Part shown: positions 1 through 64,000 of the stretch, one piece after another
Numbering within the stretch: position 1 is the first letter of the stretch
Layout: every line of letters starts with the position of its first letter
Assembly: GCA_003132585.1 (NCBI GenBank)
Contig: PKYG01000116.1
Span: 492 to 64,491, forward strand
DNA from: Actinomycetota bacterium
GTDB taxonomy: Bacteria > Actinomycetota > Thermoleophilia > UBA2241
DNA: 64,000 nt
Direction of reading: 5' to 3'
Position numbers and translations under genes: made by a program
Notes under the pieces: model-generated
What the model saw: only the letters and a program-made list of their open reading frames with translations
The model's database searches: none
Told to the model about the DNA's origin: nothing

Positions 1-109
1 GGTGGCGCAAGACCAAGAGCTCGACTTCCCTGGCGCGGTCATCGCCACTGTAAGGGGCCAGTGCCCGGAGCAGCTGGCGCAGGGCGAAGTAGATGAGCGA
101 GAGCAGCAT
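1..109 (-). CDS. Transposase N-terminus (partial; gene runs off the left edge of the window)
   Basis: Minus-strand ATG at 109 preceded by GAGGAGG. Translation is MLLSLIYFALRQLLRALAPYSGDDRAREVELLVLRH. It has the same style of leader as ..VVFALLYLALRRL.. in the decayed transposase at 47291-48459, and by recall resembles the N-terminus of actinobacterial rve-type transposases. Confidence 0.55.
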   Translation of the reverse strand, partial: MLLSLIYFALRQLLRALAPYSGDDRAREVELLVLRH

Positions 110-988
110 CGGGTGCCTCCTCGGAGGGCTTTGTAGACTCGGCGATGCTACCTGAGGCTCATGCTCAGCGAAGACATCGGGTTTTCTGCACCCGACAGGG
201 TCAGGTCAGCAGCGCCCCAATACTTTCTTCAGAGAAGCAACGAAACTATGAGTACTTTTCTCTCGAGGCAATACGAACCTTGACTCCGGATACGGACGGT
301 GCGAACATGCATGGTTATCGGTAACTAACCGGAAACTGCGGGCGATTGAGCGTCAACTCGGATGGAGGGTTCCTGAACGGTATGCGACCCCATTACCCAC
401 CGCGAGCTTCTGCGACATCAATTAGCCACAGTCGGAGAACTGCTGCCTCTTCTATTCGTCACGTACAATGTCGGCCTGGTAGGTGTGGTGGTGAACGCGG
501 TTATCTTCGTGAAGCAAGGCCGGGGTCGTGATACCGGGACCACCGCCGATGTCCGTGCACTACGGGCTTCGCACCCAAGTGTTACTCCACGACACCCCAA
601 CGCACAAGCCGAGGTGCTGAACTGGTCAGCATCAGCGACGGCCTGACCTGCAGCAAGAGTAATTCAGCCGGCGTTCGTGAGGCGGCTCAACTGGCGGGCA
701 TCTCTGACGACCGCGCCTTGCGTGCGCTGAACGACAGTGCAGCTGTGCTGGACGGGCACTGGCGTCAAGGGGTTCGGCCCGTTTCAGAGGTCACTGGCGT
801 GGCCGTGTTTACCGCTATCGGCATCTCGCCTCGATTCTTCCGACGGCACGCCTGATGACCAACGGCGCAATCGTGATTCGCAACGAGGCGACCAATCGTA
901 GGTCGAGCGATCCAGAGCAGATGGTGCCCTACATGCACATATGGGCATCTTGCAGCGTTCGAGCCGCAACTGGCGGACGGAGCCCCGA

Positions 989-2407
989 ATGTCGACCGTA
1001 GGACTACTCACCGTCTCCGACGGCCGCGCAGCCGTCCACCACGAAGTCGCCGCGTTCGCACGGAGTGTCGAGGATCGGGTCGCGGCGGCTCTTGAGCACG
1101 GGGGCCATGCCGTGGTGCGCGCCGAAGAGATCGTCTGGACCAACGAACTTGCAGTTTCCGAGGCCCGCAGGATCGCAGACGCCCGGCCTGCACTTACCGT
1201 AATCAACATCCCGGTGTGGGCCTTCCCGCACTTCACAATGCTCGCCTCGCGCGAGCTGCAGGGGCCGCTTCTACTCTTCTCCAACGCGGACCCTGAGTAC
1301 CCAGGCATGGTCGGAATGCTGGCCGCCGCCGGAGCTCTTGACCAGATCGGTCGTAGGTGCGGACGGGCCTGGGGCGATATCGAAGACCCCGCCGTTTGGG
1401 CACGCGTCGAGACGTTCGTGCAAGCCGGCGCAGCGGTCACCGCCCTGCGTGGCATGACCTTCGGGCGCATCGGCGGCCGACCGATGGGGATGTACACAGC
1501 TGTTTCGAGTTCCGACGACTGGCTGAACCAGTTCGGCGTCGACGTCGAGGAAATCGACCAATGGGAGATCGTTCGGCGAGTAGACGAGGTAGACGATGCG
1601 CGCGTGGCAGCAGCCCGCGAGTGGCTTGAGCGGCATGCTGCTGCTGTCCACTACGACGGACAGCAGCTCACGCCCCGCATCCTGGAACGCCAGATTCGCT
1701 CGTACTACGTTATACGGACGCTCATCGACGAGTGGAATCTTGGTTTCTGCGGGATCAAGGCTCAGCCCGAGCTCACGGACCACTTCGCGTCTATGGACGT
1801 GGCTGAGGCCTTTCTCAACGACCCTTACGACTGGGAGGGCGAGAAGAAGCCGTTCATCTGCTCGACAGAGGCCGACATGGACGGAGCGCTGACTATGCGG
1901 ATCCTGGCTAGCCTGTCCGGAACTCCAGCGCTCTTTGCGGACATGCGCCACTACCACAGTGACCTTGGCATCTGGGATCTCTGCAACTCGGGTCAGCACC
2001 CGACGTGGTTTGCGGCGCGGAGCGATGACCCCTTGGAGAACATGCGTCACGTCCACCTCTATCCCCAAATTTTCTACTTCCCTGCTGGCGGGGCAGCTGT
2101 CCACCATCTGGCAGCGCCCGGAGAGTTTACATTCGCTCGCCTCACGCGGCTCGCCGGCCGCTATCGGATGCATGTCCTGAAAGGCCAGATCGAGCAATTT
2201 GACGCGCAGACAAATGAGCGGCTGATGCGAGCCTCGACGTACGTCTGGCCGCACGCATTCGCGCGTTTTCAGGCGGAGCCGGAGGAGATTATCGGCCGCT
2301 ACGGCTCCAACCACATTCACGCCGTTCCCGGCGACCACGTGGCAGCACTACGTGAGGTCTGCGGGCTCTTGGACGTCGACTGCGACTGCTTCGGGGTCAC
2401 GCATTGA
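989..2407 (+). CDS. L-fucose/L-arabinose isomerase superfamily sugar isomerase
   Basis: ORF 941-2407. The internal ATG at 989 has GGACGGAG upstream, whereas ATG 941 has no RBS. Motifs VGLLTVSDGRAAVHH, GMTFGRIGGRPMGMYTA and CNSGQHPTWFAA fit the FucI-like family by recall. The stop overlaps the next gene's start (TTGA). Confidence 0.75.
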   Translation: MSTVGLLTVSDGRAAVHHEVAAFARSVEDRVAAALEHGGHAVVRAEEIVWTNELAVSEARRIADARPALTVINIPVWAFPHFTMLASRELQGPLLLFSNADPEYPGMVGMLAAAGALDQIGRRCGRAWGDIEDPAVWARVETFVQAGAAVTALRGMTFGRIGGRPMGMYTAVSSSDDWLNQFGVDVEEIDQWEIVRRVDEVDDARVAAAREWLERHAAAVHYDGQQLTPRILERQIRSYYVIRTLIDEWNLGFCGIKAQPELTDHFASMDVAEAFLNDPYDWEGEKKPFICSTEADMDGALTMRILASLSGTPALFADMRHYHSDLGIWDLCNSGQHPTWFAARSDDPLENMRHVHLYPQIFYFPAGGAAVHHLAAPGEFTFARLTRLAGRYRMHVLKGQIEQFDAQTNERLMRASTYVWPHAFARFQAEPEEIIGRYGSNHIHAVPGDHVAALREVCGLLDVDCDCFGVTH

Positions 2408-3909
2408 CCGAGCTTCTCCTCGGCATCGACATCGGGACGGCCTCCAGCAAGGCTGTCTTGGCGACACCCGACGGCGAGATCGTAGCGCGTGCGATGCGCA
2501 AGCACACCGTTACTTTCCCACGTCCTGGCTGGGTCGAGCACGACGCCGAGAGAGTCTGGTGGGGAGACGTCCTCGCTCTTTGCGCCGAGCTCGTCCCTCA
2601 GGCCCGGGGAAGAATCGCCGCCCTCGGCGTCAGTGGAATCGGGCCATGCGTCGTACCCTGCAACGCGGCAGACGAGCCGCTTCGGCCCGCGATCCTGTAC
2701 GGGGTCGACAGCCGAGCCGAGGAGGAGACTGCCGAGCTCACCGAGTTGCTTGGGGACAGCGAGATCTTCGCCCGGTGCGGCTCATCGCTCTCCAGCCAAG
2801 CTCTCGGCCCGAAGTTGCTCTGGCTGAAGAAGAACGAACCGGACGTGTGGCGAAGTATGCGTCGCTGGTACATGGCGAGCTCGTTCGTTGTGGCCCGTCT
2901 CACCGGGGAATGGATCCTCGACCATCATTCGGCAAGCCAGTGCGATCCTTTCTACGACCTGGCCAAGTGCGGCTGGGCTGAAGAATGGATCGAACTCGTG
3001 CTTCCCGAGGTCTCCCTTCCACGGCTCGCCTGGTCCGGCGAGGTCGTCGGCGCCGTCACGGGCTTGGGCGCGTCCGCCACGGGCATCCGCGAGGGAACGC
3101 CTGTCGTTGCGGGTACGATTGACGCTTGGGCGGAGGCGGTGAGTGTCGACGTCCGCCGGCCTGGTGAGCTGATGCTCATGTACGGCTCGACGATGTTCCT
3201 TGTCGCTGTCACTAAGCGGCGCAGCCGGGAAAGGGCAATTTGGACAACGCGTGGTATCGATCCGGGCTCCCTGACCCTTGCGGCCGGAATGGCAACCTCC
3301 GGTAGCCTGGCGGGTTGGTTTAGAGAACTCCTTGGGGGCGTAGGCTACGATGAACTCCTCGATGAGGCGCGCGCGACTCCTGCGGGCGCCGCCGGGCTCC
3401 TCGTCCTCCCTTACTTCGCTGGCGAGCGAACGCCGATCCTGGACTCAAGAGCACGCGGGGCGATTCTTGGGCTGACCCTGCATCACACGCGCGGGCACCT
3501 CTACCGAGCACTCATTGAGGGCATTGCGTACGGAGTTCGTCACAACCTGGAGGCAATGGGCGGGGTGAAGATCACTGATGCTCGGGCGGTGGGCGGCGGC
3601 ACGCAAGGCCGCTTCTGGGTGCAGACAGTCTCCGACGTCTGCGGGCTCGAGCAAAGCATTCCGACAGAGACGATTGGAGCTAGCTATGGGGATGCCCGCC
3701 TCGCCGCCGAAGGCGTCGGGCTCGTCAGCGACGACGCTTTATGGGCGCGACCTGGCGTGATAATCCAGCCCGATCCCGCGGCCGCCGATGTGTACGCGGA
3801 GCTCTACGACCACTATCGCCAGCTCTACCCGGCGACTCGCGAGATCGCGCATGCGCTGGCGGACATCCAAGAGCATGTCCCCGGCGCAGCGTATACTGCC
3901 GAGCATTAA
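2404..3909 (+). CDS. FGGY-family carbohydrate kinase (xylulokinase-like)
   Basis: TTG start overlapping the upstream stop. N-terminal LLGIDIGTASSKAVL (actin-fold phosphate-1 motif), a later GGGTQGRFW segment and about 500 aa are typical of FGGY kinases. Confidence 0.85.
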   Translation: MTELLLGIDIGTASSKAVLATPDGEIVARAMRKHTVTFPRPGWVEHDAERVWWGDVLALCAELVPQARGRIAALGVSGIGPCVVPCNAADEPLRPAILYGVDSRAEEETAELTELLGDSEIFARCGSSLSSQALGPKLLWLKKNEPDVWRSMRRWYMASSFVVARLTGEWILDHHSASQCDPFYDLAKCGWAEEWIELVLPEVSLPRLAWSGEVVGAVTGLGASATGIREGTPVVAGTIDAWAEAVSVDVRRPGELMLMYGSTMFLVAVTKRRSRERAIWTTRGIDPGSLTLAAGMATSGSLAGWFRELLGGVGYDELLDEARATPAGAAGLLVLPYFAGERTPILDSRARGAILGLTLHHTRGHLYRALIEGIAYGVRHNLEAMGGVKITDARAVGGGTQGRFWVQTVSDVCGLEQSIPTETIGASYGDARLAAEGVGLVSDDALWARPGVIIQPDPAAADVYAELYDHYRQLYPATREIAHALADIQEHVPGAAYTAEH

Positions 3910-5042
3910 TGCGTCCGGTGACCAACATGACCAAGAAGCGGCGTACGAGATCGCGACCGCTACCTGGTCTGGTCACTGCCGCTCAGGTAGCGGAGCGGGC
4001 TGGCGTCTCCAAAATGACGGTCTCCCGTGTTGTGAATGGGTCCAAACGGGTCACGGATGAGACTCGTCGCGCTGTCAAGACCGCAATCAAGGAGCTTGGA
4101 TTCGTTCCGAGCCAGTTGGCGCGACGGCTGACTGGCCGCAGACTGGGCGTTGTCGCGCTGCTCGTTCCCGACCTCGCTAATCCGTTCTTCACACAGGTGA
4201 TTCACGGCTGCGAGGATGTAATGCGTGACGCAGGTTTCACCATCCTGCTCGGGAACTCTGGCGAGGCCCCTCACCGCGAGAAGTCGTTTCTCGAGACTGT
4301 TGGGGCACTCCAGGTAGACGGCGTGATCCTGGGTGCGACCGGCGATGCGGCGACCGCGGCGGTTCAGCGACTCCAGAGAGCTGGCATCGCGGTGGTGCTT
4401 ATCGACCGAAGCGTTGCGGACGTGGATGCCGATCTTGTCGTCGGCGCTGCAGTAACACCAGCATACCTGCTCACCCAGCACTTGCTTGGGCACGGACATC
4501 GGCGGATTGCGATGGTGGGAGGGTCGCCTGAAGCCTCGACAAGCCGCGATCGCATCAGGGGCTATAGAGATGCGCTACGCGATCATGGAATCGAGCCCGA
4601 CGAGCGCCTGATCATGGGCGGGGCGTTCACGCGTGAAGTTGGCAAGACGACGGGCGCCGCTCTGCTTGTCGCCCCGGACAGGCCCACTGCGATAGTCGCC
4701 GCGAACAGCCTCCTCGCCTTTGGAGTCATCGACGCCGCTCTGGACCTCGATCTTCGTGTCGCGAAGGATCTTGCTGTCGTTTCATTCGATGATGTTGAAG
4801 TGACGGCCGGAAGACCGTTTCTCACATGTGCAGACCAACCCGCTGAGGAGGTTGGCCGAATCGCTGCGGTCCGATTGCTCAAGAGACTCAACGGCGACGA
4901 ATCTCCTGCTGAAACGATTGTGCTCGACACCCAGGTTCGGATCCGGGCGTCATGCGGCTGCGATCCTGGCGGCCGGTCAACGGACCCATCGGCAGCCTTC
5001 GGTGAGAACCCCGCCACGGGCAGTCAGCTGGCCGGCGAATGA
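3909..5042 (+). CDS. LacI-family transcriptional regulator
   Basis: HTH VTAAQVAERAGVSKMTVSRVVNG followed by a periplasmic-binding-fold core (VALLVPDLANPFF...). ATG 3909 overlaps the kinase stop (TAATG); ATG 3927 is an alternative. The 3741 start in the ORF track overlaps the kinase and is not credible. Confidence 0.85.
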   Translation: MRPVTNMTKKRRTRSRPLPGLVTAAQVAERAGVSKMTVSRVVNGSKRVTDETRRAVKTAIKELGFVPSQLARRLTGRRLGVVALLVPDLANPFFTQVIHGCEDVMRDAGFTILLGNSGEAPHREKSFLETVGALQVDGVILGATGDAATAAVQRLQRAGIAVVLIDRSVADVDADLVVGAAVTPAYLLTQHLLGHGHRRIAMVGGSPEASTSRDRIRGYRDALRDHGIEPDERLIMGGAFTREVGKTTGAALLVAPDRPTAIVAANSLLAFGVIDAALDLDLRVAKDLAVVSFDDVEVTAGRPFLTCADQPAEEVGRIAAVRLLKRLNGDESPAETIVLDTQVRIRASCGCDPGGRSTDPSAAFGENPATGSQLAGE

Positions 5043-5044
5043 GT

Positions 5045-5135
5045 CAAAGTGCGGAGTTCTCTGGCCCTGGCCGATCAGGACCTCGGCTTCGCGCAGCTTT
5101 GCAATGATCTCCCAGGGGCGATAGCGCTTCCTCAT
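5045..5135 (-). pseudogene. IS3-family OrfA relic (about 30 codons)
   Basis: Minus-strand ATG at 5135. MRKRYRPWEIIAKLREAEVLIGQGQRTP resembles the HTH segment of IS3-family OrfA (..EQII..LREAEV..). No OrfB and no ends are visible. It lies directly 3' of lacI. Confidence 0.4.
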
Positions 5136-5305
5136 TATGACTTGCTCCTCTTTTGCATCGGTCCAAAAACCATGCCTTCGACCTGGACCGACTTGACTGG
5201 GGCAGGTCACGCCTAACAAGATACGCGTCTCCCGCCTCGTTGACGACCTTTGACTCAGCCAGATTCGGTATCGCCCATCATCACTCTGGGATTCTGGAGT
5301 CGCCC

Positions 5306-6316
5306 CTACTGGAGTGGGATCGCGATGTACACCACAGTTTCGCCTGTGAATGTCGACTGGTTCTGTGTCAATGGGTACGCCAACAACCATCCATCGGCAG
5401 GGCTTCGCAGCTCCTCTTCGACATCGCCAAGCGGGTTGCGGATTATCGCCACGACCTCACCCGAACGTACCTCTTCGCCTCGAGACTTAGTGAAGGACAC
5501 TATTCCGCCTCTCTCAGAGAAGAGCTCGAGGCGTGTCAGAGCACCACTGACGACCACTGTGCGTTTCAACTCTATATGCTGCTCGGCACGATCGAGCATC
5601 CCGAGTCTGGAGCACACATTGAGTAGCCCTTCAACACCGATTGCGACTGCATCCTCATCAATGTGCTCCCAGGAGGTAAGTTCGAGCACGAGAGAAGGTT
5701 TGCCATCATTGATCGCGTTGTCCACCAAGTTTCCCTTGTTCTCTAGATCACGGATTGTCGTCACGCCGAAGGCTTCCGCCAGCTCAAGTGATCTCTGAAT
5801 CACTTCACCCTCGCCCTGAGGGACCATAGTGAAGATCAGGGCCGGTGACGGATTTGCGTGCAGATCAATGATGTAATCACAGGCGCTGACGGCCTCGTAG
5901 ACGCGGCGAGCCATCCTATGAGTGAGACTTGGAAGGTCGGACATATCCCTGGTGAAAACGCTGGCTAGGTTGAGGCCATCGACGGGAGTGAAATACGTCG
6001 CAGCTCGATAGGCCAAGGGACTCAAGATGGGTGCGCCAACAATTGACCCATGCAGCTGGAGTGGGTCGATCTCTTCCCGCAGGACCCGCCGGATCACCTC
6101 AATGCCTGGTATTTCCGGCCCGTGCATAGTGGAGTTCACCCACAATCTTGGTCCCTCGTACCTCCCATTCACTCCGATCAGCGGAATCTCCAGTAGAGTG
6201 CTGTCTGCCAGCCATGCACAAGTAATGCTCCCAAACCCAACGGTCCCTGGCGCTACATCCAACGATCCCACCACAAGTGGAACGTTGTTGACCTTGGACT
6301 CTTGCAAACTCGCCAC
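5306..6316 (-). CDS. Succinylglutamate desuccinylase/aspartoacylase (M14-like) family hydrolase
   Basis: ORF 5306-6454. The in-frame GTG at 6316 is preceded by AGGAGG with a 7-nt spacer and lies 24 nt after the upstream ABC gene stop. Zn-ligand-like HGPE and IIDLHA motifs are present. Confidence 0.8.
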   Translation of the reverse strand: MASLQESKVNNVPLVVGSLDVAPGTVGFGSITCAWLADSTLLEIPLIGVNGRYEGPRLWVNSTMHGPEIPGIEVIRRVLREEIDPLQLHGSIVGAPILSPLAYRAATYFTPVDGLNLASVFTRDMSDLPSLTHRMARRVYEAVSACDYIIDLHANPSPALIFTMVPQGEGEVIQRSLELAEAFGVTTIRDLENKGNLVDNAINDGKPSLVLELTSWEHIDEDAVAIGVEGLLNVCSRLGMLDRAEQHIELKRTVVVSGALTRLELFSERGGIVSFTKSRGEEVRSGEVVAIIRNPLGDVEEELRSPADGWLLAYPLTQNQSTFTGETVVYIAIPLQ

Positions 6317-6339
6317 CTTGCCACCTCCTGGCAATAGAA

Positions 6340-7395
6340 TTAGTCGACCGATGGATCCAAGCCAAACGGCCGGACTGCGGCCTCCCCTGAGTAGTGACAT
6401 GCGACCAAGTGATCCTTTGCCACACATGACAGCTCCGGTTCCATCTCCTGACACTGTTCGGGGCTGCCAAGTTCACGCCAAAGCCAGCAGCGTCCCGCAA
6501 AGCGGCAGCCGACAGGGATGTTGGCCGCACTAGGGACCTCGCCCTCCAAGACGATCCTCTTGCGCTGATCTTCCACTGTGGGATCGGGGACCGGCAAAGC
6601 CGAGAGGAGAGCGACTGTGTAGGGATGAAGCGGGGTCTGGAAGAGATCATCCGACGGCGCGACCTCCATGATCCGGCCGAGATACATCACCACAACTCGG
6701 TCTCCGAGCCACCGAACGATTGCCAGGTCATGGGAAATGAACAGATAGGTAAGCGAGTACTTCTCCCTGAGGTCCGCCAACAGATTCAGAATCTGGGCCT
6801 GGATCGATACGTCCAGCGCGCTAGTCGGCTCATCAAGTATCAGGAGTTCAGGGTTGAGGGCCAATGCGCGAGCCAGCGCGATTCGCTGTCGCTGTCCCCC
6901 ACTGAACTGATGGGGGAGCTGAGCGCTGGACTCCGGGTGCAAACCCACGGCGTCAAGGAGTTCACCCACCCGCTGCCGTCGATCCTCCGGTGAACCCACA
7001 CGATGAATCACAAGGGGCTCAGCAACCGATGCTCCTACGGTCATTCTTGGATTGAGGCTCGAGTATGGGTCCTGAAAGACCATCTGTATGTGCCGAGTCA
7101 CGCGATGTGACTGGCGTGCGCCCAGGCCAACAAGCTCAAGCCCCTTAAACACGATGGAGCCAGAAACCGGCCGCTCAAGGGCGACAATTGCACGACCTGT
7201 CGTCGTCTTGCCACACCCCGACTCTCCCACAAGACATATTATCTCGCCCTGCTGAAGCTCGAAGCTGATGTCGTCCACTGCTCGAACGGTCGAGACGTGA
7301 CGACGCACCAAAAAACCGCGCGTGCTTGAGAATTGAACGACCAAGTTTCGGACGGCTAGTAGCGCTCCTGAGGGCTCAGATTGAATTCCAGACAT
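6340..7395 (-). CDS. Oligopeptide/dipeptide ABC transporter ATP-binding protein (OppF/DppF-like)
   Basis: Walker A GESGCGKTT, signature FSGGQRQR, Walker B LLILDEPTSALD and a C-terminal HPYT...C.F..RC extension. ATG 7395 has GGAG upstream; 7443 is the alternative start. Confidence 0.9.
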   Translation of the reverse strand: MSGIQSEPSGALLAVRNLVVQFSSTRGFLVRRHVSTVRAVDDISFELQQGEIICLVGESGCGKTTTGRAIVALERPVSGSIVFKGLELVGLGARQSHRVTRHIQMVFQDPYSSLNPRMTVGASVAEPLVIHRVGSPEDRRQRVGELLDAVGLHPESSAQLPHQFSGGQRQRIALARALALNPELLILDEPTSALDVSIQAQILNLLADLREKYSLTYLFISHDLAIVRWLGDRVVVMYLGRIMEVAPSDDLFQTPLHPYTVALLSALPVPDPTVEDQRKRIVLEGEVPSAANIPVGCRFAGRCWLWRELGSPEQCQEMEPELSCVAKDHLVACHYSGEAAVRPFGLDPSVD

Positions 7396-7435
7396 GTCTC
7401 TCCGCCGGTCTCTGCAGTAATCTCGGCTCTTCCGT

Positions 7436-8566
7436 CTAGTCACGTCGGCTGCCTAAAGGCATCAGCGGTGTCTCCTCAGTAGGAACGGGGTTGTGACACG
7501 CAACAAGGTGACTGCAGGTGTTGGGAACAGCTCGCGAGGGCTTCGCGACTTGTCGGCCCATGGAGCGAAGTGCGGGAGTCTCTGTGGAACAGACGCTGAT
7601 CTGCCGGGCACATCTGGGGGCGAAGGGACAGCCTTTGGGCTCCTCAACTTGTACGGGAGGCATTCCAGGAATGGGTGTCAGCTTGACGCGGTGGTAATCT
7701 GCGCGTGGCAGTGAGCCAAGAAGGCCGACAGTGTAGGGATGTCGTGGCGATGCGAAGATGGATCTGGTTTCGCCGACTTCAACAAGCAGACCGGCATACA
7801 TCACTGCTATTCGCTGTGTGAGTCCTGCCGCGACTCCCAGGTTGTGCGTGATCAGAACAACGGCCATCCCTGTTTCCGCGGCCCGCTCTCTGATCAAGTC
7901 CAGCACTTGCGCCTGGATTGTCACGTCCAGGGCCGTTGTCGGTTCATCAGCGATCAGCAGCCTGGGTTGAAGAGCAAGGGCCATGGCGATGGTTATTCTT
8001 TGTTGCATCCCTCCGCTGAACTCGTGCGCGTATTTCGCCAGGCTCTCGTGGACTGCGGGAACGCCGACCATCTGAAGAAGAGCCTCCGATCTCTCGAATG
8101 CCTGCCTCCTTCCGAGGCCCTCATGCACCATGAGTATCTCGGCAATCTGCAGACCGACTCGCATGGTGGGGTTCAGACTCGTCATGGGATTCTGGAATAC
8201 GATTGCCATATCCCGCCCCCTTAGTCTGCGCATGGCAGGCTCCGGGATGGAGAGGATATCCTGGCCATCGAACCAAACGCGCCCCATGCTGATGACGGAG
8301 CCATCTCGCGGAAAGAGTCTCATGATTGCCAGGCTCGTGACGCTCTTTCCCGAACCGGACTCGCCGACAAGGCCGAGCATTTCACCGCTGCTCACTTGAA
8401 AGGTCACCCCATTCACTGCGCGTACGGCCCCGTGTTTGGCCCGGAACTGGACCTCAAGCCGCTCAACTGACAGAAGAGGTGACAGGAGGCCATCACCAGC
8501 TCCAGGGTGATTGGAAGCCGGCAGAAGCCGCGTCTCCGTGGTCCGCTCAAGTCCAGACTCGGACAT
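7436..8566 (-). CDS. Oligopeptide/dipeptide ABC transporter ATP-binding protein (OppD/DppD-like)
   Basis: GESGSGKSV, FSGGMQQR, LLIADEPTTALD and a C-terminal HPYT...CPFAPRC motif. Confidence 0.9.
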   Translation of the reverse strand: MSESGLERTTETRLLPASNHPGAGDGLLSPLLSVERLEVQFRAKHGAVRAVNGVTFQVSSGEMLGLVGESGSGKSVTSLAIMRLFPRDGSVISMGRVWFDGQDILSIPEPAMRRLRGRDMAIVFQNPMTSLNPTMRVGLQIAEILMVHEGLGRRQAFERSEALLQMVGVPAVHESLAKYAHEFSGGMQQRITIAMALALQPRLLIADEPTTALDVTIQAQVLDLIRERAAETGMAVVLITHNLGVAAGLTQRIAVMYAGLLVEVGETRSIFASPRHPYTVGLLGSLPRADYHRVKLTPIPGMPPVQVEEPKGCPFAPRCARQISVCSTETPALRSMGRQVAKPSRAVPNTCSHLVACHNPVPTEETPLMPLGSRRD

Positions 8567-8836
8567 CAGCGAGTCTGTCTCAGCGTCCGCGTTCCCATGG
8601 ACACCGCCCGAAGGCGGAACCGGCGTTCTGCCTGGGTAAGCGCACTACCAGTCCGCCCTACAGGGGGCGGTTTCGCGATGAACGACAAGAAGAGGGCTTC
8701 GGCTTCGCGTGCCCCAGGGAAGTCGTCATGGCCCAGACCTTGACTTTCCGGATGCGTATTTGAACCAGGGTCAGCCACAGCAGTGACCAGCGCCTGCAAG
8801 TCGGAAAGGGCGCTTGACTCGCCGTCGAGCGCGAAT

Positions 8837-9727
8837 TCATCTCGCGCGGCCAAGCGACAACACCTCCCGTAAGCCATCCCCGAGCAAGTTGAAGGCCATC
8901 ACAGCAACTAGGATCGTCAGCCCCGGGAAGGTTACGTACCACCACTGCGTCAGGTAGTAGCTCTGCCCGGCCGAAATCATCTCGCCCCACTCGGGGGTCG
9001 GAGGTTGAGCGCCAAGACCGAGGAACGAGAGGCTCGCCAAGGTGAGCACTGCATATCCGAAATCAAGGCTGACTTGCACAATGAGCGGGGTCAAGGAGTT
9101 GCGCAGTATGTGTAAGAACATGATGCGTAGGGACCCAGCCCCAAGGATCTTTGCTCCTTCGACGAACGACTGATGCTTGAGCTTGAGCACCTCACCTCGG
9201 ATGAGCCTTGCATACCATGGCCACCAGACAACACCAGTTGCAATGACGGCATTCCGGATACTAGGGCCCAGTGTCGCTGCAACGGCAATCGCGAATACGA
9301 GCGACGGAAAAGACAGAAAGATATCCGTGACCCGCATGAGGATCTCGTCTATCCATTTTCCAGCGTAACCTGCCAGCAGGCCGATGGGGACACCGATAAC
9401 CACCCCAATCATCAATATCCCGGCAGCGCCCAGTAGCGACAGTCGCGTGCCCACGATGACACGACTGAGTATGTCTCTGCCGTTCTCGTCCGTGCCAAAG
9501 AGGTGATGAATGCCGGGAGGCAACAGGCGATGAACCGGGTCGAGGGCAATTGGGTCTTGCGGAGCGACCTGCGGAGCGAATACAGCGATCACGACAAAGA
9601 GCACTACCAGTGACAGGCCGATTGCACTGAGAGGGTTCCGGATCAGCCCACCCAGAGTGGAAGCAAGTCGGCGATACGGCGTATCTATCATGGCAAGGTC
9701 CGGCGGCCGCACCGACGTCAGGTCCAT
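8837..9727 (-). CDS. Peptide ABC transporter permease (OppC/DppC-like)
   Basis: Multi-TM protein with the EAA-loop region FVEGAKILGAGSLRIMFLHILRNSL. AGGAGTGG lies upstream of the ATG. Confidence 0.9.
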   Translation of the reverse strand: MDLTSVRPPDLAMIDTPYRRLASTLGGLIRNPLSAIGLSLVVLFVVIAVFAPQVAPQDPIALDPVHRLLPPGIHHLFGTDENGRDILSRVIVGTRLSLLGAAGILMIGVVIGVPIGLLAGYAGKWIDEILMRVTDIFLSFPSLVFAIAVAATLGPSIRNAVIATGVVWWPWYARLIRGEVLKLKHQSFVEGAKILGAGSLRIMFLHILRNSLTPLIVQVSLDFGYAVLTLASLSFLGLGAQPPTPEWGEMISAGQSYYLTQWWYVTFPGLTILVAVMAFNLLGDGLREVLSLGRAR

Positions 9728-9757
9728 GAGCCACTCCTGGCCGCAATGGTCTGCAAC

Positions 9758-10771
9758 TCACGTCCCTGCATAGGTGATACGAGGATCCATCAGTGCGTAG
9801 ATGACATCTACTACCAGGTTAGCGAGGCAGTAGGTAATCGCGATGAGCAACGTTACGCCCATGATGGCGGCGTAGTCTTGGTCCCTGATGCCGGTGACCG
9901 CATAGAGACCGATGCCCGGCCACGTGAATACGGACTCCACCAGGAAGGTGCCTGCGAAGAGAGCTCCCACTTGAAGCCCCAAGACGGTCACAGTCGAAGT
10001 GAGTGCGTTCGGCAATGCGTGGCGGCCAACCACACGCAGCTCCGGCATCCCCTTGGCACGGGCCATGCGGATGAAATCCGTCTCCAACGTGTCCTCCATC
10101 GCTCCCCGCGACATTCGAGTGACGATTGCGATACCGCCGGCAGCCAATGTGAAGGCGGGCAGTATCAGGTGTAGCAAAGCATCTCGGAAAACCGTGAACT
10201 GACCTGCCAGGAGGGAGTCAACCACCACCATCCCCGTTATTGTGGGGGGAGATTGGCTCAAGATATCCAGTTGACCTCCGACCGGCAGCACCCCTAGCTT
10301 CGCGAAGAAAACTACCTGCAGAATCATCCCCAGCCAAAACGCAGGCATGGCAGCACCGGCGACAGATATCACTCGAGTCGAGTGGTCGAACCAGCTACGG
10401 TGAAACAGCCCCGAAAGGGCACCAAGTGGCACGCCTATGACCACGGTTAGCACCATGGCCGCGAAGACAAGCTCGGCTGTGGCGGGCGCGAATTGTTTCA
10501 GGTCCTCCGCAACGGGACGTTGAGTCGTCAGGGAGGTTCCGAAGTCGCCGTGAGTCAACCCAGTTACGTAGCGCCAATACTGGACCGGGAGGGGCTTGTT
10601 GAGTCCGTAGCGCCGGGTATAGACGTCAACTTGCGCCTGCGTGGCGTGAAGCCCTGCCATCAGCTTCGCAGGGTTCCCGGGGACGAGATGAGTCAGCAGG
10701 AAGGTAAGGACGCTCATGCCCGCCAACACGATGACCATGAGGACGAGGCGACGCGCTATATAACGCGCCAT
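9758..10771 (-). CDS. Peptide ABC transporter permease (OppB/DppB-like)
   Basis: N-terminus MARYIARRLVLMVIVL and the loop FIRMARAKGMPELRVVGRHALPNAL are typical of DppB/OppB. Confidence 0.9.
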   Translation of the reverse strand: MARYIARRLVLMVIVLAGMSVLTFLLTHLVPGNPAKLMAGLHATQAQVDVYTRRYGLNKPLPVQYWRYVTGLTHGDFGTSLTTQRPVAEDLKQFAPATAELVFAAMVLTVVIGVPLGALSGLFHRSWFDHSTRVISVAGAAMPAFWLGMILQVVFFAKLGVLPVGGQLDILSQSPPTITGMVVVDSLLAGQFTVFRDALLHLILPAFTLAAGGIAIVTRMSRGAMEDTLETDFIRMARAKGMPELRVVGRHALPNALTSTVTVLGLQVGALFAGTFLVESVFTWPGIGLYAVTGIRDQDYAAIMGVTLLIAITYCLANLVVDVIYALMDPRITYAGT

Positions 10772-10815
10772 ACCAAACGACTCCTACCTGAGCAACAAGA
10801 AACCTCTAACCCTCC

Positions 10816-12489
10816 TCAGGCTTTGTACATATCGTAGAAGTTGAAAGTCCCCTCGGACATCCCGTTGAATACAAACCCTTTCACATTCGATCTAAGCGGG
10901 ATGCGTTGATTACGAAACATCACAAACAGGGCGGGGCAGTCTCTGACTAGGATCTCCTGGGCCTGCGCGTAGTACTTGTCCCGAGTCGACTGAACGGGAC
11001 AGGCCGCGGCCTTCGTGAGCAGTGAGTCAAAGGTCTTATTCGTGTAATAAGTACCGTTCGAGCCCGCTGTCCCCTGTGCCGTGCTAGCAAACTGAGAGTA
11101 GAGGTAGTCACCGGCAGTGTTAAGCAGCGGGTAAAACCACCAGGGGTAAGCTGCATCAGCTTTCGCGCGGTCAGAAAGCCAGTTGAGGTTGGCCTCCTGA
11201 TGAATCGAAACGTCGATGCCGAGGTCACGCATGTTCGACTGGAAGAGGGTCGCCATGGTCCCCTTCCACTTGAACTCCGCCTCGTAGGCCAGCTTGAGCG
11301 TCAAGCCACCATTCGGGTACCCCGCCGCGGCTAGCAGCTCTTTCGCTTTCTTTGGATCGTAGCTGTATTGCTGAACGTTAGGGTTGTATCCCGCAAGCCC
11401 CGGCGGAATGGGGCCTCGCGCTTGCACTGCGCCAAGGCCTCCCTGCACGGTGTTGACGTACGTTCCATAGTCAAATCCGTACGCGATGGCCCTTCGCACT
11501 TCTGGATTGGCCGTCGGAGCCTTGTCGCAGTTCAGCATCAGGTAGTACTCGTCAAAGCTGGGAGAGTCTGTGACGCTTATGCCTGGTTTGCTAAGGAGCG
11601 ACTTTATGCCGTCTTCTGACAGATACAGCGCCGCGTCTACCGAGCCTTGCTCCAACTGAAGCTGTTCTGTCTCCACATTGTGGGTGTAGATGACAACCAC
11701 CTTGTCAGCGTGTTGCCCGTTCCAGCCCCTCCAGTACGTCGGGTTCTTTGTGAAGACCGCCTTGCTCCCCTGGGTGTAGGACTCCAGCATGTACGGTCCA
11801 CTGCCGACCATGTTGTGACGAAGCCAGCTCTGGGCCCAATCACTCCCTTTGTGATCAGTGATGGCCTTCGGGGAAATCATCATAACGGTGATTTCGCCCG
11901 CAAACGCCGACAAGAACCCGTCATAGGAATCACTTAGGCTGAGGACGACCGTCATGTCGTCCGGGGTTTCTATCTTCTTCAGATTACCAAGGGCATAAGA
12001 CACACCTATCTTCGTACCAATCTGCCGCTCGATGTTGAGCTTGACTGCGGCCGCGTCCAAAACCTCACCGTCTATGAACTTGATGTTCGGATGGATTCGG
12101 AAGGTGTACGTGAGGCCGTCTTCGGAGACCTCGAAGTCGGCCAATTGGGGAATGACCTTCGCGCTAGTACCTTCGTATCGCAGAAGCGACTCGTAGGCCG
12201 CCATCCAAAGACATGGCGATATCCCATCGTAGGAGGCTCCTGGATCAAGCGTCAATGCGTCAGCTCCGGATGCGATGACCAGTGTTTGGGTGGCAGAGCC
12301 CGCTGCCGAGGAGTTCGTCTTGGTCGAACTGCCGCAAGCTGCAAAGAGAGTCGAGGCAAGGGGAAGTGCAATCCCGAGGCCTGCGGCCCGCTGTAAGAAC
12401 GCCTTTCGCGTGATCAGACGGCCTGTTTCGAGCTCTTCGCCAAGACTCCTGATCAGCGCGGCTACCGGTGTCAACTCCTCACTTGCCAT
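10816..12489 (-). CDS. ABC transporter substrate-binding protein, family 5 (peptide/nickel type), lipoprotein
   Basis: The leader TRKAFLQRAAGLGIALPLASTLFAACGSS looks like a Tat-type signal plus lipobox, and the size is right for a family-5 SBP. ATG 12489 has GGGGGTGG upstream; the longest ORF starts at 12549. Confidence 0.85.
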   Translation of the reverse strand: MASEELTPVAALIRSLGEELETGRLITRKAFLQRAAGLGIALPLASTLFAACGSSTKTNSSAAGSATQTLVIASGADALTLDPGASYDGISPCLWMAAYESLLRYEGTSAKVIPQLADFEVSEDGLTYTFRIHPNIKFIDGEVLDAAAVKLNIERQIGTKIGVSYALGNLKKIETPDDMTVVLSLSDSYDGFLSAFAGEITVMMISPKAITDHKGSDWAQSWLRHNMVGSGPYMLESYTQGSKAVFTKNPTYWRGWNGQHADKVVVIYTHNVETEQLQLEQGSVDAALYLSEDGIKSLLSKPGISVTDSPSFDEYYLMLNCDKAPTANPEVRRAIAYGFDYGTYVNTVQGGLGAVQARGPIPPGLAGYNPNVQQYSYDPKKAKELLAAAGYPNGGLTLKLAYEAEFKWKGTMATLFQSNMRDLGIDVSIHQEANLNWLSDRAKADAAYPWWFYPLLNTAGDYLYSQFASTAQGTAGSNGTYYTNKTFDSLLTKAAACPVQSTRDKYYAQAQEILVRDCPALFVMFRNQRIPLRSNVKGFVFNGMSEGTFNFYDMYKA

Positions 12490-13424
12490 TACCCGCCACC
12501 CCCATTCCTTCTCAAGGCATCCAAGATCGTCCGTCGTCGACAAAGCCATGCTCTACTGCGCTCTAATAGGCCTCCGAATCACCCCTCCGAAGTAATGCCA
12601 TCGACAGGCGCCCCGCTTGACTTCTCAGGACAGGAATCGATTCGGCAGCTGCTTCCAAAGTCAAACGGATTGCCGGCCCCGCAACGCGAAATAGCACCAG
12701 CCGCTCCCCCCTGGCAGCAGCGCGCCAATTCCGCGTCCGCCTGCTGTGTTACCGGTAGCATGCCGATACAAAAGCACTTTTACTGCCGGGCGTCAAGCGT
12801 TGAGCCGAGCTCTTGAATTCCTGGTGGGCCAGCCTCTTCGCCATTACTGACCGTACGCTGGTGGACCGTAACGACAATGCTCGTGGCGCCCGCGGCTCTC
12901 GGCTGTCAGTCAGAATGTGGAGCGCCTCATTACCCAGGAGTTGGATTTGGACTTGCCCCGCTTCCGTGGACGGTTTTCGGCTAGCAATGCTAGCCCCTCA
13001 TGAGGTCGCTGCGGCGGCGACCAGCTCGTTGTCCATGGAGCTCCTTTGGCCCAGAGGTCGTGGTCCGCGAGCGGGTCTTCTGTGGTGGACGTGCTGGAGG
13101 TTCCCGTGACGTGTCCGATGACGCAAAAGCGGCCGTTTCCACGCACTTCGACCAGCGCGCCGACGTGATGCCGCCGCACGATATGGATACTGCGAGCGCA
13201 AACGGAGGCTGCCGGAGCGAATCTTGGCTTCACACAGTCGCATGCGACCCCTCTCGTCGCGACGGGGACTGAAGCCGACATCCTGCCGACGTCTGCCCGA
13301 CTTCGGCGTCCAGATTGTGCCTCTACTTGGTCGCAGTGCTGCTGGGCCTTTTCTGAGCAAATCGTGCGCGGGCTGTGACGTACTCAGCCACCTGCGGTCT
13401 CGCGTGCGGGAAGGGCGCGATTCG

Positions 13425-13868
13425 CTACTGATCGTAGCGCCAGAGGCCGTCCTCCTTGACCCACGGCTGACCCGTTTGATCGATGGCATGTTCTGAGTAG
13501 CTGTAGGTAACGCGCGCCATGCCGCCCGCGATCTGGTCAACGTTCACGTTCAAGAGCTTCGCGTCGCCGTACATCTGCTGAGCAGCCTCAACGCCAGAGC
13601 GAAACTCAGCGAAGGGGGTCAGACTCTTGGAGTGGGCCGACAGCATGCTGTAGGCGTCCTTCGCGTCGCCGCCGAGGAAGGCCGCCGAGTAGGCCTTCAC
13701 GGCCGCGACAAGGGCTACCTTGTCGCTTGCCTGGGACGGCGATGCGGAGGGGCTCGGCTGCGGCGGGAGGTGCGTCGGCAATGCGGACGACGTTCCGTGC
13801 GAGGAGCCGCAACCGGCCGAGGCGAGGAGCAGCAGCGTGACCGCCGTGATCGCTGCGCGAGAGGTCAT
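13425..13868 (-). CDS. Small secreted lipoprotein, function unknown
   Basis: The internal ATG at 13868 gives MTSRAAITAVTLLLLASAGCGSS (signal plus lipobox). The remainder is a compact alpha+beta-looking domain. The ORF-track start at 14012 adds a non-signal extension. Confidence 0.6.
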   Translation of the reverse strand: MTSRAAITAVTLLLLASAGCGSSHGTSSALPTHLPPQPSPSASPSQASDKVALVAAVKAYSAAFLGGDAKDAYSMLSAHSKSLTPFAEFRSGVEAAQQMYGDAKLLNVNVDQIAGGMARVTYSYSEHAIDQTGQPWVKEDGLWRYDQ

Positions 13869-14126
13869 TCGGTCCCCCTTCGAGATAGTCACCCGCACGA
13901 GAGTACGACGCCGATAGAGCTGGGGCAACGTCAATCCTCTGGGGGGAGGACTCTGTGACGATCGTGATGCACGCACGCAAAGCGTCGGTCTACATCCATG
14001 AGCATGGGGCATTCGGCTGAGCCCCGCGACTCTGCTCCGTTGGGCGCAGGGCGACCACCTGGTGACCTGGTGACCTGACCCCCCTCTCCAGAGTTGGAGT
14101 CTCCAGAGTGCCCGGGGCGGTTCAGA

Positions 14127-14966
14127 TCAAAGTCCATGACAATGCTTGTACTTCTCTCCGCTCCCGCACGGACAAGGTGCGTTGCGGGCCTCGCCCTCGA
14201 GATTGGCCTCATTGTCCAGTCGCTCTCGAGGCAACGAAGTGAGGGGCGGCCTCGCACCTTTCACCTCGATGTCGAGCGAGCCGCCTTTAGTCTCGATGAG
14301 GTGCGATGCGTAGAGGGCTGCCGCTTCCGATGTCGGGTACGCCTGCGGTGCCTGACACGCCAACGTCACGAGCAGCTCGTGAGCGACCTGTCGCACGCAC
14401 GCAAGTTCCAAACCGGGCATTTCCTCGGGGCCGTGTCCGGTGTCCATGAGCCAGCCGATGGAGCTGCCTCTTGTGAGCTGCCAGTATGCCTCGCGCAGGT
14501 CTTGGTCGACGTGTGCGCCCCCATCCTGATCCGCAACGCCAAGGACGATGGCCTTGCGAGAGAAGAACACGCCATGGTTGTCCTTGATCACAGGCCGGGT
14601 CCACCAGGAATGGAACGGCCTGACCGAACAGTCCTTGTCATTAGGACCGGGGTCCAAGTCGGGTGTCCAGAAAGCCTGGGGGCCACTGGTGCCCATACTG
14701 AGAACGAATCCGGCGAGGTTGAGCGCGGACGCAAGCCTTGGATCGGTAACAGACTTCGCGGTGTCGTAGAAGAGAATCCTGTTCTTGATGGCCAGCTGCG
14801 AGAGGAGCGAGCGGCTGTGACGGGTGTCATGCACAAGCAGTCGGATTGCGGCCGCCATGCGTTTTGCCTCAGATTGACGGCCCTTATGGAACGCATCCAC
14901 GGAGGCGAGGATGAATCCAACCTGCTCACGCAGGTGTTCTCTCAGCTCCGCGTCACTCTGCTTCAT
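14127..14966 (-). CDS. Hypothetical protein with C-terminal SEC-C metal-binding motif
   Basis: 279-aa ORF ending in APCPCGSGEKYKHCHGL, a classic SEC-C CxC...C(H/C) motif. The N-terminal 250 aa match no family I recognise. Confidence 0.7.
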   Translation of the reverse strand: MKQSDAELREHLREQVGFILASVDAFHKGRQSEAKRMAAAIRLLVHDTRHSRSLLSQLAIKNRILFYDTAKSVTDPRLASALNLAGFVLSMGTSGPQAFWTPDLDPGPNDKDCSVRPFHSWWTRPVIKDNHGVFFSRKAIVLGVADQDGGAHVDQDLREAYWQLTRGSSIGWLMDTGHGPEEMPGLELACVRQVAHELLVTLACQAPQAYPTSEAAALYASHLIETKGGSLDIEVKGARPPLTSLPRERLDNEANLEGEARNAPCPCGSGEKYKHCHGL

Positions 14967-15084
14967 GAGGCTGAAAGAGACGACTCAACGCGAAACCCCG
15001 ATCCCAGTTCGTCGATGGACGTGCGAGATAGGGCGGCGTAGCGCTCGTCTGGCCCAAGCTTGAAGCGAATGCGATGGCTCGCCT

Positions 15085-18000
15085 CTACGTCGATCCCGGC
15101 CATGCGTACGTGTCCGCTTTGACGTGCTCGTAGTTTGCGTCGAGCGCTGGTTCCAGCAGCAGGATGGCGGCGATGCGGCGGGCCATCTCGGTGACGTAGC
15201 GCGCCTCGTCGACGGTGAGATCGCGCCCCAGCAGCGGGCGCTCGCGGTAGGAGAGCCACTTCTTCATCACCTGATAGCCGCCGATCGTGTAGGTCCAGAC
15301 ACGCTTGGGCACGCAGCGCCAGTAGGCACGCTCGTTGAGGAAGACGTCGACGCAGGTGCCGCCCAGACAGGCCGTGAGCTGTTCCTGGGCGAGCCCAAGC
15401 CCCGCCAACCCCTCGCGGAAGGCGGCGAGCTCCTCGTCAGTGTAGGCGCGCTCGACCACCCGCCCGCGCCCGGGCATGGTCACGCCGCCCTGGCCCGCGT
15501 GTCCCCATCCGGCGGTGACGGCGAGGTCGCCGGCGCCGGGATCGATCTGACCGCCGTCGGCCTTGGCGATGGACCCGATGGGACGCAGTTCGAAGCGGAT
15601 CTGACCGGAGCTGACGCCGTCGACGAGCGACTCGACATCGAGGAGGGCAGCGACACGACGGCCGAGGTCGGCGGAGGCGAGGAGGGCGTCGGCGGTGGCG
15701 GGAAGGGGAATGCGGGGCCAGTCTTGGCGGAGGGCACCCGAGTTGTCCTTCACGTAGGAAGCCGAGTAGCCAATGGCGAGTGCATGCGTGAGTAAGGGGG
15801 AGGCTGCCTCTTGTCCTGACTCGGACACCTCGAGACCAAGTTGGCCTAGGTACTCCAGCGACGGCAGGGACAAGTTGGCGACTCTCTCGCCTCCATGTGT
15901 CTCGAGATCGAGTGCCGTCTGGTCACCGCTTCTGGGGGCCTCCGATGCAAACCACTCTGGGAAGAAGTACACATCGGTCTGGAGCGCGTGCTGATCGGAG
16001 AGGCGCGAGCCGTAGAGGAAGACCGCCCCATCAGGAGTCTTCGGTGCCTTGCAGCGCGCCATCAAGAAGCTGTTGCCGTTGTGCAAGGCATCAAGGAGGT
16101 CGGGGCGGACTCGGTTCCACAGTCCCGCCTTCCGTTCAACGTAGCCCCACCTCATGTCGAACGGCTTGAACCAGAGACGCTTGATGGCCTCAGCGTCGAA
16201 CGAACTCTCCTTCAGAAGACGGGCTCGAACGGCCTTGGCGTCGAAGAAGGCCGCGTCTGTCGCCAGACCAGGATGTAGTGCGGCCAATGCGTCGAAAGAG
16301 ACTGACTCATCGAAATAGTGGCGGAAGCGATCTTCCAGGGTCGCGCCGTCGGTGGCGAGAAGTGCTTGGCCTCGGTTCTCGTTCAGGCCAAGGGATGCGG
16401 GGGCGCGGACAATGTCGGGAAGACGAGGCCAGCTGCCAAAGTCGGGGTGCGCGGTCGCAGGTCGGAACGAATAGCGCTGCTCTCGGATCGGCTCCAGCAT
16501 CTGATAGGCATCGCCTTCGCGCTGGGAAGAGAGGCTGTCGAGCAGCCGTTGACGCTTGGTCGCTCCCCAGAACTCACGGAAGAGAACCTGTGGCTTGGCA
16601 ATCGAGCTCTCGCTGCGGTGGCGAACCATGAGTCCGATTGCCGTACCGACGCGAATACCCTCTCGGTTCTTCTGTGTGGAGAAGACACTCGGATCTGGCT
16701 CGCCCGTCGGCGTCAGTTTGCCCGTCTCGCGACTGTCGCCATTCAGGCAATCGAACCAGAGCTTGTCGAAGCCGGTCAGGAGTCGTTCACGGACTGTAAC
16801 GTAGGAGGGATGTCCGAGGTAGGAGAAGTTCGAGATGAAGCAAACGACGCCCTTCGATGCATGATCGACGATGCGACGTTCCGCAATCCGGAGGAACCGG
16901 ACGTACAGGTCATCAAGGTAGTTCTTGGTGATTCCCCAATCGCGGAGCCCGGCTTTATAGGGGGTCAGTAGATCGCCCTCCTCCTCGGTGCTCACCCCCG
17001 CGAACCCGTTGTACGGCGGGTTGCCCAGAATCACCAGAATCGGCGCGTGCTGCTTGACCGCCTGGGCCTTGTCGCGCTCCTCCTCCATCTCGGTGAAGAG
17101 CAGGTGCTGCTTGGGCGCGGTGGGCGGGTCCCAGCCGGTGAGGGCGTTGGTGAGATAGACACTCGCGCGCTCGTCTGTCCCGTCGGTAAAGGGGGCGCCC
17201 AGGCGATGCAGCAGCATGCCGATCTGCAGGTGGCTGACCACGAACGGGGCGGGCAGGATCTCAAAGCCGTAGATGCGGCTCATGGCCGCTTGTTTGAGGT
17301 CGTGAGCGATGAGCGCATCGTCGCCCTTCTCACGCAGTGTCTCGGCGATCTTGCCGAGGACTTCGACCAGGTAGGCGCCGGTGCCGCAGCAGGGGTCGAG
17401 CACGACCACGCTGGGGTCGGCCAGACCGTCGGCGACGCCGAGTTCGCTGCGCAGCACCTGATCGACGCGCGCGACCATGTACTGGACGATCTCCGGCGGC
17501 GTGTACCAGACTCCAAGCTCCTTGCGCAGTTCCGGGTCGAACGCCTCGAGGAAGGGCTCGTAGAAGTACTGCACCGCGTGGTTTAGCTCGAAGGTGGCGA
17601 AGAAGCTCGCACGGTCGACGCGGTTGAGCGCCTCGGCGGCCCAGTCGAGCACCTCGTCGATGCGCAGGGCACCGAGCGGTCCCGGCTGTGAGAAGTCGTA
17701 GAAGAGCTTCTGCAGGATGGGGATGTGCAGGTACTGGGCGGCCGAGCGCCAGTCGAAGCGCGCTCGCACGTCTGTGAGTTCGTGATGCTCGGCCCAGAAG
17801 ACCCAAGCGGCGAAGAGGCCGTAGAAGAGCGTCTGCACCAAGGTCGAGCGGAAGAAGTGCTCGCCCTTCTCACCGGAGAAGCTCATGCCCAGCGCCTCTT
17901 CAAGCCCGACGCGAGTGTTGTTCCAGTTGGGCAGGTCGCGCTCTTCGGCGCGGGCGCGCGCCTCGCGGGCATAGGAAGCCAAGAACCAGGCGAGCTCCTG

Positions 18001-18549
18001 CGGCGAGACGATCTGGCTTTGGCGCAAAAGGGCGCGCTTGAGGAACTCGCTGAGGCGCTCGCCGTGGGCCGCCGCGCTCTTGCGCGGCGTTGAAGCGAGC
18101 ACCCAGAACCCCACCTCGGTCTCGGCGAGCGAGAAGCGCTCGAGCGCCGTGCGCTCGCCCTCGGCGTCGTAGCCGACGAGCACGAACTCTCGATAGGTGG
18201 TGACCAGCACCTGGCGGTAGTGCTCTAAGTACTTGCGCACTTGCTCGCTCTCGGCCACCGCGGCGGCCGAGTCGCTTGCCGGCTTGACCTCGATCGCTCC
18301 CCGCGCCGGGAGCTGTCCAGGTAGTGGCGCGCCGCTTTGCTTTTCGAACTGGTTGGCGACATAGAGCCCGCCGTCGGGAATGCCCGCTCCCTGATTGGCC
18401 GGGTTGATCACGCAGCGCACGTGCGGCTTGAGCTTGTGGCCGACCTCGTTGAGGAGGCTCTGCAGGGCGCCATAGCCCGACGTCTCCGGCACCGCTCCGG
18501 CGGTGCGGTTGGCGCTCAGCTCGGCGAAGTAGGTTTCGAGGGCGTCCAC
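15085..18549 (-). CDS. Large N6-adenine DNA methyltransferase, probable single-chain type IIG/ISP-like restriction-modification enzyme
   Basis: 1154 aa with a GTG start preceded by AGGAAGG. Motif I VLDPCCGTGAYLVEV precedes motif IV ILGNPPYNGFAG (gamma order). WYTPPEIVQYMV is present. The N-terminus has IPDGGLY...(27 aa)...AIEVKP, a PD-ExK-like pattern. The C-terminus has YTIGGYQVMKKWLSYRE, which I associate with type ISP-like specificity/C-terminal domains. Confidence 0.85.
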   Translation of the reverse strand: MDALETYFAELSANRTAGAVPETSGYGALQSLLNEVGHKLKPHVRCVINPANQGAGIPDGGLYVANQFEKQSGAPLPGQLPARGAIEVKPASDSAAAVAESEQVRKYLEHYRQVLVTTYREFVLVGYDAEGERTALERFSLAETEVGFWVLASTPRKSAAAHGERLSEFLKRALLRQSQIVSPQELAWFLASYAREARARAEERDLPNWNNTRVGLEEALGMSFSGEKGEHFFRSTLVQTLFYGLFAAWVFWAEHHELTDVRARFDWRSAAQYLHIPILQKLFYDFSQPGPLGALRIDEVLDWAAEALNRVDRASFFATFELNHAVQYFYEPFLEAFDPELRKELGVWYTPPEIVQYMVARVDQVLRSELGVADGLADPSVVVLDPCCGTGAYLVEVLGKIAETLREKGDDALIAHDLKQAAMSRIYGFEILPAPFVVSHLQIGMLLHRLGAPFTDGTDERASVYLTNALTGWDPPTAPKQHLLFTEMEEERDKAQAVKQHAPILVILGNPPYNGFAGVSTEEEGDLLTPYKAGLRDWGITKNYLDDLYVRFLRIAERRIVDHASKGVVCFISNFSYLGHPSYVTVRERLLTGFDKLWFDCLNGDSRETGKLTPTGEPDPSVFSTQKNREGIRVGTAIGLMVRHRSESSIAKPQVLFREFWGATKRQRLLDSLSSQREGDAYQMLEPIREQRYSFRPATAHPDFGSWPRLPDIVRAPASLGLNENRGQALLATDGATLEDRFRHYFDESVSFDALAALHPGLATDAAFFDAKAVRARLLKESSFDAEAIKRLWFKPFDMRWGYVERKAGLWNRVRPDLLDALHNGNSFLMARCKAPKTPDGAVFLYGSRLSDQHALQTDVYFFPEWFASEAPRSGDQTALDLETHGGERVANLSLPSLEYLGQLGLEVSESGQEAASPLLTHALAIGYSASYVKDNSGALRQDWPRIPLPATADALLASADLGRRVAALLDVESLVDGVSSGQIRFELRPIGSIAKADGGQIDPGAGDLAVTAGWGHAGQGGVTMPGRGRVVERAYTDEELAAFREGLAGLGLAQEQLTACLGGTCVDVFLNERAYWRCVPKRVWTYTIGGYQVMKKWLSYRERPLLGRDLTVDEARYVTEMARRIAAILLLEPALDANYEHVKADTYAWPGST

Positions 18550-18788
18550 GGCCTTCCTATTCTAGTCACATAGGGGGACGCCTCTGCCAGGGGCACACGA
18601 TGGCACAGGTCTCCACGTCCTGTCGGCGCGCTCAAAACCGCGCTGTGCAGCAACCTTGCTCAAGCTGCCGACGAGCAGCCGACGCAACCAGGCAGCAGGT
18701 GGGGCTCCAGTCAGCGAACCAGCAGATTGCGTCGGGCACCACGAGTCTGGAACCAGCACGGAAGGCCGGGCATCCCGCTCACTCGGAC

Positions 18789-19559
18789 CTAGCTGTGCGG
18801 CCGTATGCGCACCACATAGTAGTCACGCATGCCCGTAGCTAGGGGGAAGAGCGAACCTGGTGGGATATCTTCGATCTCGAAGTGCGGCATCGGCTCGCTC
18901 GTGCATTCCAGCCTCTCGAACGGCGATGACGACTCGAAGATTCTCGGCCGAAGGTGCCTGACCTGTTTGTCATCCACGAACGCCAGGCCCTGGAAGGCGT
19001 CCATGACGGAATTCGAGAACCGGTCGGCATCCGGCAAGCTCACGGGCTCACTTGAGAAGACGTCAATCATCATTTCCACGGGGCCTTGCATGGGGCGCCC
19101 CAAGGCATCTTCGATTGTCTCTCGCTGTCTCAGGACCTCCTCCCGAAGTCTTGCCTTTCCACCCTTGCTTCTGACGGACCTTGGCGCCCCCTCTAGGACG
19201 AATGCGATGTGCCCCCTGGTGACGTCGAGGTACGGGTACGTCACACTCGACTGAGCCAAGGACGACACCCACTCCCGAATCTGGTCACATTCGTATTCCT
19301 GCAGAATGGTAGCTCCTTTGACATTGCGGATGCCTTGTACGTTGTCCCAGGGGTAGAAGCGCAGTTCCCCCGCCTCGACCCAGTCGCCATCGCTCTGGCG
19401 GAGGTCGGTGATCAGCAAGGCGTCGAGAGTGAACCGTATTCCATCGCGATGGAGCCAGATCAGCTCCTTGCAGAAGTCCGCGTACGTGATCTCGGACTCA
19501 AGGGAGACGCCGAAGGCATCGAACAGCTCAGACCCGCAATGAAACAGCACCTCGTTCAC
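18789..19559 (-). CDS. Two-domain protein: unknown N-terminal domain + RusA-like (Holliday-junction resolvase fold) C-terminal domain
   Basis: PVEMMIDVFSSEPVSLPDADRFSNSVMDAFQGLAFVDDKQV lines up by eye with E. coli RusA [41 protein letters not shown]. GTG 19559 has GGGGGTGG upstream; the longest ORF starts with TTG at 19580. Confidence 0.6.
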   Translation of the reverse strand: MNEVLFHCGSELFDAFGVSLESEITYADFCKELIWLHRDGIRFTLDALLITDLRQSDGDWVEAGELRFYPWDNVQGIRNVKGATILQEYECDQIREWVSSLAQSSVTYPYLDVTRGHIAFVLEGAPRSVRSKGGKARLREEVLRQRETIEDALGRPMQGPVEMMIDVFSSEPVSLPDADRFSNSVMDAFQGLAFVDDKQVRHLRPRIFESSSPFERLECTSEPMPHFEIEDIPPGSLFPLATGMRDYYVVRIRPHS

Positions 19560-19648
19560 CCTGCCACCCCCGGCGCCCAACGTCCGGCGCGTGAGCTGCG
19601 AGCGAAGCGAGTCTGCTCGACGCGCCTGTTCTGTGCCACGATCGAGCC

Positions 19649-20311
19649 TTAGCCTCTGCGCTCAGTGCTTCCGCCGGGCCCCGTGGTGCGCGGACTCGGG
19701 CCGCCTCGCGTCTCAGCCCCGCCCGCAACCCGGGTGGTTCGTGTAGGCGCGACTCTGGTCTCAGTTCGTGGAGGCGCGACCATTGGGCGCGGTTGGCGAC
19801 TGGGCGTCGGTGCTGGTGACTCAGCGAAGTCCATCCCACGACACTCTACTGTGTGGCTGTAGAGAGGTCTCGAACCGGAACTCTCAACTTGCCGAAGCGC
19901 CTCGCGAATAGCGCCTCTATCGCCTCGCGGGAGGGAGGACGTATCGATTGCGGGTCTCACGACGTGAAGTGCGATGCCTTCATCTTGGGCCGTGGCCACA
20001 GCACCGGACGTGAACCCTACGCTCGAAATCATGAACGCTTTGTGGGCAGCTACCTTTTCGCGGACCTTCGCAAGGAGCATGACGTCGGGCTGATCCACTT
20101 TATCTGAAGCCCTCCACTTGGCGTTCGCGATGTTCAAGTACTGGGCGATCTCGTCGCCCGTCTCCCAGTAGAGGTCGATCTGATGCGCGTACGTCGGAAG
20201 ATTCGATCTCTGGGCGTTTGGAATCGTCACCGATTTCACATCGTCAACACTGAGCCCGACCTTCTCGGCGATGAAGAGGCGGCACAGTTCCTCGTACTGG
20301 TCACTATCCAT
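19649..20311 (-). CDS. Mrr-cat (PD-(D/E)xK) restriction endonuclease-like protein with Arg/Pro/Thr-rich tail
   Basis: HQIDLYWE...NIANAKWRA...KAFMISSVGFTSGAVATAQDEGIALHVV matches the Mrr_cat pattern (D...(Q/E)xK followed by a GFT.GA segment). ATG 20311 is preceded by GGAGGGA with a 6-nt spacer. Confidence 0.8.
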   Translation of the reverse strand: MDSDQYEELCRLFIAEKVGLSVDDVKSVTIPNAQRSNLPTYAHQIDLYWETGDEIAQYLNIANAKWRASDKVDQPDVMLLAKVREKVAAHKAFMISSVGFTSGAVATAQDEGIALHVVRPAIDTSSLPRGDRGAIREALRQVESSGSRPLYSHTVECRGMDFAESPAPTPSRQPRPMVAPPRTETRVAPTRTTRVAGGAETRGGPSPRTTGPGGSTERRG

Positions 20312-20421
20312 CAGCGTCCCTCCGTCCCAGCCTGTACGCATAACGCGATGCGCATGAGCAGTTGGCTCGCTGCGCTCTCACCGACATCATAGCTTCGCGG
20401 CCAATCTGCCCGATGCGCTTG

Positions 20422-20934
20422 TTAGGCCGCCCCTCCCAATTCGAGGATGCGCTTGCGGACTGCTTGAGCCAACTCGCCAAGACCATAGGCACCCCTCAAC
20501 TGGTTCTCGTAGACATACCGTGCCTGCTCGAAGACGAGGTCCATCTCACGGAGCACATCGTGGATCGCGAATGAGACCTTTGGAACCTGCGCCTTCATAG
20601 CTTGCGCGAGCGGATTGGCCGCAATCAGCCTCTCGAACGTCTGGGCGATCTCAGCCTGGCTATCCGGCGACAGGTCGGCGAAGAGAATGCGAAGACTGTG
20701 GGTTCGCAGACAATCTCCTCGTTCAAGGACCGCGAGACACTTCATGTACAGCTCGACGGCAAGGGCGTCACACACGACGCCCGGCCACAGGTAAGGGGTC
20801 GTGACGTAGCGCTGCGGCCCAGAGAGGACGCGATTGTTTGCCTGGTGCAGAAGAGCGGCGGATTCGTCGAAACCGGTGGCAGCAGCGAAGACAGACTTCG
20901 CGTCAGGCGTTTCCCTCGCAAGTCCCTGTCCCAT
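20422..20934 (-). CDS. Hypothetical all-helical protein, weakly HEPN-like
   Basis: 170-aa ORF with AAGGCGGA upstream. The segment AVELYMKCLAVLERGDCLRTHSLRILFADLSPDSQ resembles the helix-H-x-L-x-x-LF pattern of some HEPN families. The function call is weak. Confidence 0.6.
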   Translation of the reverse strand: MGQGLARETPDAKSVFAAATGFDESAALLHQANNRVLSGPQRYVTTPYLWPGVVCDALAVELYMKCLAVLERGDCLRTHSLRILFADLSPDSQAEIAQTFERLIAANPLAQAMKAQVPKVSFAIHDVLREMDLVFEQARYVYENQLRGAYGLGELAQAVRKRILELGGAA

Positions 20935-20969
20935 CGTCCGCCTTGGCGATTCGTGGTTGGCCTAGTCAC

Positions 20970-22387
20970 TATGAGATGGCCGGTCCGATCCGCGTATAGC
21001 GTGGATCATCCGCGGGAATCGGCCCGCGGTGCCGACACACGGAAAGGACCGGCCATGTACGAGTTTACGCACATCGGACTGGACGTGCACAAGGACACGA
21101 TCGCCGTGGCCGTGCTGCGATCGGGCACGACGACATGCGACGAACGCGTGATCCCCAACACCCCCGAGGCGGTGCGCAAGCTGCTTTCCGGCCACCCCGA
21201 TCCGTCGCTGCTCAGGACCTGCTACGAAGCCGGGCCGACCGGCTATGACACCCAGCGGCTGATCGCCTCGCTGGGGATCGCCTGTGACGTGATCGCGCCC
21301 TCGCTGATCCCCAGGCGCGCCGGCGTGCGCGTCAAGACCGACCGCTCCGACGCGCGCAACCTGGCACATCTTCACCGAGCGGGCGAGCTGACCTGCGTTC
21401 GCGTCCCGACGCCGGCCGAGGAAGCGGTGCGCGACCTCGTCCGCACGCGCGAGGAGCTGAAATCGGACCGCCGGATCGCCCGGCAGAGGATCCGCAGCTT
21501 CCTCTTGCGCTACGGCCGCCGCTACCCGGCACCCGGCGCCAGATGGAGCTGGAGGTTCGAGGTGTGGATGCGCGCCCTGCGCTTCGACGAACCGGCGTCG
21601 CAGGCGGCCTTCGAGCACCTGCTCGGCGCCTACTTCGTGCGCGACTCGCAGCTTTGCGCCGTCGACAGGCAGATCGCCGAGCTCGCCACACTCGACCCGC
21701 TCGCGGGTGGCGTGGCGCGCCTGCGCGCCTTTCGCGGGATCGACACGCTCACGGCGGTGACGCTGCTCACCGAGACGGGCGACTTCCGCCGCTTTGGCTC
21801 GGCGGGCTTCTACATGGCGTTCACCGGGCTCACACCGTCCGAGCACTCGAGCGGAGCGACGATCCGGCACGGTTCGATCACCAAGACCGGCAACCGGCAT
21901 GTGCGCCGGGTCTTGGTCGAGGCCGCCTGGGCCTACCGCTACGCGCCGGCGGTGCGTGGCGCCCACGCCAAGCGCCTCGAGGGCCAGCCGCCCGAGGTGG
22001 CGGCGTACTCCTGGGCGGCGCAGTGTCGTCTGCATGCCACCTACCGCAAGCTCGCCGCCAGGAAGGGCCCCAACAAGGCGGTCGTCGCCGTAGCGCGGGA
22101 GCTTGCCGGCTTCGTCTGGGGTGCGATGACTCAAGACATCGGGGCGTAGAGACACGCCATGCAGGCGGGCGGGCGCCACACACCGGAGAGATCCTCGTCG
22201 ACGTTATGCGACGTTAGAGCAAGCGCGCACCTAGTGGGAGGCAGGCTCCGGTCCGATCGAGATGTGCGGTTTTGAAATCCGCGGATATCAGCATGGTCGA
22301 GCGCCGATCCCATGTGCCCGCCCGCTTGCACCGACCTGTCCTGCGCGACCGCCCTAAAGGACGCGGGGGTTGACCGGCCATCTCATA
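20970..22387 (+). mobile_element. IS110-family insertion sequence (IS1111-like subgroup), apparently intact
   Basis: Perfect 16-bp inverted repeats: TATGAGATGGCCGGTC at 20970-20985 and its reverse complement at 22372-22387. They bracket a DEDD-type transposase gene. The 5' non-coding end is short (85 bp) and the 3' end is long (about 238 bp). Confidence 0.85.
21055..22149 (+). CDS. IS110-family (DEDD) transposase/recombinase
   Basis: MYEFTHIGLDVHKDTIAVAV...CYEAGPTGY...RVKTDRSDARNLA...GIDTLTAVTLLTETGDFRRF...GSITKTGNRHVRRVLVEAAW are canonical IS110 N- and C-terminal domain motifs. The 20602 start in the ORF track is a spurious extension. Confidence 0.95.
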   Translation: MYEFTHIGLDVHKDTIAVAVLRSGTTTCDERVIPNTPEAVRKLLSGHPDPSLLRTCYEAGPTGYDTQRLIASLGIACDVIAPSLIPRRAGVRVKTDRSDARNLAHLHRAGELTCVRVPTPAEEAVRDLVRTREELKSDRRIARQRIRSFLLRYGRRYPAPGARWSWRFEVWMRALRFDEPASQAAFEHLLGAYFVRDSQLCAVDRQIAELATLDPLAGGVARLRAFRGIDTLTAVTLLTETGDFRRFGSAGFYMAFTGLTPSEHSSGATIRHGSITKTGNRHVRRVLVEAAWAYRYAPAVRGAHAKRLEGQPPEVAAYSWAAQCRLHATYRKLAARKGPNKAVVAVARELAGFVWGAMTQDIGA

Positions 22388-22479
22388 TCAACGTGAGGCG
22401 TTTGAGCAGCGCCGGCTGGCTATGAAGGAAATCGCAGCGCTGCTGGGCGTCTGCTCGAAACGCTTGTTAGGCACGCCGC

Positions 22480-22659
22480 CTACTCTTCGGGGAGCTCGCG
22501 AATCGCTCTGCGGACATTCGCTTCGGCATCGTCGAGCTCCCGGACTGCGTCCCTGATCTCCCTCACGGCGTCCCCGCCCTTGCGCTCAGCTCGCTTGAGA
22601 GTATCTCGAGCGTCTTCGATGGATCTCAAAGCCCTCTTCAGCTTCGCCTTCACCTCCAT
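22480..22659 (-). CDS. Small charged coiled-coil protein (59 aa), unknown function
   Basis: ATG 22659 is preceded by AGGGGGGG. MEVKAKLKRALRSIEDARDTLKRAERKGGDAVREIRDAVRELDDAEANVRRAIRELPEE looks like a helical hairpin. The longer ORF start at 22743 lacks an RBS. Confidence 0.55.
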   Translation of the reverse strand: MEVKAKLKRALRSIEDARDTLKRAERKGGDAVREIRDAVRELDDAEANVRRAIRELPEE

Positions 22660-23098
22660 GACCCCCCCTGGTCGACTTCTGCTGTGCCTAACAATGAGTA
22701 TGCAAACTGTGTAAGACGTCGAGCACACCCTACGCTTCTCCACGTAAGAGGTCTCCGGTCCTCGTGGACGCGTGGGATATGCAGTCTGTGTACGCCAGGT
22801 CAGAGCCCGTCCGTCGGGCTTCCTACGCCGTGGCGCCCCCTGTTGAGCACGCGCGTGATGAGGTCAAGAGCCCGCCCAGCCACCCCCTGCGGCCGAAGTG
22901 CTGGAGGTCACCCGATCCACTGAGGCCCACGATCGTGCTGCTCAGCGCGGTGCCGCCGACGCGAAGCCGACCAGCCGCGCACCACAAAGGTGGCTCGCCG
23001 CCCTCTCCCCCGTGCTTTCGGTGCGCCTGGTCTCGTTGCTGGAGGTCTTCACCAGAGCGATGGTGTTCCCACAGTCACACGCACGAAGGGAGCGCCCC

Positions 23099-24346
23099 AT
23101 GCAGGGTCACATCCGCAAGCGCAGCAAGGGCTCGTGGGAGTACATCATCGACATCGGCCCCCACCCCGCCCAGCGCTGCTCGGCCTGTCATCGCCGCTTC
23201 TGGGTCGAGCGCCGCCCCAAGGGTGAGTGTCCGAAGTGTGGCGGCAGATTGACTGAGACCGAGGAGCGCCGCCGCCAGACCAAGGCCGGCTTTGCCACGC
23301 GCAAGGAAGCGCAGGTGGCGATGAACAAGACGCTGGTCGCCGTCGAGGAGCACACTTACGTCGCCCCCACCCACCTGAGCCTGCGCAACTACCTGACCAA
23401 CGAGTGGCTGCCGGCGATCGAGTCGACGATCCGCGCCTCGACCTTTCGCAGCTACAAACAGCACGTCGAGTGCCACATCTGCCCGCACATCGGCTCGGTG
23501 CAGATGCAGAAGCTCTCCGGGTCGGCGATCAACGCCCTCTACGCCAAGCTGGCTGTCTCCGGCAAGCGTGACGCTAAGACTGGCCTCTCGGCACTCTCCA
23601 TCCGCCACACGCACGCCACCCTGCACCGCGCCCTCAAGGATGCGGTGCGCTGGGAGCGGACCACCCGCAACCCCGCCGACGCCGCCGACCCGCCGCGGGT
23701 CGCTGGCGGTGGCCATGAGATGAAGACCTGGGATGCCAGGCAGCTGGCTGCCTTTCTGACCGCGACGCGCTCGGACCGTCTTGGCGGTCTCTGGCATCTG
23801 CTGGCGATGACCGGCATGCGCAGGGGCGAGGCGCTGGGGCTGCCCTGGGAGGACGTCGATCTGGAGGCAGGCAGGATCTCGGTGCGTCGCGCGCTGATCC
23901 CCAACGGCAAGGTCGTGGTCGTCTCCGAACCGAAGACGGCGCGCGGACGGCGCTCGATCGCGCTCGACCCCGAGACGATACTTGTGCTGCGCGAGCAGGC
24001 GGCGCGACAGCTTTCAGACCAGCAGCGCAAGGGCAACGAGTGGCGCGACACGGGGCTGGTGTTCACCAAGGAGGACGGCGAGGCCTGGCACCCGGAGGTC
24101 GCCAGTCGCTTCTTCCGCCAGGCGGTGAGACGCGTGGCGCTACCGACCATCCGGTTGCACGACCTGCGCCACACCCACGCGACGTTGGCGCTGCGTGCCG
24201 GCATTCACCCGAAGGTGGTCTCCGAGCGCCTCGGACACGCGACGATCTCGATCACGCTCGACACCTACTCGCATGCGATCCCGGCGATGCAGGAGGAAGC
24301 GGCGGCGCGGATCGCGGAACTGGTCTTCTCGTGCGACACCGCGTGA
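23099..24346 (+). CDS. Tyrosine recombinase / phage-type integrase
   Basis: The internal ATG at 23099 gives MQGHIRKRSKGSWEYIIDIG, an arm-binding-domain start typical of actinobacterial integrases. A Zn-ribbon insert CSACHRRF...CPKCGG is present. Catalytic residues appear in AMTGMRRGEALGL, HDLRHTHATLAL and LGHATISITLDTYSH. Confidence 0.95.
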   Translation: MQGHIRKRSKGSWEYIIDIGPHPAQRCSACHRRFWVERRPKGECPKCGGRLTETEERRRQTKAGFATRKEAQVAMNKTLVAVEEHTYVAPTHLSLRNYLTNEWLPAIESTIRASTFRSYKQHVECHICPHIGSVQMQKLSGSAINALYAKLAVSGKRDAKTGLSALSIRHTHATLHRALKDAVRWERTTRNPADAADPPRVAGGGHEMKTWDARQLAAFLTATRSDRLGGLWHLLAMTGMRRGEALGLPWEDVDLEAGRISVRRALIPNGKVVVVSEPKTARGRRSIALDPETILVLREQAARQLSDQQRKGNEWRDTGLVFTKEDGEAWHPEVASRFFRQAVRRVALPTIRLHDLRHTHATLALRAGIHPKVVSERLGHATISITLDTYSHAIPAMQEEAAARIAELVFSCDTA

Positions 24347-24451
24347 AGACCCGACGCTCTCTCGCTCATAGCCGATTCCCTGCAGCGGCCACGATGTTTC
24401 GTGTGGACTCGAATGGTAATCTTCTGCTGTCTATTCTGAGGGGGACAACAG

Positions 24452-26638
24452 TTGGAAGACCGGCGGCCGCTGGACAATCGCTACTCTGGGCCCCTTGAGT
24501 CAGTGGACGGCATCCTGCGCGAGTTTCGGCTCAGGTTGCAAAACACCTTCGCGGATAGCCTCGTGTATCTCGGCACCACCACGCCTCAAGACGAGTTCTC
24601 TCGGGGTGAAGCTGCAGACATCGACGTGATGCTGGTGTTCGAGGCGCTGTCAGATGCTCATCTGCACTACGTCGAGCGGATGATTCAAGGCCTTATGCAG
24701 AAATACCGAGTCTCCCTCGACACCCGCCTATATGAAGTCGCCCAGTTGGACGGTGCCGATTCCGGGAGAGGAATACCCCTGGTGAACCGGTTTCTTCTGC
24801 ATCGATTCCTCCGCGACCTCTATGGAAGGAACCCCTTCGCTGAGGCGAAGTTCGATGGCCAGCAACTGGCAGAGGCATGCAAGGCAAGAATCACCTCGCA
24901 GCAGGAGCGCATAGTCGAGGCCTTGTCGCTTGTCTCATGGGATGCAGCACAGATCCGCCAAGTGTGCCAAGCCGTGTTCGACGCAGTCCGAGCCTTCTTA
25001 ATCCTAGAGAATGAACCGCGGGTCGGGAAGCTCGACGCTGCCCAGTACTTTCAACAGGCCTACCCAGGATACGAAGAGCTTCTTCCCATCTACCGCTGCT
25101 ATCAGCGGCCGGAAGACGTGGCATCCTGGGCGGACCTACTCCTCGACGCGTACGCCCTGGTCAGGCATCTGAAGCTCAGGTCTTCCCGGCCGACTCGCAC
25201 CGATGCAGTCCTCTTGGTCAATACGCCATCGTCGTTGATGCCGCACCCAAGAGACGATTACCTGGAGCGAGACCCTAACATGCCGCTTGGCCTCGTCTGC
25301 ATCGCGTCGTACTGCAACGAAGAGAGTCATTCAGTGTCTATTCTCGACGCCTACGCAGAGAACCTTGGGGCCCTTTCCACAGTAGACAGAATCTTCCAGG
25401 ACCCGACGAGAGTGTCAAGAATCATCGGCTTCAACTGCTCGTCCCCGAACGTCCACATCGTGCACAGAATCGCTCACTATCTGAAGCGAGTGGACCCACA
25501 CTTGGTTGTGGTCTGCGGCGGTCCTCATGCGACTTTGGCTCCGGAACACACGCTTGCCCAAGGCGATGTCGAGTATGCCGTGGTGGGTGAGGGGGAGCAG
25601 ACCTTCTTGGAGCTCGTGGAGCGCATTTTCAGCAACCAGGACATCAAAGGCCTTTCGGGTGTTGCCTCGATGAGAAATGGGAGACTGATCTGCGGCCCAA
25701 CTCGTCAAAGGCTGAGCTTGGACCACATCCCTCTCCCCGATTTCCGTCTTCTCCCACTGGAAGGGCGCTACTTCAGAAAGCGGAGAAGAATCTACCTGCA
25801 TGCCACAAGAGGCTGCGACCGCAACTGTATCTTCTGCTCGGTGCCAAAGTGCTGGGAGGGCGGTGTGCGTGCAATTCCCATGGATTTGTTCGTCAAGCAG
25901 ATACAGCTGTGCCAGCAACACTACGCGGCTGACGAGTTCCAGATCGTGGATGACAACTTCTCGCACCAGAAAGGGACCATCATTCGCAGCTTCCTGTCGG
26001 CGCTGGACTCCGCGAATGCCTCTCTTCGCTGGAAATGCCAAGCGAGAGCTGATCAGCTCGACTCGGAACTCATCAGCTTGATGGCGTTGCATGGGTGCTT
26101 CGAGATCGACCTGGGCATTGAGTCGGGCTCGCAGCGACTGCAGAAGTACATTCGCAAGAACCTGGACTTGACGGCAACGGCTCAGGTTGTCCAGGACATC
26201 TGCGACAACGGGATGCTGTGCAAGGCCTTCTTCATGCTGGGCTTTCCTGAGGAGACCTACGCTGAAATCGCGGAGACGATCAACTACTCCGTGAATCTCA
26301 AGCACGCAGGCCTCAAGGACGTCGCCTTCTTCCCCGTCATGCCGTTCCCGGGGACCGAGATCGCCGAGATCACCAAGAAGACCGTTTTCCAGGGAGCCAT
26401 CGTGGACGAGGCCGACGTTCTCGACCCGTCGTTCGAGGGCCGGCACCTGAGGAAGTACTCGGCGAAGCCTGAGGTCTCATTGAATGAGGACTTCACTCCG
26501 GACGAACTCAGAATGCTCGTTCGCTTTGCCTACCACACGTTCAATGCTGGACAACCCGTGACTAGCCTGAAAGAGAATTTCGAATCGTATGTCGCGGTTG
26601 AGGAGGAGGGGGTCTATGGCAGTTCGGCTGTTTCCTGA
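24452..26638 (+). CDS. Fusion protein: nucleotidyltransferase-like N-terminal region + B12-binding domain + radical SAM core
   Basis: TTG start preceded by GAGGGGGA with a 6-nt spacer. The N-terminal region has GEAADIDVMLVFE, a pol-beta NTase-like DxD context. The B12-binding-type module reads AVLLVNTPSS...PLGLVCIASY...HLVVVCGGPHATLAPEHTL...AVVGEGEQTF. The radical-SAM cluster motif GCDRNCIFC (CX3CX2C) lies at nt 25814-25837. Confidence 0.85.
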   Translation: MEDRRPLDNRYSGPLESVDGILREFRLRLQNTFADSLVYLGTTTPQDEFSRGEAADIDVMLVFEALSDAHLHYVERMIQGLMQKYRVSLDTRLYEVAQLDGADSGRGIPLVNRFLLHRFLRDLYGRNPFAEAKFDGQQLAEACKARITSQQERIVEALSLVSWDAAQIRQVCQAVFDAVRAFLILENEPRVGKLDAAQYFQQAYPGYEELLPIYRCYQRPEDVASWADLLLDAYALVRHLKLRSSRPTRTDAVLLVNTPSSLMPHPRDDYLERDPNMPLGLVCIASYCNEESHSVSILDAYAENLGALSTVDRIFQDPTRVSRIIGFNCSSPNVHIVHRIAHYLKRVDPHLVVVCGGPHATLAPEHTLAQGDVEYAVVGEGEQTFLELVERIFSNQDIKGLSGVASMRNGRLICGPTRQRLSLDHIPLPDFRLLPLEGRYFRKRRRIYLHATRGCDRNCIFCSVPKCWEGGVRAIPMDLFVKQIQLCQQHYAADEFQIVDDNFSHQKGTIIRSFLSALDSANASLRWKCQARADQLDSELISLMALHGCFEIDLGIESGSQRLQKYIRKNLDLTATAQVVQDICDNGMLCKAFFMLGFPEETYAEIAETINYSVNLKHAGLKDVAFFPVMPFPGTEIAEITKKTVFQGAIVDEADVLDPSFEGRHLRKYSAKPEVSLNEDFTPDELRMLVRFAYHTFNAGQPVTSLKENFESYVAVEEEGVYGSSAVS

Positions 26639-27368
26639 ACCCAAGACATGGTGCACCCCCTTTGTCTTGAAGAACCGGTCATACCAGAGATACCTCTACG
26701 TGGATGGGAAATGGCACCTGATCAGACTGGATAGCCGGCGCAGGAGTCCCTCTTTTGACTCGAAGAATCTGGATTGGCACCAACGGATGCCTGACAGGGA
26801 GCACCTGACGAAGTGGCTGCGCCAACAGACAGGCATCAACGAGGACTTCCGAGACTACGTGCGCGAAATGCTCGTTGTTCCGACTTTCTCGATGTGCGCT
26901 GCGGAAGCGCTCACCAAGGTTTTCATGCGACAGATAGTCACAGCCCGTCAGGCGCGACGGATGTTCTCCGATTTCGTGGAAGGGTTCGGCTACAGGAAGG
27001 GAGATGTCGTTGGTTTCCCTCCGCCGGAACGTGTTCAGCGGCTAGGCTCAACTGACTTCCGTGACATCGGCCTCGGCTTCCGCGCCGAGAGGCTAGTAAA
27101 GAGTCTCGGCCGCCTTAAGGGCTTCCAAGTCTCCAACCTGACTGATTTGCTTGAAGCCGATGTGCCAGGAATAGGCCCGTGGAGTAGGGCGATCTTGGCC
27201 GTCGAGTCCGCTCGCGACTACTCACACTACCCCTTCGAAGACAAGAGCGGCACGGCCATCAGGTCACTCACCGGCGCAAATGTTGCAGCTGTTGCGCATG
27301 ATGACCTTCAGCTGGCTGCCGACGTGTATGTCTACGGAGCCTCATACGTAGAGTCAAGACGGAATTAG
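26616..27368 (+). CDS. HhH-GPD superfamily DNA glycosylase-like protein (AlkA-like)
   Basis: ATG 26616 lies 9 nt after AGGAGG and overlaps the upstream gene by 23 nt. The HhH hairpin is LLEADVPGIGPWSRAILAV (compare AlkA FPGIGRWTANYFAL). It is followed by HYPFEDKSG, where AlkA has the catalytic Asp in LPDDYL. Confidence 0.7.
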   Translation: MAVRLFPEPKTWCTPFVLKNRSYQRYLYVDGKWHLIRLDSRRRSPSFDSKNLDWHQRMPDREHLTKWLRQQTGINEDFRDYVREMLVVPTFSMCAAEALTKVFMRQIVTARQARRMFSDFVEGFGYRKGDVVGFPPPERVQRLGSTDFRDIGLGFRAERLVKSLGRLKGFQVSNLTDLLEADVPGIGPWSRAILAVESARDYSHYPFEDKSGTAIRSLTGANVAAVAHDDLQLAADVYVYGASYVESRRN

Positions 27369-27369
27369 C

Positions 27370-27762
27370 GTGCGCTGTATCTACCTCGCTCATGCTGTGA
27401 CCAATGCGGCATCAGGCTACGAGGACATGCGGGTGGCTATCAGGACCGCAGTTCCCGATGCAAAGTGCATAGAGCCTGAAGGTCGACTTCTTCCAGAGAT
27501 CATCGCCGAGACGGCCTTCGACGGAATCAAGGCCTGCGATGTCCTGGTTGCCGACATCAGTGAGTACAGCATAGGCGTGGGCGTCGAAATCGGATATGCC
27601 TTCGGCCTCGGGAAACAGATTGTCTTGATTGCGAAAGAGACCGCCAAAGATGAGATATCGCCATTCCTTCGTGGAATCGCCCCCGACATTCTCTTCTATA
27701 GCAGTGTTGGCGACCTGTCGCGGCAGCTGGCGAGAGCTCTGAGGCGGGACAACTTCCCTTGA
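27370..27762 (+). CDS. Nucleoside 2-deoxyribosyltransferase / Rcl(DNPH1)-like protein
   Basis: GTG start 1 nt after the upstream stop. The N-terminal IYLAHAV strand and DVLVADISEYSIGVGVEIGYAFGLGKQIVLIAKE match the NDT-family core, with the conserved Glu in the E-x-G-Y-A context. Confidence 0.7.
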   Translation: MRCIYLAHAVTNAASGYEDMRVAIRTAVPDAKCIEPEGRLLPEIIAETAFDGIKACDVLVADISEYSIGVGVEIGYAFGLGKQIVLIAKETAKDEISPFLRGIAPDILFYSSVGDLSRQLARALRRDNFP

Positions 27763-27880
27763 CGAGAAAGTGCCCTCTTCTCGACCAAGGGAAGGACAGA
27801 AGCGTCATCGACAGTCGACATGCAGAGCGAAGTGGCCACTCCTCTCCCACAAACCAGATCGGCACGCTTGGGCGATGAAG

Positions 27881-28999
27881 CTAGAGCTGGCCCTCGTGGC
27901 CGGGATCCTGTTGTCTCTGCCGCCTGTATTGGCGCCAGACCTCCACTGGGCTGAACTTGGCCGCCGCTTCTCGCATACGGCTCAGTGCCTCGTGGCTGTA
28001 CCTCGGGAATCGTGACTTCCCGTGCTGGAAAGTGTGACAGCACTTCTCGTCCGATTTCAGGCCGAGCTTCCACACAAACGCAGTCGCCTGAGGTGCCGTA
28101 AGACTAGCCAGTCGGGCGAGGTCTGTTAGAGCAAACGGGTAGCGCTGCTCGTTATCGACTTCGCGGATGATTGCGGCGCTTTCAGCTTCATCCTCTGTCT
28201 CCGCGAACTTCACTGGCGGCGCGTCCTTCGCCTTGGCAAGGCGCACGTTGTAGGTCTGGCCGGTGCCGCTTGCGTCCAACGTCAACGACGCGAGGTTCGG
28301 CATTACCTCGCGCCAGGGGCGACCTTGCTTCAGTCGATTCGTCGCCCGGTCGACTTCAAGCGGGGTTGCGGTGCGCTCTTCCCCCGCCGCTGCGAGATCA
28401 ATGGCAAGCAGCGGGCGGAGTCGCGCCTTCGCCTCTGCGGTCTTGCGCCGCCCAGGCTCCAACAGGGCCTTGACTTGGGACACCTCCGTATCGATGAGCA
28501 ACTCAAGCGATGTCGGAGGATCGGTCGAAACCGGCAGCACACGACTCGGCAGGAAGTCGGCAAGGCTCACGTCGAACTCCTGTTTCAACACCTTGTCGAA
28601 CACCGTCACCGCCGTTTGGGTTTGCAGATACAGCGTCTGCTCGGAGAGCATCACCACTGAGTGTTGCGCAGCGTCGCGAACGTTCGACACGGCCGTCAAC
28701 GAGAGCGTTTCGGACTCCGTAAGAACCTTCTCGCCCTGATTCCCCAGCATCCGCAAAGCCGTGGCAACACTGATGCTTTTCGACTCGCGACGACGCTGTA
28801 TCGACTTGCCACGTTGCAGAAGGACGGCTTTCATCAGCATTTCGTGCGCATGAAGAGCGAAATGTAGGACTGCTTCCCGCCTTCCTTCCTCATACGGCCG
28901 GTTGAAGTGCTCGATCGCAAGGCGAGCAGAGCTGATAGCTCGCTCCAAGTACAGCCTCACGTTGCGTTTGACCCTCACAGCAGCCGCACCCCCCAACAT
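27881..28999 (-). CDS. Hypothetical protein with N-terminal HEPN-type Rx4H motif (DUF3644-like by recall) and C-terminal HTH-like region
   Basis: 372-aa ORF. LAIEHFNRPYEEGRREAVLHFALHAHEMLMKAVLL...VSNVRDAAQHS contains an R-x4-H motif. The tail reads ...LTDLARLASLTAPQATAFVWKLGL.... Confidence 0.65.
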   Translation of the reverse strand: MLGGAAAVRVKRNVRLYLERAISSARLAIEHFNRPYEEGRREAVLHFALHAHEMLMKAVLLQRGKSIQRRRESKSISVATALRMLGNQGEKVLTESETLSLTAVSNVRDAAQHSVVMLSEQTLYLQTQTAVTVFDKVLKQEFDVSLADFLPSRVLPVSTDPPTSLELLIDTEVSQVKALLEPGRRKTAEAKARLRPLLAIDLAAAGEERTATPLEVDRATNRLKQGRPWREVMPNLASLTLDASGTGQTYNVRLAKAKDAPPVKFAETEDEAESAAIIREVDNEQRYPFALTDLARLASLTAPQATAFVWKLGLKSDEKCCHTFQHGKSRFPRYSHEALSRMREAAAKFSPVEVWRQYRRQRQQDPGHEGQL

Positions 29000-29089
29000 C
29001 TACTTGCGTCCGCAAGTCCTCCGTTCAGCCGGCCAACGACAACATGTGCGGCTCGAACGAGCGACCAGGACCCTGACATGCGAAATCGA

Positions 29090-29212
29090 CTACGCCGGCC
29101 ACGGGAGGTTCTCGGTTGCGCCGAAGATGTGCCCGTCGTCAACCCAACAATGGGTGTAGCCCCCAGGACCGAAGATGTGGCCTCCGTCGATCCAGTAGCC
29201 TGTGTGAGACAC
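29090..29212 (-). CDS. Unlisted small ORF (40 aa) with tandem W(I/V)D(G/D)GHIFG motif
   Basis: Hand translation of the minus strand: GTG at 29212, preceded by GGGAG with a 5-nt spacer. Product is VSHTGYWIDGGHIFGPGGYTHCWVDDGHIFGATENLPWPA, with stop TAG at 29090-29092. It is co-oriented with the HEPN-motif gene and 90 bp upstream of it. It is below the 60-aa cutoff of the ORF track. Confidence 0.45.
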   Translation of the reverse strand: MSHTGYWIDGGHIFGPGGYTHCWVDDGHIFGATENLPWPA

Positions 29213-29398
29213 GACCACTCCCAGATTAGTGGTGCCCTCGTGACCCGTGTTTCGCTAGCGGCGCCGCCGCCCGTGCTTGCCCTCTAAGTCATGCATACTA
29301 GCGCACGGCTCAACGAGAATGTCGGCGCAAATGGTGACTTTCGGCGACCGGTGAGAGTCATCGTAATGAGGAAGATGCCGAATAGCAGGGGTTTCTTC

Positions 29399-29442
29399 TG
29401 GAGGCGGCGACCGGAGTCGAACCGGTGATGGAGGTTTTGCAG
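29399..29442 (-). pseudogene. tRNA-Cys(GCA) 3' half fragment (anticodon loop to CCA); probable att-site scar
   Basis: The reverse complement is CTGCAAA-ACCTC-CATC-ACCGG-TTCGACT-CCGGT-CGCCGCC-T-CCA. That parses as anticodon loop with GCA, anticodon stem 3' strand, 4-nt variable loop, complete T arm, acceptor 3' strand, discriminator U and CCA. Compare the E. coli tRNA-Cys 3' end ...GGUUCGACUCCGGAACGCGCCUCCA. The 5 nt 5' of the loop (CACCA) cannot pair with ACCTC, and no GGCGGCG acceptor 5' strand is present. Confidence 0.75.
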
Positions 29443-29861
29443 TGGTGACTGGCGCCCAGAGCCCCTGACCGGTCTCCTGAACTGGCTGCACGTGGCCATT
29501 CTCGCCCGACCGATCGAGGCCCAAGTGCGCGAGTCTTGACCCCCCGAACAATCGATGTCGGCGAAATGGCGGCGGCCCAACTGGCGCTACGTGGCGCAAT
29601 TGGAAGGCCCCATCAAGCCTTGGCGCTCAGTGCCGGGGCGAATCGCGACCAGCGCGAGAGATCTCGTCTTGCCTGCCTATGCAGGGCTTTTGCCGCGCGG
29701 CCTACGGTGGCTGGCGGCGCACACAACCACCCCGCGCTGCACTGGCGAGGCCCTCAGCCACGCCAGTCCCAGGCACGCGGGGTGTCGGCTGTGAGCACTC
29801 AGACGTGCGCAGCGGCTCGCCAGCGGCACCGTTATCGATCGGCTATCGTACCGGCTCGCGC

Positions 29862-31049
29862 TTAGCTGGCCCGGGCGCGGCGCTCGCGCCGGCGCTTCTG
29901 CTTCTTGGCGGCGTCCTGACAGAGCAACGAGCAGAAGCGCTGTTTGCGGCGCCGGGAGCGATACAGCTGCCCGCAACGCTTACAGGAGGCGAAGCGCACG
30001 CCGCCGCTGATGTCGCGGTAAGCCATGACCGCGAGGCTGCCCAGAAGCGAGGGGATCGCAAGCTCGGCCTTGAAGCTGCCTTGGACGTAGCGCAGCACCG
30101 GCGAGACGCACTCGAGCAGCTCGTTGAGGGCCTCGATCTGCGCACTTCGCTTCTTTGCGTCTGACGACTGCACACCGCGCAGGATGTCCGCCAGACAGAC
30201 CGCGTAGCCGGCGATCGCCACGACGTCCTCGCTGTAGGCGCGCCAGAAGGCGGCGCTGTTGGGAAGCGGCAAGCCGGATCCATGCCGGTCGCGCAAGTAG
30301 CTGCGCCGCAGCTCGTTGAGGTCAGCGAGCTCAATGGTCCGCGGCGCCCGCCGGCCTGGCAGCCCGTGGCGGCGCAGCACCACCTCGGGCCCCAGGCGCG
30401 TTTCGTTTCCGGGCCACACCGATTCTGCCCGAACCTTGGCGAGGCTGCGCACCGCCAAGCCCTCGGGCGGCGGTCCGGTCAGTGCCGAACGATGGACGAG
30501 GTCATGCTCGCGCCAACCTGCGCCGACGCGCTCGTAGCGTTTGACGTTGGTCAGCAGCTGGGCGTCTTCGCCGCTCTCAGAAAACCCCGCAAGCAGCGCC
30601 CTCGGTCCGGCCTCCAGATCAACGAGCAGCGTCTCGTGCTGGAAGATCCCTAGCAGACCGAACTGCTTGCACCAGTCGAGGATGGCCTCGCCAAGCTCCG
30701 GCGGCAGCTCAACCTCCTCGGCGGCCAGGGCGGCCTGGGCGCGGCCGAGCCACGCGACGATCTCTGAGCTCGTCGGGTGGGCCGGCACCTCGCCGGCCGC
30801 CTGCGTCCAGAAGCGATCCCAACTTGTCTTGACCGTCTCAGAGTGCCAGTCGCGCACCTGCTCGCCGAGACGGCCGAGCTCGACGTAGAGAGGCTGCTTT
30901 CCAGCCGCAGCGTCCCCGTCATGCCAGGGGTCGTAGGTCGTAAGGCGGGCGCCCCGGACCGGTCGCACGCGACGTCCGACGAGCTCGTAGCGCTCGAAGC
31001 GCCACCAGCTGCCCCGCCAGACCTGTCTGCCTGTGTTGTCTTCGGCCAT
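29862..31049 (-). CDS. Hypothetical protein with C-terminal zinc-ribbon and basic tail
   Basis: 395-aa ORF ending in CKRCGQLYRSRRRKQRFCSLLCQDAAKKQKRRRERRARAS. It is divergent from the ParB-methylase gene. I recognise no family for the first 340 aa. Confidence 0.65.
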   Translation of the reverse strand: MAEDNTGRQVWRGSWWRFERYELVGRRVRPVRGARLTTYDPWHDGDAAAGKQPLYVELGRLGEQVRDWHSETVKTSWDRFWTQAAGEVPAHPTSSEIVAWLGRAQAALAAEEVELPPELGEAILDWCKQFGLLGIFQHETLLVDLEAGPRALLAGFSESGEDAQLLTNVKRYERVGAGWREHDLVHRSALTGPPPEGLAVRSLAKVRAESVWPGNETRLGPEVVLRRHGLPGRRAPRTIELADLNELRRSYLRDRHGSGLPLPNSAAFWRAYSEDVVAIAGYAVCLADILRGVQSSDAKKRSAQIEALNELLECVSPVLRYVQGSFKAELAIPSLLGSLAVMAYRDISGGVRFASCKRCGQLYRSRRRKQRFCSLLCQDAAKKQKRRRERRARAS

Positions 31050-31056
31050 CGTCCCT

Positions 31057-31084
31057 GGTTAGTCCCTGCCACGTAGGGACAACC
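31057..31084. promoter_or_regulatory. Imperfect inverted repeat (GGTTaGTCCCT-7 nt-AGGGACAACC) in the divergent promoter/5' leader region
   Basis: GTCCCT at 31062-31067 pairs with AGGGAC at 31075-31080, and the flanking GGTT/AACC extend the stem. A third GTCCCT at 31051-31056 is the complement of the AGGGAC Shine-Dalgarno-like element of the 29862-31049 gene. Confidence 0.35.
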
Positions 31085-31209
31085 GGTGGAATCCTATTAC
31101 TAGAAGGCATCCCGCGACAAGCGATTGGAGGTACGCCCCAAGCAGTTTGAAGCCCTGCACCCGTTCTCGGTGCTGCCCTGTGCCCTTTCTTTCTTACGAG
31201 GTGATCCCG

Positions 31210-32502
31210 ATGTCAAAGCACACACTCCCCCCGTCCGGCCCGGCGAGCGCCGGCGAGCTTTCTGTCGTCTCCTGGCCGATCGAGCGGCCGATCCCCTACG
31301 CGCGTAACGCGCGCGTCATACCAAAGAGCGCGATCGACAAGGTGGCGACCTCGATTCGCCAGTTCGGCATGCGCCAGCCGATCGTGGTCGATGAGAACGA
31401 CGTCGTCCTGGTCGGCCACGTCCGCCTGCTGGCACTGCGTCAGCTGGGCCTGACCCACGTCCCCGTCCATGTCGCCGTCGGACTCTCGCCGGAGAAAGCG
31501 CGCGCCTATCGGCTGATGGACAACCGTTCCCACGACGAGACCACTTGGGACTACGGGCTGCTGGCACCCGAGCTTGCCGATCTCGGCGGCCTGGGCTTGG
31601 ATTTGGACCTCACCGGCTTTGGCGAGGCCGAGATCGCCACCCTGCTTAGCGGCCCCAGCGCAGGTCTGACCGACCCCGACGAGCTGCCCGAACCACCGGC
31701 GGAGCCGATCACCCAGCCCGGCGATTTGTGGATTATGGATGACCACCGTCTAGCCTGCGGCGACTCCATCGACCCCGTGCAGGTCGAGCGCGTGATGGAT
31801 GGCCAGCGCGCCAGCCTGATGGCAACAGATCCGCCTTATCTCTGTAATTACGATGGTGGTAATAGGCCCCAGACCTGGGGCAAGGACGGCCAGCCCATCA
31901 GCGGCGAGGACAAGACCAAGCATTGGGACACCTACGTCGACCACGACACCTCGGTGAAGTTCTACGAGGACTTCCTCAAGGTCGCCCTCGCCGAGGCCCT
32001 GACCGAGACTCCGGTGGTCTACCAGTGGTTCGCCATGATGAAGGCCGACATCGTCTTCGAGGCCTGGCGCACGGTCGGACTCTTGCCCCATCAGGTGATC
32101 GTGTGGCACAAGAGCCGTCACGTCTTAAGCCGCTGCGACTTCATGTGGAATTACGAGGTCGCGGCATATGGATGGGTCCAAGGCAAGCGTCCCGAACCAG
32201 AGCGTCGTCCACCGGCCAACGCCACCGCCGTCTGGGAGGTCCCCTCAGCGATAGAAGACGGCGCCAGCGGCATCCATCCCACGCAAAAAGCAGTCGAGCT
32301 CATCCGCCGTCCGATCGAGTACCACACGCACGCAGGCGAGCTGATCTACGAGCCCTTCGCCGGTTCCGGTACCGCGTTCATCGCCGCCGCGCAGATGGGG
32401 CGGCGCTGCTTCGGCCTCGAGATCAGCCCGAGCTTCGTCGATCTCGCCGTGATCCGTTGGCAGAACTTCACCGGCAGAACCGCGCAGCGGGTCGGCGGCT
32501 GA
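31210..32502 (+). CDS. ParB-like nuclease domain fused to N4/N6 DNA methyltransferase (beta class)
   Basis: ATG 31210 is preceded by GAGGTGA. The ParB-like N-terminal region reads RQPIVVDENDVVLVGHVRLLALRQLG. The methylase has motif IV LMATDPPY before motif I IYEPFAGSGTAFIAAAQMGRRCFGLEI. Confidence 0.9.
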   Translation: MSKHTLPPSGPASAGELSVVSWPIERPIPYARNARVIPKSAIDKVATSIRQFGMRQPIVVDENDVVLVGHVRLLALRQLGLTHVPVHVAVGLSPEKARAYRLMDNRSHDETTWDYGLLAPELADLGGLGLDLDLTGFGEAEIATLLSGPSAGLTDPDELPEPPAEPITQPGDLWIMDDHRLACGDSIDPVQVERVMDGQRASLMATDPPYLCNYDGGNRPQTWGKDGQPISGEDKTKHWDTYVDHDTSVKFYEDFLKVALAEALTETPVVYQWFAMMKADIVFEAWRTVGLLPHQVIVWHKSRHVLSRCDFMWNYEVAAYGWVQGKRPEPERRPPANATAVWEVPSAIEDGASGIHPTQKAVELIRRPIEYHTHAGELIYEPFAGSGTAFIAAAQMGRRCFGLEISPSFVDLAVIRWQNFTGRTAQRVGG

Positions 32503-32521
32503 AAATGAAAGGAGGCCGTTG

Positions 32522-32926
32522 ATGGCCACAGACCAAGTCCACGTCTCGAAGGCCGAGCGTCTGCGCCGCGTGATGGAGATCTATCCGCTCGTGGTCGACG
32601 GCCTCGCCTTTGCCCAGATCAAGGAGGTCACATCGAAGAAGTTCAGCTGGTCGGTGCCGGACCGCACCCTGCAGCGCTACATCGCCCAGGCCAACGCCCT
32701 GGTGGCCGAACAGGCGAGCTATGTGCGCGCCGAGAAGTTCGCCCAGGCAGCGGCCTTTTTGGAACGTCTACGCACCCGCGCCGCGATCGCTGGCGACATC
32801 ACCCGCGCCCTCGCCGTGCAGTGCGAGCTCGATCGCCTCTACGGCCTGCTCGCCCCCGACAAGCACGAGCTCGCTGGTGGCCTCGCGCTGAAGGGCTACG
32901 TCAACCTTGATGAGGAGGAGCTATGA
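32522..32926 (+). CDS. Putative terminase small subunit / DNA-binding packaging protein
   Basis: 134-aa helical protein with AAAGGAGG upstream. Its stop overlaps the TerL start (ATGA). The assignment is positional only. Confidence 0.45.
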   Translation: MATDQVHVSKAERLRRVMEIYPLVVDGLAFAQIKEVTSKKFSWSVPDRTLQRYIAQANALVAEQASYVRAEKFAQAAAFLERLRTRAAIAGDITRALAVQCELDRLYGLLAPDKHELAGGLALKGYVNLDEEEL

Positions 32927-34440
32927 ACGAGTCGTCGTCAGCGGATGGATTCCGCGTGGAGAAGCTCTACCACCCCTACGGCGGCGCCAAAGAGCTGATG
33001 CGCAGCCACGAGCCCGAGGTCCTGCTCTGCGGACCGTCGGGCACCGGCAAGTCGCGGGCCGCCCTGGAGAAGCTCAACGCGTTGTGCCTCAAATACCCGG
33101 GGCTGCGCGTCCTCGTGATTCGCAAGACCCGCGAGAGCCTGACTCAGTCCGGGCTGGTCACCCTCGACCACGACGTGATTGTCCCCGAGCACGCGGTGTG
33201 GCTGGCCAACCGCGGCGAGTGGCGATACAGAAACGGCTCGCGGATCGTCGTCGCTGGCATGGATAAGGTCGGCAAAATCATGAGCTCCGAGTACGACATC
33301 ATCTACGTGCAGGAGGCGACCGAACTGCTCGAAGACGACTGGGAGCATCTGACCACGCGCCTGCGCGGCACGACATTGCCCTACCATCAAATCATCGCCG
33401 ACTGTAACCCGTCGGGCTCCTCGCACTGGCTGTTGCGCCGTGCCCAGGCCGGCAAGCTGAAGATCATTGACTCACGCCACGAGGACAACCCGCGCCTGGT
33501 CGACCCCCGCACCGGCGAGTACACCCCCGAGGGTCGCGACTACCTCGCCAAGCTCGATGCACTCACCGGCGTGCGCTACCAACGCCTGCGCCTTGGCCGC
33601 TGGGTGAGTGCCGAAGGCATCGTCTTCAACGAGTACGATGCCAACGTCCATCTGATCGCGGCACAGCCAGCCTTCGGCGGCGAGTTGCCACCGGCCCACT
33701 GGCCGCGGTTGTGGTCGATCGACTTCGGCTACACGCACCCGTTCGTCTGGCAGGCGTGGGCGAAGGATCCCGAGACCGAGGCGCTGTATCGCTTCGCCGA
33801 GCTCTACCACACCAACCTGCTGGTCGAGAAGGTCGCCGACATCATCACCGCATGGATGAACCGCACCGGTGAGGAGTTCCCCGAGGCGATCATCTGCGAT
33901 CACGATGCCGAGGGTCGCGCCACCCTGCGCGACAAGCTCGGCGTGCCGACAATCGGCGCGAAGAAGTCAGTCGCACTCGGGATCCAGGCGGTCAAGCAGC
34001 GGCTCTTAGTCGACGGCGAGGGCAAGGCCCGCCTCTACCTGATTCGCGACGCCGGCATCATGCCCGATGCGACACTCTTCGAGGCCAAGCAGCCGACCTC
34101 GACGGAGGAAGAGATCGAGCTCTACATCTGGGAGGACGGCGTCAAGGACTCGACCCCGGTCAAGGCCCACGACCACGGCATGGACGCGATGCGCTATGTG
34201 ACGATGCACGTCGACAAGGGCGGCTGGTCGCTCGAACAGATCGCCGCCTGGGGACGCGGGGAGTCAAGCCTCAAGGCGTCCGGCTCATCTTCGGCCCCCG
34301 CGAAGCCCGAGCCGCAACCCAAGCCGCCCGAGCCGGAGAAACCGGCGGAAACGCCGGAGGAAAAGCAGCGCCGCCGGGAAGAGGAGGTCGAGGAGATGAA
34401 CCGCCAGGCGCTGCTGCGCGCCCGCGGCTTCAAAGAATAG
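32923..34440 (+). CDS. Phage terminase large subunit (PBSX-like family)
   Basis: Walker A LLCGPSGTGKS, Walker B-like YDIIYVQEATEL, nuclease-domain acidic motifs SIDFGYTHP and HDHGMDAMRYV. An unusual Pro/Glu/Lys-rich C-terminal tail of about 60 aa follows. Confidence 0.9.
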   Translation: MNESSSADGFRVEKLYHPYGGAKELMRSHEPEVLLCGPSGTGKSRAALEKLNALCLKYPGLRVLVIRKTRESLTQSGLVTLDHDVIVPEHAVWLANRGEWRYRNGSRIVVAGMDKVGKIMSSEYDIIYVQEATELLEDDWEHLTTRLRGTTLPYHQIIADCNPSGSSHWLLRRAQAGKLKIIDSRHEDNPRLVDPRTGEYTPEGRDYLAKLDALTGVRYQRLRLGRWVSAEGIVFNEYDANVHLIAAQPAFGGELPPAHWPRLWSIDFGYTHPFVWQAWAKDPETEALYRFAELYHTNLLVEKVADIITAWMNRTGEEFPEAIICDHDAEGRATLRDKLGVPTIGAKKSVALGIQAVKQRLLVDGEGKARLYLIRDAGIMPDATLFEAKQPTSTEEEIELYIWEDGVKDSTPVKAHDHGMDAMRYVTMHVDKGGWSLEQIAAWGRGESSLKASGSSSAPAKPEPQPKPPEPEKPAETPEEKQRRREEEVEEMNRQALLRARGFKE

Positions 34441-34463
34441 GGACCAGGGTCTTCGACCACCGT

Positions 34464-34496
34464 GTCGGCGCCGCCGCAAAGACCGGCGGCGCCGAC
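34464..34496 (+). terminator. Perfect 13-bp GC-rich hairpin 24 nt after the TerL stop (intrinsic terminator candidate)
   Basis: GTCGGCGCCGCCG (34464-34476), loop CAAAGAC, then CGGCGGCGCCGAC (34484-34496). There is no U-tract, which is common in high-GC organisms. Confidence 0.55.
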
Positions 34497-34540
34497 CGAT
34501 TCGTATCTCGCTTCGGCGATTGGGGCATGATCTGCTTCCT

Positions 34541-34585
34541 CCTTATCGGTCCGAGAACCAGAACCTCAGGGTGGACCGATCTCAG
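34541..34585. repeat. Direct repeat copy 1 (45 nt)
   Basis: CCTTATCGGTCCGAGAACCAGAACCTCAGGGTGGACCGATCTCAG. In a hand alignment 37 of 45 positions are identical to 34939-34983. Both copies are followed by GGAGGTCAG. Confidence 0.7.
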
Positions 34586-34938
34586 CAACCGTCTTGGAGG
34601 TCAGTCCGCGTCGATCGACTCGGCGGGCTGATTCACGCGTATCACCGAACAGCAGCGTGAATCGGGATAAACGCACCCCTCAGGGTCAGCTTGAGACCGG
34701 CGTTGACACCGCCGCAACGTGTCGCCCGCAGTATCCAGATCTAGCTACCGCCAGCGGCCCAGCGCTCGACCATCGAGCGTGCGCGCAACGGCGCCGACGC
34801 ATCATCGGCACCGTTGCGCGCATCCACACGGTGACGGCCGCGAGCCGCGCCCGATGCTCGACGTCTGCTCACACTCCGTCGCGAGCACACCTCGTACGCC
34901 TGCACTCAAGGTGTCAACGGTAAGGAGGTCAAGAACCT

Positions 34939-34983
34939 CCTTCTGGGTCCAAAAACCACAACCTCAAGGTGAACCGATCTGAG
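34939..34983. repeat. Direct repeat copy 2 (45 nt)
   Basis: CCTTCTGGGTCCAAAAACCACAACCTCAAGGTGAACCGATCTGAG. It is overlapped at its 5' end by the hairpin AAGGAGG-7 nt-CCTCCTT (34922-34942). Confidence 0.7.
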
Positions 34984-35098
34984 GAGGTCAGGTCAGCAGG
35001 AGTTGCTCCGCCCCGAGCCGCCCGGCTGGAACGAGGCACAAGGCGCAAGGGTTTGGCCCCTGTTCTGCCCCACCCTTTGCCGGGCAGCTACCCGAGTG

Positions 35099-36457
35099 CT
35101 ACAAGGGGATACCGCCGTAGTGGCTGTAGTCATAGTCAGCGGGGGCACTCCCCAGCGAAACGTGGTTCTCGCGGATGGCTTCCTCGAAATCCGACACAAA
35201 CGCCTCGACTTGTCCGGCATTCTGCGGCATCGTGACCAGGGTCAAGCAGACAGGGGGCGGAGTGGGTTTGGTGGAGACCGTCCAGCCCTTCGCACGAAGA
35301 GCTTTGATTGCCGGGCGAAGGTCGATTGTCCTCGAGTAGACCGCGAACAGGTTCATCTTGGAGGCATCCGAGACTTCGATGCCCTCGATCCCTTGGCACC
35401 CAGCCATCATTCCGTCTCTCAAGCCAATGGTGAAGAGAGACATCTGCTTGAAGCCTTCGAGACCCAGAGCCCTCATCATCGTCCACGCCGCCGCCACGGG
35501 ACCCGTCGCTCTAGTGCCCGTCATGACCCCGCTGGGTGGACTTATCACCTTCGCCATCTCCAGCAGACTCTCATCTCTGAAGAGGATGAGACTGCAGGGA
35601 GGCGGAACCATGGCGTTCTTATGCAAGTCAGCGCTGATTGAGGATACGGCGGACACGCGAAAGTCCCACGGATCAAGGGGAGGGTCGTAGTACCCGGCAA
35701 GCTCAAGGAAGGGAATGACGAACCCCCCGAAGCACGCATCGACATGGAAGTAGAGATCGAACTCCTCCGCGATTCTGCCCATCTCCCGAATTGGGTCGAT
35801 AGTGCCGTAGGGCCAAACGCCAGCTGTTGCGAAGATGGCCACTGTGTCTTCACGTATTGCAGCTCGCACATCGTCCGGATCGATCTCCCAGACACGTTCC
35901 GTCCTGGGCGAGACCGTAACCGGCTCGAGACCGAACAGCGCGCAAGCCTTGAATGCTGAGTAGTGCTGGTGGATCGGCATTACGACGCTCTTTGACTGTC
36001 TCTCGAACTCCAAGAAGGGTTTGTTCGGCTCCACTGGCGCCCCCGGCCGCGAGAATCGTTGACCCGGCTCGATTCCCGGGAAGCGCCGGGTATAGGCACG
36101 GTGCTTGGCGCAGGCCATCGCCGAAAGGATGGATTCGGTGCCGCCGGTTGTGATTCGCCCTTCGGCGTTCGCCGCACCAAGCAAGCCGCCGATCATCGAG
36201 GTAATCTCGCCCTGCATCTCCCGTGCGCCGTCGCCTGTGGCCCACATCTCGCCGTGTATGAACTGCAGATAGGCCTGAACAACGCGCTCGCGCACTTCGT
36301 CGCCCCAAGGAAGGGAGTCGCAGCTGACCAGGTGGCGTCCCTCCTCGAACAGGTTCATGGCCTCAGACCGCCCGTCCAACTTGGACATGTTCCACAGCAC
36401 CTGGAGCCGCTCATCGATTTCTTCTTTGGCCCATCCTTGCTCGTTGAACAACTCCAT
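35099..36457 (-). CDS. PLP-dependent group II decarboxylase (glutamate/tyrosine decarboxylase or sphingosine-phosphate-lyase-like)
   Basis: 452 aa. GRITTGGTESILSAMACAK, DACFGGFVIP and the PLP-lysine context SISADLHKNAM are present. Confidence 0.8.
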   Translation of the reverse strand: MELFNEQGWAKEEIDERLQVLWNMSKLDGRSEAMNLFEEGRHLVSCDSLPWGDEVRERVVQAYLQFIHGEMWATGDGAREMQGEITSMIGGLLGAANAEGRITTGGTESILSAMACAKHRAYTRRFPGIEPGQRFSRPGAPVEPNKPFLEFERQSKSVVMPIHQHYSAFKACALFGLEPVTVSPRTERVWEIDPDDVRAAIREDTVAIFATAGVWPYGTIDPIREMGRIAEEFDLYFHVDACFGGFVIPFLELAGYYDPPLDPWDFRVSAVSSISADLHKNAMVPPPCSLILFRDESLLEMAKVISPPSGVMTGTRATGPVAAAWTMMRALGLEGFKQMSLFTIGLRDGMMAGCQGIEGIEVSDASKMNLFAVYSRTIDLRPAIKALRAKGWTVSTKPTPPPVCLTLVTMPQNAGQVEAFVSDFEEAIRENHVSLGSAPADYDYSHYGGIPL

Positions 36458-36534
36458 GTCTGCCCCTTCCCGTCACGTCCTGAGACCCAGGCGTGGTTCT
36501 CGCGGTCCCATTGTCACCGCTGTTGTGCCACCAG

Positions 36535-37206
36535 CTATGCGCCAGTCCTCGTCGCTGATCCAAGGCCCCGATGCTTATCCAGAAGCCTCTCAGATATCAC
36601 TTCTTCCCAGTAGGCCCAGTACGGGCCTGGGTCGAAAGCTTCCGGGTCGAGCGCGTACTGCAGTGAAAGCCCGTCTAGGATGGCCAGACTTAATACTGCG
36701 AGCCGATCCACATCCTCCCTCGACTCTGGCTGCGGCTGCTCGTCAAGCATCAGCCGGTTCACCTCACGATACGTGGCATAAAGAGCGGCTATCCTCTCCC
36801 GCAAGTCCTTCCGCGCCACTGCGTGTGCTGCAATCTCTAGGAGGACTCTGAAGTCCCGGCTATTGCGGCTCACCAGCTCGTTCGCCTTCACGGCCTCATG
36901 AATCCTCTTCTCTCCTCGCGGCAGAGAGGATAGCTTCTTCCGGGCGGATGCCATGATGTCGTGACTCACCAAGTCAGCCAGCATTGCCACAAGGGTGGCT
37001 TTGTCCCCAAAGAAGTACGTGATAGACCCCTTGTACTGACCGGAGGCACGCGCAATCGCGTCGAACTTCAGTGCGGCGAATCCGTCTTTCTCGAGGAGAC
37101 GGCGCGCGGCCTTCAGTATCTTGCGAGCCGTCGGATGAAGAGTGGACAACGGATCGTACTGATCCCAAGTCGGCGGTGAGATCCTTTGCCGGTCCCCGTC
37201 TGACAT
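36535..37206 (-). CDS. TetR-family transcriptional regulator
   Basis: N-terminal HTH ILKAARRLLEKDGFAALKFDAIARASGQYKGSITYFFGDKATL. Confidence 0.9.
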   Translation of the reverse strand: MSDGDRQRISPPTWDQYDPLSTLHPTARKILKAARRLLEKDGFAALKFDAIARASGQYKGSITYFFGDKATLVAMLADLVSHDIMASARKKLSSLPRGEKRIHEAVKANELVSRNSRDFRVLLEIAAHAVARKDLRERIAALYATYREVNRLMLDEQPQPESREDVDRLAVLSLAILDGLSLQYALDPEAFDPGPYWAYWEEVISERLLDKHRGLGSATRTGA

Positions 37207-37281
37207 CGGTGCATCCTCCTTGTCTCCGAACCGGTCCGATGTGTTCCCTAGTCCCCCTGTTCCCTAGTCCCCATATTGCGC

Positions 37282-38298
37282 TCACGAGAGCCGAGAGACG
37301 GCTTCGAGGTGACCCTCAGTAGAGGGCACTGGGTCCGAGTGAAGCCAGCACGCAACGAAATGCCCGAGCCCTACGGGGCTGGCCGCCGGTCGCTCCCGAC
37401 GGCAGACGTCCATGGCCTCCGGGCATCGTGTGTGAAACCGGCAACCAGAGGGCGGATTGAGCGCGCTAGGCACCTCGCCAGCGGGTGATATCAGAGCATC
37501 GACACCCATTCGTTTCGGGTCCGGCACGGCACTGAACAGCGCCTGAGTGTAAGGATGAGCAGGGTTCGCAAAGACCCCTTGCACCGGTCCCCACTCGGCA
37601 AGTTGCCCGAGATACATGACGGCGATCTTGTTCGCGAGGTACCTTACTACGCTGAGATCGTGCGAGACGAGTATGTAGGTCAGTCCAAGGCGATCCTTCA
37701 GCTCGGCCAACATCAGTAGAATCTGGTGTTGCGACATTACGTCAATCGCCGAGGTTGGCTCGTCCAACACGACTAGCCTAGGCTTGAGCGCGAGTGCCCT
37801 GGCGATCGCAATCCTCTGGCGCAACCCGCCGGAGAACTCGTGCGGGTACTTGTAGATGTCGTCACCGTTCATGCCCACCAATTCGAGCAGTGCTCTGACG
37901 GCCGACACCAGATCCTCTCTGCCGAGGTGCTCATGAACACGTAGGGGTTCGCCCACGATATCGCGGACCAGCCAACGAGGGTTCAAGGACCAAAACGGGT
38001 CTTGGAAGACGACTTGGACCGAGCGGCGCAGGCGGCGCAGCTCACCCTTCGACAACTGGGCGAGGTCGTGCCCATCGAAGAGAATGCGCCCCGCAGTGAG
38101 CTTCTCGAGGAGAAGGAGGCCGTTCACCAACGTCGTCTTGCCGCAGCCTGACTCACCGACAAGCCCCAAGGCATCGCCCTGGTCGATGCTCAGCGTAACG
38201 TCGTCAACGGCCTTGACCCAGGCCACCGGGCGTTGCAGGACTCCGCCCTTTACGGGGTAGTAGACCTTGAGGCCTTCTATGGCTAGCAATGGCTTCAT
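37282..38298 (-). CDS. Peptide ABC transporter ATP-binding protein (OppF-like)
   Basis: The internal ATG at 38298 (MKPLLAIEGLKVYY) overlaps the upstream stop (ATGA). GESGCGKTT, FSGGLRQR and LVVLDEPTSAID are present. The 38613 start in the ORF track is spurious. Confidence 0.9.
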   Translation of the reverse strand: MKPLLAIEGLKVYYPVKGGVLQRPVAWVKAVDDVTLSIDQGDALGLVGESGCGKTTLVNGLLLLEKLTAGRILFDGHDLAQLSKGELRRLRRSVQVVFQDPFWSLNPRWLVRDIVGEPLRVHEHLGREDLVSAVRALLELVGMNGDDIYKYPHEFSGGLRQRIAIARALALKPRLVVLDEPTSAIDVMSQHQILLMLAELKDRLGLTYILVSHDLSVVRYLANKIAVMYLGQLAEWGPVQGVFANPAHPYTQALFSAVPDPKRMGVDALISPAGEVPSALNPPSGCRFHTRCPEAMDVCRRERPAASPVGLGHFVACWLHSDPVPSTEGHLEAVSRLS

Positions 38299-39278
38299 CG
38301 CGTGGCAGCCGCTACCCTGCATGCCACGTAGTGTGTGCCGTCTAGAAGGCTGAGCTGGGGTTTGGCTTGGCCGGCGCAGACTTCGCCTCCCTCTGTGCAG
38401 CGTGCGAAGTAGCTGCAATGTGCGCCGTTTTCTGTAGTGAAACGAGAGAGCGACTGGGCCCACTGCGACTCGCTCCCCTCGTGTCCCGCCGCCTTTGTCG
38501 GTATTGCGCGCAAGAGACTGCGGGTGTAGGGATGGGACGCGCTGAAGACGACCTCCTCCACTGTCCCTGTTTCGACAATTCGTCCGTCCATTAGGATGCC
38601 AACCCGGTCGCACATGGCGGATACAAGCCCCAGGTTGTTGGCGATGAACAGGACGCTGACACCCAGGTCCCTGCGCAAGGCGGCAATCGTCTTGAGCACC
38701 CCAGCTTGAACGGTCACATCAAGATTGCGCGTGGGTTCGTCAGCAATCAGGAATTGCGCTCCGCAGGCGAGAGCAAGCGCGATGATCACACGCTGCCGCT
38801 GTCCGCCAGAGAGCTGATGCGCGTACTTGGCCATCATCGTTTCAGCGTCCGGGAGACCAACCAGTCTTATCATCTCCTGTGCACGCACAATCGCTGCCCG
38901 ATGGTTCTCTCCCCCGATTCGCCGAATGACGTTGGTCAGCTGTTTGCCGACAGTGAACACGGGGTTCAATGACGACATCGGGTCCTGGAAGATCATCGAG
39001 ATGTCGCGACCTCGCAGCGCGCGCATGCGGCGCGCGCTCTTGCCAAGGAGATCCTCTCCGTCGAGGCTCAGCTCGCCTGCAGACACCACGGCCGGCGGCG
39101 TTCGCAGCAGACGTAGCACGGCGAGAGCAAGGACACTCTTGCCTGCCCCGGACTCGCCAACCAGGCCATACGATTCACCGTGTTGGATGGTGAGCTCTTC
39201 GACCTCAAGCGCCTGCCGAAACCCCTCGTAGGTTCTGAACCCCACATTCAAGTCACGGATTCGCAAGTGATCGTCCAT
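38295..39278 (-). CDS. Peptide ABC transporter ATP-binding protein (OppD-like)
   Basis: The internal ATG at 39278 gives MDDHLRIRDLNVGF. GESGAGKSV, LSGGQRQR and FLIADEPTRNLD are present. Confidence 0.9.
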   Translation of the reverse strand: MDDHLRIRDLNVGFRTYEGFRQALEVEELTIQHGESYGLVGESGAGKSVLALAVLRLLRTPPAVVSAGELSLDGEDLLGKSARRMRALRGRDISMIFQDPMSSLNPVFTVGKQLTNVIRRIGGENHRAAIVRAQEMIRLVGLPDAETMMAKYAHQLSGGQRQRVIIALALACGAQFLIADEPTRNLDVTVQAGVLKTIAALRRDLGVSVLFIANNLGLVSAMCDRVGILMDGRIVETGTVEEVVFSASHPYTRSLLRAIPTKAAGHEGSESQWAQSLSRFTTENGAHCSYFARCTEGGEVCAGQAKPQLSLLDGTHYVACRVAAATR

Positions 39279-39289
39279 TGCCCTGGTCC

Positions 39290-40168
39290 TCAATAGGTCC
39301 GACTCTTGGGATCGAGCACTTCGCGTATGCCGTCGCCGAGGACGTTGAAGGCTAGCACGGTGAAGCTGATGGCGAGACCAGGAAACAGCATGTACCACCA
39401 TGCAGTGAGGAAGTAGTTGCGACTCAGGTTGATCATGAGGCCCCACTCGGGCGTTGGCGACTGGGCCCCCAGCCCGAGGAAGCTAAGAGCAGCCAGGGTC
39501 AGAATCACGTATCCGAAATCGAGCGATGCCTGCACGATGACCGGACCCATCGCATTCGGCAAGATGTGCCTAAAGACGATGTCCCGTTTAGGCGTCCCGA
39601 TCGCCGTGGCTGCTCGCACGAACTGCCGCTCCTTCAAGGAGATTGCCTGGCTGCGCACGATACGCGTGTACCAGGGCCACCAAGAGAGCACGATTGCCAG
39701 AACGGCGTTGCGCAAGCTCGCCCCAAGAAAGACGGCAATGGCGATCGCGAGCAGCACGGACGGGAAACTCAGAAAGACGTCCACTATTCGCATGATCACA
39801 TCATCAACAATCCCCCCGACGCCACCCGCCAGTGCTCCCAGGGGTGCCCCCAACAGCAGCGCCAGGGCGATCGTGATAGCGGCAGCAGACAGTGAGATGC
39901 GTGCTCCTGCCACCACCCGACTGAACATGTCCCGTCCGAACTCGTCTGTGCCCAGAGGATGGCTCCACGAAGGCGACTGAAGTTTGACGTTCAGATCGAC
40001 CCCGCCTCTTACACTGTCGGGATAGGGGACAAGCAGCGGGCCGACAATCGCCACCAGCACCAGGATGCCGATGAACACGACGCAGACCCGCGCTAGCTTG
40101 TTGCGCATGAGCAGATGCCATCGGATGCGGGTCTCCCGCACCCTGGCTGCAAGTGCCTGAGAGGACAC
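39290..40168 (-). CDS. Peptide ABC transporter permease (OppC-like)
   Basis: RNKLARVCVVFIGILVLV is the first TM, and the loop reads FVRAATAIGTPKRDIVFRHILPNAM. The start is uncertain: in-frame candidates are GTG 40168, GTG 40141 and ATG 40108. The 40360 start overlaps the upstream permease. Confidence 0.8.
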   Translation of the reverse strand: MSSQALAARVRETRIRWHLLMRNKLARVCVVFIGILVLVAIVGPLLVPYPDSVRGGVDLNVKLQSPSWSHPLGTDEFGRDMFSRVVAGARISLSAAAITIALALLLGAPLGALAGGVGGIVDDVIMRIVDVFLSFPSVLLAIAIAVFLGASLRNAVLAIVLSWWPWYTRIVRSQAISLKERQFVRAATAIGTPKRDIVFRHILPNAMGPVIVQASLDFGYVILTLAALSFLGLGAQSPTPEWGLMINLSRNYFLTAWWYMLFPGLAISFTVLAFNVLGDGIREVLDPKSRTY

Positions 40169-40206
40169 TCTCGGCAATCTCAGACGAGCGACTCCTGCGC
40201 TCACTT

Positions 40207-41217
40207 CTAGTGCCTCACTCGTGGGTCGACGGCAATCACGATGTCTGCAACGGCATTGAGGATCACGTATGCGACGGCCGACAGGAGCGTCACGGCGATG
40301 ATCGCCGGGTAGTTGAGCGTCACCACGGAGGTCGCGATGTAGTTGCCGATTCCTGGCCAATTGAAGATGGTTTCAACGAGGAATGTGTTAACGAGAAGCC
40401 ATCCTATCTGCAGAGCCAGCACCGTGACTGTCGGTCCTATGGAGTTCTTGAAGGCGTAGCGCCACAGAACGACACCCTCGGAGAGACCATAGGAACGAGC
40501 CGCGGTGATGTAGTCCTCGTTAAGGATTTCGAGCATCGAGGACCTCGTCATACGCGCTAGTACCGCCAGCGTTCCGGCCCCAAGCGCAATGGCGGGCATG
40601 ATCAGGTGCTGAAGGTAGTCGACAAGCGCCCCCCAGTTTCCCGCGATCACGCAATCCAGGAACAGAAAGCCGGTCGCCTTCGGAACGGGCTGGATGACAC
40701 TGTAGTACTGGCTCTGTTGCCCACCGAGTGGCAGCAGGTGCAGCCACCGGAAGAAGACCATCTGCAGGAGGAGGGCAAGCCAGAACGTGGGCATCGAGAC
40801 TGCGCTGACGGCGACCACGCGCGCGATGTGGTCGGGGCGCCGGTCCTTGTACCTCGCGGAAAACACCCCCATGGGTATGCCAAGCAGTACCGCGAATGCG
40901 ACCGCCACGAACATCAGATCGGCGGTCGCCGGCAGAAAGGCCCTGAGCTCCTTACTCACGGGTTGGTGGCTCGCCAGAGAGGTGCCGAGATCGCCCCGGA
41001 CGAAAGCCGCAAGGAAGACGCGAAATTGCACGTAGATCGGCTTGTCCAGCCCGAGTTGTCCCCTTGCCGCTACACGTTGCGCAGCGGTCGCCCGCGGTCC
41101 AACCCATTGACTGACCGGGTCCGAGGGAACGACGCGAGTCAGAACGAAGGTCAGGACCAGGACCCCGAACACCACGAGTACGCCCAGCAGCGCTCGCCTC
41201 AGAATGAATGCGCCCAT
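40207..41217 (-). CDS. Peptide ABC transporter permease (OppB-like)
   Basis: MGAFILRRALLGVLVVFGVLVLTF and YITAARSYGLSEGVVLWRYAFKNSI. Confidence 0.9.
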   Translation of the reverse strand: MGAFILRRALLGVLVVFGVLVLTFVLTRVVPSDPVSQWVGPRATAAQRVAARGQLGLDKPIYVQFRVFLAAFVRGDLGTSLASHQPVSKELRAFLPATADLMFVAVAFAVLLGIPMGVFSARYKDRRPDHIARVVAVSAVSMPTFWLALLLQMVFFRWLHLLPLGGQQSQYYSVIQPVPKATGFLFLDCVIAGNWGALVDYLQHLIMPAIALGAGTLAVLARMTRSSMLEILNEDYITAARSYGLSEGVVLWRYAFKNSIGPTVTVLALQIGWLLVNTFLVETIFNWPGIGNYIATSVVTLNYPAIIAVTLLSAVAYVILNAVADIVIAVDPRVRH

Positions 41218-41377
41218 CTCACATCCGAATCCGTTGACCTCATATGCCTGGAACGCACCGCGGACAGAAGGCGGTGAATCGACTCTTGATCACAGAACCG
41301 ATGCAATTGCAATTGGTATCAGCCCTCGTCGTTCTGAATCGCACGGTCACCTTTCCAACCAGCACTCTGTCCGGTCT

Positions 41378-42970
41378 TCACTGCCTTGAGCAATCGTAGA
41401 AGAACACCACGTCCTGGTACGCAGCGTTGTCCTTGAAACCTGTGAAGGACTTCGTGACCGCAACGACGTTGCGCTTGTCGAGCAGGCAGATCCAAGGCAC
41501 CGCCTGCTGGGCGATGTTCTGCGCCTGCACGTACATCGCGGCGGCCGACTTCCTGTCAACGGCACTCACCCGCGACGCCTTGTCGATGAGTGAGTCGAAC
41601 TGCGGATCGTACCAATACGACAGGTTCCAGAGCGGCTGCGTCTCGGTGTGATAGAGGTTGAAGAGGAAGTCGTATGGGTCACAGTAGGTTGGGTACCAGT
41701 ACATGATGAACATGTCCTGTGGAGCGCTGGTGCTCTTGGCGTTCTCCCAGATTGACTCCCACGGTCCTCCGCGGAGTTGGAGATTAATGCCGACTTTCGC
41801 GAGCTCGGCCTTGTAGAGTTCCATGCACCGCCGCTCGAGTTCGTCGCCCGACGTGTAGACTCCCTGGAGGCTGAACCCTCCGTTGGCATAGCCGGCCTGA
41901 GCGAGCAGCTGTTTAGCCAAGACGGGGTTGAAGGTGTACTGGAATACCTGGTCGCTGTGCCCCCACAGGCCCGCTGGGACCGGCCCACGAGCCTGCACGG
42001 CGTAGCCGCCCGCGGCCGACTGAACCGCATCCCCATATGGGTACAGATAGGCAAGCGCCTGGCGGACGCGCGGATCACTGCATGGCTTCTTGCGGGTGTT
42101 TAGAGCGATTTCCAGGTTGCGATACGAAGGCGAGACGTTAACCTGCAGGCTCGCGTTCCCTTCCAGCGCCTTGAAGTCTTCGCTTGGTAGCTCCGTGACG
42201 ATGTCGGCCTCGCCGCCCTCAATCATCTGACGCCGTGTGGTGCTCTCTGACACGCGCTGGATGACGATGTCGTCGAAGTGCGAGCCACTCCAACCCCTCC
42301 AGTAGTCCGGGAACTTGGTCAGCACAACCTCTTGTTGCATCTTCTGGCTTTTCAGCATGTAGGGTCCGGTGCCGGCCTCATGCCCAGCCGTGAGCCACCC
42401 GCCAGGGTGCGACTTCACCGCGGTGGGCGACATGATGTAAGCACCTAGGTTCGATGAGACGATGAGGTCTAGTGGTGCTGGATACTTGAGCTTCACCACA
42501 ACGGTCGAGCTGTCAGGTGTCTCAATGGAGTCGACCGGTGCCCAGATGTACGAGACGCCTTTGTTCACCTTGATGCATCGCTCGATGGAGAACTTGACCG
42601 CCTGGGCATCGAGTGTGGTTCCATCGTGGAACTTGACGCCTTGTCGGATCTTGAAGGTCCAGGTCTTGCCGTCGCTACTCTTTGCATAGCTCGTGGCGAG
42701 CAGCGGAGTGAAGGAGTCCGTACTCGGTTCATAGCGCAGAAGGGTTTCGTAGACATTCTGCAGGACTATGGCGCCGTCCACTGCCTCAATATCCGGATCC
42801 CAGTCCGTCACTGGAGGCCGTGGGTAAAGATAGGTGGCAATCGAGCTTTTGGAGCTGCTCGTGCTCGTGCTGCCGCAGCCGCTCAGGAAGGCAAGCGCTG
42901 CCAGCGCGAGGACTACACTGACTGCAAGGCAGAGTGTGGGCAGGGCAACCGCGCTTCGCACTGATCTCAT
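41378..42970 (-). CDS. ABC transporter substrate-binding lipoprotein, family 5
   Basis: ATG 42970 is preceded by AAGGGGGA. The leader is MRSVRSAVALPTLCLAVSVVLALAALAFLSGCGS. The size and sequence style parallel the SBP at 10816-12489. Confidence 0.85.
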   Translation of the reverse strand: MRSVRSAVALPTLCLAVSVVLALAALAFLSGCGSTSTSSSKSSIATYLYPRPPVTDWDPDIEAVDGAIVLQNVYETLLRYEPSTDSFTPLLATSYAKSSDGKTWTFKIRQGVKFHDGTTLDAQAVKFSIERCIKVNKGVSYIWAPVDSIETPDSSTVVVKLKYPAPLDLIVSSNLGAYIMSPTAVKSHPGGWLTAGHEAGTGPYMLKSQKMQQEVVLTKFPDYWRGWSGSHFDDIVIQRVSESTTRRQMIEGGEADIVTELPSEDFKALEGNASLQVNVSPSYRNLEIALNTRKKPCSDPRVRQALAYLYPYGDAVQSAAGGYAVQARGPVPAGLWGHSDQVFQYTFNPVLAKQLLAQAGYANGGFSLQGVYTSGDELERRCMELYKAELAKVGINLQLRGGPWESIWENAKSTSAPQDMFIMYWYPTYCDPYDFLFNLYHTETQPLWNLSYWYDPQFDSLIDKASRVSAVDRKSAAAMYVQAQNIAQQAVPWICLLDKRNVVAVTKSFTGFKDNAAYQDVVFFYDCSRQ

Positions 42971-43074
42971 GAGTTGATCCCCCTTGCGACATCTCTCGTT
43001 TCTGGGCACCCAGCAGGCCTGGTGGGCCACACGGCGTCGGGTCATTGCCTTGGTCGCACTTCTCTCAGCACCTG

Positions 43075-45150
43075 TCATCTGACCTCCAGTTCAACAACGA
43101 AGCTTCCATGCTCCGAGACGCGAACCGCAGTTGCAGGAAAAACAACGATGGCGGTCGTCGGCTGCTCGATAATGGCCGGGCCCTCGATGTAGTCCCCCGC
43201 GGAGAGTGTCGAACCGTCCAGAACCGGCGTACTACTCACCATGCCGCCAAGGTCGGCGAAGAACACCGCCCGCGAGGAGCTTTCGCGCGTAGCGGTAACG
43301 CGGGTCTGTCTCCTCGTCGCCAGCGCCATCTCAGCGGTGAGGCCAACAGCGCGGGCTTTCCACAGCGTGAGTTCCGCCATCTGACCTGGTTCCATCGAGC
43401 CGCGAACCCGCTTGTGGGTCTCATGAAAGTCCTCGAGGAGGAGGTCGACGTCTCGCGGAGAGTCGAAAGCAGAACGCCGCAGCGGGATGGTCAATTCCCG
43501 CTCTTGGAACGGGTATCGGGCCTCAACCGAGTACTGCACGAGACGCTGGCCCTTTGGCACGGAGAGGGCATCCAAGAACTTGCCGGCCAGCTTCGTGAGC
43601 GTTTCGAGAACCGCATTCACACCCTCGTAGCAGAACGAGTCTGTGGACGTTAGAAACGCTTGGTGGAACTCTCGCACGAGGTCAGCCACTGCCCCGCCGA
43701 AGGCGCTTAGCACACCAGCGACCCTGGGGATGACAAGCCCGCACACGCCCAAGTCGGCCGCTATCGGCACGATGTGCGCTCCGGCCGCCCCACCGCCCGC
43801 CACCATGGCATACTCCCGCGGGTCAATACCCTGGCGCACTGTGATGTCGCGAATGGCCTCCGTCATATTGGCACAGACGGTCTTCCATACCGTGTAGGCG
43901 GCGGTCAGCAGATCCAGTCCCAGGGGCTCGGCGACGTTCACCATCAGCGCTTCCTCAGCCGCTCGCGTGTCGAGGGACATGCGTCCCCCTGCGAAGTTGT
44001 CGGGATCGTAGTAGCCAAGGACGAGGGCCGCGTCGGTTACCGTCGCCTGCTGTCCTCCGCGCGCATAGCAGGCAGGCCCCGGCTCGCTACCGGTGCTCTT
44101 GGGGCCGACCCTGATCAAGCCCCCGCTATCGACCCAGGCGATGCTGCCTCCGCCGGCACCGATGCTCCTCACATCGACCTTCGGCAGACTGAGCCGCTCA
44201 TCACCGAGCTCCCAGTCCAACGTCACGCCAATCTCTCCGTCGCTCACCCGGCTCACATCGAAGCTTGTGCCACCCATGTCGCAGGTAAGGACATTGGCTA
44301 GTCCAAGCTCCCTGTGTGCGAAGTATCGTCCCGCGACCGGAGCCACGGCAGGTCCTGAGTCGACGCTGTAGGCCGGGCGAGCAGCCATGTCTTCTGGCGA
44401 CGTGATCCCGCCAGAAGAAGTCAGCAGATAGAGGTCCCCTCTGAATCCTTCGTCGGCAAGCCGCGACTTGAGGTGACGAACGTAAGAACTCACCAGCGGC
44501 TGAAGAGATGCATCAACCGCCGTACCAACAGTGCGTCGGTACTCCCGGATGACCGGGTTGACCACAGAACTCAGCGAGACCGGGACCTCAGGCCACTCTT
44601 CCTTCACCAGCTCGGCGACGCGCAGTTCGTGCACGGGATTGACGAATGACCACAGGAGGGCTATAGCAATCGCTTCGACGCTCTGCTCTTTCAGCTGCCC
44701 GATGGCCTCACGTACTTCCTCTTCGACCAGGGGCGTCAGCACCTCGCCTTCGGATGAAATCCTCTCGGTCACACCCACAGTCAACTGACGCGGGACGAAG
44801 GGCTCGGGGTAGTCGAGATCCCAATCAAAGGGGTTCAGCTTGCCGCCCTCGCGAAAGAGCAAGATGTCTCGATGGCCCCTGGTGCAAATCAAGCCGATCC
44901 TGCCGACCCGCTTCTCAAGGAAAGCGTTGGTGGCCACAGTCGAGCCATGGCTGAGAAAGTGGCACTCCCCGAGCAGAGGCCTGAGTGTCTGACGACGCGA
45001 CTCGGCGGCCAAGCGCAATCCTTCCATCATGCCGAGCACGGGGTCACGCGGAGTCGAGAGGCTCTTGAAGATTTCCACTGTCCCGTCCTCGTCGAGGATC
45101 ACTACGTCCGTGAAGGTGCCCCCTACATCTGTGCACATGCGAACTGTCAT
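43075..45150 (-). CDS. hyuA: Hydantoinase A / N-methylhydantoinase A (oxoprolinase-family) subunit
   Basis: MTVRMCTDVGGTFTDVVILDEDG plus later DMGGTSFDVS actin-fold ATPase motifs. The start overlaps the hyuB stop (ATGA). Confidence 0.9.
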   Translation of the reverse strand: MTVRMCTDVGGTFTDVVILDEDGTVEIFKSLSTPRDPVLGMMEGLRLAAESRRQTLRPLLGECHFLSHGSTVATNAFLEKRVGRIGLICTRGHRDILLFREGGKLNPFDWDLDYPEPFVPRQLTVGVTERISSEGEVLTPLVEEEVREAIGQLKEQSVEAIAIALLWSFVNPVHELRVAELVKEEWPEVPVSLSSVVNPVIREYRRTVGTAVDASLQPLVSSYVRHLKSRLADEGFRGDLYLLTSSGGITSPEDMAARPAYSVDSGPAVAPVAGRYFAHRELGLANVLTCDMGGTSFDVSRVSDGEIGVTLDWELGDERLSLPKVDVRSIGAGGGSIAWVDSGGLIRVGPKSTGSEPGPACYARGGQQATVTDAALVLGYYDPDNFAGGRMSLDTRAAEEALMVNVAEPLGLDLLTAAYTVWKTVCANMTEAIRDITVRQGIDPREYAMVAGGGAAGAHIVPIAADLGVCGLVIPRVAGVLSAFGGAVADLVREFHQAFLTSTDSFCYEGVNAVLETLTKLAGKFLDALSVPKGQRLVQYSVEARYPFQERELTIPLRRSAFDSPRDVDLLLEDFHETHKRVRGSMEPGQMAELTLWKARAVGLTAEMALATRRQTRVTATRESSSRAVFFADLGGMVSSTPVLDGSTLSAGDYIEGPAIIEQPTTAIVVFPATAVRVSEHGSFVVELEVR

Positions 45151-46988
45151 GTTGTCGAAGGTCCCTGTGACCGCAGGAGGTCGCGTAGTCGCTCTGTCTC
45201 CGCAATGTTGACGGCGAATCCTAGCGGCGTGACGTCGAGTAGTACCCCGTAGACCGTCCTCGCCCGCTCCGGCGTTACCCAGCCTTCGTTGACGCGGTGA
45301 CAGACGAGCTCACGATCGCGCTCAAGCGGATCCCCGTAGCCACCTCCCGAGTTGCATTCCGAAACGAGAGCCTCACCGGGCTTCAACTCGATCCTCGCGC
45401 ACATAGGCAGAGGCTCTTCGCGCCCGCTTCCCACATGCAGTCTCCATGCGCACGTGGGCCGACCATCTCCACCGCCGTTGTATCCCTTTGGCACGTTCTC
45501 CGCCCCGTCACCGATGTACATGAAGGTCACAGGATCCTCGCGGGTGGCGATGACGGCGCGCGTGGCTGGAGCACCATCCCAGCGTCCCGTGCCTCCGGAG
45601 TCGGGAATCACCTCTTGCTCGAGGTAGAGAATCGGGTACTTCTGCTCGATTACCTCGACCGAGTTCCACCCGCACATGCCACCGTTGCTAATGCCGTAGT
45701 CGACGTAGCCGTCGTGGCCGAAGACAGCCATGCCACCAGAGTCCGCCGACAGCAGCTGTGTAACGAACGGTCGCTGGTAACGCGAGTCGAATCCCGAGAT
45801 GACCGATTCACCTGGCCCCATCTCCACGTTGCCTTCGGCCATGCCAAGCTCCTCTGAGACCTGAGACCACACACACTGCACGGCCAGAATGGCCCGGTTG
45901 GCTACGTTTGTGGTTGCAACCGACGATGAGAAGGGGAGGCATGCCGCGCCGACAACCCCGGGGTTATCCATGAAGACGGAAATTCGCTCCAGGGCCCCAT
46001 CACAGAAAGGAATGTCCGCAGGCATGCGGTTCATGATGCCGGTTCGCGCTGCCGACAACACAGTCGCCTCGCAGAGGTTCAGGCCGCACGCTACCGGCGC
46101 TCCGTTGCCTCTGAAGTCGACCTCGACAACGCCGTCCTCGGGACGGATGGTCACTGTGACCCGCACCTGAATACCGCTGGGCAGCAATCCTGGGATGGGA
46201 TCGTGTCGCGACTCGTTCGTCCACGAACCCGCTGGTAGCTTGCCTATCTCCTCGATCATCCTTCGCGCACCGTAGTCCTGCCAGGCTGCGCAGAATCGTT
46301 TCACAAGGTCTCTGCCGTACGTCTCAACCAAGTCGGTCAGCTGCCGCTCGCCCACACGAGCCGCCCCGATCATCGCCAGGTAGTCGCCGTACCAGACATC
46401 GGGCACACGAATGCGGTACTTGGCCATGCGGATGATGTCCTCGCGGTCCTCGTAGTTCTCCTGAACCTTCACGCAGGGGAAGCAGATCGCCCCCTCCTCG
46501 TAGATATCGCGCGCGCGCTCGAAGTAGGTGGTTGGTACGCTGTTCCCGATGTCCGCTTGGTGTCCGCGCACCGTGCAAAAGAACATCAGTTCGCCGTCGC
46601 AGAAGACGGGCACGACGATCGTATGGTCGGCCATGTGCGTGTTGCCGTCGTATGGCGAGTTGTTCAGATAAGCATCCCCCGGCTTCATCACCGTCCCGTG
46701 GTATCGCATCACCGCACGGGTCGTAAGACTCATGTTGGCGACATGCACCGGAAACCCGTTGGGCAGTGCGAGCGCTGCACCGCTTGAGTCGCATATCGCT
46801 GTCGAGAGGTCCCGGGCGCTGCTCATGACGCTTGATCTGGCGCTATGCTCGAGCACGTGCGTCATGTGGGCTGCAATCCCGTTGAGCCGATTGGAGAGGA
46901 TCGCCATCAGGAAGGGCTCGATGCCGCTAGGTTCCGGAACCGTGGCCGTCGTATCGCGAAGCTCAGCGGAGAGGGGGGAATCCTCCAC
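45147..46988 (-). CDS. hyuB: Hydantoinase B / oxoprolinase subunit
   Basis: IEPFLMAILSNRLNGIAAHMTHVLEHSARS resembles the HyuB N-terminus, and the length is about 610 aa. GTG 46988 follows GGAGGTGGG with good spacing. The longest ORF starts with GTG at 47018. Confidence 0.9.
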   Translation of the reverse strand: MEDSPLSAELRDTTATVPEPSGIEPFLMAILSNRLNGIAAHMTHVLEHSARSSVMSSARDLSTAICDSSGAALALPNGFPVHVANMSLTTRAVMRYHGTVMKPGDAYLNNSPYDGNTHMADHTIVVPVFCDGELMFFCTVRGHQADIGNSVPTTYFERARDIYEEGAICFPCVKVQENYEDREDIIRMAKYRIRVPDVWYGDYLAMIGAARVGERQLTDLVETYGRDLVKRFCAAWQDYGARRMIEEIGKLPAGSWTNESRHDPIPGLLPSGIQVRVTVTIRPEDGVVEVDFRGNGAPVACGLNLCEATVLSAARTGIMNRMPADIPFCDGALERISVFMDNPGVVGAACLPFSSSVATTNVANRAILAVQCVWSQVSEELGMAEGNVEMGPGESVISGFDSRYQRPFVTQLLSADSGGMAVFGHDGYVDYGISNGGMCGWNSVEVIEQKYPILYLEQEVIPDSGGTGRWDGAPATRAVIATREDPVTFMYIGDGAENVPKGYNGGGDGRPTCAWRLHVGSGREEPLPMCARIELKPGEALVSECNSGGGYGDPLERDRELVCHRVNEGWVTPERARTVYGVLLDVTPLGFAVNIAETERLRDLLRSQGPSTT

Positions 46989-47114
46989 TAGCCCACCTCC
47001 GGAATCTCGCGAGGCCACTCACTAGGGAGCAACCACACCCCCCGGATTCCCCCTTCGAGCATCCCCGCTCCCTTCATGTCCAGCCTCGCAACATCTTGGT
47101 CAGCCAGTCTATTC

Positions 47115-47134
47115 TTGGTCGGTCGGTCGACCAA
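47115..47134. promoter_or_regulatory. Palindrome TTGGTCG-GTCGGT-CGACCAA upstream of the hyuB operon (operator candidate)
   Basis: The 7-bp arms are exact reverse complements. The TGGTC...GACCA half-sites resemble GntR/HutC-type operators (recall of the DasR-like TGGTCTAGACCA box). Confidence 0.3.
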
Positions 47135-47290
47135 ATTTCGGCCAGAATAGTGGACTTGTCATTGCACGTCAAGTGCTAGACGGGACTTGCTTGACTTTGC
47201 CCTTGGTCTCGGCGCGATTGGGGCGGCAGGCATTGGTGACCCCCGAGGGGCACACAAACTCCCCGAAGGACACAGAAACTCCCGCTCCAT

Positions 47291-48459
47291 TCATGCCGCG
47301 AGCGCATACTCGTGGATCAGCCCGCCAAGCGTGTCTTTCCGTCGTACTGGCGCGGTCGAGCTGACCACGACGGGTTCTCTTTCCCTGGTGTCGGGCGCGC
47401 GCACCCGGGAGCCGACGATGGAGCCGCTTGCGATTGTCGTGGTCGACGTACTTTAGCGAGCACCTTCGCCCGGTGTCTTGCGAGCACAGATAAGCAGCCA
47501 ATCCCGGCATTGCCTGCGCACGGTGCGCACCCAGCGTTCGGCAAAGGCGTTCGCCTTGGGCGCCTGGATCGGCGTGCGCATCACGCTGCTCCCCTCCGCG
47601 GTGAGCACCTGATCGCAGCGGGCGACGTCCGTGTGGTCCCGGTCTCTTAAGCAAGAACCGCAACGTTCGACCCTGATCGGCAAGGTCGCAGGAGAGGTTT
47701 CTCGCCGGCTGGGTGACCGAGGCCGCGTTGGGGTTTCGAGTCAGGCCGAGGATGGGGATCCGTCGGTGAGGCGACCGCGATCGCACACAGCACGGAGAAG
47801 GTGCGCAAAAAAGCGGCTGTCGACGGTGAAGAAGTCAAAGGCCGAGGAGGCCCTGCGCCTGGGCTCCGATGAACTTAGGACTAGGTCGGTCCCTCCCGGC
47901 GCGGCGCCGAGCGTCAGGCCCGGGCGGCGCGCCAGCGTGCGGATCGTGGTCGCCGACACGCTGCTGCCCAGCTTGACGAGCTCTCCGCGAATGCGCAGGC
48001 ACCCCGATCTCAGATTCTCTTTCGCCAGGCGAAGCACCACCTCGATCGCTCTCGCTTCGGGCGCGGGACGGACGCCGCGGCGATGGCGGCGAAAGGTCGG
48101 CTTGCAGCGCACGAGCTCCCGGTGGCGGCGCGAAAGCGTGGACGGGGTGACCCAAGAACGTGTGCCCGGCGCCGCGGGGAAGAACCCGGCGGGCGGCGGC
48201 AAGGAGAAGACGATCCCGCCGCCTGAGTCTCGGGCGGGCGATCTGGTGAGAAAGGACCTCGAGCTGGTGGCCTAAGACGAGGATCTCGACGTCCTTGCAG
48301 CGGTTGGGCGGTCGGCGAGCCGACCGCCCAACCAGTCAGCCTACGAAGAGCGAGGTAGAGCAACGCGAAGACCACCGGCGAATCCCTGCTTGGGAGAGTC
48401 AGGAGACCGGAAGGAAACGCGTGCTCAGCGACGTTGTCGAGAGTTTGTGTGCCCTTCAC
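47291..48459 (-). pseudogene. Decayed rve-type (IS481/IS3-like) transposase gene, multiple frameshifts
   Basis: The pieces are spread over three minus-strand frames. N-terminal ..VVFALLYLALRRL.. is in 48010-48459. ..LRLAKENLRSGCLRIRGELVKLGSSVSATTIRTLARRPGL...DFFTVDS is in 47741-48202. ..QAPKANAFAERWVRTVRRQCRDWLLI is in 47453-47683. ..KYVDHDNRKRLHRRL.. and the C-terminal LGGLIHEYALAA end at TGA 47291-47293. Confidence 0.75.
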
Positions 48460-48594
48460 GCTGGGCCAGCGCCCGCCGCTTGCGATGCACTGCGCAGATC
48501 AACACCTATTTGCGGCCCTAACTCTCCAAGAACCTTGACACGGTACACCTTCAGTGTTAACGTCATCCTGTAACTACAGGAGGATTACGGCCGT

Positions 48595-49419
48595 ATGTCA
48601 GCTCTCGAACTTCCCGCTTCGCAGATCGACCGGACTTCGCCGGTTCCGTTCTACTTCCAGCTCAAGCGGCAGCTGGTTGAGCAGATCGTTTCCGACGGCT
48701 GGAAGAAGGGAGAGCGGATGCCGTCGGAGTCGACGATCTGCGAGCACTTCGGCGTCTCGCGACCCACCGTCCGCCAGGCGCTCGCCGAGCTGGAACGGGA
48801 AGGGCTGATCCGCAAGGAGAAGGGCCGCGGCACGTTCGTCGCGGAGCCCCGCCCCTCGTCGTGGCTGCTCCAGTCGGCGCGCGGTTTCTACGACGACGCC
48901 GTGCGCATGGGCCATACGGTGACCTCCCGGGTGCTGAAGTGCGAGGTCGAGCAGCTGCCGGAGTGGGCCTGCGAGGCCCTCGAGCTTCCGGAGGGAAGCC
49001 GAGGCCTGACGCTCAAGCGACTCCGGTGGGTCGACGACCGCATTGCCATGTACGTGGTCACCCACCTCCCCCACGGGCTGTCGGAGACCGTTCTCACTGC
49101 GGATCTCAAGAACGGCTCGCTCTATCGCGCGCTCGAGGAGCGTGAGCGGTGCGTCGTCGTCGGAGGGACGCGTGTCATCGAGGCCGTGCGGGCTGAGGAG
49201 CAGCTCGCGGCCCTGCTCGAGGTCGAACCAGGCTCGCCTCTCCTGTTCGTCGAGTCGGTCTCCTGGGATGCCGAACTGCACCCGTTCGAGTGCTACCGCG
49301 CCTGGCACCGGGCCGACCAGACGAAGATCGAGGTCCAGGTCGCGAAGAATGAGGAAGTTGTACGAAGGCCGGGTTCAGCCCCGCTGCGCTGTGGATCGCC
49401 AAGTGACAGAGCGCCCTGA
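48595..49419 (+). CDS. GntR-family (HutC/UTRA subfamily) transcriptional regulator
   Basis: AGGAGGA lies upstream. The winged HTH is MPSESTICEHFGVSRPTVRQALAELEREGLIRKEKGRGTFV, followed by a UTRA-like C-terminal domain. Confidence 0.9.
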   Translation: MSALELPASQIDRTSPVPFYFQLKRQLVEQIVSDGWKKGERMPSESTICEHFGVSRPTVRQALAELEREGLIRKEKGRGTFVAEPRPSSWLLQSARGFYDDAVRMGHTVTSRVLKCEVEQLPEWACEALELPEGSRGLTLKRLRWVDDRIAMYVVTHLPHGLSETVLTADLKNGSLYRALEERERCVVVGGTRVIEAVRAEEQLAALLEVEPGSPLLFVESVSWDAELHPFECYRAWHRADQTKIEVQVAKNEEVVRRPGSAPLRCGSPSDRAP

Positions 49420-49568
49420 TCCCGGGTGGCTGTGCGGCCGGAGCCGACATCGGAGAGAGGAAGAGATCCCCTACTGAGCTCGCGTTGTCCCGGCGGCGAC
49501 GTTTCCACGCCGACTCACGTCGTAAGCGACGGCGCAAGCGCTGCCGTCTGACTTATTGGAGGAAAGTG

Positions 49569-50747
49569 ATGCGTAAACCATTGATTCTCCTCGCGGCGCT
49601 GGCCGGCCTGGCCGCGTTGACGATGCTCCTCGCGGGGTGTGGCTCTCGGTCAAGCGGGCACCAGGCGCGGTATCAGAAGCAGATCGTGATCGGCTGGACG
49701 CCGCCGGACATCACCGGCGTCTTCAAGACGGCCACCGACTACTTCGACAAGGCAGCGGCCGACGCGAACAAGCACGGCTTCAACGTCAAGGTGCTGAGCC
49801 GTGCCCCTGTCTCACATACGGCATTCGCTGACCAGGTGGCCATCGTCGAGGACTACATCTCGCAGAAGGTCGACGTCATTGCGATCTCGCCTGCGGACAC
49901 GGAAGCACTGAAGCCGGCGATCAGGGCGGCAAACCAAGCTGGGATCCCCGTGATCATGGTCAACCTGCTCGAGCCCCAGAAGGACGTCAAGATCGCCAGC
50001 TACATCGGATTCGACAACACCGCGGCGGCGGCCGTCTCCGGCTACGCGACGCTCGACTACTTCGGCGGCCCCGGCGTACTCGGGACCGGGCCGAAGGTGA
50101 AGGTCAGCCCCAACCAGCCGCTCGACCTCAAGTGGTGGGAGAAGGTCTATGCCAAGGCGGACTGGAAAGCTCCCAAGGCGACGGGCGCAATCATCCAGGG
50201 CATCGCCGGGACGTTCTTCTCGCAGGCCCGTCTCGACGGCTACCACTCGGTGCTCGACAAGGACCCGAACATCAAGATCGTCGGGCCGAACCCTCCGCTC
50301 GCTGCCGACTGGAACCGCGAGAAGGCCATCACTGCGACTGAGACGCTGCTGACGCGCTACCCCGGGCAGCTCAACTTCATCTGGGCCGCATCGAACGAAA
50401 TGGGCCTCGGCGCGATGCTCACGCTCCAGCGCCACGACGTGCTCGACAGCTCCGGGGGCAACACACCGCCGCAGCCGGGGAAGGTCGCGGTCTTCACGAA
50501 CGACAACACGCCCGAGTCGAACGTCGCGATTAACGCTGGGAACATCATCGCCGAAACCGAGCACGGCTTCCCCTACTGGGGCTGGTTCGGCACGAAATTC
50601 GCGGTGATGATCGCCTGTGGCGAAGAGGTGCCGCAGATGTACGACATCGACCCGCAGACGGTCTGGAAAGGGAATACGACGCTCTTCTACCCGACGCCGA
50701 AGCTGCCACCGATCGACTGGAACACCATCAAGACGCAGTCCAAGTAG
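49569..50747 (+). CDS. Sugar ABC transporter substrate-binding lipoprotein (RbsB/PBP1-like)
   Basis: ATG 49569 is preceded by GGAGGAAAG. The leader is MRKPLILLAALAGLAALTMLLAGCGS. Confidence 0.85.
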   Translation: MRKPLILLAALAGLAALTMLLAGCGSRSSGHQARYQKQIVIGWTPPDITGVFKTATDYFDKAAADANKHGFNVKVLSRAPVSHTAFADQVAIVEDYISQKVDVIAISPADTEALKPAIRAANQAGIPVIMVNLLEPQKDVKIASYIGFDNTAAAAVSGYATLDYFGGPGVLGTGPKVKVSPNQPLDLKWWEKVYAKADWKAPKATGAIIQGIAGTFFSQARLDGYHSVLDKDPNIKIVGPNPPLAADWNREKAITATETLLTRYPGQLNFIWAASNEMGLGAMLTLQRHDVLDSSGGNTPPQPGKVAVFTNDNTPESNVAINAGNIIAETEHGFPYWGWFGTKFAVMIACGEEVPQMYDIDPQTVWKGNTTLFYPTPKLPPIDWNTIKTQSK

Positions 50748-50748
50748 A

Positions 50749-52245
50749 TTGTTGGCCTACCTCGAGCTCAGCGGAGTCCGCAAGAGCTACGGAGCGGTAA
50801 AGGCCCTCTCCGGCGTCGATCTTTCGGTCGACGCCGGAGAGGTCCACGCCCTCCTTGGTGCGAACGGCGCCGGTAAGTCGACGCTGATGAAGACGATCGC
50901 CGGCGCCGTCGTTCCTGACGAGGGGCGGCTGACCCTGAACGGAGAAGAGGTGCCCTTCGGCTCGCCCGAGCTCGCCCGTCGGCGTGGGATCGGCATCGTC
51001 TACCAGGAGCTCAGCCTTATCCCGAGCATGACCATTGGCGAGAACGTCCTCCTCGGCCGCTGGCCGACGACGCGCGGCGGGACAGTCGAATGGAGGCGTC
51101 TCTACCGGAATGCACAAGTCCACCTCGACCGGCTTGGCTTGGACCTCGATCCCCGGGACGGGCTCAACGGGCTCGGGATGGCTGAGCGGCAGCTCGTCGA
51201 GATCGCGAAGGCGCTGTCTTCAGACGTCCGGATCCTGCTGCTCGACGAGCCCACTTCGGCGCTTTCTGACCGCGAGGTCGGGCGGCTATTCGAGGTCATT
51301 CGCGGACTGGCGGCGTCGGGTGTCGGGATCGTCTACGTCTCGCACCGGCTCGCCGAGGTGCTCGAGATCGCGGACAGGATCACTGTTTTCCGCGACGGTC
51401 GGCGCGTCGAGACGCTCGACGCGGCCGGCGCCGATGAGGGGCTGCTCGCGCGACTGATGGTCGGGCACTCGCTCGAGAGCGAGCCGCGACAGGCCGCCGC
51501 GGACACCCACCGCGGGGATGCGGATGTCGTTCTCCGCCTGCGCGGGCTCGGGCGGCCGCCGCGCCTGAAACCGGTCGACTTGGAGCTCCGCGCGGGCGAG
51601 ATCGTCGGCGTCTTTGGGCTGGTCGGGGCAGGCCGGACGCGGCTCGCCCGCACGCTCTTCGGCCTTGAGCCCGCGAGCGAGGGAACGATCGAGGTGCTGG
51701 GACACCAGATGCTGATACGTTCGCCGGCCAAAGCGATTGCGGCTGGCCTTGGTTACGTCGGCGAGGACCGCGCCGCCGGGCTTGTCCCGCGCATGTCGGT
51801 CGCGGCGAACGTCACCCTTGCCTCGCTCGGCGCCGTCAGCCACGGACCGGTGCTCAGCTTCGCCCGCGAGCGAGAGGTCGCGCGTCGCTACCTCGATGAC
51901 CTCGCGATCCGTTCCGACGCACTTGATCATCCTGTCGAGGCCCTGTCGGGCGGCAATCAACAGAAGGTCGTACTCGCCCGCTGGCTCTGCTCGGGGGCGC
52001 GCATCTTGATTCTCGACGATCCCACTCGAGGCATCGACGTAGGTGTAAAGGAGGATGTCTTCCGCCTCATCCGCACGCTCGCGGGCGAGGGTGTGGCGAT
52101 TCTCTACCTCACGTCGGAGCTCAAGGAGGCGCAGACACTCCCGCACCGGCTGCTGGTGATGGCGAACGGGCAGATCGCCGGCACGGTTCCTCCACGAACC
52201 TCCGAGGAGGAGATTATGCAGCTGGCCGGAGGGGTCAATGCCTGA
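50749..52245 (+). CDS. Sugar ABC transporter ATP-binding protein, duplicated cassette (RbsA/MglA-like)
   Basis: The probable TTG start at 50749 or 50752 lies just after the SBP stop. GANGAGKST, then the second-cassette signature LSGGNQQK. The 50617 start overlaps the SBP gene. Confidence 0.85.
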   Translation: MLAYLELSGVRKSYGAVKALSGVDLSVDAGEVHALLGANGAGKSTLMKTIAGAVVPDEGRLTLNGEEVPFGSPELARRRGIGIVYQELSLIPSMTIGENVLLGRWPTTRGGTVEWRRLYRNAQVHLDRLGLDLDPRDGLNGLGMAERQLVEIAKALSSDVRILLLDEPTSALSDREVGRLFEVIRGLAASGVGIVYVSHRLAEVLEIADRITVFRDGRRVETLDAAGADEGLLARLMVGHSLESEPRQAAADTHRGDADVVLRLRGLGRPPRLKPVDLELRAGEIVGVFGLVGAGRTRLARTLFGLEPASEGTIEVLGHQMLIRSPAKAIAAGLGYVGEDRAAGLVPRMSVAANVTLASLGAVSHGPVLSFAREREVARRYLDDLAIRSDALDHPVEALSGGNQQKVVLARWLCSGARILILDDPTRGIDVGVKEDVFRLIRTLAGEGVAILYLTSELKEAQTLPHRLLVMANGQIAGTVPPRTSEEEIMQLAGGVNA

Positions 52246-53272
52246 GCTGGACCCAAAGGTTCCCGAATTGGGTAGCGCGCGCACGGCGATCATGCGCGGC
52301 GTGACCACGCTGGGCGGGCGCGGTGGCGCGCTCGCCATCCTGCTCGTACTCGTCGTCGGTTTCTCGCTCACCGCGACCAACTTCCTGACCACAGAAAACC
52401 TGCTCAACATCCTCAGGCAATACTCGGTCGTAGCGGTTCTCGCCGTCGGCCAGACGTGTGTGATCGTCAGCGCGGGCATCGACCTCTCGGTCGCGGCCAG
52501 CGCGGCACTCTCCGGGTGCCTAATGACCGTCGCATTCGCCCAGTGGGGCTGGCCCCAGCCCGCGGCGCTCGCATTCGGCCTTCTCGGTGGGTGCAGCGTC
52601 GGCGCCGTCAACGGGCTCGTAATCACGAAGTGGAGGGTGCCCGACTTCATCGCGACCCTCGGAGCGCTCACTGCCATCCGTGGCGTCGCGCTTCTGGTCA
52701 CCACCGGGCTGCCGGTGCCAAGCTTCACGTCGGAAAACCAGGGGCGCACCATCCCTGGGATCATCTCGGCGCTTGGCGCAAACTCGGTTTTTCGGATCCC
52801 GCTGATCGCCATAGTCGCGGTGGCGTGCGCGCTCATCGGGTCATTCCTCCTCTCGCGGACGAAACTTGGCCGCGCCGCCTATGCAGTCGGCGGCAACCGC
52901 GAGGCTGCACGAGTCTCCGGGATCCGCGTCGAGCGCACGAAGGTCTGGATCTACGTCTTCTCGGGCCTCATGGCTGCTGTTGGCGGCTTCCTGCTCACCG
53001 GTCGGCAAGCGAGCGCGAACGCGCTGATGGCGGACGGGATGGAGCTGCAGGCGATCGCGGCCGTGGTGATCGGCGGCACCAACCTGTTCGGTGGCGAGGG
53101 CAGCGTCGGTGGCACGATAATCGGCGTCTCCATCATCGGCGTCCTTGGTAATGGACTGAACATCCTCGGCGTCTCCGACTTCTGGCAGCGCGTCGTCAAC
53201 GGCTCGATCGTCGTCGTCGTCGTCGCGCTTGACCAGTGGCGCCGCCGCGCCGCACAGAGGCGGTCGACGTGA
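52238..53272 (+). CDS. Sugar ABC transporter permease (RbsC-like)
   Basis: 344-aa polytopic protein with GIDLSVAASAALSG and AVGGNREAARVSGI motifs. It overlaps the ATPase stop by 8 nt. Confidence 0.9.
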   Translation: MPELDPKVPELGSARTAIMRGVTTLGGRGGALAILLVLVVGFSLTATNFLTTENLLNILRQYSVVAVLAVGQTCVIVSAGIDLSVAASAALSGCLMTVAFAQWGWPQPAALAFGLLGGCSVGAVNGLVITKWRVPDFIATLGALTAIRGVALLVTTGLPVPSFTSENQGRTIPGIISALGANSVFRIPLIAIVAVACALIGSFLLSRTKLGRAAYAVGGNREAARVSGIRVERTKVWIYVFSGLMAAVGGFLLTGRQASANALMADGMELQAIAAVVIGGTNLFGGEGSVGGTIIGVSIIGVLGNGLNILGVSDFWQRVVNGSIVVVVVALDQWRRRAAQRRST

Positions 53273-54333
53273 GCGGCGAACTCCGTGTCCTCCTTGTTGG
53301 CGCCGGGCGCGCTGGACTCGTCCACGGCCGGAACTTCGCCGCCGGCGTCCCCGGTGCCCGGCTCGTCGGGATCGCCGATCCGGATGCGGCCGCGCTCGAA
53401 CAGTCGGCCACCGCGCTCGACTGCTCGCGGACGTTCACCGATCCCGAAAAGGCCGTGCAGGACGAGCGCGTGGATGCAGTCGTTATCGCCTCCCCCACGT
53501 TCACGCACGCGGCGCTCGCCGTTGCCGCGCTCGGCGCCGGGAAGCACGTGCTGTGCGAGAAGCCGCTCGCGTCCACGCTCGAAGAGGCCGCCGCGATCCC
53601 GGCTGCCGCCGAGGCGGCCCGCGGCGTCTTCCTGATGGGCTTCATGCGGCGATTCGACGCCGCCTTCGCCCGTGCCGCCGAGCGGATTGCCGCCGGCGAC
53701 ATCGGCACCCCCGTGCTCGTCCGCTCGACGGGCCGCGGTCCGGGCCTGCCGCCCGAATGGGCGTGGGACGCGACGCGCTCGGGCGGGCTCGTGGCCGAGG
53801 TCAACTCGCACGACCTCGACACGATCCGCTGGCTCTCGGGCCAGGAGCTCGCCTCCGTCTACGCGCTCGGTCGTTCCGCGAAGCGCCCGGACATCGCCGA
53901 GCGTTACCCCGGCTTCGTCGACGTGGTCGTCGCGACGTTCGAGCTCGACGGCGGCGCGCTGGCGCAGCTCGACGGCGCCTGCCCCGCCGACTACGGCTAC
54001 GACGCGCGGGCCGAGGTCTACGGCACCGAGGGCGTCGTCTTCGTCGGCGACGCGCGCGCTCGAGCGCCGCTCGTCGTCCGAGCCGGCAGCGCGGAGACCG
54101 ATCCCGTGCGGAGCTGGCGGACCCTCTTCGGCGAGGCCTACCGGGCCGAGGACACCCACTTCGTCGCCGCGGCGCACGGGGACGAGCAGCCTCGGACGAG
54201 CGTCGAGGACGGGCTACGGGCTCTCGAGGGCGTCGTCGCGGTCAACCGATCGCTTACCGAAGGACGGGCCGTGACGGTGGCCGAGGCAGCGGTCGCCGGC
54301 GGCTCTGAGCCGATGAGTATGGGGCCTGCCTGA
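53269..54333 (+). CDS. Gfo/Idh/MocA-family NAD(P)-dependent oxidoreductase
   Basis: The GTG start overlaps the permease stop (GTGA). LRVLLVGAGRAGLVHG is the Rossmann motif, and EKPLA is present. Confidence 0.9.
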   Translation: MSGELRVLLVGAGRAGLVHGRNFAAGVPGARLVGIADPDAAALEQSATALDCSRTFTDPEKAVQDERVDAVVIASPTFTHAALAVAALGAGKHVLCEKPLASTLEEAAAIPAAAEAARGVFLMGFMRRFDAAFARAAERIAAGDIGTPVLVRSTGRGPGLPPEWAWDATRSGGLVAEVNSHDLDTIRWLSGQELASVYALGRSAKRPDIAERYPGFVDVVVATFELDGGALAQLDGACPADYGYDARAEVYGTEGVVFVGDARARAPLVVRAGSAETDPVRSWRTLFGEAYRAEDTHFVAAAHGDEQPRTSVEDGLRALEGVVAVNRSLTEGRAVTVAEAAVAGGSEPMSMGPA

Positions 54334-55391
54334 TGCTCGCGCTCGTCTACCAAGGGCCGAACGACCTCCGGCTGCAGCATCGCGACGTCCCCGCGCCGGG
54401 GCGCGGCGACGTCGTGCTGGCTATGCGGGCCTGCGGCATCTGCGGCACCGATTTGAAGATCGCGCGCGGTGAGCACCGCGCCTACCCGGCGGGAACGATC
54501 AGGGTCCCCGGGCACGAGATCGCGGCTGAGGTCGCTGCGACCGGACCCGGCGTCGAGACTCTGCGGGAGGGCGACCGCGTCTTCGTCGCCCCCAATCTCG
54601 GGTGCGGCGAGTGCCCCACCTGCCGCGCCGGCCGCGTCAACCTCTGCCAGCCGGCGCAGGCGTTCGGGATCACCATCGACGGCGGCTTCGCCGACTACCT
54701 GCGCGTGCCCGCGGCGGCGGTCGAGCAGGGCGTGCTCCTGCCCGTCCCTCACGACGCCGACCCGGCCGCAATCTCGCTCGCCGAGCCCCTCGCGTCAGTG
54801 ATACGCGGCGCCCGTGCGACCTCGACCGGCGAGGGCGACACCGTGCTGATCTTCGGCGCAGGGCCGATCGGGATCCTGCACCTGGTCGTTGCGAAGGCCC
54901 GCGGGGCGGAGCAGATCCTCGTCTGCGAGCCCAGCGCGTCGCGGCGCGAGCGGGCCGCGGCGTTCGGCGCGACCCTTGCGGTCGGGCCGGACGACGTCGA
55001 GCGCGCGGTCTCGGAGCTGACGGCCGAACGCGGCGCCGACGTGATCGTCACCGCCGTCGCGCTCGCCGCGGTCCAGGAGCAGGCGCTCGCGCTGGCGGCC
55101 GTCGGCGGCCGCGTCAACTACTTCGGCGGCCTCCCCACCGGCCGCTCGGAGATCCGCATCGACTCGAACCTGATCCACTACCGGGAGCTGATCGTCACCG
55201 GTACGACCGCGAACACCACCGCCGACTGCCGCGAAGCGCTCGAGCTCGTGCTCTCGGGAGCGCTCGACAGCCGGCCGCTGATCTCTGCGCGCTACCCGCT
55301 CGCCCAGGCGGCCGACGCGTTCGCGCACGCGGCGAGCGGCGAGGCGCTGAAGGTGGTCATCGAGGCCGTACCCGACCGAGCGAAGGAGTAG
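54333..55391 (+). CDS. Zinc-dependent medium-chain alcohol/polyol dehydrogenase
   Basis: CGICGTDLKI, PGHE and GCGECPTCRAGRVNLC are structural-Zn motifs. GAGPIG is the NAD motif. Confidence 0.9.
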   Translation: MLALVYQGPNDLRLQHRDVPAPGRGDVVLAMRACGICGTDLKIARGEHRAYPAGTIRVPGHEIAAEVAATGPGVETLREGDRVFVAPNLGCGECPTCRAGRVNLCQPAQAFGITIDGGFADYLRVPAAAVEQGVLLPVPHDADPAAISLAEPLASVIRGARATSTGEGDTVLIFGAGPIGILHLVVAKARGAEQILVCEPSASRRERAAAFGATLAVGPDDVERAVSELTAERGADVIVTAVALAAVQEQALALAAVGGRVNYFGGLPTGRSEIRIDSNLIHYRELIVTGTTANTTADCREALELVLSGALDSRPLISARYPLAQAADAFAHAASGEALKVVIEAVPDRAKE

Positions 55392-55393
55392 CC

Positions 55394-55975
55394 GTGAGCG
55401 CGATCCAACCCCTCAACCTAATCGTCGATATCGCGTCCGGACGACTGGAGCCGGCGACGACGGTCGTCACCCGGCGACTGAGCGACATGCGCGGCATGTA
55501 TGCGGATGCTGCCGCCGAGGCGGCGCTGATCGAGCGCGACGACTCCGTCGTCTACAAGGTCTTCCAGTACGACGTGCCCGAGGAGACCGGGCAGCTCTTC
55601 GTCTGCACGACCGTGCTCGAGCCGGGCAGGGTCGGCGACGAGTACTTCATGACCAAGGGCCACTACCATCGCGTTCGCGACCGGGCAGAGGTCTACTACG
55701 GACTCCGCGGCGAGGGCCAGGTCGTGCTGATGACGGAGGACGGGCGCTGCTCCTCGGTCGAGCTCCGGCCGGGCGCGGTTGCCTACGTCCCGCCCTGCTA
55801 CGCGCACCGGACCGTGAACACCGGCACCGGGGAGCTCGTGTTCCTCGCCGTCTACCCGGGCGACGCCGGCCACGACTACGAGTCGATCGAGCGCTCCGGG
55901 TTCTCGGCCCGCGTCCTCGAATACAACGGCTCGCCGACACTGGTCGAGCAAGAGCCGAGCGGAGGAAGCCGGTGA
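55394..55975 (+). CDS. pgiA: Cupin-type glucose-6-phosphate isomerase (archaeal cPGI-like)
   Basis: GTG is preceded by GAAGGAG. TKGHYHRVRDRAEVYYGLRGEGQVVL...YVPPCYAHRTVNTGTGELVFLAVYPGDAGHDYESIERSGFS closely parallels recalled Pyrococcus cPGI (TKGHFH...AEVY...YVPPYWAHRTVNIGDEPFIFLAIYPADAGHDYGTIAEKGFS). Only the last 193 codons of ORF 54602-55975 are real. Confidence 0.85.
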   Translation: MSAIQPLNLIVDIASGRLEPATTVVTRRLSDMRGMYADAAAEAALIERDDSVVYKVFQYDVPEETGQLFVCTTVLEPGRVGDEYFMTKGHYHRVRDRAEVYYGLRGEGQVVLMTEDGRCSSVELRPGAVAYVPPCYAHRTVNTGTGELVFLAVYPGDAGHDYESIERSGFSARVLEYNGSPTLVEQEPSGGSR

Positions 55976-56928
55976 CGGCACGCGACCCCCTGATCACGGT
56001 CCTCGGGGCTCGCGTGCCGCCGGGTGGCGCCATCGACGCCCACGGCCACCTTTGGATCGACCCGGTCGTGAACGCCGCCGACGGGGCCGCCCCCGTGCTC
56101 GCGGACGAGGAACAGATCGTCCACGAGCTCGCGTCCTTCCGCGCGGCGGGAGGGGCGGTTGTGGTCGACTGCCAGCCGTCGGGGTGCGGCCGCGATCTCG
56201 CGCGCCTCGCCTCGATCTCCGCTGCGACCGGCGTGGACGTGGTCGCCTCTACCGGCTTCCACCTGCCTCGCTACTACCCGCCCGGTGCCTGGCCGTGGTC
56301 GGCGCGTCACGAACAGGTCGTCAAGCGCTTCGTCGACGAGCTGGTTCGGGGCGTGCCGGTCGAGGGGCGGGGCGTCGTCCGGGCAGGCGTCGTCAAGGCT
56401 GCCTACACGGGCTCGCGCAGCGACGAAGCAGCGCGGCTGCTCGCGTGCGCCTGCGAAGCGAGCGCCCGCACGCGGGCCGCGCTCGTCGTCCACACCGAGC
56501 GCGGCGCTGGCGTCGAGCAGCTCGCCGACTTGCTCGCGGAACATGGCGTGCGCCCTCACCGCGTCGTGCTCTGTCACGTTGACAAGCGCTCCGAGCGCGG
56601 CCTGCACGAAGAGCTCGCCGAGGCCGGCTTCCTGCTCGAGTACGACACCTTCCTCCGCGAGCAGTACGCGCCGGGCCGCAACGTCTGGCCGCTGCTCGAG
56701 CACCTGCTCGGAAGCGGCCACGGCTCGTCGGTCGCCTGCGGGCTCGACCTGGCGGACGCCTCGCTCTGGCGGTTCGGCGGCGCTCCCGTCGGCATGGTCG
56801 GCCTGCTCACCGTCGTCAAGCCGCGGCTGGCCGCGCTCGGCGCGTCCGCCACCGAGGTCGACCTCCTCCTGCGCGGCAACATCGCCGCGCGGCTCGTCCG
56901 CGCGAAGCCGATGGAGGCGGCCGCATGA
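55972..56928 (+). CDS. Phosphotriesterase-family (PTE/Php-like) metal hydrolase, possible lactonase
   Basis: GTGA start overlap. GAIDAHGHLWID supplies the first metal ligands, followed by VVKAAYTG...AARLLACACEASARTRAALVVHTERG...HRVVLCHVD. Confidence 0.7.
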   Translation: MTARDPLITVLGARVPPGGAIDAHGHLWIDPVVNAADGAAPVLADEEQIVHELASFRAAGGAVVVDCQPSGCGRDLARLASISAATGVDVVASTGFHLPRYYPPGAWPWSARHEQVVKRFVDELVRGVPVEGRGVVRAGVVKAAYTGSRSDEAARLLACACEASARTRAALVVHTERGAGVEQLADLLAEHGVRPHRVVLCHVDKRSERGLHEELAEAGFLLEYDTFLREQYAPGRNVWPLLEHLLGSGHGSSVACGLDLADASLWRFGGAPVGMVGLLTVVKPRLAALGASATEVDLLLRGNIAARLVRAKPMEAAA

Positions 56929-57905
56929 TCGACGCCGTCGTGCTCGTTACGCCACGTTCGTTCGGACTCGATGACCCGAGCCTGAAAGACGATCTCGAGC
57001 GCTCCGTCGCCACCGTGCGGTACGTTCCGTCGCCCGGGCTAGAGCCGGAGGAGCTGATTCCGCTCGTCGCCGACGTCGACGGCTGGATCGCCGGCCTCGA
57101 CCGGGTCGAGCGACAGGTTCTCGAGGCCGCACCCCGCTTGAAAGTGATCGCCCGCTATGGCGTCGGCACCGAGCAGGTCGACCTAGACGCTGCGCGGGAA
57201 CACGGCATCGTCGTCACGAACACGCCCGGCGCGAACGCGGACGCCGTTGCCGAGCTGACGATCGGCTTCCTCTTCGTGCTCGCGCGTCGGCTCCAAGACG
57301 CGACCGTGGCCGCGCGCGCAGGAAGCTGGTCGCCGATCCGCGGCCTGACGATCGAGGGCCGGACGGTCGGTCTGGTCGGCCTCGGCGCCGTCGGCCGGGC
57401 GGTCGCGAGACGCGCTGTCGCTCTCGGTTGCCGCGTGCTGGCCCAGGACCCGGCGGCCGACGCCGGCTTCGCAGCTGCACACGGCGTAGAGCTGGCCGAG
57501 CTGGACGAGGTGCTAGCGGCAGCCGATTTCGTCTCGCTGCATGTCCCGCTGCTGCCGGAGACGCGCTTGCTCGTCGACGACGCCTTCCTCGCCCGGATGC
57601 GGCCGGGCTCCTTCCTGATCAACACTGCGCGGGGTGAGCTCGTCGACGAGGCGGCGCTGGTGCGCGCGCTCGAGAACGGCCACCTCGCGGGGGTGGCGCT
57701 CGACACGCTGGCGGAGGAGCCTCCCCCGCACGAGCACCCACTGCTACGGCTGGAGACGGCGGTCGTGACGCCGCACATCGGCGCGCATGCCGACGGCGCG
57801 ACGACCGCAATGGGCAGGATGGCGCTCGACGACTGTCTCGCAGTGCTCGCCGGTCGCGACCCCGAGCATCCCGTTGTCCTGCCGCCGGCGCCGATGGGGC
57901 GATGA
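56925..57905 (+). CDS. D-isomer-specific 2-hydroxyacid dehydrogenase
   Basis: VGLVGLGAVGRAVARR is the NAD motif. FLINTARGELVDEAALVRAL and TPHIGA are present. Confidence 0.85.
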   Translation: MIDAVVLVTPRSFGLDDPSLKDDLERSVATVRYVPSPGLEPEELIPLVADVDGWIAGLDRVERQVLEAAPRLKVIARYGVGTEQVDLDAAREHGIVVTNTPGANADAVAELTIGFLFVLARRLQDATVAARAGSWSPIRGLTIEGRTVGLVGLGAVGRAVARRAVALGCRVLAQDPAADAGFAAAHGVELAELDEVLAAADFVSLHVPLLPETRLLVDDAFLARMRPGSFLINTARGELVDEAALVRALENGHLAGVALDTLAEEPPPHEHPLLRLETAVVTPHIGAHADGATTAMGRMALDDCLAVLAGRDPEHPVVLPPAPMGR

Positions 57906-58558
57906 CGGTCGTCCGCCCACTCGCCCCGGCTGACGTGCTCGAGGAGCTCGGGCGCCGCCGGATCGTGGCCGTGATCCGAGCAGGCAGCGCGGATGCCGCC
58001 GTCTTCGCCGCCCAGGCGCTCGCCGCGGGAGGGGTCGACGCCGTCGAAGTCACCTACACGACGCCCGGCGCGGCGATCGCGATCCGGGAACTCGTGGACG
58101 CACAATCCGACCTGCTGCTCGGGGCGGGAACGCTCACGAGTGCCGCGCAGGCTCGAGAGGCGGTCGAAGCGGGCGCGTCGTTCCTCGTCAGCCCGTATAC
58201 GTGCGTGCCGGTTCTCGACGTGGGCGCAGAGAGCGACGTCCTCGCGATCCCGGGAGTGATGACGCCGACCGAGATCGCTGCGGTTCGCGAGCGGGCGCCG
58301 CTGCTGAAGCTGTTCCCGGCCGGGATTGGCGGCCCGGCCCTCCTCCGGGCGCTGCGCGGGCCGTTCCCCGATCTCCGCCTGCTACCGACGGGCGGCGTCT
58401 CCGCGGAGAACGTCGCCGACTGGCTCGCCGCCGGCGCGTTCGCGATCGGTGCAGGGAGCGACCTCTGCCCGCCTCGGTTGGTCGACGAGCGCGATCGCGT
58501 CGAGATCGAGCGCCGCGCGCGCGCCTACGTCTCGGCCGCCGGGAGAGAAGATGCCTGA
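57902..58558 (+). CDS. eda: 2-dehydro-3-deoxyphosphogluconate / 4-hydroxy-2-oxoglutarate aldolase
   Basis: IVAVIRA, VEVTYTTPGA, GAGTLTS, IPGVMTPTEI, LKLFPA and LPTGGVS are the characteristic Eda blocks. Confidence 0.85.
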   Translation: MTVVRPLAPADVLEELGRRRIVAVIRAGSADAAVFAAQALAAGGVDAVEVTYTTPGAAIAIRELVDAQSDLLLGAGTLTSAAQAREAVEAGASFLVSPYTCVPVLDVGAESDVLAIPGVMTPTEIAAVRERAPLLKLFPAGIGGPALLRALRGPFPDLRLLPTGGVSAENVADWLAAGAFAIGAGSDLCPPRLVDERDRVEIERRARAYVSAAGREDA

Positions 58559-59474
58559 GCGGCGCTTCAGCTTCATCGGCGTCACGACCGGGAAGTCCGC
58601 GATCATGCGCGTCTTCCCGGCCTGGGCGGAGCATCTCGGGCTCGGCTCTGTGGTCATGCGCGGCTACGACCTGCCAATCCACGCCGAGACCGCACGCTAT
58701 CGCGAGGTCGTGACAGCGCTCAGGGACGACCCGCTCGACGTGGGCGGGCTTGTGACGACGCACAAGATCGACCTGTTCGCGGCGTGCCGGGACCTGTTCG
58801 ACTACGTCGATCCGTACGCCGAGCTCTGCGGCGAGGTGTCCTCGCTGTCGAAGCGGGACGGGCTCTTCCGCGCGCACGCGAAGGACCCGATCTCGTCAGG
58901 CCGGTCGTTCGACGACTTCGTCAAGCAGGGCTGCTGGAGCGAGTCGGGCGCGGACGCGCTCCTGTTCGGCGCTGGCGGCTCGAACCTCGCGATCACCATT
59001 CACCTGATGACGGTGCGCGAGCCATCCGACCGGCCGCGGCGGATCGTCGTCGTCAACCGGAGCCCGGGTCGGCTCGAGTCGATGCGCGCGGTGCACGAGC
59101 AGCTCGACAGCGGAGTCAAGGTCGAGTACGTGCACAACGCCGATCCGCTCGAGAACGACCGGCTGATGGCGTCGCTCCCGGTCGGCTCGCTCGTCGTCAA
59201 CGGGACCGGGATGGGCAAGGACAGCCCGGGCAGCCCGATCACCGACGACGCGCTCTTTCCAGAACAAGGGCTCGTCTGGGAGCTCAATTACCGCGGCGAG
59301 CTCGACTTCCTCCACCAGGCCCGTCGCCAAGAGCAGGCGCGCGGTCTCGTCGTCGAGGACGGCTGGCGTTACTTCATCCACGGTTGGACCTCGGTAATCG
59401 AGGAGGTGTTCGACGTCGCGATCACCCCGGACGTGCTCGACGGGCTCTCGGAGATCGCGAGCGGCTACCGATGA
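58551..59474 (+). CDS. Shikimate dehydrogenase-fold (AroE-like) family protein
   Basis: The internal ATG 58551 is preceded by GGGAGAGAAG. FIGVTTGKSAIMRVF, VTTHK, LLFGAGGSNLA and the NGTGMG-type layout are present. The canonical NTD motif is replaced by AKDPISSG. Confidence 0.55.
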   Translation: MPERRFSFIGVTTGKSAIMRVFPAWAEHLGLGSVVMRGYDLPIHAETARYREVVTALRDDPLDVGGLVTTHKIDLFAACRDLFDYVDPYAELCGEVSSLSKRDGLFRAHAKDPISSGRSFDDFVKQGCWSESGADALLFGAGGSNLAITIHLMTVREPSDRPRRIVVVNRSPGRLESMRAVHEQLDSGVKVEYVHNADPLENDRLMASLPVGSLVVNGTGMGKDSPGSPITDDALFPEQGLVWELNYRGELDFLHQARRQEQARGLVVEDGWRYFIHGWTSVIEEVFDVAITPDVLDGLSEIASGYR

Positions 59475-60223
59475 GCGGCGAGCGCCGGACAGCGCTGGTC
59501 ACGGGGGGCACGAGCGGCATCGGCCTCGCCGTCTGCCGTGCGCTCGCGCAGGCCGGCTGGTGGGTGCAGGCGGTCGGTCTCGACGACCCTGGCGAGCTCG
59601 CAGCCGAGCTGGCGGCCGCCGACACCGGCCGCCTCGTCGCCTGCGATCTGACCGAGAATGGCGTACCCGAGCGGGTCGTGGCGGAGCTCGTCTCGTTGCG
59701 CGGCCACCTCGACTTGCTCGTCAACTGCGCCGGCGTGCACGCGCTCGCGACGATCGAGGAGTCGACACCTGAGCTGATTGACCGGATCCTCGGCCTGAAT
59801 CTGCGGGCGGCGATGCTCGTGTGCCGGGCGGCGGTGCCCGCGATGCGACGGGGAGGCGGCGGCACGATCGTAAACATCGGCAGCGAGGCCGGGGTCGTCG
59901 CCGTCCGCGGCCAGGTGGCGTACAACGTCTCCAAGGCCGGGATCGCGATGCTCACGCGCTCCATCGCCGTCGACCACGCCGACGACGGGATCCGGGCAAT
60001 CACGATCAGTCCCGGCACGATACGCACGCCGCTCGTCGCCGAGGCGATCGCCTCCGCGCCGGACCCGGAGGCGCACGAGCGGATGCTGGCGGAATCTCGG
60101 CCGGCGAAGCGGCTCGGCAGGCCCGAGGAGATCGCCGCAGCGGTCGTCTTCGTCGCCGCTGACGAGGTCGCCTACATGACGGGTGCCGAGATCCTGATCG
60201 ACGGGGGCTACACTGCCCAGTAG
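59471..60223 (+). CDS. Short-chain dehydrogenase/reductase (SDR)
   Basis: ATGA start overlap. TGGTSGIGLA and YNVSKAG provide the catalytic Y-x3-K. Confidence 0.9.
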   Translation: MSGERRTALVTGGTSGIGLAVCRALAQAGWWVQAVGLDDPGELAAELAAADTGRLVACDLTENGVPERVVAELVSLRGHLDLLVNCAGVHALATIEESTPELIDRILGLNLRAAMLVCRAAVPAMRRGGGGTIVNIGSEAGVVAVRGQVAYNVSKAGIAMLTRSIAVDHADDGIRAITISPGTIRTPLVAEAIASAPDPEAHERMLAESRPAKRLGRPEEIAAAVVFVAADEVAYMTGAEILIDGGYTAQ

Positions 60224-60235
60224 GGTCGGAAACGC

Positions 60236-61744
60236 GTGAGTGGCACGATGCCCGTCTTCGTCGGATGCGACCTCGGCACGATGGGCACGAAGGCTGCCGT
60301 CGTCGACGAGGAAGGGAGCATTCTCGGCGAGGCCTTCGAGGAGGTCGAGCTGCGAACCCCCGCGCCGGGCCGGGTCGAGCAGGACCTCGACGAGATCGAG
60401 CGCTCGGCGCACCGCACGATCGCCGAGGCCCTGCGCACGTCGGGCCGCGCGGCCGACGTCGCCGGCCTCGCCTTCTCCAGCCAGATGTCCGGGATCGGCG
60501 CGGTGGACGACCGCTTCCGTCCTGCGACGCATTTCGACTCGTGGCTCGACACGCGCTGCGCGCCGTACGTCTCCGCGATGTCGGAGCACGCGGATCGGGT
60601 CACCGCGCTCTCCGGCTGCCCGCCGACGTACTCGCACGGGCCGAAGATTCTCTGGTGGCGCAGCGAGCGGCCCGACGACTACGCTCGCGTGGCCCGCTTC
60701 GTCGTGCCGTCCGCGTTCGTCGCCGCCCGCGTCTGCGGCCTCGGGATCGAGGACGCGTTCATCGACCGCACCACCGTTCACTTCTCCAACCTGTCCGACA
60801 CCGAACGCTGCGTCTGGTCGCCGGAGCTGCTCGACGCGTTCGGCGTCGACGAGGCGGTGCTGCCACGGATCGTCGACCCACTCGAGGTCGTCGGCGAGGT
60901 GACGCGCGCCGCATCCGAGGCGACGGGCATCCCGGCCGGCACGCCGGTTGCGGCAGGGGCCGGCGACCAGCCCGCCGCCTCGCTCGGCGCAGGCGTGGTC
61001 GATCCGGGGCAGGCGTTCGACTCCGCCGGCACGGCGAGCGTGTTCGCGATCTGCGTCGATCGCTTCGCGCCCGATCTCGAGCACCGGACGGTGCTCGCGT
61101 CGCACTCGGTCGTTCGTGGCGTCTACCTCGCGCTCTCCTTCATCAACGGCGGCGGGCTCGCGCTGCGCTGGTTCCGCGACGAGATCGCCGGGCTCTCCGG
61201 CTGCGCCGACGCGTACGCCGCGCTCGATGCCGAGGCCGCCGCCGTCGAGCCCGGCGCGGGCGCCCTGCTCTGGTTCCCGCACATCCAGGGCTGCGTCCTG
61301 CCACCGCAGCCGCACGTGCGCGGCGCGTTCGTGGGGCTCACTTCCGGACACCGCCGCGGCCACCTGTTCCGTGCGATCCTCGAGGGGATCGCCTACGAGT
61401 ACGCGCTCTGGGCCGAGCGGACGCCGGGAACGCTGACGGAGGCGCGCGTGCTCGGCGGCGGCGCGCGTTCGGCGCTCTGGAACGGGATCAAGGCCGACGT
61501 GCTCGGGATCGACTGGGTGCCGACCGTGCGCCAGGAGTGCGGCGTGCTCGGCGACGCGCTCGTCGCCGCCGCCGCGACCGGGCACGTGCGCGATCTGGCC
61601 GCGACGGCGAAGGCGTGGCAAGAGACGCGTCCGCCCGTGCGGCCCGATCCGGCGCGGCACCGGCGCTACCGGACGCTACTCGAGGCCTACCGCGAGCTGC
61701 AGCGGCTCGGGGCGGTCTTCGAGAGGCTGAGCGAGGCGACGTGA
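60236..61744 (+). CDS. FGGY-family carbohydrate kinase
   Basis: GTG start. VFVGCDLGTMGTKAAVV, GAGDQPAA and VLGGGARSALW are present. Confidence 0.85.
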   Translation: MSGTMPVFVGCDLGTMGTKAAVVDEEGSILGEAFEEVELRTPAPGRVEQDLDEIERSAHRTIAEALRTSGRAADVAGLAFSSQMSGIGAVDDRFRPATHFDSWLDTRCAPYVSAMSEHADRVTALSGCPPTYSHGPKILWWRSERPDDYARVARFVVPSAFVAARVCGLGIEDAFIDRTTVHFSNLSDTERCVWSPELLDAFGVDEAVLPRIVDPLEVVGEVTRAASEATGIPAGTPVAAGAGDQPAASLGAGVVDPGQAFDSAGTASVFAICVDRFAPDLEHRTVLASHSVVRGVYLALSFINGGGLALRWFRDEIAGLSGCADAYAALDAEAAAVEPGAGALLWFPHIQGCVLPPQPHVRGAFVGLTSGHRRGHLFRAILEGIAYEYALWAERTPGTLTEARVLGGGARSALWNGIKADVLGIDWVPTVRQECGVLGDALVAAAATGHVRDLAATAKAWQETRPPVRPDPARHRRYRTLLEAYRELQRLGAVFERLSEAT

Positions 61745-62637
61745 GCGGCGACGCAGCTCGAGCAGCCGCGAACCCGGTCGGCGTCCACGCGCTCGTCTGG
61801 GTCGCGGGCTGGAGCGAGCCGGAGGCGCGCCACGCGATCGCGCGCACCCGCGAGGCCGGCTTCGACCTGATCGAGATCCCGCTGCTCGACCCGCGCTCCG
61901 TCGACGCCGCGATGACGCGGCGCCTGCTCGAGGAGACCGGGGTCGCGGCGACATGCTCGCTCGGACTCCCCTTCGACGCCGACGTCTCCAGCGCCGACGC
62001 GGCGGTCGTCGCGCGGGGCGAGGCGCTGCTCACGGAGGCGGTAGACGTAACGGCGGCGCTCGACGCCCGCTTTCTCGGCGGCGTTGTCCACAGCGCCATG
62101 GGCAAGCACCTCGCGGCGCCCACGGAGCGCGGCCGGCGGCACGCGATCGAAGCGCTGCGCCGGGTTGCGGAGCGGGCCGCGCACCGCGAGGTGACGATCG
62201 GGATCGAGGCCGTCAACCGCTACGAGAGCAACCTCGTCAACACCGCGGAGCAGGCGCTCGCGCTCGTCGACGAGATCGGCGCCGAGAACGTCGTCGTCCA
62301 TCTCGACAGCTACCACATGAACATCGAGGAGTCCGATCTGGGGACGCCCGTGCACCGCTGTGGCGCCCGCCTCGGATATGTGCACGTCGGCGAGTCGGAT
62401 CGGGGGTACCTCGGGCGCGGCACCGTCGACTTCGCCGCGCTCTTCCAGGCTCTCGCCGACACAGGCTACGCAGGGCCGATCGTATTCGAGAGCTTCTCGT
62501 CGGTCGTCGTCTCGCCGTCGTTCGTCAGCGCGCTCGCGATCTGGCGCGACCCTTGGCACGACGGGCTGGACGTGGCGCGGTCCGCGCGTGCGTTCCTCGA
62601 GGTACACCTGGCGGCGGCGACCGCAGGTCGCCGATGA
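61741..62637 (+). CDS. Xylose-isomerase-like TIM-barrel sugar epimerase (D-psicose/D-tagatose 3-epimerase-like)
   Basis: GTGA start overlap. IGIEAVNRYESNLVNTAEQA...VVVHLDSYHMNIEE...YVHVGESDRGYLGRGTVDF matches the ketose 3-epimerase pattern (..NRFE...NT...LDTFHMNIEE...H.GE.NR..PG.G). Confidence 0.8.
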   Translation: MSGDAARAAANPVGVHALVWVAGWSEPEARHAIARTREAGFDLIEIPLLDPRSVDAAMTRRLLEETGVAATCSLGLPFDADVSSADAAVVARGEALLTEAVDVTAALDARFLGGVVHSAMGKHLAAPTERGRRHAIEALRRVAERAAHREVTIGIEAVNRYESNLVNTAEQALALVDEIGAENVVVHLDSYHMNIEESDLGTPVHRCGARLGYVHVGESDRGYLGRGTVDFAALFQALADTGYAGPIVFESFSSVVVSPSFVSALAIWRDPWHDGLDVARSARAFLEVHLAAATAGRR

Positions 62638-63041
62638 TGCGAATGCGAGGAGGAGAGATGAGGACTACCGTGTTCGAGCTTGCCGACGGCAGCGTCCAGG
62701 CCCGCGTCACGGAGTCGCCGGCATGGGAGCCGTTCGAGGAGTTCGACGGAAAGCCGCTCGAGCGTGTGCGCCTAGTCGAGCTGCTGCGCGAAGCACACGC
62801 CGAGCTCCAGCTGGTCGAGATCGCGGCCGGAGGTCGCTTCGCCATGCACTCGAGCCCGATGCTCGCCTTCTGTCAGATCGTTCGGGGTCGCGGTCGCCTG
62901 GGTCTGCCGGACGGCCGCAGCCTCGCCTACGAGGGGCCCGAGCTGTACGTCTTCCTGCCGGGCACGCTGCACGACTGGCACGACGTCGAGGAAGACACGC
63001 TCCTCGCCGTCTGCCTGGTTGACGAGGCCGAGCCGGGCTGA
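62634..63041 (+). CDS. Small cupin-domain protein
   Basis: ATG 62634 overlaps the upstream stop (ATGA). An alternative ATG 62658 follows AGGAGGAGAG. The beta-rich sequence LQLVEIAAGGRFAMHSS...VFLPGTLHDW is present. Confidence 0.55.
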   Translation: MMRMRGGEMRTTVFELADGSVQARVTESPAWEPFEEFDGKPLERVRLVELLREAHAELQLVEIAAGGRFAMHSSPMLAFCQIVRGRGRLGLPDGRSLAYEGPELYVFLPGTLHDWHDVEEDTLLAVCLVDEAEPG

Positions 63042-63099
63042 GCGGGCGGCGAGTACGTAGCCCGAGCCGCTGCCTGCCGGCCCTCGGCGAGACGGGAGC

Positions 63100-63207
63100 G
63101 ACGGGCCCTTGCCCCGCGATGTAGACGAATCCCGTAGCAGCCACCGCGTGCGAATATGGCCCACCCAACGGCGCCGCATCTGCCGCCTGGATCGCCGTCT
63201 TCTCGAC
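63100..63207 (-). pseudogene. RidA/YjgF-family N-terminal fragment
   Basis: The minus-strand translation VEKTAIQAADAAPLGGPYSHAVAATGFVYIAGQGPV matches the RidA N-terminal signature (..AP.a.GPYS.Av....v..SGQ.P). Similarity is lost after about 36 codons. Confidence 0.5.
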
Positions 63208-63336
63208 GCGAGCCCGCTGTCGAGGCACGTTCGTACTTCTAGGAGGGTCTAGCGATTCGGCTAGTGGAGTTGGAGTTGACCCGCTTCGGTTGACACCGTG
63301 AGTCTTTCGGGCGTTGGCCCGTGGAGAGGAGCGGAA

Positions 63337-63405
63337 GTGCCGAAGACGAGACCGCCGTACCCGCCGGAGTTCAGGCGTGAAGCGGTGCGCATGTTGCGCA
63401 GCGGC
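63337..63405 (+). pseudogene. IS3-family OrfA N-terminal fragment
   Basis: GTG, then VPKTRPPYPPEFRREAVRMLRSG, the typical start of IS3/IS911-type OrfA. Similarity stops abruptly at about 63405, where an antisense gene fragment begins. Confidence 0.55.
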
Positions 63406-63411
63406 GTGAGG

Positions 63412-63684
63412 ATCGCGGATCCAGCCGTCCCACTTCGGACGAATCGCCGGACGGGCATCGACGACGAGGTTGCATGCGTCGCCGTGGGCGGTGACCATGC
63501 GGCGACGCGGTGCTCCGTGCAGCCAGCCGATCAGGCAGCTGTTTATCGCCTTGTCGCGGAAGCCGTAGCCGATGACGACGACGGCGTCAGTCTGGCACAA
63601 CGTCTGGTGGAAGCGGTAGTGCTGGTCGGCGTAGACGGTGCTGTCGTAGGCCAGCGGCTTCGCGGATGACTTCCGCGGCGACAT
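63412..63684 (-). pseudogene. SIR2-like domain gene fragment (C-terminal part only, truncated by the IS3 relic)
   Basis: The minus-strand translation is ..YADQHYRFHQTLCQTDAVVVIGYGFRDKAINSCLIGWL... The block hhhhGY(S/G)FxDxxI is characteristic of SIR2_2-type domains. No intact N-terminal half is present; a shifted frame upstream suggests decay. Confidence 0.4.
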
Positions 63685-63869
63685 AGAACTCGTTGTCGCC
63701 GCCAGTCTGGCTGAGCTCCTTGTGCCCCGCCTCGAGGAGCGTAGACTGGATAGGCTTCACGAGGACTTCCGTCCGCCGCTGCGGTGTGGCTGCAAACCAT
63801 GCGCTGCGGGATCCGCGAAGCCATCCGCCTCATCCCAGTAGAGGAGTAGAAGAGAAGACCTTGCGCGAC

Positions 63870-64000
63870 ATGCCAGAAGAACGCCAGTCAAGCGAATCGC
63901 CGGAGCTGAGCATCGACGAGGTCAGGAAGCTGGTCGCCGAGGGCCGCGAGCAGGGCTACCTGAACGCCGAGCACATCCACGACATGCTGCGCGACGTCGA
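63870..64000 (+). CDS. rpoD: Primary-type sigma-70 factor, N-terminus (partial, runs off the right edge)
   Basis: MPEERQSSESPELSIDEVRKLVAEGREQGYLNAEHIHDMLRDV resembles sigma-70 region 1.1 (..L...GKE.GYLTY.EI.D.L). Confidence 0.55.
   Translation, partial: MPEERQSSESPELSIDEVRKLVAEGREQGYLNAEHIHDMLRDV

Follow-up and report, generated by a model that had tools for sequence, protein, structure and literature searches.

A rare mobile operon pairs a B12-type radical-SAM protein with a DNA-glycosylase-like partner and a putative nucleotide N-glycosidase

We describe a compact cassette of three genes in a contig of an Actinomycetota bacterium, located within the 64,000-nt stretch of DNA analysed here (the window). 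Across homologous loci its invariant core consists of a radical-SAM gene together with a gene for any DNA-glycosylase fold, and the third gene is swappable (an Rcl-like gene, or genes for dTMP kinase and NUDIX). The cassette is rare and horizontally mobile, and it turns up repeatedly in anti-phage defence islands, as seen in the ~12 annotated neighbourhoods on which enrichment was assessed. No description of the complete module was found in the databases and papers searched, and the gene combination was unmatched in PADLOC, in NCBIfam and among Dpd-type and Dnd-type systems. These searches agree with an annotation made previously from the letters alone (the sequence-only reading), according to which the combination corresponds to no named defence system and to neither Dpd nor Dnd.

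Operon structure and genomic setting

Genes A, B and C are real, translationally coupled genes of one operon (Table 1). Gene A ends with TGA at 26636-38, and the ATG of gene B at 26616 is located six nt past GAGGAGGAGG, yielding an overlap of 23 nt; this ATG corresponds to a Met conserved in 16 homologues. Gene B is terminated by TAG at 27366-68 and the GTG of gene C follows at 27370, leaving a gap of 1 nt. Homologous loci are equally tight, with A/B overlaps of 11 nt and B/C overlaps of 1-4 nt. Hence, the ORFs, the junctions and the overlaps in other loci bear out the previously proposed three-gene translational unit. The GC content, judged by eye to be lower than in the flanks, was computed as 57-58% for the cassette versus 65-70% in the immediate flanks.

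Table 1. Features of the cassette and its neighbours (positions in the window)
Feature	Position	Strand	Details and basis
Tyrosine integrase	22898..24346	+	PF00589 + PF14659; part of the ~12 kb integrative element carrying the cassette
Shine-Dalgarno-like GAGGGGGA	24438..24445	+	6 nt 5' of the gene A TTG; direct sequence reading
Gene A	24452..26638	+	728 aa; TTG start; ORF; Pfam PF02310 + PF04055
A residues 1-268, predicted two-domain pol-beta-type nucleotidyltransferase (NTase lobe + helical lobe)	24452..25255	+	AF2 + Foldseek
A residues 278-388, B12-binding (Rossmann-like) domain	25283..25615	+	PF02310
A residues 452-611, radical-SAM core	25805..26284	+	PF04055
CDRNCIFC (C455, C459, C462)	25814-25837	+	CxxxCxxC motif of the radical-SAM core
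Gene B ribosome-binding site GAGGAGGAGG	26600..26609	+	within 3' end of gene A; direct reading
Gene B	26616..27368	+	250 aa; AlkA/Ogg-type HhH-GPD DNA glycosylase-like protein
HhH motif GIGPWS of gene B	27168-27185	+	residues 185-190; invariant
Catalytic-position Asp209 of gene B	27240-27242	+	invariant
Gene C	27370..27762	+	130 aa; Rcl/DNPH1-like, nucleoside 2-deoxyribosyltransferase fold
DUF3644/HEPN protein, convergent	27881..28999	-	PF12358; PADLOC candidate PDC-S19, E 7.5e-118; RDAAQH motif

The integrase previously noticed just upstream ends at 24346, 105 nt before gene A; in related contigs (L001-L003) its start is called at 23036 or 23099. The convergent HEPN-motif gene was likewise recovered, as a PF12358/DUF3644 protein with the motif RDAAQH. 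It adjoins the cassette in only 3 of ~35 loci; probably it is a defence gene in its own right and does not belong to the conserved cassette. A tRNA-Cys att scar had been suggested as well and was not recovered: ARAGORN at default thresholds and Rfam detected no tRNA or tRNA fragment near the cassette, and relaxed ARAGORN thresholds returned only low-score, noise-like calls there.

The gene A family is rare and patchily distributed across phyla, with 6 loci in 185,579 species genomes. Restriction-modification systems (Type I, ISP, IIG and DpnII) are found next to the homologous loci, as are GmrSD, NurA/HerA, DruA, SIR2-pAgo, TIR-STAND, RosmerTA-type RmrA + MazF and HEPN genes. Mobile neighbours comprise IS elements, integrases, a temperate phage and conjugative plasmids. 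The association with defence islands and mobile elements that had been read from the window is therefore real in homologous neighbourhoods too. One cassette locus (L144) is situated amid housekeeping genes.

Predicted activities of the three proteins

Pfam and structure comparisons uphold the architecture first assigned to gene A, an NTase-like head followed by cobalamin-binding and radical-SAM modules. PF02310 was matched at E 5e-19 (68.8 bits against a cut-off of 32.1) and PF04055 at E 2.9e-14 (54 bits, above cut-off), and C455, C459 and C462 are invariant among 37 aligned sequences. Residues 1-268 gave no Pfam match beyond marginal ones. The AF2 model of this domain (pLDDT 87.9) retrieved AAD(9) (6xz0) in Foldseek at E 1e-6, followed by AadA, ANT(4'), HalB and MNT antitoxins; from the matches to AAD(9), AadA and KNTase at E 1e-6, the N-terminus is predicted to be an ANT/KNTase-like nucleotidyltransferase. 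In the family alignment G41, D56, D58 and R92 are invariant and D90 is nearly so. Approximately 57 full-length homologues exist at 42-82% identity.

The nearest solved structures of the radical-SAM core are AprD4, TokK and CysS. AprD4, the closest of them, does not use cobalamin. Comparison with NCBIfam and with solved structures indicated that gene A is not viperin-like and that its affinity to OxsB is not specific, and no DNA-binding module was recognisable in it. As all NCBIfam matches fall far under their cut-offs and the nearest core is cobalamin-free, the chemistry and the substrate of gene A do not appear to be inferable from its sequence.

Gene B had no match in Pfam. Its profile matched AfAlkA (1.5e-10) and EcAlkA (4e-6) in the PDB, and the full-length Foldseek matches of its AF2 model (pLDDT 87.6) were Ogg and AlkA. 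Asp209 is aligned to the Asp in FPADD of AfAlkA. We predict gene B to be an AlkA/Ogg-type HhH-GPD glycosylase whose catalytic Asp is invariant, the fold and residue recognised at the outset. It appears to be monofunctional because it has Trp at the position occupied by Trp in AlkA and by Lys in Ogg. The family is small: at E<=1e-30 only 32 representative clusters were found among 1.84 billion proteins, and below this set there is a gap, followed by generic AlkA-like proteins.

The assignment of gene C to the NDT/Rcl fold was supported by PF05014 (34.5 bits, cut-off 28.8) and by a PDB match to Rcl at E 4e-7, in which the Glu and both Ser residues are aligned. Rat Rcl was the best solved match, with DNPH1 structures among the next-best. 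Within the sequence GVGVE73IG, Glu73 corresponds to the catalytic Glu of Rcl, and Ser67 and Ser97 correspond to the phosphate-binding Ser residues; Y5, D57, S67 and S97 are conserved in the family alignment. Gene C is thus predicted to be an Rcl/DNPH1-like N-glycosidase.

Glycosylase partners and accessory genes in homologous loci

An HMM census was made of the 35 non-redundant gene A-family loci whose flanks were informative. In all 35 the radical-SAM gene adjoins a gene for a DNA-glycosylase fold, and none lacks it. Gene B is present in 18 loci, accompanied by gene C in 15 of them; in the other 17 an unrelated family-4-like UDG takes the place of gene B. This is non-homologous displacement of the glycosylase among the A-family loci. 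In the UDG-type partner the motif-A Glu is missing (GLSAK in place of GEAPG), which renders its catalytic status uncertain, and this partner scores far under the TIGR03914 cut-off. Among 88 generic B12-radical-SAM loci used as controls, there was no family-4-like UDG, no gene C and a single B-like gene, at a locus that is itself a related cassette. Co-occurrence of A, B and C elsewhere had been chosen beforehand as a test of the sequence-only reading; it was found in 15 independent loci, with B and C also occurring as a fusion. Two B-C fusion proteins exist in the database (P0151 and P0158), and in one locus (L146) the fusion gene overlaps the end of an A gene.

A more distant cassette, HhH-GPD + B12-rSAM + dTMP kinase + NUDIX, is carried by Streptomyces phage SF3 and by Streptomycetaceae plasmids. 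The dTMP kinase occurs in L026 and as SF3 gp37, the NUDIX protein as SF3 gp38. In L140 an HD-domain gene abuts gene A (weak PF01966 plus HD_assoc_2); the only NCBIfam match of its product is to dGTP triphosphohydrolase and is marginal. By their sequences, the accessories (Rcl-like C, dTMP kinase, NUDIX and the L140 HD-domain protein) all appear to be nucleotide-pool enzymes.

Such accessories bear on the first hypothesis of the sequence-only reading, a DNA hypermodification that marks or protects host or mobile-element DNA, with A making the base at the nucleotide level. Either C would free a base and B would swap it into DNA, a base exchange with DpdA-like logic, or kinases would pass the modified dNMP to the polymerase in a T4-like or Z-genome-like rewiring of the pool. 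The data do not discriminate between base-exchange hypermodification and the second hypothesis of that reading, abortive damage to nucleotides or DNA. The set of NUDIX, dTMP kinase, HD-domain protein and dNMP hydrolase does resemble phage pool-rewiring pathways, for which T4 gp56/gp42/gp1 and DatZ/MazZ/PurZ are the comparators. In addition, the related cassette is found on phage SF3 and conjugative plasmids, and a B-C fusion would channel the freed base to B. Nevertheless, we consider hypermodification unlikely. B seems to retain a hydrolytic AlkA-type active site, and we know of no HhH-GPD or UDG enzyme that installs bases. A close family member was absent among the best 80 matches of an IMG/VR scan (2.9 million viral contigs, capped at 600 stretches), and in SF3 the cassette is located in the lysogeny region beside the integrase, away from the replication genes. 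Moreover, a conserved cognate restriction component is absent, and the chromosomal copies lie in defence islands.

The HD-domain gene abutting A in L140 could also point to a minimal biosynthetic cassette for a nucleoside natural product or an antiviral nucleoside (blasticidin-, mildiomycin- or oxetanocin-like), with B providing self-resistance only. OxsB acts on 2'-deoxyadenosine phosphates with an HD-domain partner, and, as argued when this alternative was raised, NDT-family CMP hydrolases co-occur with radical-SAM enzymes in such pathways. However, the cassette moves unaccompanied through defence islands, prophages and plasmids, no additional genes for biosynthesis, export or tailoring are conserved, and what is strictly conserved beside A is a DNA glycosylase rather than an NDT. 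Together with the lack of a specific affinity of A to OxsB, this renders the natural-product alternative very improbable.

A possible conflict system acting through a non-canonical nucleobase

The most likely reading, which we hold tentatively, is a conflict system (anti-phage or anti-plasmid defence, or an addiction-type toxin/antidote) that acts via a non-canonical nucleobase. Gene A would be the writer, generating an unusual base by radical chemistry on a deoxynucleotide or on DNA, and its fused NTase may bind or activate the nucleotide substrate or regulate the enzyme. Most B12-type radical-SAM enzymes alkylate an unactivated carbon. Gene B would flip the unusual base out of DNA and cut the N-glycosidic bond, producing abasic sites. 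Gene C would convert the 5'-mononucleotide of this base to base and deoxyribose-5-phosphate and thus keep it from the pool.

In DarT-DarG, a toxin modifies DNA bases and a second enzyme removes the modification, and the pair is also anti-phage. The proposed cassette logic would be analogous, a DNA-base lesion writer with an enzymatic eraser on a mobile module, but the enzymes are unrelated: DarT-DarG combines an ADP-ribosyltransferase with a macrodomain, the cassette a radical-SAM enzyme with a glycosylase and an N-glycosidase. Prokaryotic viperins (pVips) and the OxsB/OxsA pair from oxetanocin biosynthesis are radical-SAM systems that convert a nucleotide into an antiviral analogue, with nucleotide kinases or HD phosphohydrolases as frequent neighbours; they differ in having neither a DNA glycosylase partner nor an NTase fusion. 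Human DNPH1 and SMUG1 deal with one modified pyrimidine, 5-hydroxymethyl-dU, which is sanitised from the pool and excised from DNA. They resemble the cassette in directing an Rcl-fold dNMP N-hydrolase and a UDG-superfamily glycosylase at one base, but are eukaryotic housekeeping enzymes encoded by unlinked genes and without a dedicated writer.

Glycosylases of the HhH and UDG folds have been proven to act as anti-phage effectors on their own (PMC11078745; bioRxiv 10.1101/2025.10.29.685425). Brig1/Brig2 (UDG fold) and the Dag families (HhH fold) share with the cassette the same two folds, the location on mobile genetic elements and a strong divergence from housekeeping repair enzymes. They act alone on phage-specific modified bases, whereas the cassette glycosylase is always accompanied by a B12-type radical-SAM gene and usually by an added nucleotide-pool enzyme. 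If the defence depended on modification (Type IV-like), hypermodified phage bases would be excised directly by B or by the UDG partner, as Brig1/Brig2 and Dag glycosylases do, and C would hydrolyse modified dNMP precursors of the phage, as DNPH1 and MilB act on hydroxymethyl-pyrimidine nucleotides. The accessory role of A would then be to trim the modification, to process the abasic site or the excised base, or to regulate the system. The published single-gene defence glycosylases have exactly these folds, the best solved relatives of C are 5-hydroxymethyl-dUMP and hydroxymethyl-CMP N-hydrolases, the context is that of defence islands, and a B-C fusion would suit two co-effectors. We nevertheless find this possibility doubtful: B was never seen without the radical-SAM gene, to which its family is nearly confined, A as the most conserved and most costly part is given no defined job, and a dTMP kinase accessory does not fit.

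A mobile DNA-repair or detoxification module, in which B removes an exogenous lesion, C cleans the pool of damaged dNMP and A uses radical chemistry to reverse or process the lesion, appears quite improbable. AlkA/Ogg-type, UDG-type and Rcl/NUDIX-type enzymes classically serve in repair and sanitation, and spore photoproduct lyase is a radical-SAM enzyme of direct DNA repair (PMC8307549). Furthermore, Haft's radical-SAM + UdgX/DUF4130 pair, a conserved and uncharacterised radical-SAM/UDG-superfamily pairing like that in the UDG-bearing A-family loci, is annotated as DNA modification or repair; however, its radical-SAM enzyme lacks a B12 domain and has an HhH domain of its own, A does not match its model, and TIGR03916 and TIGR03914 were unmatched. 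A rare, patchy and mobile-borne distribution beside R-M, pAgo, TIR and TA genes also argues against repair, as does the wiring of short-A (type 3) loci to a RosmerTA-like pair. RosmerTA consists of the RmrA antitoxin with variable toxins. The RmrA-like member of the type 3 pair is an HTH-plus-M78 protein (match to RmrA at E 3e-49); its gene and that of a MazF toxin lie immediately upstream of the radical-SAM gene. The pair does not occur in the window and is restricted to one clade of the A family.

Fusion, coupling and displacement fit the rival readings equally well. The accessories pull in opposite directions, a dNMP being activated by dTMP kinase but destroyed by C or NUDIX, and the conflict-system model accommodates them only as toxin versus antidote sides. 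Substrate, chemistry, the direction of writing and erasing and the phenotype are what we infer for this system. The module probably acts by way of an unusual DNA base. While the cell rests, B and C would keep the product of A in check; upon infection, the base would accumulate in fast-replicating foreign DNA, which would then be shredded via abasic sites, or the cell would abort.

Gene structure and protein families

The cassette consists of three plus-strand genes, here called A (a nucleotidyltransferase, B12-binding and radical-SAM fusion of 728 aa), B (an HhH-GPD glycosylase-like protein of 250 aa) and C (an Rcl/DNPH1-like protein of 130 aa). ORF calling and reading of the junctions found them exactly as described in the sequence-only reading. 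Translation of A begins at a TTG codon preceded by GAGGGGGA, as read from the sequence, and its TGA stop codon (26636-38) lies within B, giving an overlap of 23 nt. The start codon of B, ATG at 26616, is preceded by GAGGAGGAGG and a further six nucleotides and encodes the conserved start methionine in an alignment of 16 homologues. The TAG of B ends at 27368 and the GTG of C follows at 27370. The coupling is kept in homologous loci, with A/B overlaps of 11 nt and B/C overlaps of 1-4 nt. The cassette is one operon.

Within A, residues 278-388 form a B12-binding domain (PF02310, 68.8 bits against a cut-off of 32.1) and residues 452-611 the radical-SAM core (PF04055, 54 bits against 29.5), in which all 37 family members compared keep the cysteines of the CxxxCxxC motif (C455, C459 and C462). 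By domain order and this motif, A is a predicted class B (cobalamin-dependent) radical-SAM enzyme. Its PDB neighbours are AprD4, TokK and CysS, with AprD4, which works without cobalamin, providing the nearest solved core; OxsB was not among the nearest neighbours. All NCBIfam matches of A were far below the cut-offs and none was at equivalog level. In view of these matches and structural neighbours, the assignment of a specific chemistry to A was rejected.

The first 268 residues of A escaped detection by sequence models, with only marginal Pfam matches, and were resolved only by structure prediction (AlphaFold2, 21 sequences, pLDDT 87.9). The modelled head superposes on two-domain nucleotidyltransferases, foremost AAD(9) (E 1e-6), followed by AadA, ANT(4'), the defence nucleotidyltransferase HalB and MNT antitoxins; the matches to AAD(9), AadA and ANT(4') range from E 1e-6 to 1e-4. 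Of the nucleotidyltransferase signature, G41, D56 and D58 are invariant and D90 is nearly so. The hG[ST] motif, the DxD some 10-15 residues beyond it, the third acidic residue and the helical lobe of the model place the N-terminus among the predicted ANT/KNTase-type nucleotidyltransferases of the pol-beta fold.

Protein B had no Pfam or NCBIfam match at E<=0.1, and the curated models PF00730 and the NCBIfam AlkA/Ogg equivalogs do not recognise it. A profile built from 17 B sequences matched Archaeoglobus AlkA (1.5e-10), E. coli AlkA (4e-6) and Clostridium Ogg (1e-4), and Foldseek matched the structure model (pLDDT 87.6) to Ogg and AlkA over their full length, including the N-terminal beta domain. 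The GIGPWS motif and Asp209 are invariant, the latter aligning with the Asp of FPADD in Archaeoglobus AlkA. By the helix-hairpin-helix, the Asp about 20 residues beyond it and the beta domain, B belongs to the AlkA/Ogg branch of the HhH-GPD superfamily. A Trp occupies the position of the Lys of bifunctional Ogg, and B therefore looks like a monofunctional glycosylase. The full-length B family is small: scanning 1.84 billion representatives exhaustively with HMMER gave only 32 clusters, set off by a clear gap from ordinary AlkA-like proteins.

Protein C scored 34.5 bits with PF05014 (cut-off 28.8) and aligned best with Rcl/DNPH1 (E 4e-7). Glu73 aligns with the catalytic Glu of Rcl, and Ser67 and Ser97 with its two phosphate-binding Ser residues; all three are conserved in 16 homologues. 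On the Pfam match, the GxGxE motif and the Ser residues, C is a member of the nucleoside 2-deoxyribosyltransferase/Rcl (DNPH1) family. Two of the 32 B clusters, represented by the database proteins P0151 and P0158 (387-397 aa), are B-C fusions, and on one contig the P0151 gene overlaps the 3' end of an A gene. B and C can thus form a single polypeptide. Catalytic residues are kept in all parts of the cassette.

These results uphold the folds that had been proposed: the nucleotidyltransferase-like head and B12/radical-SAM core of A by Pfam, invariant residues and the AlphaFold2 model, the HhH-GPD fold of B with its retained Asp by profile, Foldseek and the invariant Asp209, and the NDT/Rcl fold of C by PF05014 and the Rcl alignment.

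Distribution and gene orders of the A family

The A family is rare: a set of 5.8 billion proteins contains about 57 cluster representatives of full length and about 15 short ones. A search of 185,579 species genomes yielded 6 A loci, all of them in MAGs, from Acidobacteriota, Lentisphaerota, Ignavibacteriota and Chloroflexota, and JGI metagenomes yielded 34 close A-family loci among 41 confirmed matches. A phage origin of the family was considered and rejected: the best 80 IMG/VR matches contained no close member, only generic B12-radical-SAM genes of at most 29% identity, PHROGs had no match for A or B, and BFVD no structural match for B.

Gene orders were surveyed by ORF clustering and HMMs in 35 non-redundant loci with informative flanks. 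Type 1, a full-length A followed by B, accounts for 18 of these, and C comes next in 15 of the 18. In type 2 (9/35) a UDG-superfamily gene takes the place of B, and A is full-length; some of these loci also carry C (L044 and L145), the gene of a dTMP kinase (L026) or of an HD-domain protein (L140), or that of a small membrane protein. In type 3 (8/35) A is short and without the nucleotidyltransferase head. Two genes come before it, one for an HTH-plus-M78 protein with a match to RmrA, the antitoxin of RosmerTA (E 3e-49), and one for a MazF toxin; the UDG gene lies upstream and is divergently transcribed. Among UDGs, the partner resembles family 4 (S. tokodaii UDG at 1.3e-11; TIGR00758 below cut-off) and keeps the HHPS motif, with motif A altered from GEAPG to GLSAK.

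Homologues of A, B and C thus recur together: B or the UDG partner adjoins the radical-SAM gene in all 35 informative loci, and C follows in 15 type 1 loci. Neither the UDG family nor C occurred in 88 control loci around generic B12-radical-SAM genes, and a B-like gene occurred once (L115). The invariant core is a B12-type radical-SAM protein plus a protein with a DNA-glycosylase fold, a place that either of two unrelated folds can take, and the third component, where present, is an enzyme acting on deoxynucleotides.

An ATP-dependent DNA ligase gene is often found 3' of short-A clade genes. In addition, a small predicted membrane protein is encoded next to A in six loci (L026, positions 2810-3313; also L021, L024, L027/L028 and L043). 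It has a weak match below the cut-off to Pfam 8xMP (PF24838), and no literature on such an 8xMP-like protein was found.

The control locus L115 defined a related type 4, in which a B-like HhH-GPD gene is followed by a B12-radical-SAM gene (product 27-28% identical to A), a dTMP kinase and a NUDIX gene. This order occurs in the Streptomyces phage SF3 and on the conjugative plasmid pSP01, in neither of which the four-gene cassette has a reported function. Homologues of gp35, the first protein of the SF3 cassette, were found on 13 other Streptomycetaceae plasmids, 12 of them matching across most of its length; on at least six of the 13, the annotation places a radical-SAM gene at the matching position or next to it. 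The SF3 genome paper independently annotates gp35 as HhH-GPD (PMC5336643).

Genomic setting

The window carries the cassette as cargo on an integrative element, which spans about 12 kb from the integrase to a large terminase (about 22900-34680) and is homologous to contig L003 up to about 34682. The element looks like a satellite or prophage remnant. The integrase gene ends 105 nt upstream of A. The GC content of the cassette is 57-58%, compared with 65-70% in the integrase and the genes beyond 29 kb. The lower GC noted by eye in the sequence-only reading was thus borne out, as was the convergent HEPN-motif gene downstream of C, which encodes a DUF3644/HEPN protein. The tRNA-Cys att scar described there was not recovered: ARAGORN at default and relaxed thresholds and Rfam at E<=1 gave no credible tRNA or tRNA fragment near the cassette. 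A search for att-type direct repeats between the element's integrase side and its right end was negative.

Besides the window, DUF3644 genes adjoin the cassette in L005 and L006. We did not count this gene as a fourth component because it is adjacent in only three loci. A link of the MNT-HEPN type between the MNT-like head of A and the neighbouring HEPN gene is conceivable.

Across the window, GC ranges from 56-66% over 1-52 kb, against 70-75% in the sugar-metabolism genes at 53-63 kb. The intergenic stretch 29121-29196 is single-copy in the window, with no tandem repeat; assemblies of the same element in L001-L003 carry an extra copy of 48-96 bp, either a length polymorphism or assembly noise.

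Features of the cassette, its element and related loci (positions refer to the window or to the locus named)
Feature	Locus	Position	Strand	Remark
Type ISP restriction-modification enzyme	window	about 15085-18549	-	N6_Mtase + Type_ISP_C; just upstream of element
IS110-family transposase	window	20602-22149	+	just upstream of element
Gene A	window	24452-26638	+
Gene B	window	26616-27368	+
Gene C	window	27370-27762	+
DUF3644/HEPN protein	window	27881-28999	-	convergent; in element; RDAAQH motif; PADLOC single-gene candidate PDC-S19, E 7.5e-118
395-aa protein of unknown function	window	29862-31049	-	C-terminal Cys-rich tail; in element
ParB_N + N6/N4 methyltransferase	window	31147-32502		in element
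134-aa ORF	window			in element
Terminase_3 large subunit	window	about 33019-34536		in element
B-C fusion gene (P0151)	L146	483-1676
Type 3 cassette	L033	7420-11470		divergent UDG-like, RmrA-type, MazF, head-less radical-SAM
Type 3 cassette	L142			same gene set
Type 4 cassette, phage SF3 gp35-gp38	L149	5722-9095		next to integrase
Type 4 cassette, plasmid pSP01	L148	5173-8620		beside integrases
Neighbours	window, L001			Type ISP enzyme, IS110, integrase, HEPN gene
Neighbours	L005			Type I R-M, GmrSD, HEPN
Neighbours	L006			Type I-like R subunit, HEPN, IS21, IS110
Neighbour	L022			SIR2-plus-Piwi protein
Neighbours	L134, L136			IS21 and IS481, macrodomain protein, large deaminase
Neighbours	L138			DpnII, methyltransferases, GmrSD_N + RelA_SpoT, DUF4238, NurA + HerA, DruA
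Neighbours	L140			integrase, ParB and resolvase element
Neighbours	L142			Type I R-M, AAA_13, HicB
Insertion site	L144			clean insertion between truB and ribF
Neighbours	L145			MmeI-like enzyme, TIR-STAND protein

The annotated neighbourhoods consist mostly of defence and mobility genes. The module is horizontally mobile, with landing sites in defence islands, prophages and plasmids. A repair function, for which the AlkA/Ogg-like fold of B might speak, is a minor alternative in such surroundings.

Relation to named systems and possible function

PADLOC-DB v2.0.0 gave no meaningful match for the cassette: A matched PDC-M51A (1e-13) only as a generic B12-radical-SAM protein, C had marginal TIR matches (E about 0.01), B and the UDG partners had none, and only the neighbouring HEPN gene matched a PADLOC model. 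Assignment to a known defence system was therefore rejected; no NCBIfam model reached its cut-off either. For the TIGR03916/TIGR03914 pair, A did not match TIGR03916, and the UDG partners reached 20-25 bits against the TIGR03914 cut-off of 190. The module is not viperin-like or OxsB-like. The Dpd pathway combines a TGT-like DpdA with preQ0 genes, whereas no TGT, QueC, QueD or QueE domain is present in the cassette or its conserved neighbours. The absence of a match to named defence systems or Dpd, as stated in the sequence-only reading, was thus confirmed by search. A genuine hypermodification or base-exchange pathway, with which the coupling of the genes would agree, we consider unlikely. In the blasticidin S and mildiomycin clusters, the CMP hydrolase is part of a larger conserved cluster, whereas the cassette conserves only the radical-SAM gene, the glycosylase gene and, in most HhH-type loci, C, with flanks that differ everywhere; a natural-product role is accordingly a minor possibility. 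Full-text literature searches, with most subscription journals outside their reach, returned no description of this set of genes. Judged by comparative genomics, the gene combination lies outside every named system tested, and its mechanism probably does so too.

Published defence glycosylases of the Brig/Dag type are single-gene systems that stand alone (PMC11078745; bioRxiv 10.1101/2025.10.29.685425), whereas here a glycosylase-fold gene always accompanies the radical-SAM gene. In comparison, the strict dependence of B on A suggests that the base recognised by B is made by A, or that the activity of B is balanced by A. AlkA and UDG folds are sequence-independent and hence poor candidates for restriction of unmodified DNA, which favours the first option. 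Under such a scheme, A would write a non-canonical base, B or the UDG partner would erase it from DNA, and C, or the NUDIX protein in type 4, would clear it from the pool; the dTMP kinase, where present, would push it towards incorporation. From gene content and by analogy, we regard this writer/eraser scheme as a tentative but real possibility. DarT-DarG and DNPH1/SMUG1 follow the same logic, and the scheme fits the toxin-antitoxin wiring of type 3. That B and C instead attack phage-specific bases in a Type IV-like system, with A as an auxiliary, appears improbable, though this reading and a hypermodification pathway are the chief rivals; gene fusion, translational coupling and displacement of one glycosylase by another fit the writer/eraser scheme and all its rivals alike.

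A more specific version of the writer/eraser scheme, which we put forward with considerable doubt, is that the B12-type radical-SAM enzyme might write a nucleobase with a hitherto unknown carbon modification, to serve as a weapon of immunity or as an addiction toxin, with a dedicated DNA glycosylase and a dNMP N-glycosidase as erasers. It would resemble DarTG in logic, with an unrelated enzymology tied here to base-excision repair. The earlier interpretation is thus supported in part: the finding itself holds and is stronger than one sequence could show, while the tRNA-Cys scar was not recovered.

If the cassette is an immune or addiction module, it would join cobalamin radical-SAM chemistry, base-excision repair enzymes and nucleotide-pool sanitation, fields that have so far not met, would probably uncover a base or nucleotide with a new modification, and would extend antiviral DNA glycosylases from single genes to a multi-enzyme system. 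Should the carbon-modified base be true, the module would represent a new class of immunity that acts through radical chemistry on DNA or nucleotides. Phage SF3 and the Streptomyces plasmids provide cultured material bearing the related four-gene cassette, and one of the many orphan B12-radical-SAM families gains a concrete, testable role.
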